Shown here: positions 1 to 27,311 of the stretch, one piece after another
Position numbering within the stretch: position 1 is the stretch's first letter
How the letters are laid out: every line of letters starts with the position of its first letter
Notes under the pieces: model-generated
Database searches by the model: none
What the model saw: the letters and a program-made list of their open reading frames with translations, nothing else
Told to the model about the DNA's origin: nothing
Translations under genes and position numbers: made by a program
Assembly: GCA_023253235.1 (NCBI GenBank)
Contig: JALRHE010000184.1
Span: 1-27,311, forward strand
Reading direction: 5' to 3'
Source of the DNA: Steroidobacteraceae bacterium
GTDB taxonomy: Bacteria; Pseudomonadota; Gammaproteobacteria; Steroidobacterales; Steroidobacteraceae
DNA: 27,311 bases

Positions 1-4328
<4,328 letters not shown>

Positions 4329-4334
4329 TGCATA

Positions 4335-4363
4335 ACTATAGAGATCGAAGTCAGCGCTGTCCA
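4335..4363 (-). promoter_or_regulatory. Sigma70-type promoter of the met operon
   Basis: TGGACA (4363-4358), 17-nt spacer, TATAGT (4340-4335); ATG 4328 follows after 6 nt. Confidence 0.7.
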
Positions 4364-4372
4364 TGAAACAAA

Positions 4373-4392
4373 ATAGTTTCAACTGAAACTAT
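4373..4392. promoter_or_regulatory. Perfect palindromic operator, probably for the MarR regulator of the hppD operon
   Basis: ATAGTTTCA-AC-TGAAACTAT has 9-bp perfect arms and overlaps TATAAT at 4390-4395. An extra TGAAAC half-site lies at 4364-4369. Confidence 0.72.
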
Positions 4393-4395
4393 AAT
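4390..4395 (+). promoter_or_regulatory. -10 element of the hppD promoter
   Basis: Consensus TATAAT 7 nt before ATG 4403. No recognisable -35 at 17-bp spacing. Confidence 0.55.
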
Positions 4396-4402
4396 GGCAG
4401 CC

Positions 4403-5494
4403 ATGACACCCACCTCGCCCCGCGACAACCCCATGGGACTCGACGGCTTTGAGTTCGTCGAATTTGCTTCCCCGCAACCCGGCGTCCTCGAGCCCGTCTT
4501 CGAAGCTATGGGCTTCAGTCTGGTTGCCCGCCATCGCTCCAAACAGGTCACGCTGTTCCGCCAAGGCGGAATCAATTTCATCCTGAACAACGAGCCGGCG
4601 AGCCAGGCGGCCTACTTCGCCGAGGAACATGGACCGGGCGCCTGCGGCATGGCCTTTCGCGTTCGCGATGCCCATCACGCCTACTCGAGAGCACTGAAGC
4701 TCGGCGCCCAACCGATCGAGGTTCCGACGGGACCGATGGAGCTGCGTTTGCCAGCCGTGCGCGCGATCGGTGGTGCCGCTCTCTATCTCATCGATCGCTA
4801 TCACGACGGCAGCAGCATCTACGACATCGACTTCACCTTCTTACCCGGAGCCGATCGCGCACCTGCCGGCGTCGGTCTCACGCATATCGACCATCTCACC
4901 CATAACGTCTATCGCGGACGCATGACGCACTGGGCAGGGTTCTACGAGCGCTTGTTCAACTTTCGTGAAATCCGTCACTTCGATATTCAGGGCACACACA
5001 CAGGGCTGCAGTCTCGCGCGATGACGGCACCCGACAATCGCATCCGCATCCCCCTGAATGAGGAGGACGGTAAGGGCGGCGGACAGATCGAAGAATTCCT
5101 GATGCGCTTCAATGGCGAGGGCATTCAGCACATTGCCTTGGCCACGACCGATCTGTGCGCGACGGTCGATCGATTGCGAGCGCGCGGCGTACCGCTGATG
5201 TCGGCACCGCCCGCGACCTACTACGAGGCGCTTGAGGAGCGTCTACCGGGGCACGATCAGCCCGTCGCGAAACTGCAGGAGCGCGGCATTCTGCTCGATG
5301 GCGACACGCGCGGCGATAAGCGACTACTGCTACAGATCTTTTCCGAATGCATGGTCGGTCCGCTTTTCTTTGAGTTCATTCAACGCGAGCGCGATGAGGG
5401 CTTTGGCGAAGGCAACTTCAAGGCGCTGTTCGAATCACTGGAGAGAGACCAGTTGCGTCGAGGCGCTCTCAGGACCGAGAGCTCCGTCGCATGA
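4403..5494 (+). CDS. hppD: 4-hydroxyphenylpyruvate dioxygenase (363 aa)
   Basis: [14 protein letters not shown]-terminus; Fe-ligand motifs DHLTHNV, GIQHIAL and FFEFIQR; C-terminal [18 protein letters not shown]. Confidence 0.97.
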
Positions 5495-6033
5495 GCCTGA
5501 TACGACGCATTCATCACGTCGCCTACCGTTGCAACGACGCTCGCGAGACCGTCGAGTTCTATCGCGATGTGCTCGGCATGGAGTTCACCGTAGCCTTCGC
5601 GGAGGATCGAGTCCCCTCCACCGGCGAACCCGACCCGTACATGCATGTCTTTCTGGATGCCGGCGGTGGCAACGTACTCGCCTTCTTCGAGTTGCCGACT
5701 CGCCCACCGATGGGTCGCGACCCAAATACCCCGCAATGGGTTCAGCATATTGCCTTCGAAGTGGCCGATCTCGCCACGCTGGCCCTCGCTCGAACGCGCT
5801 TACTCGATCGCGGCATCGAGGTCGTCGGGCCCACGGACCATGGCTTGTTTTGTTCGATCTATTTCTTCGATCCGAATGGTCATCGCCTCGAGCTGACCTG
5901 CAACACGGCGAGTGACGAGGCCACGGCGAAGGCACGCGCCAACGCGGAACCGATGTTGACCGAGTGGAGTCGCACGAAACGAGCTCCGAAACATAATGCC
6001 TGGCTACATGCGTCTGCGGAGCACAACTCATGA
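5491..6033 (+). CDS. VOC (glyoxalase/extradiol dioxygenase) family protein (180 aa)
   Basis: [16 protein letters not shown] and [14 protein letters not shown] give the His/His/Glu metal-site pattern. ATGA overlap with hppD. Confidence 0.9.
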
Positions 6034-7052
6034 AGCTTGCCAGCTTGCGCGATTCCACCCAACGCCGCGACGGACGACTCGTCGTCGTGTCACGTGATCT
6101 CACACGCTACCTCGATGCCCATTCGATTGCGCCGACACTGCAGGCCGCACTGGACGATTGGGCACGTCTCGAGCCGTCGCTTCAAACCCTGAGCGCTCGA
6201 GTCAATGCGGGCGAAGGTACGTCGTTCGATCCTGAGAAGTGTCTTTCGCCGCTACCGCGTGCCTTTCAGTGGGCCGATGGCTCCGCTTACGTGAATCATG
6301 TCGAGTTGGTACGTAAAGCGCGCGGCGCGGAGCTACCACCGTCTTTCTGGACCGATCCCTTGATGTACCAAGGCGGCTCCGACGGATTTCTGGCACCGAC
6401 CGAAGATATCCCTCTCGCGGATGCGCAATGGGGCCTCGACTTCGAGGCTGAGGTTGCCGTGATCACCGATGATGTTCCGCAGGCCTGCGATGCTCGAGCG
6501 GCTGGCGAGCACATCCGGCTTCTGATGCTCGTGAACGACGTGTCGTTGCGCGGCCTGATCGCGGGCGAACTCGCCAAGGGGTTTGGCTTCTTCCAGTCAA
6601 AGCCGGCTTCGGCTTTCTCGCCAGTCGCTGTCACGCCCGACGAACTCGGATCAGCCTGGGATGGCGGACGAGTACACCTGCCACTGCGAGTCCAACTCAA
6701 TGGCCGAGACTTTGGACGCGCCAATGCCGGCGTCGACATGACTTTTGATTTTCCGGCACTCATCGCCCATGCAGCGAAGACCCGAAGCCTAGCGGCCGGC
6801 ACCATCATCGGATCCGGCACGGTATCCAATCGTGACGCCGACGGCGGCCCCGGCCGCCCCATCGACGAAGGTGGACTCGGTTATTCTTGTATCGCCGAAC
6901 AGCGTACGGTGGAACAACTGCGCACGGGCGCTGTTTCCACGCCGTTCCTCTCATCGGGTGATCAAGTCAAAATCGAGATGCGGGATGCGAACGACCGTTC
7001 GATCTTCGGATCGATCGACCAGCGCGTAGTTGCCGTCAAAGATCATGCATGA
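6030..7052 (+). CDS. Fumarylacetoacetate hydrolase family protein (340 aa)
   Basis: Motifs DFEAEVAVITDD, MLVNDVSLR, FFQSKP and GTIIGSGTVSN. ATGA overlap with the VOC gene; located in the hppD operon. Confidence 0.93.
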   Translation: MKLASLRDSTQRRDGRLVVVSRDLTRYLDAHSIAPTLQAALDDWARLEPSLQTLSARVNAGEGTSFDPEKCLSPLPRAFQWADGSAYVNHVELVRKARGAELPPSFWTDPLMYQGGSDGFLAPTEDIPLADAQWGLDFEAEVAVITDDVPQACDARAAGEHIRLLMLVNDVSLRGLIAGELAKGFGFFQSKPASAFSPVAVTPDELGSAWDGGRVHLPLRVQLNGRDFGRANAGVDMTFDFPALIAHAAKTRSLAAGTIIGSGTVSNRDADGGPGRPIDEGGLGYSCIAEQRTVEQLRTGAVSTPFLSSGDQVKIEMRDANDRSIFGSIDQRVVAVKDHA

Positions 7053-7515
7053 CTTGCTGATACTCGACCGATTTCTTCCCTACAGACTCTCCGTGCTCAG
7101 CAATACGGTGAGCACGGCGATCGCCAACCGCTATACCGAGCGCTTCGAGTTGCGCATCCCCGAGTGGCGAGTCTTGGCCGTACTTGGCATGCAGCCCGGC
7201 CTATCGGCCGCGGAAGTCGCAGCTAAGACCGCGATGGATGCCGTAGCTGTCAGTCGCGCGGTCACCCGCTTGATCAAACAAAGTCGACTCGAGCGTCGCT
7301 ACACCTCGCAAGATCGTCGCCGTTCCGAACTTCGGCTATCCGAGCAAGGTCAGCGCGTCTACGAAGAAATCGTGCCGATCGCAAGAGCTTACGAGCGCGC
7401 CCTGCTCGATGGTCTCGATGAGACTGAACGCCTCGAACTCGATCGCTTGCTGCAACGTCTGACCCAGCGAGCCGATCTGTTAACCACTCAACCTCCGACG
7501 CAAGACGAGATTTGA
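7045..7515 (+). CDS. MarR-family transcriptional regulator (156 aa)
   Basis: FLPYRLSVL, EWRVLAVL, VSRAVTRL and DRRRSELRLSEQG (MarR wing). ATG 7045 overlaps the FAH stop. Confidence 0.93.
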   Translation: MHDLLILDRFLPYRLSVLSNTVSTAIANRYTERFELRIPEWRVLAVLGMQPGLSAAEVAAKTAMDAVAVSRAVTRLIKQSRLERRYTSQDRRRSELRLSEQGQRVYEEIVPIARAYERALLDGLDETERLELDRLLQRLTQRADLLTTQPPTQDEI

Positions 7516-7516
7516 C

Positions 7517-10500
7517 ATGCCGACCCAACTTCCCAAGCGACGTCTCAACCTCATCGACCGGATCGTCAAGGCCGCCCAAGGTCAAGCCGATCGGATGCCG
7601 CTCGATATGCTGCGACGTTATTTCAGCGGTGTCGGGGAAGAAGATCTCGCCGCACGCGATGCGACTTACTTGGCCGGCATCGCCGGTTTGCACTACGGCC
7701 TCGCCGAGAAGCGACGCACCGACCAGACGCTGTTGAAGATCGTGCACGTGTCCGACTCGAGCAGCCTGGTACTCATCGCCACGGATGATCGGCCGTTCCT
7801 AGTCGAGTCTCTCGGAATCGCTTTTGCCGAAACGGGTGTTGCCGTGCGGATGCTCGTCCATCCCGTGCTGCACGTTAGACGAGATGGACGTGGTCGTTTG
7901 CAATCGACCCATGACGGGGCGCAGGAGCGCAGCCAAGCGGAATCCTGGCAGTTGTATGAAATTGACCGACTATGGGACAGCGAGTCGACCGCGCGCCTCG
8001 AATCGCGTCTGTATGCGGCGCTAGAGCATGTACAACTTGCCGTCACCGACTGGCTGGCCATGCGCGCCAAGGTTCGTCTAGCGATTGAGCAACTGACGAA
8101 AACCCCCTTGCGTGGCGAGCGCGCGCGGCAGCGCGACGAGGCGATCGCCCTGCTCAACTGGATGGAGGGAGCCCACTTCGTCTTCCTCGGCTATCAGTAT
8201 CAGCGTCTGACGCGCGGTGCCCACCGTGACCGTCTGCAAGCAGATCGACGCAGCGGGCTCGGCATTTTGCGCGCCGGCTCGGTGCAAACGGTCGCTACCG
8301 AGACCCTGCAAGGCGAACTACGCGATGCCATGCGCAGCAGCGACCCGTTGATCATCACGAAATCGGCTTTACGCTCCACGGTGCACCGCAGCGGTCATCT
8401 AGACCATTTGACCGTCAAAGATTTCGACACGCAGGGTCGCGTCCGCGGCGAACATCGCTTCCTGGGTCTGTGGACTGCTACCGCTTACTTCGCATCGCCC
8501 AACGATATCCCGGTCGTGCGTCGCAAAGTGTCAGAGGTCATCACTCGTTTCGGCCTCGACCCCCGCAGTCACGACGGCAAAGCCGTGCTTGCCGTACTGG
8601 AAACCTGGCCGCGCGACGAATTGTTCCAGTGCAGCCCTTCCGAACTTGTCGACTTCGTTCGTGGCGTCGTCAACCTCTACGATCGCCCGACCACGCGCGT
8701 CATGCTGCGTCATGACCCTCTAGGCCGTTTCTGGTCCTGCATGGCGTTTGTCCCTCGTGATCGCTACACCACCGAAGTCCGTCACCGCATCGAGGCGCTA
8801 TTGACGCGACACTGTGGTGGCAGTGATCTCGAATCGCAGGTTCAGATCGCCTTGTCCAATCATGCGCGCTTACACGTGATGATCCGGGGCGGGGTCGAGA
8901 AACTCTCAGGAGCACAAATTGCCGCTCTGGAGCGCGAAGTCGCCGACGCCGTTGCCACGTGGACGGATCACTTGCGCACGACCTTACAAGGCGCGCTCGC
9001 ACCGGCGGCGGCAGCACGACTCTTCCAGCGCTACGCAAACTTGTTCCCGTTGGCGTATCAAACAGCTGTTTCACCATCAACATCGCTGCAAGACATCAAC
9101 GCGATGGAGCACTTGGCGAACTCGAACGCCACGATGCACTGGCGCGTCCACCACCCCGAGCTTGATTCCCGGACGACACCAGCCCGTCTACATCTTCGTC
9201 TCGTACGACGAGGATCGAGTTTGCCGATCGCAGATCTGGTACCGATGTTCGAAAACTTCGGATTGCGTCTGTTGGGCGAGCAATCTTGGATCTTGGGTGA
9301 GACGAGCTCGCAGAAGATTGCCATCCAAGACTTCGAAATCGAACTGAAGGCCGACGCCCAGTTCCAAGTCGAGGCTGACGGCAATCGACTCCTCGAGGGC
9401 TTGCAGTCCGTTCGCGACGGGTTGATCGATAACGACGGGTTCAACCGCCTGTTGTTGTCGACTCCGCTCGATATCCGCCAAATCAACGTGCTGCGCGCCT
9501 GCTGTCGCTACCTGCTGCAAGCGGGCATCCCCTTCAGTCAACGCTACATGGAGCGCACGCTGGAGTCGAACGCGGCCGTCACCCACGATTTGTACCAACT
9601 CTTCGCAGTGCGTCACGATCCCAAGCTGCGCAAAGAGACACGCGAGAAAACCGAAGCGCAAATTCTCTCTCGGCTGGCGAAGCGACTCGACGGCATCGTG
9701 AATGCAGACGAGGATCGCATCCTACGAAGATTCCAGGCTGTCATCCTCGCCATCCTTCGCTGCAACTTCTTCCAGCGAGACCAAGACGGTCAGCATCGCC
9801 CGGTGCTGGCCTTCAAGCTCGATCCGAAGGTGATCCCCGACTTGCCGCTGCCGCGTCCACGTTACGAAATTTACGTGGTTGGTCCACGGGTCGAGGGCGT
9901 GCACCTACGCATGGGCGAGGTCGCCCGCGGTGGACTGCGTTGGTCGGACCGCCGCGAGGACTTCCGAACTGAAATCCTCGGCTTGATGAAGGCGCAGAAC
10001 GTCAAAAACACAGTCATCGTCCCGGTCGGTGCCAAAGGCGGCTTCGTTGCACGTCAGCTGCCGAGTGGGCCGCGCGACGCCATCCAGGCCGAAGGCATCG
10101 CGGCGTATCGCCAATACATCAACGCCTTGCTCGATCTGACGGACAATATCGTCGCCGGTCGCCTTGCACCGCCCGTGAATCTTCATCGCCGCGATGGTGA
10201 TGACCCTTATCTCGTCGTCGCCGCAGACAAGGGCACGGCGACGTTCTCGGATATCGCCAATTCAATCGCCGTAGAACGCGGTTTCTGGCTGGGTGACGCC
10301 TTCGCCTCAGGGGGGTCCGCCGGCTACGACCACAAAAAAATGGGGATCACCGCGCGCGGTGCGTGGGAGTGCGTCAAGCGACACTTCCGCGAGTTGGGTC
10401 GAGACATTCAGCGTGAGCCTTTCACGGTTGCTGGTGTCGGCGATATGTCCGGTGACGTCTTCGGTAACGGCATGCTGCTGTCGCAGCAGATCAAACTGGT

Positions 10501-12286
10501 CGCCGCATTCAACCATCAGCATATTTTCATTGATCCGAATCCCGATCCTGCCACCAGCTTTGCAGAGCGAGCGCGTCTATTCGCACTACCCCGCTCCTCT
10601 TGGACGGACTACAACTCCCGCCTGATCTCCAAGGGTGGCGGCATCTACGAGCGTAGCGCCAAATCGATTCCACTCAGCGCCGAAGCACGCTCGATGCTGC
10701 GTCTCGATGCGACGTCGGCAACGCCGAACGAGGTCATCCGCGCCGTTCTTCGTATGCCGGTCGATTTACTTTGGAATGGCGGAATCGGCACCTACGTCAA
10801 GGCGAGTGACGAACCTCAATCCGCTGCTGGCGATCGCAGCAACGATGCCGTGCGGGTCGACGGCCGCGAGGTACGCGCAAAAGTCGTGGGTGAAGGCGGC
10901 AATCTCGGCTGCACTCAACGCGGACGTGTCGAATACGCCCTCGCGGGCGGACGCATCAATACCGACTTCATCGACAATTCGGCTGGTGTGAACACCTCCG
11001 ACGTCGAGGTCAATCTCAAGATTTTGACCTCCGCCATCGAATCACGCGGTGCCTTGCGCCGAGCAGAGCGCGATCGTCTGCTCGCGCGCTTGACTCAGGA
11101 AGTCACGAAGCTCGTCCTTCGCAACAACTACTTGCAGAGCCAAGCGATATCGACACTCGAGCTGCAGTCAGCCGCGCGCCTACCGGAATTGCAGAGCCTG
11201 ATCAGGCACCTCGAACGCAAAGGCGAACTGGACCGTCAAGTCGAGAACCTACCGGACGACGAGGCACTGGCCGCACGTCGCAAACAAGGACTCGGCCTTA
11301 CGCGTCCCGAATTGGCCGTCGTGCTCGCCTACTCGAAGATCTCGCTCTATCGTCAATTGATCGACACCGATTTGCCGGACGACAGCTACTTCGCCCAGGA
11401 AGTGGAACGATACTTCCCATCGGCCGTGACACAACGCTTCAGCAAGGACGTTCGGCGCCACCAACTCAGAAGAGAGATCGTCACCACGGCCGTGACCAAC
11501 AGCCTAGTCAATCGCATGGGACCGAGTTTTGTCATGCGAGCGTGCGAGGAAACCGGTGCCTCGGCAGCCGACGTCGCTCGCGCCTACAGTATCGCTCGTG
11601 AGTTGTTGCAAGCGCGCGAAGTGTGGAGTGACATCGAAGCGCTCGACAATCGTATCCCGAGCGACGCGCAATACGCGGCTTACGCGGACACCGCCAGAAC
11701 CCTGCGTCATGCCACGATGTGGTTGCTACGACGTCAAAGTAAATTAGTCGTGGCCGACACGGTGTCCGAGTTGAGCACTCCGGTACGCACCTATCAGCAG
11801 ATCGTCCAACGCACTCTCAGCGGCGATCTCAAGCGCGAGTTCAGATCGACGGAGCAGCGTTACCTCGACGCAGGCCTGCCCGCAGCACTCGCGACTCGCT
11901 TGGCAGGCGGTATCTCGCGCGATGCCGCTTTCGATGTGGCCGAGCTCGCCAAACTGCAGAAGCGCCCTGTCGCTGCGGTTGCGGCCGATTGGTTTTCGAT
12001 CGGCGAGAAACTAAAGCTCGATTGGCTGGGATCGCGAATCGACCGCCTGGTCGTGGATGGACCACTGCAGGCAATCGCACGCTCCGGACTACGCGAGGCC
12101 GTACGCAAACTGCAACGCTCGATCGTCACGGCGGTCGCGAAGCAAGACTACACGCGATGGTCGGCTAGCCGACGGGAAGCGCTGACACGCTGGGAACGGA
12201 CGCTTGCGGACGTGTCGGCAGGTGGCTCGAGCGACTTCGCCGCCTTGTCGGTGTGTGTCGACAGCTTGCGCAGCCTCACCGACTAA
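7517..12286 (+). CDS. gdhB: Large NAD-specific glutamate dehydrogenase (1589 aa)
   Basis: Motifs RGGLRWSDRREDFRTE, KNTVIVPVGAKGGF, DDPYLVVAADKGTATFSD, GVGDMSGDVFGNGML and INTDFIDNSAGV; size typical of the ~180 kDa GDH class. Confidence 0.97.
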   Translation: MPTQLPKRRLNLIDRIVKAAQGQADRMPLDMLRRYFSGVGEEDLAARDATYLAGIAGLHYGLAEKRRTDQTLLKIVHVSDSSSLVLIATDDRPFLVESLGIAFAETGVAVRMLVHPVLHVRRDGRGRLQSTHDGAQERSQAESWQLYEIDRLWDSESTARLESRLYAALEHVQLAVTDWLAMRAKVRLAIEQLTKTPLRGERARQRDEAIALLNWMEGAHFVFLGYQYQRLTRGAHRDRLQADRRSGLGILRAGSVQTVATETLQGELRDAMRSSDPLIITKSALRSTVHRSGHLDHLTVKDFDTQGRVRGEHRFLGLWTATAYFASPNDIPVVRRKVSEVITRFGLDPRSHDGKAVLAVLETWPRDELFQCSPSELVDFVRGVVNLYDRPTTRVMLRHDPLGRFWSCMAFVPRDRYTTEVRHRIEALLTRHCGGSDLESQVQIALSNHARLHVMIRGGVEKLSGAQIAALEREVADAVATWTDHLRTTLQGALAPAAAARLFQRYANLFPLAYQTAVSPSTSLQDINAMEHLANSNATMHWRVHHPELDSRTTPARLHLRLVRRGSSLPIADLVPMFENFGLRLLGEQSWILGETSSQKIAIQDFEIELKADAQFQVEADGNRLLEGLQSVRDGLIDNDGFNRLLLSTPLDIRQINVLRACCRYLLQAGIPFSQRYMERTLESNAAVTHDLYQLFAVRHDPKLRKETREKTEAQILSRLAKRLDGIVNADEDRILRRFQAVILAILRCNFFQRDQDGQHRPVLAFKLDPKVIPDLPLPRPRYEIYVVGPRVEGVHLRMGEVARGGLRWSDRREDFRTEILGLMKAQNVKNTVIVPVGAKGGFVARQLPSGPRDAIQAEGIAAYRQYINALLDLTDNIVAGRLAPPVNLHRRDGDDPYLVVAADKGTATFSDIANSIAVERGFWLGDAFASGGSAGYDHKKMGITARGAWECVKRHFRELGRDIQREPFTVAGVGDMSGDVFGNGMLLSQQIKLVAAFNHQHIFIDPNPDPATSFAERARLFALPRSSWTDYNSRLISKGGGIYERSAKSIPLSAEARSMLRLDATSATPNEVIRAVLRMPVDLLWNGGIGTYVKASDEPQSAAGDRSNDAVRVDGREVRAKVVGEGGNLGCTQRGRVEYALAGGRINTDFIDNSAGVNTSDVEVNLKILTSAIESRGALRRAERDRLLARLTQEVTKLVLRNNYLQSQAISTLELQSAARLPELQSLIRHLERKGELDRQVENLPDDEALAARRKQGLGLTRPELAVVLAYSKISLYRQLIDTDLPDDSYFAQEVERYFPSAVTQRFSKDVRRHQLRREIVTTAVTNSLVNRMGPSFVMRACEETGASAADVARAYSIARELLQAREVWSDIEALDNRIPSDAQYAAYADTARTLRHATMWLLRRQSKLVVADTVSELSTPVRTYQQIVQRTLSGDLKREFRSTEQRYLDAGLPAALATRLAGGISRDAAFDVAELAKLQKRPVAAVAADWFSIGEKLKLDWLGSRIDRLVVDGPLQAIARSGLREAVRKLQRSIVTAVAKQDYTRWSASRREALTRWERTLADVSAGGSSDFAALSVCVDSLRSLTD

Positions 12287-12311
12287 GCGGCTCCACTGGT
12301 GTCGCGATTGG

Positions 12312-13238
12312 TTAACTGTCGCGATGGGTCTTCGTATGCATCGGCGTGCGGGCAGCTAACCACGCTGCCGCCACGATGCCGATGGCCAACGCCGACAGTT
12401 GCCAAGCGTAGTCCTCGGGGTGCTCCCAGAACTCGGTGAACCAGTGCCAGCGACCGCCGAGTTCGACGGCATTCCAGGCAATGATCGCCGTTGGAATTCC
12501 GTAGCGTATCGCGGTCGTCACGCGCCAAAACAACATCAGCCGACGGAATAGATAAACCGCCCAGACGACGTTGAGGAAAAACACGGCGTAAGTCACCGGA
12601 TGACGGTCACCCACGAAGTCCTTGTGATACAGAAACAGCAGAACCAGATAGAAAAACCAGATCACGTAGACGGTCTCGAGCGCCGTGATCGCGGCAAAAT
12701 TGCGCTCGTGATGCGGATTGGGTTTGCCGGTCTTCAGTTTGAGATGGCGTTGAAACCAAATAAAGAAATTGCACTTAGTTTCTTTGTTGAAAAGAAAGTA
12801 GACCAGTGTCGACCCCAGCACACCGATCGACGACATCATCACCAGATACTCGGCCTTCGTCGCAATGACACCGGGTTTGAAGGGATCCATCAAATCGGGA
12901 ACACCGAGATCCTCACCCGACCAAACGAACGCGAATTCCACCCAGCCCGTCCACAAGAAGGTACCCGCCCAAAATCCGTACCACGTCGCCGACACCTCGT
13001 TGGGATGGCGCATGCCTAGCCAAAGCAAGAAGGCTCCCAATGCCCCGAGGGCGAAAGCCGACTCGAACACATAACCGGGGCCAGGCCAGATCTCCTCCAT
13101 CATGATCATCACGGTGTGGCCGAGCGCCTGCACCACGAAGACGATCAAAAATGCCATCAAGCCGATGTAGGGTGGCCGATGGAGCCAGTTCTTCAAACCC
13201 CCGGTACCCGAAGTCGTAGACTCGAGATTCGCGCTCAT
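12312..13238 (-). CDS. Uncharacterised polytopic membrane protein (~8 TM, 308 aa)
   Basis: About eight hydrophobic segments rich in Trp/Phe/Tyr. Upstream GGGAG SD. Family not recognised. Confidence 0.8.
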   Translation of the reverse strand: MSANLESTTSGTGGLKNWLHRPPYIGLMAFLIVFVVQALGHTVMIMMEEIWPGPGYVFESAFALGALGAFLLWLGMRHPNEVSATWYGFWAGTFLWTGWVEFAFVWSGEDLGVPDLMDPFKPGVIATKAEYLVMMSSIGVLGSTLVYFLFNKETKCNFFIWFQRHLKLKTGKPNPHHERNFAAITALETVYVIWFFYLVLLFLYHKDFVGDRHPVTYAVFFLNVVWAVYLFRRLMLFWRVTTAIRYGIPTAIIAWNAVELGGRWHWFTEFWEHPEDYAWQLSALAIGIVAAAWLAARTPMHTKTHRDS

Positions 13239-13326
13239 GTTTTTCTCCCGCGATCTGACGCCGCGATGTGATCCCCGTCGCGTTCGAGTCTATGCCCGGG
13301 CAACGGACGAGAACAACAGACCCCTG

Positions 13327-13335
13327 TGCTAGCAT
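13327..13335 (+). promoter_or_regulatory. Possible extended -10 promoter of gpmA
   Basis: TG-C-TAGCAT (TGnTAnnnT pattern) about 45 nt before ATG 13380. Confidence 0.3.
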
Positions 13336-13379
13336 CTGCGCCCTCGATTCCACCCCAAACTCGCGGGAGTACGGCAGAA

Positions 13380-14129
13380 ATGGCGGGAAAACTGGTCCTC
13401 GTACGTCACGGTCAAAGCATCTGGAACGTGGAGAATCTGTTCACTGGTTGGACGGACGTCGATCTCTCGCCCCAAGGACGTATCGAGGCAGCCAATGCCG
13501 GCCGTGAAATCCAGAAGGCAGGCATCGATGTCGACGTCGCCTACACCTCCGTTCTCAAGCGAGCGATTCGCACGCTTTGGATCGTGCTCGACGAGATGGA
13601 TCGGATGTGGGTGCCGATCGAAACGAACTGGCGTCTGAACGAGCGCCACTACGGCGCCTTGCAAGGTCTCAACAAGGCACAGACCGTGGCTGAACACGGC
13701 GAAGCACAGGTGAAAATCTGGCGCCGCAGCTACGACATCCCACCGCCGCCGCTATCGGTCGACGACCCGAGACATCCGCGTTTCGATGGTCGCTATGCGG
13801 GAATCGACCCCGCCCTGCTGCCGGCGACCGAGTCGCTCAAAGATACCTTGGCTCGCGTGAAGCCATTGTGGGACAACGGCATCGCACCGCAACTGCGCGC
13901 GGGCAAGAATGTGTTGGTGACGGCGCACGGCAACAGCTTACGTGCCATGGTCAAAATGCTCGACAACGTTCCCGAGCAAGAAATCGTCGAGCTCAACATT
14001 CCGACGGGCGTGCCTTTACTGTATGACCTCGATGCTCAATTGCAGCCACGTAGTCGCCGCTATCTTGGCGACCAGGCCGCGATCGAAGCTGCTGCCGAAG
14101 CCGTGAAACGGCAGACGGAAAAGCGTTAA
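13380..14129 (+). CDS. gpmA: 2,3-bisphosphoglycerate-dependent phosphoglycerate mutase (249 aa)
   Basis: Motifs [33 protein letters not shown] and AHGNSLR, with GGGAG SD before ATG 13380. Confidence 0.97.
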
Positions 14130-14533
14130 GCCTTGCCCGGCGCCCAACCGTCGTAACGACCGCCCGACGCTTCCGCCAATTCGCGCAAGCGCTGCGAGGC
14201 GGCGCGGATCACCGGCACATGCAGGTGCATCGCCTTAACCGCATGGACGCTGACCGGATGCGCACCGCCCTCGGCTGATTCGCGCATCTCGATGGTGTAG
14301 CCCTCGGCTTCCAACTGACCCGCCACCGTTTGGGCGGCTTCCAGGGTGGGCATGGCAATGAAAAAATCGATTGGCAGAGGCTGGAAGGGATCGATGCCGC
14401 CGCGACGAAGTCGCTCGATCAGTTTGGCATCCCAATCATCTGCTCGATGGGTCGCCGTCCGGCGCACCTGATAAACGATGCGAGCCACCGCGATGCTTGC
14501 GGCAGCCACCAGAAACAGAACGAACCAATCCAC
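14126..14533 (-). CDS. RraB-like (ribonuclease E inhibitor domain) protein with N-terminal membrane anchor (135 aa)
   Basis: Hydrophobic N-terminus, then IDFFIAMP...[14 protein letters not shown] and C-terminal GGRYDGW typical of RraB-like domains. GTG start. Its stop overlaps the gpmA stop in TTAA. Confidence 0.7.
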
Positions 14534-14545
14534 CGCGAGCGCCCG

Positions 14546-14860
14546 TCACTCGTCCGGTGCGATGGTGACACGCAGCCCGTCGAGCGCGTCGGTCATATCG
14601 ATCTGACACGAGAGGCGGGAGCCTTCCTTGTGATGCGCCAACTCCTCGATCAATTCACGCTCATCCGACATCGGTGCGGGAATCTTGGCCGCCCAGGACG
14701 GATCGATATAGACGTGGCAAGTCGCGCAGGAGCACATGCCACCGCAGATCGCCGAAATGCCGTACTCGAGTTCGCGCAGCGTTTCCATCAATTTGACACC
14801 GGCTCGAGCGGGAACGTCGTGCTCCACACCGTCGCGGTCGATGACCTTCAAAGTAGGCAT
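14546..14860 (-). CDS. 2Fe-2S ferredoxin, adrenodoxin/putidaredoxin type (104 aa)
   Basis: CGGMCSCATCH and SRLSCQ cysteine motifs; AGGA SD. Confidence 0.95.
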   Translation of the reverse strand: MPTLKVIDRDGVEHDVPARAGVKLMETLRELEYGISAICGGMCSCATCHVYIDPSWAAKIPAPMSDERELIEELAHHKEGSRLSCQIDMTDALDGLRVTIAPDE

Positions 14861-14903
14861 TCGCTCATCCTGTGTTCGCTTTGAAACTGAGTGCCTAGTT
14901 TGC

Positions 14904-15734
14904 CTAGGCGTGGGACGCGTTTCCAGCGGAATGCGACGCTAGTGCCATCCAAACCCCGTCCAAGATGCGGCGAGCCTCGACCCACCAACTCAAGCGTCGC
15001 ACTCGCTCTGCATGCCCAAGACAACCTAGAGCGTCGAAAACATCCTCCGGCCACCAATCCGGGCGCGGCGCGGTCGCGTTCTGCGCCACCTGCCACTCCG
15101 CCTGCAAGACCGACGACGCGGTCAACAAACCCGCCAAGTCCTCTAGAGGGTGCCCTGCGTGCGCATACTCCCAGTCGATACAGATCAAGCGCCCATCCGC
15201 TCGGCGCAGCACATTGCCCGAGTGCAGATCGCCGTGTACCAGGCACGGGCGGAACCGCGATACCACGCCCTCCTGTGGCGCACTCTTTTCTGACTGAGTC
15301 CGAAGCGCGTGCCATCGAGGTTGCCAAGTCAGCCCTGCGTTCGAGTCGATCTGACTCAGCCTATCGAGCAACTCCTCGATGCGACCGCACACATCGAGCC
15401 TTGGAACGTCCGCCGCATCGAGACTGCGTAGCTGATCGAGCAGCGTCACGAGCACCGATCTCGATGAGGACGCAACCAGCTCGTCTACGACGAGAGGCGC
15501 ACCGTCCACCCACTCGATCTCCATCCAGCGCGACGCCCAATCCAGATTAGTGATCTGTGGGGCGATACCGACTCGACTCGCCAAACGATGCGCGGCTAAC
15601 TCTGCATCGCGACTGGCACCCAACCACGACGCTCGATCTGCACTGCTCCAGTGCCGACGAACGACACGCTGATCCTGACCCTGCCGAAACTCGATACGGT
15701 TACCCGTGAGCGAGCGAGGTGTCGACGCACTCAT
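14904..15734 (-). CDS. Choline/aminoglycoside kinase-fold phosphotransferase, probable thiamine kinase (276 aa)
   Basis: Brenner motif HGDLHSGN and IDWEYA. ATGA overlap with the PnuC gene. TPP-riboswitch context suggests a ThiK-like role. Confidence 0.8.
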   Translation of the reverse strand: MSASTPRSLTGNRIEFRQGQDQRVVRRHWSSADRASWLGASRDAELAAHRLASRVGIAPQITNLDWASRWMEIEWVDGAPLVVDELVASSSRSVLVTLLDQLRSLDAADVPRLDVCGRIEELLDRLSQIDSNAGLTWQPRWHALRTQSEKSAPQEGVVSRFRPCLVHGDLHSGNVLRRADGRLICIDWEYAHAGHPLEDLAGLLTASSVLQAEWQVAQNATAPRPDWWPEDVFDALGCLGHAERVRRLSWWVEARRILDGVWMALASHSAGNASHA

Positions 15735-16315
15735 CGGCGCTGTAGCCACCAGCTGCGCAGACCAACAACGGCGATGACGAAATAAATCGAATACAGCATC
15801 GCAACGAACATCAAACCCTGCGCCGAATACATGTAGAACGACAACGCATCGACGAGTAGCCAATAAAGCCAGTTCTCGAGGATCGCTCGGGCGGTCATCC
15901 ACGTGGCGAGCAGACTGAGACCGGTGACCACCACATCGAGATGTGGCCACGCCGCTGCGGTGTGCTGCTGCAAGAGCGGCGCACCGAACCAGACCAAGGC
16001 GGCGATGACGAGCCACGCGACGAGGTGCCGCCTCCAGCCCCACATCGTCACGGCGATGACCGTCTCACCCGGTGCCACCTTCGACCAGTGCCAAAAACCG
16101 TAGACGGCCATCAACACGTAAACGGCCTGTAACACCGCCTGCAGCGGCAAGGCTGCGCCCGCGGCCAACCATACCAACACAGCAGACGAGGCGGCACCAA
16201 ACACCCAGGCCCAGCGGATGCGTTTTACAGCAAGAATGGCATAGACGACGCCGCAGACCAGTGCCACGTGCTCAGCCCAATGCGTCGCGAGTAGTTGATC
16301 GAGCCAGCTTTGCAC
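15731..16315 (-). CDS. pnuC: PnuC-family vitamin transporter, probable thiamine transporter (PnuT type; 194 aa)
   Basis: Hydrophobic; motifs WAWVFGA, YGFWHW, ATWMTAR and ENWLYWLLVD. GTG start abuts the receptor stop. Confidence 0.9.
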   Translation of the reverse strand: MQSWLDQLLATHWAEHVALVCGVVYAILAVKRIRWAWVFGAASSAVLVWLAAGAALPLQAVLQAVYVLMAVYGFWHWSKVAPGETVIAVTMWGWRRHLVAWLVIAALVWFGAPLLQQHTAAAWPHLDVVVTGLSLLATWMTARAILENWLYWLLVDALSFYMYSAQGLMFVAMLYSIYFVIAVVGLRSWWLQRR

Positions 16316-18364
16316 TTAGTGCACCGTCCAAGTCACGTTGAGTCCAACGCGACGGGGATCCGCCAGCTGCACATACAGCTTGTTCGGATAGTCCGGCGGC
16401 TCGTTACCAAAGAAAAAACCGCGTTGGGCATAGTCTTCATCTAGAGCATTGCGAGCCCACACATCGACCCGCCAACGCAAAGTCTCGTAGCCCGCGCGCA
16501 GATTGAGCAAGTTGTAGGACTGTGATCGTTCATCGTGACTGTCGCTGAAGTAGAACGCAGCGACATGCTGTAAATCGGCTCTCGCAAACCAACCGCGCTC
16601 GTGACGATATTCGGCGCTCAATGCCGCTTGTCGCGAGGGTGCATGCGCCTGCTCGCGACCCGCGAGGTCGCGATCAACCGTCGCATAATCCAGAAAGCGT
16701 GTACGCAAAACACCCACCGAAGCCGACAACTGCCAACGCGCCGACACTCGGCGACTGACGCTGGCTTCTAGGCCCGCATTCTCGCCACGCGCCGCATTGT
16801 CCGTGAGGTAAATGAACGATAGCGGATCGCCCGGATCGAGTTGGGCTGATGTGCTCACTTGTTGATCCGCACGTCGCATCAAAAACAGATTCGCTTCGAG
16901 GCGCCAAAGGCGATTCGGATCCTCCGCCTTGTAGCCGACTTCGATCGAGTTCAAGACCTCTTCCGAAAACTCCCGACGATCAGTCGGAATCACGGCGCCG
17001 ATGTTGAAACCTCCCGCCTTGTAGCCGCGCGCGAGCGATACGTATGCGCGTCGATGCGAATCGATTTGGTAGCTGAGTGATACGTTACCACCCCACATGC
17101 TCTCGCCCGGCGCCAGGTCAGTACCATCGGAATCGACATAATCCGAGTCGCGATGCTCGAAGCGTGCGCCGACCGTGAGGGTCCAGCGACTCGACAGCGC
17201 CTGATCGACAGAGCCGTAGAGCGCCGCGTGGCGAGCCCGATAATCGCTACGCAAGCTGCGATAGATCTCGCCGCCGTAAAGATCGAGCTGATCGTTGCTC
17301 TCGCGGATATCCAGACCATAGAGGCCGACAATCCATCCTCCGTCGTTCGATAACCAACGCAAGTCCTGACTGATGGTTTGACGATCTCGGAGGAATCGCG
17401 AGGTAAAGTCGTAGTTGGGATCAAAACCCCAGTCGCCGTCGAAGGAGTAGAGGATGTCTGCATCGACGAGTGCAGTGACGCTTCGAAACTCCACCGCCCC
17501 CTCACGCGCCAACTGTAGCGACATACCGTAAGAGCGCTGTCGATCACGACCAGGATCATCCGATCGAGTCCGTCGCGAGTTATCGATGGAAAACGCGTCG
17601 AAGCCGTTATCCTGATCGACCGCAAGCACAGACCAATCGGCTTGCCAGTGCGGTGCAAATCGATGCGTGCTGCGCCAGCGCAAGGTGTCCTCCGACAATC
17701 CGTTGGTATCGTCGCGAGCCAAGAATTCGTTATAGCGTGCGCCATCGGCACGATAACGCTGCGCGGCAACACGCCAGGCAGACTCCTTACCGAGTGCTCC
17801 TCCTGCGACGAGACCCAGTGACGCCACGCCCGCCTCGCCCCAACTGGCCTCCCAACGTTGCTGCTGCTCGTCTGTCGGCTTTTGACTACGTACGTGCAGC
17901 AAGCCCGCTAACGCATTGGCACCGAAGGTGGTTCCTTGAGGCCCCCGCAATACTTCGATTTGCTCGAGATCGAGCAGCGTCGCTGGCATACCGATACCCG
18001 AAAAGTCCATCCCATCGATCAAAAATCCAACCGACGGATTCGGCGCGCCTTGCCACTGATCCGTCTCGCCGATTCCACGTAGTTGAAAGTAACGGGGTCG
18101 GGAGCTGCCGGAAGCCCAGTTGAGGTTCGGCACGAGTGGCAGCACGTCTTGTAGATGTTGCAAGCCCGCCGCCTGCAACGTGCCTTGATCAAGGACCGTG
18201 ACGCTCGCGGGAACCTCCAGAGACGCCATCGGCCGCAACGTCGCGGTCACGATGACCTCTTCAAGAACCGGCTCGGACTCGGCCGCCGACACCGCTGCGA
18301 CGGGCGCGAGAACGACGAGAACAAAAAAGACCAACACAAAACGCGACAGACGAAATGGATACAC
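16316..18364 (-). CDS. TonB-dependent receptor, probable thiamine uptake (682 aa)
   Basis: Signal peptide, TonB-box-like EEVIVTAT, plug motif IEVLRGPQGTTFGANALAG, and C-terminal NLRAGY...NALD...GLNVTW. Lies directly under a TPP riboswitch. Confidence 0.93.
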   Translation of the reverse strand: MYPFRLSRFVLVFFVLVVLAPVAAVSAAESEPVLEEVIVTATLRPMASLEVPASVTVLDQGTLQAAGLQHLQDVLPLVPNLNWASGSSRPRYFQLRGIGETDQWQGAPNPSVGFLIDGMDFSGIGMPATLLDLEQIEVLRGPQGTTFGANALAGLLHVRSQKPTDEQQQRWEASWGEAGVASLGLVAGGALGKESAWRVAAQRYRADGARYNEFLARDDTNGLSEDTLRWRSTHRFAPHWQADWSVLAVDQDNGFDAFSIDNSRRTRSDDPGRDRQRSYGMSLQLAREGAVEFRSVTALVDADILYSFDGDWGFDPNYDFTSRFLRDRQTISQDLRWLSNDGGWIVGLYGLDIRESNDQLDLYGGEIYRSLRSDYRARHAALYGSVDQALSSRWTLTVGARFEHRDSDYVDSDGTDLAPGESMWGGNVSLSYQIDSHRRAYVSLARGYKAGGFNIGAVIPTDRREFSEEVLNSIEVGYKAEDPNRLWRLEANLFLMRRADQQVSTSAQLDPGDPLSFIYLTDNAARGENAGLEASVSRRVSARWQLSASVGVLRTRFLDYATVDRDLAGREQAHAPSRQAALSAEYRHERGWFARADLQHVAAFYFSDSHDERSQSYNLLNLRAGYETLRWRVDVWARNALDEDYAQRGFFFGNEPPDYPNKLYVQLADPRRVGLNVTWTVH

Positions 18365-18455
18365 CTGCTCCCTCCGCCGGTACTAACCGGATCAGGTTCA
18401 ACGGGTTCGCCGCCCCATGCGACGTCTCAGGCCCAAAGGCCACCCCAAGGTAAGC
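18365..18455 (-). promoter_or_regulatory. TPP (thi-box) riboswitch
   Basis: Minus strand reads CCTTGGGGTGGCC...CTGAGA...ACCCGTTGAACCTGATCCGGTTAGTACCGGCGGAGGGAG, containing all hallmark TPP elements. Confidence 0.96.
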
Positions 18456-18573
18456 GGTTATTTTGCTTGAAAATCAGCCAGTTGCAAGTGCTGGATGCAG
18501 TCGGCGACCGACTTGCCTACAATCGCGCCCCTTGCGTCAGCCAATGGGGCCCTCGCCCGATGGGAGGCAGATC

Positions 18574-19482
18574 ATGTCGAGAACCGTACAGGTCTTTCAG
18601 GTCGACGCGTTCACGCGGCAACTTTTCACCGGTAACCCTGCAGGTGTCGTGCTTGGCGCCGAGGTATTGAGCGACGAGGAGATGCTTGCCATCGCCCGCG
18701 AGCTCAACAACGGTGACACCGCGTTCGTACTGCCGCCCGAGAGTGACGATCACGATCTGCGCGTGCGATTTTTCACACCTCGCACCGAATCCGCCTTCGT
18801 CGGTCACGCCACCATCGCGACCCACTACGTTCTCTCGCGTGATGCCGCACCACATCCGGGACGAGCTCGTCAAAAGCAGAAAGCCGGACGGGTCGACGTC
18901 GAAATCCGCGGCTCAGGCGCAGACCGCCGTATCGCCGTTCGACAGCCCGCGCCCCCGTTAGGTCGTGAGCTGAATGAACGTGAGCGACTTGCCGTGCTCG
19001 ATGCCCTCGCACTCTCGAGTGCCGATCTCGATCCGCGCTGCGAGATGCGTATCGTCGGTGGCGCGGGCAATCGACTGCTCATCGGCGTGCGCGGCACTCA
19101 GCAATTGAAGCAGATGAAACCGGACTTTGGCCGTCTGACGACGCTCTCGGCACAGCTCGGCGCATCGGGACACTTCGTGTTCACGACCGAATCGGGGCAA
19201 GCGGACTGCCTCACGCTGTCACGCATGTTTTGTCCGGCTATCGGCATTCCCGAAGATCCGGTCAGTGGTAACGCACACGGACTGCTCGGCGCTTACCTCT
19301 TGCACCACGGACTTCTGGAGCGCAACGGCGATAAAGTCGAGTTCTCAGGCGCTCAAGGCCAATTTCAAAACCGCCCTGGTCGAGTCGACGTTGAGTTGGA
19401 GTTCGAGGATGGTCGTCTCGCGGGCGTGTGGATCGTGGGCAGTGCGGCGATGGTCTTTGAAACCACCATCACTCTGCCCTGA
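18574..19482 (+). CDS. PhzF/YddE-family isomerase (diaminopimelate epimerase-like fold; 302 aa)
   Basis: Motifs QVDAFT...GNPAGVV, FFTPRTE...GHAT, RMFCPAIGIPEDPVSGNAHG and QG...RPG. GGGAGG SD before ATG 18574. Confidence 0.92.
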   Translation: MSRTVQVFQVDAFTRQLFTGNPAGVVLGAEVLSDEEMLAIARELNNGDTAFVLPPESDDHDLRVRFFTPRTESAFVGHATIATHYVLSRDAAPHPGRARQKQKAGRVDVEIRGSGADRRIAVRQPAPPLGRELNERERLAVLDALALSSADLDPRCEMRIVGGAGNRLLIGVRGTQQLKQMKPDFGRLTTLSAQLGASGHFVFTTESGQADCLTLSRMFCPAIGIPEDPVSGNAHGLLGAYLLHHGLLERNGDKVEFSGAQGQFQNRPGRVDVELEFEDGRLAGVWIVGSAAMVFETTITLP

Positions 19483-19550
19483 CGTTCAACGAATGACGGA
19501 ATCTAGCAATCGAGCGTAGCCTCGTTTTTCACCGCTCAGGAGACCACGAC

Positions 19551-20153
19551 ATGAGAAACTCACTCTTGCTGGCAATCGGACTCTGCGTTGTATCGATGGC
19601 ACCACTGGCTGCGGCCTCGCCGTTGTGCGCAACGAGCGAACAACGATCCCTTATCCAAGCGGCGATGGCTGATCCGGCTAAACCCGCACCCTACCGAGTC
19701 GCGGCGAAACTCTCGTTGCCGGAGGCAACCGTCCAGAGCGCGTTGGCGCCGGCGAGTTACGGAGTCGATGCGAGCGTTTTCCGCAGTGTCTGGACCAGCC
19801 TCACGGCATGGGACGAAGCTGTCACTGTCGTCATGAAAGGCGGCCATATCTTTGAAACACATGGCCGTATACCCGAGGGAGAACCCTCGAAGCGCAGTCA
19901 ATTCTTCAATCTGAAATCGGAAGCCGAGGGCATGCATGGCCATTTGCGTCCTGACCAGCTGTCGGCAATCTACGTAATGGAACTCGCCATCGGCGACGAA
20001 ACGCAGCGTGGTGTGTTGTTCTACGACAAGCAGGGTGACATCGCTTTCGGCGTTTATCTGCCCGGTGAGGGACACACGCCGACAACGGCGACGCTGCAGC
20101 AGTTTGCGGCAACGCGCAGTTTGATCGAGAAGCAGCCGGCGCTCTGCCGCTAA
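19551..20153 (+). CDS. Secreted ChuX/HutX-like protein (200 aa)
   Basis: Sec-type signal peptide, then AKLSLPEA, W..L..W, FE..G, FFNL, GHL and LFYDKQG...F.VYL, matching my recollection of the ChuX/HutX pattern. AGGAG SD. Confidence 0.65.
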   Translation: MRNSLLLAIGLCVVSMAPLAAASPLCATSEQRSLIQAAMADPAKPAPYRVAAKLSLPEATVQSALAPASYGVDASVFRSVWTSLTAWDEAVTVVMKGGHIFETHGRIPEGEPSKRSQFFNLKSEAEGMHGHLRPDQLSAIYVMELAIGDETQRGVLFYDKQGDIAFGVYLPGEGHTPTTATLQQFAATRSLIEKQPALCR

Positions 20154-20168
20154 GTCGCAGCGCCTAGC

Positions 20169-21167
20169 TCAGCGCAGTATCTCGTCGACGATCGAGTCGA
20201 CACCGTAACGAACCGGGTCCGATGCGGGCAGACTGAAACGCTGCGCGAGTTCGCTCAGCAAACGGCGCGCCGCGTCATCGGCCAGCGCTGAAGTGTTGAT
20301 CGCCATGCCGACAAAACGAGCGGCGGGATTCATCATTCGCGCACAGCGCAAATGCAACTCGAAGCAGTCCTCTAGCGTCGGGACAGGCCAGTGCGGCAAA
20401 CCGCGCAGGTGTTGGCGGGTTGGCTCATGACACATGACCAACGCATCGGGCGTCGCGCCATGCAGTAATCCGAGACTGACTCCCGAGTATGACGGGTGAA
20501 AGAGCGACCCCTGCCCCTCGATCAGATCCCAGTGATCAGGCGTATTCGCTGGACAGAGCTGCTCGACGGAACCGGCGACGAAATCCGACACCACCGCGTC
20601 GACTGGAACACCGCCGCCCGCGATCATGATGCCGGTCTGTCCGGTCGCGCGAAAATCAGCCGGCACACCTCGGTCGCGCAACGCGCGCTCCAAAGCCAGC
20701 GTCGTGTACATCTTGCCAACCGAACAGTCGGTGCCGACGGCGAGTAGACGGCGCCCGCTGCGAGGCAACGCGTTGGCGATCGGGTATTGCGCGGGTTCCC
20801 GCACTTCGATGATGCGAGCGCCGGATCGCGCTGCAGCCTCGCGAATGGGGGCGATACTCCCAAGACGGGTATGCAGACCGTTACAAAGGTCGTAACCAAG
20901 TTCCAGCGCACGCACGAGCACCGAAATCCAGCTCTCGGCAATGGTGCCGCCTCGATTCGCCACCCCGATGAGCAGGGTACGCGCACCGCGACGACGCCCT
21001 TCCTCCAAGTCGATTTCATCGATAGGCAACTTGGGAACACAACCGGGCAAACGCAACTGACCGACGCACTCCTCGGGCCGCCATTGCCACACGCCGATCG
21101 CGGTCTTGGCGGCAAGATCATCGTGAGCATCACCGAGGAACAGCAAATACGGCTTGTGGATGATCAT
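20169..21167 (-). CDS. dgcN: DUF1611-family protein, DgcN-like D-glutamate N-acetyltransferase (332 aa)
   Basis: PYLLFLGDA...AAKTA N-terminus, GTDCSVGKMYT, FRATGQTGI, DAVVSDF and IEGQGSLFHPSY. GGAGG SD. ATGA overlap with the upstream gene. Confidence 0.85.
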   Translation of the reverse strand: MIIHKPYLLFLGDAHDDLAAKTAIGVWQWRPEECVGQLRLPGCVPKLPIDEIDLEEGRRRGARTLLIGVANRGGTIAESWISVLVRALELGYDLCNGLHTRLGSIAPIREAAARSGARIIEVREPAQYPIANALPRSGRRLLAVGTDCSVGKMYTTLALERALRDRGVPADFRATGQTGIMIAGGGVPVDAVVSDFVAGSVEQLCPANTPDHWDLIEGQGSLFHPSYSGVSLGLLHGATPDALVMCHEPTRQHLRGLPHWPVPTLEDCFELHLRCARMMNPAARFVGMAINTSALADDAARRLLSELAQRFSLPASDPVRYGVDSIVDEILR

Positions 21168-22066
21168 CGCAACGCCTCCGTCAACACGAGCGATACGTCG
21201 GCAATCCATTTTTGAGCCGCGTTATCGGGCGAGTAGTCTATCTGCGGCAGACCATCGATCGTAATGGCAATCGCCACGCGCCCGTGAGGGGTATAGACGA
21301 TCCCGACATCACTACGCAGCGCATCGAGTGAGCCCGACTTGCTCGCCACCCGAAACTGATCGATTTTGCGTCCAATTCCATCCTTGTATTGCTGCCGCTC
21401 GAGCATCTGCAGAACGAGTCGCGAGGAATCGCCGTCGACCACTTTCCCCTGCTCGAGCAACTCCAACAAGCGAACCATCTCTCGCGGCGTCGAGACACCG
21501 ATACCGAAACGTTGGTTCTCGGGACGACCGCCTTCGCGCGTCCACCCCTGTGCCGGCTTGAGCTGATTCCCATCCCCTCGAATCTTGCGCATCACTCGAG
21601 TCCGCTCGAAACCGAGTGACGCCAAATATTCGTTCACTGGATCGCCACCGACTCGATCGAGGATGAGATTGGTGGCCGTGTTGTCACTGACTATGATCAT
21701 CAGCATCGTCGCATCGCGCAGCGAGATCGACTCACCGTCGCTGAAATCCGCGAGTACGCCCGACCCCGAGACCTTGTCTTCGGCGCGAATGGTCAACCGA
21801 TCAGACCAAGCGTATTTACCATCGGCCACGAACTGGGCGACCGCACAAGCGATCGGTAATTTGATCGTACTGGCGGTACGTACCGGCTCGTCCGCATCGA
21901 TGGCGACGTCACGCCCTGAGTCGAGGTTGCGCGCGTAGAGCGAGACTCGCCCATCGATCTGCTTGGACATCTCACGCACACGCGCTTCAAGCTCCTCGGC
22001 AGACGCCGGGACCGAACAAACACCCAAGACCAACAGGACCGCGGTAACGATCGACCGGACCTTCAT
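21164..22066 (-). CDS. Secreted class A beta-lactamase-like serine hydrolase (probable peptidase; 300 aa)
   Basis: Signal peptide; SxxK (STIK), SDN and KSG motifs; the Glu166-equivalent position appears to be Ile. Confidence 0.88.
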   Translation of the reverse strand: MKVRSIVTAVLLVLGVCSVPASAEELEARVREMSKQIDGRVSLYARNLDSGRDVAIDADEPVRTASTIKLPIACAVAQFVADGKYAWSDRLTIRAEDKVSGSGVLADFSDGESISLRDATMLMIIVSDNTATNLILDRVGGDPVNEYLASLGFERTRVMRKIRGDGNQLKPAQGWTREGGRPENQRFGIGVSTPREMVRLLELLEQGKVVDGDSSRLVLQMLERQQYKDGIGRKIDQFRVASKSGSLDALRSDVGIVYTPHGRVAIAITIDGLPQIDYSPDNAAQKWIADVSLVLTEALR

Positions 22067-23559
22067 GTCGTGCTCCGAGGCTGCGTATCGTGAGACTTGC
22101 CGATCGGCAGCAACGCAACGCCGAGACACAAGCCTAAACCCAGCGGAAACAACCACGGGAATGCGACCAACTTACCGCTGTCAACCAAACCGAATATCGA
22201 TGCATTGTCGATCACGAGCACCCCGACGATCGATGCCACGACGCCGAGTGCCGGTTGACGGATGTAACGCTTGGGAATGAACAAAGCCATCAAGAACAAG
22301 CCCAGCATCGACCCATAGGTATAGGCCGTCATGGCGAATGCGAGTGGAATGAGTCGCTCGTCGGTTCCGCCGAGCATGATGGCAAATCCACCGAGCGCGA
22401 CACCCCAGAACGCGACGAGAAGACGTGATAGCCACACAGCATCAGCATCGGCCAGAGTCCCTCGGCGATGCCCATCATGGAACATCGTGAGACTGGTCTC
22501 GGCTAATGCCGACAAGACCGGGCTCGACATGGCAGCGGCAAAGAGTGCAGCCACCATGAAGCCGCGTAATCCACTCGGCAACTCGGAAAGAATGAACGCA
22601 GGAAAAATCCGATCGGTATTCTCAGCCACCATTCCGGCGAAAGCGGGGTCTATCGCCTCGCGACCGTAAAAACCCCACAGCGACACACCCACCAACAGAA
22701 ACAGTACGACTACTCCCTCACCAATGTTGCTGGCATAGAGCGCGCGGCGAGCCTCGGTCACAGATCGACAACACAACATGCGTTGCGTGTTCAACTGATC
22801 GGTACCGTAGGCCGCCAGATTCTGAAATGGCATTGCGAAGACGCCGGCCCAGAACGTGAAGCTCACGAGCGGATCGGTCGAAAAGTCGAAGATGCGGGTT
22901 TTTCCAGCGTCATCCGCTGCACTCATCAGCGTGCTGAACCCACCCGGATACTCTGCAGCGACATACCAAACGGCAATCAAACCACCCGCGATCAACATGA
23001 TGAACTGGACGACATCGGTCCACACGACGGCCCTTACGCCGCCGAGCCAAGTGCTGACCACGGCCACACCGACACTCAGCATCACGCACCACGTGAAATC
23101 GAGGCCCGTCAGCAGCTCCAGAACCAGCGAGACCGCAAAGATGCGCACGCCTTGCCCCAGAATGGCCCCGACGAAGAACAGCAACGCCGACAACTGACCG
23201 AAGCGCGAGCCCAGCCGATCGCGGATGTAATCGTAGGGACTGGCATACGAGCCTGCGTAAAGCTTGGGCATGATCCAGTGACCGAAGATCCACTTCGAGA
23301 TGAACCCGGCGACACAGAACTGCAGATAGCGGAAATCCCCGCCGTCGGCGAATACCAACGCAGGGACACCGATGAAGGTCACGCCACTGACAGTTGTAGA
23401 GATGATCGACGCCGACACGGCATACCAAGGCAAACTACGCGAGCCGAGGAAGTACTCGTGAACGTTGGATTGGCGACCGCTCAGGCGATGCCCAATCAAA
23501 GTGACGAGCGCGAAGTAAGCGCCCACCACCAACCAATCGAGGATGCCGAAATACGTCAT
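22063..23559 (-). CDS. Sodium:solute symporter (SSS) family transporter (498 aa)
   Basis: Motifs EYFLGSR.LPW, SGVTFIG.P, GGVRAVVWTDVVQ, GTDQ...QR.L and GLRGFMVAALFAAAMSS. Confidence 0.94.
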   Translation of the reverse strand: MTYFGILDWLVVGAYFALVTLIGHRLSGRQSNVHEYFLGSRSLPWYAVSASIISTTVSGVTFIGVPALVFADGGDFRYLQFCVAGFISKWIFGHWIMPKLYAGSYASPYDYIRDRLGSRFGQLSALLFFVGAILGQGVRIFAVSLVLELLTGLDFTWCVMLSVGVAVVSTWLGGVRAVVWTDVVQFIMLIAGGLIAVWYVAAEYPGGFSTLMSAADDAGKTRIFDFSTDPLVSFTFWAGVFAMPFQNLAAYGTDQLNTQRMLCCRSVTEARRALYASNIGEGVVVLFLLVGVSLWGFYGREAIDPAFAGMVAENTDRIFPAFILSELPSGLRGFMVAALFAAAMSSPVLSALAETSLTMFHDGHRRGTLADADAVWLSRLLVAFWGVALGGFAIMLGGTDERLIPLAFAMTAYTYGSMLGLFLMALFIPKRYIRQPALGVVASIVGVLVIDNASIFGLVDSGKLVAFPWLFPLGLGLCLGVALLPIGKSHDTQPRSTT

Positions 23560-24347
23560 ACGCGCGGCAATCTGCGGCCAGACCCCTCACCCGGATAAAC
23601 GCGTCCGTTGGCGCCCGGGTAGGCATAGCCGTTGATCAGCACGCGACGCGAAAACTGTGATTCGTTCGATGTGCTGCCATGCACAGCATAGGGACCGAAA
23701 AAAAGCACTGAGCCACTCTCTCCGGTGACCGTGATTGCCGCCGACTCGTCGAACTGCGCAGCCTCCGCTGCAGGATCCATCGGGGTGCCGTAGTCGTAGT
23801 GCGAGGAGAAGATGCGTCCCTCGGCATCACCCCGAACCGATTCGCGCGGAATGAACTTGAGCGGCCCGTTTTTCTCCGTCATGTCGTCGATCAGCGTGAT
23901 CGTCTGCACATAGGAGCCCCGACCGTTCAAATCCTTCCAGGTGCCAGGGCCCTTATCGCGGTGCTGAATATCCTGGTGCCAATCGAATGAGACGCCATCA
24001 CCGGGCATCTTGAAGTGCGCCTGACATAGCAACTGCTCGCAATGATCACTGCCGAGTAACTGCAGAGCAGGCTCAACCAATCGGCTATCAGCCGACAAAT
24101 CCAGCAACGTGGACTCCGCTCCACCAGCCCAAACCACTCGCTTGACGATCACCTCACCCTGCGGCGGAGCTTCCAAGACGAAATACGCACCGGCGTGATT
24201 TTGGGTCGTGCGCAATTGCTGTGCTGTGACATACAAACGCTCGAAGGCCTCACGGGCACGACTCATCTCGCTCGAGGAGAACAGCGCGGGAACCACCACC
24301 CAGCCGCGATCGAAGAATGCTGCAACCTGTTCAGCCGACAATTTCAT
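23556..24347 (-). CDS. PhyH-family Fe(II)/2-oxoglutarate dioxygenase (263 aa)
   Basis: LS.EQV..F...GW N-terminus, WHQD (HxD), IDDMT..NGPL, distal VHGS..N.S..SRR. No signal peptide. ATGA overlaps on both sides. Confidence 0.9.
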   Translation of the reverse strand: MKLSAEQVAAFFDRGWVVVPALFSSSEMSRAREAFERLYVTAQQLRTTQNHAGAYFVLEAPPQGEVIVKRVVWAGGAESTLLDLSADSRLVEPALQLLGSDHCEQLLCQAHFKMPGDGVSFDWHQDIQHRDKGPGTWKDLNGRGSYVQTITLIDDMTEKNGPLKFIPRESVRGDAEGRIFSSHYDYGTPMDPAAEAAQFDESAAITVTGESGSVLFFGPYAVHGSTSNESQFSRRVLINGYAYPGANGRVYPGEGSGRRLPRV

Positions 24348-26731
24348 CTCGATGAGCCCTCGACTCCATAGATCAAAAACTCCCGCCGCGACTGTCGCCA
24401 CTCGTTCTCGACCGTCCGCCAGGAATCCACGACGACATCAACCGAAAGACCGGATCGAAGCTGCCCGACGATCTGACGCCCGAACAAGCCCGCGATCCGA
24501 TCAAGCTCGAATTCACTCGGGTACAACCGATGCAGGGCGTGGGCCAGCTCGACGCCGAGTCGTACCGGTTTCAAGGCCGCACGATCCGTCACGACGAAGA
24601 ACACACCATGACACAGTTCGCCGGCAAACTTGCTGCTCGTCGGCGTGAAACTGACCGGGTAGACACGTAAGCCCGATATGTTTCTCGCATTGAGTTCACG
24701 AGCGAGCTCGGTTGCATCGATCCACGGTGCACCAATGAGCTGGAATGGAGTGTCGGTACCGCGACCCACCGAGACGTTCGCTCCTTCGATCGTGGCAACT
24801 CCCGGGTAGAGGCTCGTCGAGACGAGATTACGAAGATTTGGTGAGGGATTGACCCAGCGAAGACCCGACTCGTCGAACCAGCTGCGACGATCCCATCCCT
24901 GCACGGGGATCACCGTCAGCGCTGCCGACGTTTTGCGGTTGAAGTAGCGAGCAAGCTCGCCGATCGTCAAACCATGTCGAATCGGCATTGGTTGATAAGC
25001 CGTAAACGATAACTCCGCGGAATCGAGACTTGGGCCCTCGATACTCACGCCATCAATGGGGTTGATTCGATCCAGCACGATCACAGGCAGCTTACGGGCT
25101 GCAGCAGCTTCGAGCATGTAAGCCATACTGGTGGCGTACGTATAGAAGCGCGCACCGACATCTTGCAAGTCGATCACGATGACATCGAGATTGGCCAACA
25201 TCGCGTCGGTCGGTCGACGAGTTTCCCCATAGAGCGAGTGAATGACGAGACCCGTCTTCGCATCGCGCGACGAAGGCACCTTTTCATCCAGCTCGCCCCG
25301 AATGCCATGCTCAGGGCTGAACAATGCGGCTAACGTCACGCCATCCGCTTGCGCCAGTAGGTCGATAGTCGTCAACCCGTCGTGCGAGCGGCCCGTCTGA
25401 TTGGTTAGCAGTCCGACTCGTTTGCCCTGCAGCGGCGCAAATCCACTCGCCCTGAGCACATCGATACCTTGCCGTACGTCGCCAACACTCACGGCACGCG
25501 CGAGTGGCGCAGTTGGAAACTCCGGCGAAGCGTAACGCTGCGCACGCCATCGATCGACGGGTTCGCTCGCAGAAAACTCCGCCGCCACGATCGTGGCGAC
25601 CTTGGATCGCACTGGCGTCGCATCGCCCTTGCCATCGGGATGCACCCGGTTGGTCAGCAGCACGACATAGGTTCGACTGACTGGATCGATCCAGATCGAC
25701 GTGCCGGTAAAACCCGTATGACCAAAAGATCCAATCGGATATAGGTCGCCGCGATTGGCCGAGTAACTGCTGTCAATGTCCCAGCCGAGCCCACGCTGCA
25801 CATTCAAATTCGGCGGCGTTGCCGTCGATGTCATGCGGACTACGCCCGCGGGCGACAGCACACGTCGTCCATCCAGTTCGCCACCGCGCAGCAACATGCG
25901 CGCGAATCTCGACAGATCTTCGGCGGAACCGAACAAACCCGCATGACCTGCCACGCCACCCATACGACGGGCCGTCGGATCGTGCACGATGCCTTGCAGC
26001 AATATTTGATTCGGGCCATCGCATGGCCAACCGTAGGCAGTACAGAACTGGGTCGGCGCGATCACATCGCGTCGCGCCTCTATCGGTGTGAATCCGGCCG
26101 ATGTCATGCGCATCGGATCGAGAATCCGCTGCTGCACGAATGTCTGCAGCGGTTGACCTGCGACTCTCGCTACGATTTCACCCAGGACGATGTAGCCGAT
26201 ATCGCTATAGACGAAGCGCTCACCGGGCGCCGACTGCGGGAGCTCGTCGACAGCTCGCCGAACGGCCTCATCGGCGCCCAACCAATCGCCCCTCAGATCG
26301 AGACTCGGACGCAGACCCGACGTGTGCGTCAGCAGATGACGCAAGGTGATCTGATCTTTATCGTGTCTCGCGAACTCCGGCAGATGTTGCGCGACTTTAT
26401 CGGAGAGCCGAAGTTTGCCCTCCTCTACGAGGATCATCACCGACGTCGCCGTCGCGATGCCCTTGGTCAACGATGCCAGGTCGAATACGGTGTCGAGCCT
26501 CATCGGCTCGAGCGTCGGTTTTACAGCGCGATAACCATACGCTTTACGGTACAGGGTTTGATCACCACGCCCGATCCACACCACGGCACCCGGGATCTGC
26601 TGCCGCGTGATGGCATCCTCGATCGCGGCATCGACTTTGTTGGTCCAACCGGATCCCGCTGCGGATGCGACCGAACCGAGCAGCGCGAGCATGCCCCACG
26701 CCAGCGCACGTATCGGACCGACTTTGATCAT
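24344..26731 (-). CDS. namZ: Secreted fusion: class C beta-lactamase-fold hydrolase (AmiE-like) plus exo-beta-N-acetylmuramidase NamZ (DUF1343/GH171) domain (795 aa)
   Basis: N-domain has FDLASLTK (SxxK), YSD.GY and GHTGFTG. C-domain has VGLLTNQTG, FSPEHG.RG, SLYG, DLQDVGARFYTY, RHG.T.GEL, PSPN and VSVGRGT..PF. Signal peptide present. Confidence 0.92.
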   Translation of the reverse strand: MIKVGPIRALAWGMLALLGSVASAAGSGWTNKVDAAIEDAITRQQIPGAVVWIGRGDQTLYRKAYGYRAVKPTLEPMRLDTVFDLASLTKGIATATSVMILVEEGKLRLSDKVAQHLPEFARHDKDQITLRHLLTHTSGLRPSLDLRGDWLGADEAVRRAVDELPQSAPGERFVYSDIGYIVLGEIVARVAGQPLQTFVQQRILDPMRMTSAGFTPIEARRDVIAPTQFCTAYGWPCDGPNQILLQGIVHDPTARRMGGVAGHAGLFGSAEDLSRFARMLLRGGELDGRRVLSPAGVVRMTSTATPPNLNVQRGLGWDIDSSYSANRGDLYPIGSFGHTGFTGTSIWIDPVSRTYVVLLTNRVHPDGKGDATPVRSKVATIVAAEFSASEPVDRWRAQRYASPEFPTAPLARAVSVGDVRQGIDVLRASGFAPLQGKRVGLLTNQTGRSHDGLTTIDLLAQADGVTLAALFSPEHGIRGELDEKVPSSRDAKTGLVIHSLYGETRRPTDAMLANLDVIVIDLQDVGARFYTYATSMAYMLEAAAARKLPVIVLDRINPIDGVSIEGPSLDSAELSFTAYQPMPIRHGLTIGELARYFNRKTSAALTVIPVQGWDRRSWFDESGLRWVNPSPNLRNLVSTSLYPGVATIEGANVSVGRGTDTPFQLIGAPWIDATELARELNARNISGLRVYPVSFTPTSSKFAGELCHGVFFVVTDRAALKPVRLGVELAHALHRLYPSEFELDRIAGLFGRQIVGQLRSGLSVDVVVDSWRTVENEWRQSRREFLIYGVEGSSR

Positions 26732-26770
26732 CTGTCACCCCGCTTTTGGGTCTCAGTTTCCGACCCGCTT

Positions 26771-26804
26771 GACGAAAAAACCCGCCGACGCGGGTTTTTT
26801 CGTC
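26771..26804. terminator. Intrinsic (potentially bidirectional) terminator hairpin
   Basis: GACGAAAAAACCCGC-CGAC-GCGGGTTTTTTCGTC is a perfect 15-bp inverted repeat with a T6 tract on each strand, 13 nt after the receptor stop. Confidence 0.88.
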
Positions 26805-26817
26805 GATTGCGTATCTA

Positions 26818-27311
26818 TCAAAAGTCGACGCGCAACGAGAGCTGCACACGCCGCGGCAGGAAGAAGCTGCGTGCCTGACCAAACTGCGGGCTGTAGTCGA
26901 CCGGATCAATGTTGTATCCGGTCTGTCGATCGAACACGTTGAAGAGATCCGCACGGAACTTCAAGGTGGGCAACGAGGCCACTTGGAATTCCTGCGTGTA
27001 GTTCAGATCGAGTTGCCAGTGACTGGCGCTGCGACGGCTACCCGCGGGCTCGGCGTAAGACGAGGTCGTGTCGTACGAGTTGTTGACGCGCAGACCATAG
27101 TAAGTGCCCGACCACTTCTCCCAAGGCTGACCCGACTGGAACACGAAGTACGCGCCCAAGTTGGCTTTCCAATCCGTGGTGTAGTGACCGAATACCTTGA
27201 GCAAGTACGGGCGATCGCCCGAGAGCGTGCCGTCCTTATTATCCCAAGGGAACTTACCCGGATCATCGGCATAAAACGACGAACCGATGAACGTATTGGC
27301 GTCGTTGACCG
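26818..27311 (-). CDS. C-terminal part of a TonB-dependent receptor (5' end outside the window)
   Basis: Frame is open from the right edge. Ends QLDLNY...FRADLFNVF...PRRVQLSLRVDF with a terminal Phe, as expected for an outer-membrane beta-barrel. Double stop TGA TAG. Confidence 0.88.
   Translation of the reverse strand, partial: VNDANTFIGSSFYADDPGKFPWDNKDGTLSGDRPYLLKVFGHYTTDWKANLGAYFVFQSGQPWEKWSGTYYGLRVNNSYDTTSSYAEPAGSRRSASHWQLDLNYTQEFQVASLPTLKFRADLFNVFDRQTGYNIDPVDYSPQFGQARSFFLPRRVQLSLRVDF

What the first reader, a model, noticed from the sequence alone, without database searches (positions are those of the whole stretch)
20169..27311. Candidate peptidoglycan-scavenging locus (PUL-like) of five translationally coupled genes behind a TonB receptor
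Seen: AmiE-like/NamZ fusion, PhyH dioxygenase, SSS symporter, class A-like serine hydrolase and DgcN are each joined to the next by an ATGA overlap (24344-47, 23556-59, 22063-66, 21164-67), downstream of a TonB receptor. Known: NamZ releases MurNAc from peptidoglycan glycan ends; Bacillus AmiE (class C fold) removes stem peptides from MurNAc; DgcN acetylates D-Glu. Inference: the locus provides outer-membrane import, periplasmic sugar and peptide trimming, inner-membrane uptake and D-Glu catabolism, i.e. a system for eating other bacteria's cell walls. It differs from the canonical AmpG/NagZ/MurQ recycling route. I do not recognise this gene combination as described.
Basis: partly seen in the sequence, partly recalled or inferred. 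Interest (0 to 1): 0.82.

Follow-up and report, generated by a model that had tools for sequence, protein, structure and literature searches.

The report
Peptidoglycan-fragment scavenging operon with unexplained dioxygenase
A freshwater Steroidobacteraceae bacterium carries a tightly overlapping five-gene operon behind an outer-membrane receptor that most likely imports and dismantles pieces of other bacteria's cell walls, and its conserved core is an uncharacterised dioxygenase-transporter pair whose reaction is unknown.

Summary
Five minus-strand genes (20169-26731) are joined by four ATGA overlaps, and these are conserved in relatives. They lie behind the C-terminal end of a TonB-dependent receptor, with a conserved terminator hairpin in between.

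- In complete relatives the locus extends upstream to a periplasmic LdcA-like carboxypeptidase and an M19 dipeptidase.
- The full five-gene set occurs only in the closest relatives.
- The conserved core is the PhyH-SSS pair. In 30 of 31 Steroidobacteraceae loci it sits next to peptidoglycan enzymes, in at least four different gene arrangements and behind two unrelated receptor types.
- DgcN has a DgcA partner elsewhere in the genome.
- MurQ, AnmK and NagA were not found. AmpG, NagZ and an AmgK-like/MurU pair are present.

I therefore think the stem peptides are catabolised while MurNAc is probably salvaged rather than "eaten".

The beta-lactamase-fold/NamZ fusion is a very large uncharacterised family. 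In Acidobacteriota it also follows a TonB receptor.

The PhyH substrate is unresolved. Its nearest solved relatives hydroxylate free amino acids, and oxidative cleavage of the MurNAc lactyl ether is not excluded.

Verdict: a new variant of known cell-wall recycling and scavenging systems. No biochemical evidence exists.

The parts
26818..27311 (-). C-terminal 163 codons of a TonB-dependent outer-membrane receptor (Oar-like, CarboxypepD_reg type), cut by the contig end
   Evidence: The translation ends in ...LRVDF. It is 96-98% identical to the C-terminus of a 1003-aa ORF in G003, G022 and G020 that carries CarboxypepD_reg and OMP_b-brl_4. The window equals the whole contig C190.
26771..26804 (-). 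Conserved 15-bp stem-loop with a U-run between the receptor and g1. It is a likely intrinsic terminator or attenuator.
   Evidence: Minimum free energy is -31.9 kcal/mol, z = -5.3 against shuffles. The stem is invariant and only the loop varies across 6 type-A loci. The simple terminator scan did not flag it, probably because the A/U runs pair and extend the stem.
24344..26731 (-). g1: secreted fusion of a beta-lactamase-fold serine hydrolase (AmiE/PBP4B-like) with the exo-beta-N-acetylmuramidase NamZ (GH171)
   Evidence: Pfam gives PF00144 at residues 33-372, and PF07075 plus PF20732 at 439-788. The motifs SLTK87, YSD174 and HTG338 and an N-terminal signal peptide are present. PDB hits are 4K05 (6.6e-66) and 4JJA. 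At least 8000 fusion homologues exist.
23556..24347 (-). g2: cytoplasmic Fe(II)/2-oxoglutarate dioxygenase of the PhyH family, substrate unknown
   Evidence: PF05721 scores 82.2 bits. H124, D126, H223 and R234 are invariant in the ortholog alignment. The nearest solved relatives are GriE leucine hydroxylase, proline hydroxylase H11 and EctD. There is no signal peptide or TM segment.
22063..23559 (-). g3: inner-membrane sodium:solute symporter (SSS family), always paired with g2
   Evidence: TIGR00813 scores 194.5 against a cut-off of 184, and no equivalog is reached. The protein has many hydrophobic segments. The PhyH-SSS pair is kept in all 31 Steroidobacteraceae loci and in 4 more distant gammaproteobacterial loci.
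21164..22066 (-). g4: secreted class-A-like serine hydrolase. It is PBP-A-like and not a validated beta-lactamase.
   Evidence: PF13354 scores 212.5 bits, but NF033103 scores only 106.6 against a cut-off of 200. The motifs STIK66, SDN127 and KSG243 and a signal peptide are present. The nearest PDB entries are 4EWF and Thermosynechococcus PBP-A Tll2115. Homologues at 64-68% identity are stand-alone genes.
20169..21167 (-). g5: DgcN, D-glutamate N-acetyltransferase (DUF1611)
   Evidence: NF041892 scores 495.9 bits against a cut-off of 480. A DgcA partner (NF042940, 431.6 against 400) lies on contig C135 next to a 50%-identical second DgcN.

Best explanation
The locus is a system for taking up and processing peptidoglycan fragments in a freshwater Steroidobacteraceae bacterium.

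Proposed mechanism:
1. A TonB-dependent receptor brings muropeptides or glycan-strand fragments into the periplasm.
2. The g1 amidase-like domain strips stem peptides from non-reducing-end MurNAc. The g1 NamZ domain then releases free MurNAc.
3. The class-A-like PBP (g4) trims the peptides, together with the periplasmic LdcA-like carboxypeptidase and M19 dipeptidase encoded just upstream in relatives.
4. The SSS symporter (g3) imports one small product. This may be MurNAc, or an amino acid derived from the peptide.
5. The cytoplasmic PhyH dioxygenase (g2) oxidises that product.
6. DgcN (g5) acetylates released D-glutamate. DgcA, encoded elsewhere, racemises the product toward L-glutamate.
7. 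MurNAc is probably fed into UDP-MurNAc by the AmgK-like/MurU pair, because MurQ, AnmK and NagA are not found.

Shown here: gene order, domains, signal peptides, conservation of the linkage, and presence or absence of the partner genes.
Inferred: every substrate, the direction of flux, and the PhyH reaction.
For: Operon and overlaps. Domains.

Upstream extension in G003: M19, S66 and the receptor, all with signal peptides.

Linkage of PhyH-SSS to peptidoglycan genes: 30 of 31 Steroidobacteraceae loci place PhyH-SSS directly beside NamZ, a NagX-like acetyltransferase, an AmpD-like amidase, a beta-lactamase-fold protein, S66, M19 or an acyltransferase-transglycosylase fusion. There are at least 4 arrangements. 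The receptor types are unrelated between arrangements.

A shorter fusion-PhyH-SSS operon with the same overlaps occurs in a lineage at 64-75% identity.

Within the genus, PhyH-positive genomes mostly have 2 or more NamZ matches: 28 of 34, against 5 of 27 PhyH-negative genomes. These genomes are relatives, not independent samples.

In Acidobacteriota the same fusion again follows a CarboxypepD_reg receptor, with an S58 peptidase and an SSF transporter nearby.

DgcA is present and MurU is present (298.7 against a cut-off of 250).

Precedent: Tannerella places namZ1 next to the sodium-symporter-type MurNAc transporter MurT (PMC5790795; bioRxiv 10.1101/2021.12.02.470905). Bacillus NagZ, AmiE and NamZ digest peptidoglycan sequentially (PMC8054146).

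RNA-library contigs from 4 freshwater metatranscriptomes touch all five genes and span 3 of the 4 junctions.
Against: - There is no biochemical or genetic evidence for any step.
- A conserved terminator separates the receptor from the operon.
- No periplasmic N-acetylglucosaminidase was found. There is no GH20, and the only GH3 looks cytoplasmic. Exo-degradation of GlcNAc-capped strands is therefore incomplete.
- g3 matches no characterised SSS subfamily and is only 23-26% identical to the acidobacterial SSF.
- Orthologs of g2 in Myxococcota are solitary.
- Homologues of g4 are stand-alone housekeeping-like genes.
- The AmiE assignment rests on context only.
- The RNA contigs may contain DNA and do not prove a single transcript.
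Confidence: 0.62

Rival explanations
1. The operon serves recycling of the cell's own wall-turnover products in the periplasm, not foraging on foreign cell walls. On this reading the receptor next door is a separate transcription unit with another cargo.
For: A conserved terminator lies between the receptor and g1. The five genomes searched (G000, G003, G020, G008, G004) have AmpG, cytoplasmic NagZ and AmgK-like/MurU, which is a recycling backbone. AnmK is missing from 60 of 61 genus genomes searched and NamZ is nearly universal, so NamZ could be how MurNAc is supplied to the MurU shunt.
Against: A receptor of one of two unrelated families sits directly upstream of PhyH-SSS or the fusion in most complete loci of types A, C and D, and again in Acidobacteriota. 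The extra NamZ copy and PhyH-SSS are accessory, found in 34 of 61 genomes, and not core. Own glycan strands end in GlcNAc and anhydroMurNAc, which are poor NamZ substrates (established knowledge).
Confidence: 0.18
2. PhyH-SSS is an independent module for taking up and hydroxylating an unrelated small solute, such as an amino acid or an ectoine-like osmolyte. It merely sits in a variable genomic region, so the five genes are a mosaic without a common pathway.
For: The nearest solved relatives of g2 hydroxylate free leucine, proline or ectoine. The best named SSS hits for g3 are PanF and PutP, at low scores. At about 50% identity the PhyH-SSS pair has non-peptidoglycan neighbours: an aldo-keto reductase and a Cys/Met PLP enzyme. 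In Myxococcota the gene is solitary. One Steroidobacteraceae locus (L046) has no peptidoglycan gene nearby.
Against: Translational coupling (-4 overlaps) to the NamZ fusion is kept in two lineages. The module is adjacent to peptidoglycan enzymes in 30 of 31 loci despite repeated rearrangement.
Confidence: 0.14
3. The locus degrades beta-lactams or D-amino-acid-containing cyanobacterial peptides such as microcystin-type compounds, using its two beta-lactamase-fold hydrolases.
For: There are two serine beta-lactamase-fold proteins with intact SxxK motifs. The habitat is freshwater lakes. DgcN handles D-Glu, which also occurs in such peptides (own knowledge).
Against: The NamZ domain is specific for MurNAc glycosides (PMC8054146). 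Neither hydrolase reaches a beta-lactamase equivalog cut-off. The neighbours across loci are peptidoglycan-specific: AmpD-like, LdcA-like, NagX-like and a transglycosylase domain.
Confidence: 0.05

Closest known systems
Bacillus subtilis murQ-murR-murP-amiE-nagZ-namZ operon (PMC8054146)
   Same: It combines an exo-MurNAc-L-Ala amidase of beta-lactamase fold with NamZ and a MurNAc transporter, and its secreted enzymes act sequentially from non-reducing ends.
   Different: Here the amidase-like and NamZ parts are one polypeptide. The transporter is an SSS rather than a PTS. No NagZ or MurQ is in the operon and no MurQ was found in the genome. A TonB receptor, a PhyH dioxygenase, a class-A-like PBP and DgcN are added.
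Tannerella forsythia ampG-namZ1-murT-murK-murQ peptidoglycan salvage cluster (PMC5790795; bioRxiv 10.1101/2021.12.02.470905)
   Same: It is Gram-negative, has periplasmic NamZ next to a sodium-symporter-superfamily MurNAc transporter, and scavenges foreign peptidoglycan.
   Different: There is no MurK or MurQ here. A dioxygenase stands where the kinase and etherase would be. Orthology of g3 with MurT could not be tested. The organism is not known to be a MurNAc auxotroph.
DgcN-DgcA D-glutamate catabolic pathway of marine bacteria (as summarised in PMC12363236)
   Same: g5 passes the DgcN equivalog cut-off, and the genome has a DgcA that passes its cut-off.
   Different: The operon copy of DgcN is not next to DgcA. 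It is instead coupled to cell-wall hydrolases. A second, canonical dgcN-dgcA pair sits on another contig.
MurU shunt of Pseudomonas and Caulobacter (AmpG, NagZ, AnmK, MupP, AmgK, MurU; PMC13046382)
   Same: AmpG, NagZ and an adjacent AmgK-like/MurU pair are present, and MurQ is absent.
   Different: AnmK was not found in 60 of 61 genomes of the genus. Free MurNAc from NamZ, rather than anhydroMurNAc, may feed the shunt.
TonB-dependent-receptor-led carbohydrate utilisation loci of Proteobacteria, and Bacteroidota PULs
   Same: An outer-membrane TonB-dependent receptor is placed next to periplasmic glycan-degrading enzymes and an inner-membrane transporter.
   Different: There is no SusD partner and no regulator in the locus. 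The proposed substrate is peptidoglycan, and peptide-processing and D-amino-acid enzymes are included.

Membership tests
NamZ / GH171 exo-beta-N-acetylmuramidase | Both NamZ_N and NamZ_C domains score above Pfam gathering scores | tested here: met
   254.3 and 153.5 bits against cut-offs of 26.9 and 25.
NamZ / GH171 exo-beta-N-acetylmuramidase | Sequence homology to the structural templates BF0371 and BF0379 | tested here: met
   4K05 at 6.6e-66 and 4JJA at 9.7e-48.
NamZ / GH171 exo-beta-N-acetylmuramidase | The proposed catalytic Glu (Glu92 of B. subtilis NamZ) and Arg279 are conserved | tested here: inconclusive
   A PEHGIRGE motif (about residues 473-480) is shared with the stand-alone NamZ copies. 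No alignment to B. subtilis numbering was possible with the sequences held.
AmiE (YbbE) / PBP4B exo-MurNAc-L-Ala amidase | Active serine-hydrolase motifs of the class C / R61 type (SxxK, Yx[ND], HxG) | tested here: met
   SLTK87, YSD174 and HTG338.
AmiE (YbbE) / PBP4B exo-MurNAc-L-Ala amidase | Equivalog-level similarity to a characterised member | tested here: not met
   PBP4B NF002968 scores 148.7 bits against a cut-off of 385. No AmiE model or sequence was available.
DgcN N-acetyltransferase | Score above the NCBIfam equivalog cut-off | tested here: met
   495.9 against 480.
DgcN N-acetyltransferase | The partner racemase DgcA is present in the genome | tested here: met
   NF042940 scores 431.6 against 400 on G000:C135, and 434.6 in G003. 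It is not adjacent to the operon copy.
Class A beta-lactamase | Score above the class A equivalog cut-off | tested here: not met
   NF033103 scores 106.6 against 200. SxxK, SDN and KSG are present. The Glu166 equivalent was not resolved.
PhyH-family Fe(II)/2OG dioxygenase | Pfam domain plus the HxD...H iron triad and the 2OG-binding Arg | tested here: met
   PF05721 scores 82.2 against 22. H124, D126, H223 and R234 are invariant in 10 orthologs.
Ectoine hydroxylase EctD | Equivalog score | tested here: not met
   TIGR02408 scores 41.8 against 336.5.
Sodium:solute symporter family | Superfamily model score above cut-off | tested here: met
   TIGR00813 scores 194.5 against 184. PutP, PanF and other equivalogs are not reached.
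MurT-type MurNAc symporter | Orthology to Tannerella MurT | not testable with these tools
Only the superfamily is shared.
Bacteroidota-type PUL | Adjacent SusC/SusD pair | tested here: not met
   No SusD-like gene lies next to the receptor in G003. The neighbours are S66 and M19.

The most novel reading that the evidence does not exclude
The PhyH-family enzyme is an Fe(II)/2-oxoglutarate-dependent 'oxidative etherase'. It would hydroxylate the lactyl alpha-carbon of MurNAc imported by the SSS, so that the hemiketal collapses to GlcNAc plus pyruvate. This would be a MurQ-independent, phosphorylation-independent route for MurNAc in a genus where MurQ was not found in the five genomes searched and AnmK was not found in 60 of 61. 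The chemistry has a precedent in the 2OG dioxygenases that cleave 2-aryloxypropionate herbicides.
Probability: 0.15. Interest if true: 0.85.

Novelty: new variant of a known kind. Interest (0 to 1): 0.63.

Why it matters
Peptidoglycan and its D-amino acids are a large, slowly degraded pool of organic matter in lakes, oceans and soils. The genes that Gram-negative environmental bacteria use to forage on it are poorly known.

This locus gives three concrete targets for experiment:
- A beta-lactamase-fold/NamZ fusion family with thousands of members, placed behind TonB receptors in at least two phyla.
- A dioxygenase-symporter pair that stays attached to cell-wall enzymes through repeated rearrangements, and so probably performs an undescribed step in cell-wall fragment metabolism.
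- A direct genetic link between wall hydrolysis and the DgcN route for D-glutamate.

It also points to a genus in which 60 of 61 genomes searched lack AnmK and five genomes searched lack MurQ and NagA, while those five keep AmpG, NagZ, an AmgK-like kinase and MurU. That raises the question of how the MurU shunt is fed.

Tried and rejected
1. Context of PhyH orthologs in Myxococcota and Bdellovibrionota (38 loci): there are no conserved neighbours, so these loci are uninformative.
2. More distant gammaproteobacterial PhyH-SSS pairs: the neighbours are heterogeneous (aldo-keto reductase, PLP enzyme, amidohydrolase) and give no substrate clue.
3. Is the SSF next to the acidobacterial fusion orthologous to g3? 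No, it is only 23-26% identical.
4. Is g4 a module with DgcN elsewhere? No. Homologues at 64-68% identity are stand-alone genes near ChuX/HutX. No close homologue was found in 299 other Gammaproteobacteria.
5. Complementary distribution of AnmK and PhyH within the genus: rejected, because AnmK is missing from nearly all genomes regardless of PhyH.
6. AlphaFold model of g2: only moderate quality (pLDDT 72.6, with the lid loops below 50). The fold search only repeated the sequence-level neighbours, so I did not attempt to read the binding pocket.
7. Sigma-70 promoter scan of the locus: 0 sites.
8. Context of the universal stand-alone NamZ copy: generic genes (methyltransferase, FAD/FeS oxidase, M3 peptidase, a TonB receptor) and no MurNAc kinase or transporter.
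9. Earlier findings of this scan: none for this stretch.
10. ESM Atlas look-up of g2: only unnamed PhyH clusters.

Full report
**Anatomy**

The window is an entire 27.3-kb contig of a 2.0-Mb, 78%-complete metagenome-assembled genome. The names that sources give its closest homologues place it among freshwater Steroidobacteraceae MAGs from lakes and rivers.

Five ORFs run in one direction on the minus strand: g1 24344-26731, g2 23556-24347, g3 22063-23559, g4 21164-22066 and g5 20169-21167. Each junction is a 4-base ATGA overlap. These overlaps are kept at all four junctions in four relatives at 84-96% protein identity, and at the three junctions visible in a fifth relative whose contig starts at g2. 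The g1/g2 and g2/g3 overlaps are also kept in the sixth type-A locus and in two loci at only 64-75% identity.

- g1 is a beta-lactamase-fold domain fused to NamZ_N and NamZ_C.
- g2 is a PhyH dioxygenase.
- g3 is an SSS symporter.
- g4 is a Beta-lactamase2 protein that fails the class A equivalog cut-off (106.6 against 200).
- g5 is DgcN, above its equivalog cut-off (495.9 against 480).

g1 and g4 start with signal peptides. g2 and g5 have none.

The g1 hydrolase domain keeps SLTK, YSD and HTG. g4 keeps STIK, SDN and KSG. The NamZ part matches the two Bacteroides GH171 structures.

**The receptor and what lies beyond the contig end**

The last 163 codons of the contig end in ...LRVDF. They are 96-98% identical to the C-terminus of a 1003-aa receptor with a CarboxypepD_reg domain and an OMP_b-brl_4 barrel in relatives.

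In the near-complete relative G003 the order is M19 dipeptidase (divergent), S66 LdcA-like carboxypeptidase, receptor, then g1-g5. The S66 and M19 proteins and the receptor all have signal peptides.

Between the receptor and g1 lies a 15-bp stem with a U-run (-31.9 kcal/mol, z = -5.3). The stem is invariant in six loci and only the loop varies. The receptor is therefore probably a separate or attenuated transcription unit. No sigma-70-like promoter was detected.

**How far the arrangement is conserved**

A scan of one genome per species with a PhyH ortholog alignment returned 80 loci. I screened them with proteins from this and related loci. All 31 Steroidobacteraceae-type loci keep the PhyH-SSS pair. 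In 30 of them the pair is directly next to peptidoglycan-related genes, in several arrangements:

| Type | Arrangement | Loci |
|---|---|---|
| A | S66, receptor, fusion, PhyH, SSS, class-A-like, DgcN | 6 |
| A, shorter | fusion, PhyH, SSS | L060, L123 |
| B | stand-alone NamZ plus NagX-like transmembrane acetyltransferase, divergent from PhyH-SSS | about 15 |
| C | AmpD-like lipoprotein amidase, 543-aa beta-lactamase-fold protein, M19, S66, (receptor), PhyH, SSS | L042, L051 |
| D | S66, receptor, PhyH, SSS, acyltransferase-transglycosylase fusion | 6 |

The receptors of types A and D are unrelated in sequence.

The five-gene set of this window is therefore a recent assembly. What persists is the attachment of PhyH-SSS to cell-wall enzymes and to outer-membrane import.

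Within the genus, 34 of 61 genomes carry PhyH. Of those, 28 have two or more NamZ matches, against 5 of 27 PhyH-negative genomes. These genomes are relatives, so this is a description and not a statistical test.

Outside the family the signal fades. Orthologs at 55-63% identity in Myxococcota are solitary. PhyH-SSS pairs at about 50% identity have unrelated neighbours.

**The fusion protein**

Many are about 60% identical and come from Acidobacteriota. Two acidobacterial loci again place it right after a CarboxypepD_reg receptor, with an S58 (DmpA-type) peptidase and an SSF transporter nearby. That SSF is not orthologous to g3.

Calling the N-terminal domain "AmiE-like" rests on two things. 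One is the Bacillus amiE-nagZ-namZ precedent (PMC8054146). The other is that PBP4B is the best NCBIfam hit, although it is far below its cut-off.

**Fate of the products**

I searched five genomes: G000 and four relatives that are 94-100% complete.

| Gene | Result |
|---|---|
| MurQ | not found |
| AnmK | not found in these five; missing in 60 of 61 genus genomes |
| NagA | nothing above cut-off |
| GH20 | not found |
| AmpG | present, one copy |
| GH3 NagZ | present, one copy; looks cytoplasmic in G003 |
| AmgK-like kinase next to MurU | present; MurU scores 298.7 against 250 in G000, and the adjacent APH/NTP-transferase pair occurs in all five |

This pattern argues that amino sugars are salvaged into UDP-MurNAc rather than burned.

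For D-glutamate, DgcA is present (NF042940, 431.6 against a cut-off of 400). In G000 it lies next to a second DgcN that is 50% identical to g5. In G003 it lies next to a GltS glutamate symporter. DgcN was not found in two genomes with other arrangements, and the enolase-family scan used to locate DgcA gave no hit above cut-off there.

**The unexplained step**

g2 has an intact HxD...H triad and 2OG-binding arginine. Its nearest solved relatives by sequence and by fold are GriE leucine 5-hydroxylase, proline hydroxylase H11 and ectoine hydroxylase. Sugar-modifying members of the family (EvdO2, HygX, AviO1, SnoK/N) are further down the list. The model was only moderate (pLDDT 72.6).

The product common to the most abundant arrangements is free MurNAc. 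In type B, NamZ is the only hydrolase. Tannerella pairs NamZ with a sodium-symporter-type MurNAc transporter. A MurNAc-directed reaction is therefore possible, including oxidative cleavage of the lactyl ether. Hydroxylation of a stem-peptide amino acid fits the enzyme's relatives better. I cannot decide between the two.

**Expression**

Contigs from four independent freshwater metatranscriptomic libraries cover parts of all five genes and the receptor. They span the g5/g4, g4/g3 and g2/g1 junctions. These are assembler contigs from RNA libraries. They may include DNA and do not prove a single transcript.

**Literature**

Searches for DgcN, NamZ, GH171, peptidoglycan utilisation with TonB receptors, and MurNAc with dioxygenase found no description of this gene combination or of an oxidative MurNAc route.

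**Verdict**

I add these corrections:
- The conserved core is PhyH-SSS, not the five-gene set.
- The locus extends to LdcA-like and M19 peptidases.
- The receptor is set off by a terminator.
- AmpG and NagZ exist in the genome.
- The sugars are probably salvaged.

This is a new variant of known cell-wall recycling and scavenging systems. It contains one component that remains unknown.

Noticed in passing
Genomes G000, G003, G004, G008, G020 for MurQ, NagA, AmpG, NagZ and AmgK-like/MurU; 61 genus genomes for AnmK and NamZ: AnmK is missing from 60 of 61 genus genomes and NamZ is present in 60 of 61. In the five genomes searched, MurQ and NagA were not found, while AmpG, a cytoplasmic-looking NagZ and an adjacent AmgK-like/MurU pair are present. 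How anhydroMurNAc enters the MurU shunt here is unclear.
   Followed up: partly
G000:C135 (L121:6004-8264, minus strand): A second, canonical dgcN-dgcA pair sits on another contig. Its DgcN is 50% identical to g5. Next to it is a BhcC-like PLP enzyme (284.9 bits, below its cut-off).
   Followed up: partly
L124 and L125 (Acidobacteriota contigs): The same beta-lactamase-fold/NamZ fusion (about 60% identity) follows a CarboxypepD_reg TonB receptor, with a divergent S58 (DmpA-type) peptidase plus SSF pair. This may be a cross-phylum foraging module.
   Followed up: partly
L034:12331-13965, and L117:1204-3691 in G003: A small 78-aa ORF, a 2OG-FeII_Oxy_3 protein and a DUF6065 protein follow PhyH-SSS in many loci. 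In G003 the same trio follows a fatty-acid-hydroxylase-family gene instead, so it is probably a separate module.
   Followed up: partly
window 14904-18364, minus strand: A TonB receptor, a PnuC-type transporter and a thiamine-kinase-like APH gene form a likely vitamin-salvage cluster. The APH gene is not AmgK.
   Followed up: partly
window 7517-12286, plus strand: A large (1589 aa) NAD-specific glutamate dehydrogenase lies 8 kb from the operon. It fits glutamate catabolism, but no conserved linkage was examined.
   Followed up: no
window 19551-20153, plus strand; L127, L128: A ChuX/HutX-like gene lies convergent to DgcN. In relatives without the operon, the stand-alone g4 homologue lies within about 7 kb of a ChuX/HutX-like gene. 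This hints that the operon was assembled at the ancestral g4 site.
   Followed up: partly
L040 and L065 (record titles): Two public MAG records that carry this Steroidobacteraceae-type locus are titled Klebsiella pneumoniae. This looks like a mislabelled taxonomy.
   Followed up: no
L067-L104, L109: PhyH orthologs at 52-63% identity are common in predatory lineages (Polyangiaceae, Kofleriaceae, Labilithrix, Halobacteriovoraceae). They are solitary genes there.
   Followed up: partly

Follow-up and report, generated by a model that had tools for sequence, protein, structure and literature searches.

A PhyH-family dioxygenase and a SiaT-like symporter in a peptidoglycan-linked operon are candidates for an oxygen-dependent MurNAc route

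The window analyzed here, a 27,311-nucleotide stretch from a Steroidobacteraceae bacterium, contains an operon in the order NamZ fusion, PhyH-family Fe(II)/2OG dioxygenase, SSF symporter, class-A-β-lactamase-like protein, and DgcN (Table 1). Direct reading of the sequence reveals ATGA overlaps at both ends of the dioxygenase gene, between the NamZ stop and the dioxygenase start (24347-24344) and between the dioxygenase stop and the SSF start (23559-23556), which confirms the coupling between NamZ and the symporter proposed in a preliminary description of this DNA. The NamZ fusion protein (795 aa) has a hydrophobic N-terminus and matches Pfam Beta-lactamase (3e-75), NamZ_N (8e-76), and NamZ_C (1e-44), with PBP4B as its top NCBIfam match. 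NamZ (GH171) is an exo-β-N-acetylmuramidase, which yields reducing MurNAc and not the anhydro form. The symporter matches Pfam SSF (1.5e-31) and TIGR00813 (194 bits). The product of the gene that follows is probably a stem-peptide peptidase, judging from its match to Pfam Beta-lactamase2 (8e-63); the NCBIfam class A score is 106 bits, under the cut-off of 200. The last gene exceeds the DgcN cut-off (NF041892, 495.6 versus 480 bits). Among the loci compared, the class-A-β-lactamase-like gene is restricted to the closest relatives (L007-L012), as is DgcN.

Table 1. Features of the operon and its upstream neighbor (window coordinates)
Feature	Coordinates	Strand	Evidence
Large outer-membrane receptor gene (putative), 3' end, cut by the window edge	26818..27311	(-)	Upstream of operon; homology
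Secreted fusion: signal peptide, class-C β-lactamase-fold (PBP4B/AmiE-like) domain, NamZ (GH171)	24344..26731	(-)	Pfam, NCBIfam
PhyH-family Fe(II)/2OG dioxygenase, 263 aa	23556..24347	(-)	Pfam PhyH, catalytic residues, AF2 model, Foldseek
Sodium:solute symporter (SSF), 498 aa	22063..23559	(-)	Pfam SSF, TIGR00813
Exported class-A-β-lactamase-like/PBP-A-like serine hydrolase	21164..22066	(-)	Pfam Beta-lactamase2
DgcN, D-glutamate N-acetyltransferase family; last operon gene	20169..21167	(-)	NCBIfam NF041892

The gene fragment upstream of the operon probably encodes the C-terminus of an Oar-like TonB-dependent receptor. A Pfam search with the 163-residue fragment itself returned no match, and its putative receptor role is taken from its relatives: it matches the C-terminal ends encoded upstream in L008-L012 at 93-98% identity and the L022 counterpart at 75%, and these orthologues are ∼1000 aa long with an N-terminal CarboxypepD_reg domain, which was found in the L022 protein. 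Elsewhere in the window, an APH-family gene (16043-14904) was considered as a candidate AmgK and dropped, as its top match is thiamine-kinase-like and amgK-murU sits on another contig (C117).

The dioxygenase gene is real and intact. Its product matches Pfam PhyH (PF05721) over profile positions 4-213 of 213 with an E-value of 8e-23 (82.2 bits, cut-off 22), and PhyH is the only family returned by the Pfam scan, with no TauD match (PF02668) at E ≤ 0.01. Translation likely starts at the ATG at position 24347, because homologues are 260-270 aa long and share the first residues M-(K/R)-L-S; starting at the GTG at 24401 instead would lengthen the protein by 18 residues not found in homologues. The N-terminus, MKLSAEQVAAFFDRGW, carries no hydrophobic signal sequence and the enzyme is therefore cytoplasmic, as the preliminary description held. 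Its reading of an intact HxD...H triad likewise stands: H124-Q-D126, H223, and the 2OG-binding R234 are invariant in an alignment of 14 orthologues, and H124, D126, H223, and R234 are invariant or at least 90% conserved across 74 wider relatives (R234 at least 90%). Two C-terminal arginines, R249 and R258, are conserved in the same 14-orthologue alignment, and the set of residues invariant among the orthologues is highly polar: CEQLLCQAHFKMPGDGVSFDWHQDIQHRDKG.

An AF2 model of the enzyme (pLDDT 93.6, pTM 0.92) reveals a double-stranded β-helix (DSBH) fold. A Foldseek search with this model returned GriE, H11, EctD, and PAHX with a probability of 1.00 and TM-scores of 0.63-0.72; the best matches are GriE, proline hydroxylase H11, and EctD (E-values 1e-17 to 1e-15), and HtxA, PhnY, and methylphosphonate hydroxylase are further structural neighbors. 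The database and structure matches also include the PhyH-family members SnoK/SnoN and EvdO1/2, which oxidize sugar carbons. We dropped an assignment as EctD, since the protein scores 41.8 bits against TIGR02408 (cut-off 336.5) and reads F-D-W-H-Q-D-I-Q-H-R-D-K-G in place of the EctD signature F-x-W-H-S-D-F-E-T-W-H-x-E-D-G. The name "ectoine hydroxylase" carried by homologues stems from automatic naming.

It is the PhyH-SSF pair that is conserved as a unit. In each of the 41 SSF-linked loci, which span seven lineages, an SSF gene lies directly downstream of the dioxygenase in the same orientation; every Steroidobacteraceae locus has the two genes side by side, as do several other lineages of Gammaproteobacteria. 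In a tree of 87 dioxygenase orthologues, the lineages linked to SSF are basal and paraphyletic; within our best explanation (see below), the SiaT-like symporter is the ancestral partner of the dioxygenase. The subfamily is rare and tightly conserved, and none of 400 other genomes of the class holds an orthologue.

The tie of the dioxygenase to peptidoglycan enzymes holds well beyond the window, and the setting with MurNAc-releasing enzymes from which the preliminary description argued recurs in other clades. Peptidoglycan genes are found in the fetched flank of 32 of the 41 SSF-linked loci, and their kind varies by clade (NamZ, fused or divergent, NagX-like, LdcA, M19, AmiD-like, NagZ, and OatA-like). 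Two different NamZ architectures occur: a fused bla-NamZ in the window clade and in L031, and a divergent secreted NamZ, with or without a NagX-like gene (13 and 11 of 17 loci). In the largest clade (17 loci), no wall genes other than NamZ and NagX-like genes accompany the pair. Neighbors in other clades include exported LdcA and M19, an OatA-like gene plus a GDSL gene (L036 clade), an AmiD-like lipoprotein (L086), and a cytoplasmic NagZ (L092); an SDR adjoins the pair in L022 and an aldo-keto reductase in L084. Overall, the pair is flanked by wall genes from at least seven different families, spread over five deep clades that include the non-Steroidobacteraceae loci L086 and L092, and marine contigs with the SSF gene only (L088-L091) likewise carry wall genes. 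The wall-linked loci belong for the most part to a single bacterial family and hence are not independent. Eight SSF-linked loci from two marine-type clades have little wall context (one has an AmiD-like amidase), and neighbors there include an amino-acid permease and a Cys/Met PLP enzyme (L079/L081), an M28 peptidase, and an AKR. A further 44 loci are solo, lacking both an SSF gene and wall genes in the vicinity: 42 from a single Myxococcota clade, the locus L078, and one locus in genome G032. The latter genome has two dioxygenase copies, 50% identical, whose neighbors are nuo genes and an epoxide hydrolase rather than wall genes.

The closest solved relative of the symporter is the sialic acid transporter SiaT (PDB ID 5nv9), which aligns over the full length with 135 bits, versus only 62-67 bits for PutP or PanF models. 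The substrate of SiaT is a carboxylated N-acetyl amino sugar. Compared with SiaT from Proteus mirabilis (∼25-30% identity), the equivalents of T58, S60, and T63, which form the carboxylate-binding T/S/T motif, and of Q82 and N247 are invariant in the symporter family. Arg135, which forms a salt bridge in SiaT, instead aligns to an alanine, and the symporter family has an invariant TM3 arginine (R139) one helical turn beyond this position. F243, Q250, and G81 are not retained either, and the symporter substrate is therefore not sialic acid. The symporter as a replacement for AmpG was ruled out, as AmpG is present in 20/21 genus genomes, carriers included.

Carriers of the dioxygenase have an extra NamZ paralogue: in the genus, 13/13 carriers have 2-3 NamZ copies and 10/11 non-carriers have one. 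Three genomes with the pair, one of them a complete Woeseiaceae chromosome, contain no NamZ, and 155 family genomes have NamZ without the dioxygenase. NamZ is said to co-occur usually with MurQ (PMC8054146); of the 201 genomes examined from this family, in contrast, 160 have NamZ and none has MurQ above the cut-off. The best match to the MurQ model TIGR00274 in the source genome is 26.6 bits, under the cut-off. The expectation that genomes with orthologues would lack murQ agrees with the counts, as MurQ was found in none of the 11 carrier genomes tested, but it is uninformative because the background is also about zero (0/201 family genomes; a strong match in 2/151 class genomes). We therefore dropped the MurQ anticorrelation as evidence in either direction, given that MurQ is missing not only from carriers but also from their congeners without the dioxygenase, from the family, and from almost the entire class. 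The reported absence of murQ, amgK, and murU is true of the window but not, for the latter two, of the genome, in which adjacent amgK-murU genes, with lptD divergent, are located on contig C117. There, MurU scores 298.7 bits against NF045761 (cut-off 250) and the AmgK-like kinase has a best match of 276.7 bits, under the cut-off of 550. With AmgK-MurU present, MurNAc already has a known fate, leading straight to UDP-MurNAc. NagA was not found in five carrier genomes, and GlcNAc from an etherase could therefore not be catabolized by the standard route. AnmK was not found in 21/21 genus genomes, whether or not the dioxygenase is present, so we also dropped the dioxygenase as a correlate of missing AnmK.

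We tentatively favor an explanation in which the pair belongs to a peptidoglycan-scavenging operon, imports MurNAc, and hydroxylates its ether. The outer-membrane receptor would take in wall fragments, to be broken down in the periplasm by the secreted amidase-like/NamZ fusion together with LdcA, M19, and PBP-like peptidases; the symporter would bring in one acidic end product, most likely MurNAc released by NamZ, and the dioxygenase would carry out the first cytoplasmic step. Hydroxylation at the MurNAc lactyl ether would lead, by hemiketal collapse, to GlcNAc and pyruvate (or 3-keto-GlcNAc and lactate). Such a route would offer an alternative to MurQ that requires O2 and works without phosphorylation. 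To our knowledge, the lactyl ether is the single peptidoglycan bond beyond the reach of hydrolases, and MurQ is the only known solution for it. Our search of the literature on NamZ, MurNAc/MurQ, and sodium solute symporters found no description of such a dioxygenase.

These claims differ in strength. The enzyme class, the coupling within the operon, the conserved link between dioxygenase and symporter, and the recurring peptidoglycan setting are demonstrated. It is likely that the dioxygenase acts on a peptidoglycan fragment. The substrate identity and the ether-cleaving chemistry that we infer are plausible, and an oxidative MurNAc etherase, suggested by analogy, is our best single guess, albeit a doubtful one. 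That the PhyH-SSF pair constitutes an unrecognized O2-dependent MurNAc route, combining SiaT-like import with oxidative removal of the lactyl ether to GlcNAc and pyruvate, is similarly possible but somewhat unlikely. Weighing against an etherase are the presence of AmgK-MurU, the missing NagA, the NamZ-less carriers, the 44 solo loci, and the eight SSF-linked loci with little wall context, as well as the amino-acid-acting relatives of the enzyme, the replacement of SiaT Arg135 by alanine, and the 155 NamZ genomes without the dioxygenase.

Alternatively, the pair may import and hydroxylate an amino acid or short peptide released from peptidoglycan (for instance D-glutamate, N-acetyl-D-glutamate, meso-diaminopimelate, or part of a stem peptide), with the sugar-acting neighbors merely freeing that compound. 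This is in line with the closest characterized enzymes being free amino-acid or ectoine hydroxylases, which grip the carboxylate by a C-terminal arginine, and with the conserved R249 and R258, with the frequent peptide-side neighbors (LdcA, M19, PBP-A-like, DgcN, and M28), with the amino-acid permease and Cys/Met PLP enzyme in L079/L081, and with the lack of a detectable NagA, which suggests that sugars are not the fuel. We nevertheless consider it unlikely: the largest clade has sugar-side wall genes only, NamZ copy number follows the dioxygenase, the symporter is closer to SiaT than to PutP or PanF models, DgcN is confined to the closest relatives, and no catabolic logic demands hydroxylation of these amino acids.

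A muramyl sugar could also be the substrate with its ether left uncut, for example in an oxidative opening of 1,6-anhydro-MurNAc that replaces AnmK, or in a hydroxylation or other modification of MurNAc or GlcNAc-MurNAc ahead of AmgK/MurU. This reading, for which the chemistry is without precedent, appears quite unlikely to us. AnmK is missing throughout the genus while AmpG is present in 20 genomes, but carriers and non-carriers do not differ in AnmK, so there is no correlation; the AmiD-like and cytoplasmic NagZ neighbors suit the processing of anhydro-muropeptides, but NamZ, the best-correlated partner, gives reducing MurNAc. The reductases adjoining the pair in L084 and L022 and the sugar-oxidizing SnoK/SnoN and EvdO1/2 would fit this chemistry. 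Very unlikely, in our view, is a small acidic solute unrelated to peptidoglycan (osmolyte-like, phosphonate-like, or another carboxylate), in which case the pair would sit in wall loci only because of shared regulation or island structure. The 44 solo and eight SSF-linked loci with little or no wall context, the structural neighbors EctD, HtxA, PhnY, and methylphosphonate hydroxylase, and the concentration of non-independent wall-linked loci in one family point in this direction, and against it stand the wall genes of at least seven families in five deep clades, the wall genes on the SSF-only marine contigs, the ATGA coupling to NamZ in the window, and the low score against the EctD model (42 bits versus 336).

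Peptidoglycan is a large organic carbon and nitrogen pool in water and soil, and almost none of the gammaproteobacterial families sampled has MurQ, whereas NamZ is common in the present one. If true, wall salvage by way of a dioxygenase would add a new enzymatic component to a well-studied pathway, would provide a function for a rare, highly conserved PhyH subfamily and for a SiaT-like transporter family, and would allow MurQ-less aerobes (freshwater Steroidobacteraceae, Woeseiaceae, and predatory Myxococcota) to break the only non-hydrolyzable peptidoglycan bond. Even with another substrate, the module would mark a cell-wall-derived compound whose use needs oxygen.

Comparison with GriE (L-leucine 5-hydroxylase, PDB ID 5nci), proline hydroxylase H11, and EctD reveals the same Pfam family and DSBH fold, a similar length, and the HxD...H triad followed by the 2OG-binding arginine ∼11 residues past the distal histidine. 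One or more C-terminal arginines of the dioxygenase also fall at the site of carboxylate binding in GriE and EctD; in GriE, the substrate carboxylate is held by R242 (PMC5676206). It shares only 20-28% identity with these enzymes (27% with GriE), has its own, highly polar set of invariant residues, and is found in a catabolic or scavenging context, whereas theirs is biosynthetic. The substrates of these nearest characterized relatives are free amino acids or ectoine rather than sugars, and none of the enzymes cleaves ethers. RdpA/SdpA and TfdA are Fe/2OG enzymes that do cleave such ethers, by hydroxylation beside the ether oxygen of a 2-oxy-propionate or -acetate, after which the product collapses spontaneously to an alcohol and pyruvate or glyoxylate. 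The likeness would be confined to the proposed mechanism: these enzymes belong to the TauD family and have no detectable sequence relationship to the dioxygenase past the shared superfamily fold, a difference that weakens the parallel drawn in the preliminary description.

The locus resembles MurQ-based operons (B. subtilis murQ-murR-murP-amiE-nagZ-namZ and T. forsythia ampG-namZ-murT-murK-murQ) in its operon organization, its NamZ-type exo-muramidase, its β-lactamase-fold AmiE-like domain, and a dedicated sodium-coupled importer; MurT, the sole characterized non-PTS MurNAc importer, has been described as a member of the sodium symporter superfamily (PMC5790795). It differs in that the locus contains no MurQ, and no MurK or MurP in the window, and has an Fe/2OG dioxygenase in the cytoplasmic slot.

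The dioxygenase P0001 (263 amino acids) is encoded in a compact gene row on the minus strand (27311-20169). The preliminary description of P0001 as an intact Fe(II)/2OG enzyme of the PhyH type is confirmed: the Pfam match spans the entire profile, H124-x-D126, H223, and R234 are invariant among orthologues, the protein has no signal sequence, and its AlphaFold2 model is confident (pLDDT 93.6). The proposed coupling between the NamZ and symporter genes also holds: the dioxygenase gene shares an ATGA overlap with each of these two neighbours, read directly from the sequence. DgcN is the last gene of the operon, with no DgcA-type racemase adjoining, and convergent genes lie beyond it. Elsewhere in the window, the hppD-VOC-FAH row and a MarR-type gene adjoin the glutamate dehydrogenase gene. 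The window makes up contig C190 in a metagenome-assembled genome (2.0 Mb, 442 contigs, 78% complete); its relatives, which originate from lakes and rivers, bear the label Steroidobacteraceae or Acidibacter. Two contigs carrying the locus, L011 and L036, come from Steroidobacteraceae-like metagenome-assembled genomes deposited as Klebsiella pneumoniae, almost certainly a labelling error.

Features of the dioxygenase gene row, its surroundings and related loci (window positions unless a contig is named)
Feature	Positions	Strand	Remark
Large receptor gene, 3' end only	27311-26818	minus	
795-aa protein: signal peptide, class-C beta-lactamase fold, complete NamZ_N and NamZ_C	26731-24344	minus	best NCBIfam match PBP4B
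PhyH-family dioxygenase gene (P0001)	24347-23556	minus	Pfam PhyH
SSF sodium:solute symporter	23559-22063	minus	
Exported class-A-beta-lactamase-like protein	22066-21164	minus	
DgcN	21167-20169	minus	495.6 bits, cut-off 480
ChuX/HutX-like gene	19551-20153		
PhzF-family gene	18463-19482		
NAD-specific glutamate dehydrogenase	7517-12286		large bacterial type, 1589 aa
hppD-VOC-FAH row	4394-7052		
amgK-like kinase	3780-4886	minus	source genome G000, contig C117 (L087)
murU	3067-3783	minus	source genome G000, contig C117 (L087); above equivalog cut-off
Tandem dioxygenase copies (L095)	8544-9353 and 10760-11608		genome G032, contig C117

The closest solved or reviewed proteins are the L-leucine 5-hydroxylase GriE (27-28% identity, Foldseek E 1e-17), proline hydroxylase H11 and EctD; dioxygenases that act on phosphonate or hypophosphite are more remote, as are SnoK/SnoN and EvdO1/2, which oxidise sugars. 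P0001 as EctD itself is ruled out (42 bits versus a cut-off of 336). Arg242 in the C-terminal loop of GriE binds the substrate carboxylate (PMC5676206). The P0001 family conserves two arginines, R249 and R258, at similar spacing, and judged by this spacing they would suit any carboxylate substrate, MurNAc included.

Scanning 185,579 species, each represented by a single genome, we located 94 orthologue loci and retrieved 80 of them; metagenome contigs supplied further loci. The dioxygenase is rare: 6 of 201 sampled family genomes encode it, and none of 400 other sampled genomes in the class does. An SSF orthologue (47-96% identical) lies directly downstream on the same strand in every Steroidobacteraceae locus, and the same order recurs in Woeseiaceae and other Gammaproteobacteria. 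In a maximum-likelihood tree, 87 dioxygenase orthologues form one clade (support 100/99), in which SSF-linked lineages are basal and paraphyletic and all 42 Myxococcota copies, which lack SSF, fall into one nested clade; from this topology we infer that the pairing is ancestral. There are two more solo cases besides the Myxococcota. One genome, G032, carries two tandem copies that are 50% identical to the dioxygenase and nearly identical to one another; they follow nuoL/M/N-like genes and adjoin an epoxide hydrolase gene, with a TIR-domain (CAP12/Pycsar-type) gene close by; neither a symporter nor a cell-wall gene was found in this neighbourhood.

Each locus was searched with a panel of neighbour proteins first annotated by Pfam. 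The window clade contains M19 dipeptidase, exported LdcA, receptor, PBP-A-like and DgcN genes together with the bla-NamZ fusion (in the window, the 795-aa protein); L031 likewise has a bla-NamZ fusion. In a second Steroidobacteraceae clade (17 loci), 13 loci encode secreted NamZ in a gene of its own, transcribed divergently, and a NagX-like membrane protein (HGSNAT) is a frequent companion (11 loci). Loci L032-L037 contain LdcA, a bona fide TonB receptor, an OatA-like Acyl_transf_3 plus transglycosylase-domain protein, and a GDSL esterase. Directly 3' of the SSF gene lies an AmiD-like lipoprotein amidase at L086 and a cytoplasmic NagZ-type GH3 at L092/L093. Because most accessory enzymes bear signal peptides or lipoboxes, their predicted location fits dismantling of the wall in the periplasm, followed by import. 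Marine metagenome contigs L088-L091 encode symporter orthologues (46-48% identical) without the dioxygenase, directly followed by an AmiD-like lipoprotein amidase (Amidase_2 and PG_binding_1); genes for an M16 peptidase and an SNF transporter are close by.

The preliminary description proposed that hydroxylation at the MurNAc lactyl ether would yield GlcNAc and pyruvate without MurQ. No MurQ over cut-off was found in the source genome or 10 further carriers of the dioxygenase; the expected absence from carriers thus stands, but it is uninformative, as MurQ over cut-off was likewise not found in four non-carrier congeners or in the sampled family genomes (0/201, one sub-cut-off match), and is missing from nearly the whole class (strong match in only 2/151 genomes). 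NamZ occurs in 160/201 family genomes; therefore NamZ without MurQ is the rule in this family, contrary to their reported usual co-occurrence (PMC8054146). Most of these NamZ-bearing, MurQ-free genomes also lack the dioxygenase. All 13 carriers of the genus have 2-3 NamZ genes, of which one mostly lies no more than a few kb from the dioxygenase, versus the single common copy only in 10/11 non-carriers, an association rather than a statistic, since these genomes are related. Three genomes that carry the dioxygenase-symporter pair have no NamZ at all. In the source genome and four congeners checked, an APH-family kinase gene adjoins a nucleotidyltransferase gene; in the source genome the two score as AmgK-like and MurU, lie beside divergent lptD, then lipA and lipB, and correspond to the Pseudomonas-type anabolic salvage pair AmgK-MurU, so a known anabolic route is open to MurNAc. 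Five carriers were checked for NagA and none gave a match; GlcNAc from an etherase would thus need reuse via AmgK/GlmU rather than burning. AnmK (PF03702) was found in none of 21 genomes of the genus, AmpG occurs in 20/21, and a NagZ-type GH3 in 5/5 carriers checked.

At least one peptidoglycan-type neighbour gene is present in 32/41 SSF-linked loci versus 0/44 solo loci. Use of a peptidoglycan-derived compound is a well-supported and probable function of the module; a solute unrelated to peptidoglycan is improbable as the substrate. For a muramyl sugar speak NamZ as the best-correlated partner, the NagX-like, NagZ and OatA-like/GDSL neighbours on the sugar side, the SiaT-like transporter, and the lactyl ether, to our knowledge the sole bond of the wall to require non-hydrolytic chemistry. 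Oxidative de-lactylation of MurNAc is a tentative assignment for the dioxygenase, the highest-ranked single reading though less likely than not. The genome tests (MurQ, NamZ, AmgK-MurU, NagA) do not refute it, but they do remove the argument from necessity. The same sugar-side evidence would accommodate a different reaction on a muramyl sugar, which we regard as rather unlikely. GriE, H11 and EctD as nearest relatives, the peptide-side neighbour genes and the missing NagA favour an amino acid or peptide, a substrate that we regard as somewhat unlikely. Part of the probability is assigned to none of these readings.

The best solved relative of the symporter is SiaT (135 bits), whose cargo, sialic acid, is a carboxylated N-acetyl amino sugar. 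Equivalents of the SiaT carboxylate- and sugar-binding residues T58, S60, T63, Q82, and N247 (PMC5931594) are invariant in 15 SSF orthologues, whereas SiaT Arg135 aligns to alanine, with an invariant arginine one helical turn further on. For the characterised Tannerella MurNAc importer MurT, one paper names the sodium symporter superfamily, yet in its Discussion the major facilitator superfamily (PMC5790795). Our literature search found no description of an Fe/2OG enzyme in peptidoglycan salvage. The dioxygenase superfamily and this type of locus are already known, and the oxygenase-symporter module inside such a locus is new.
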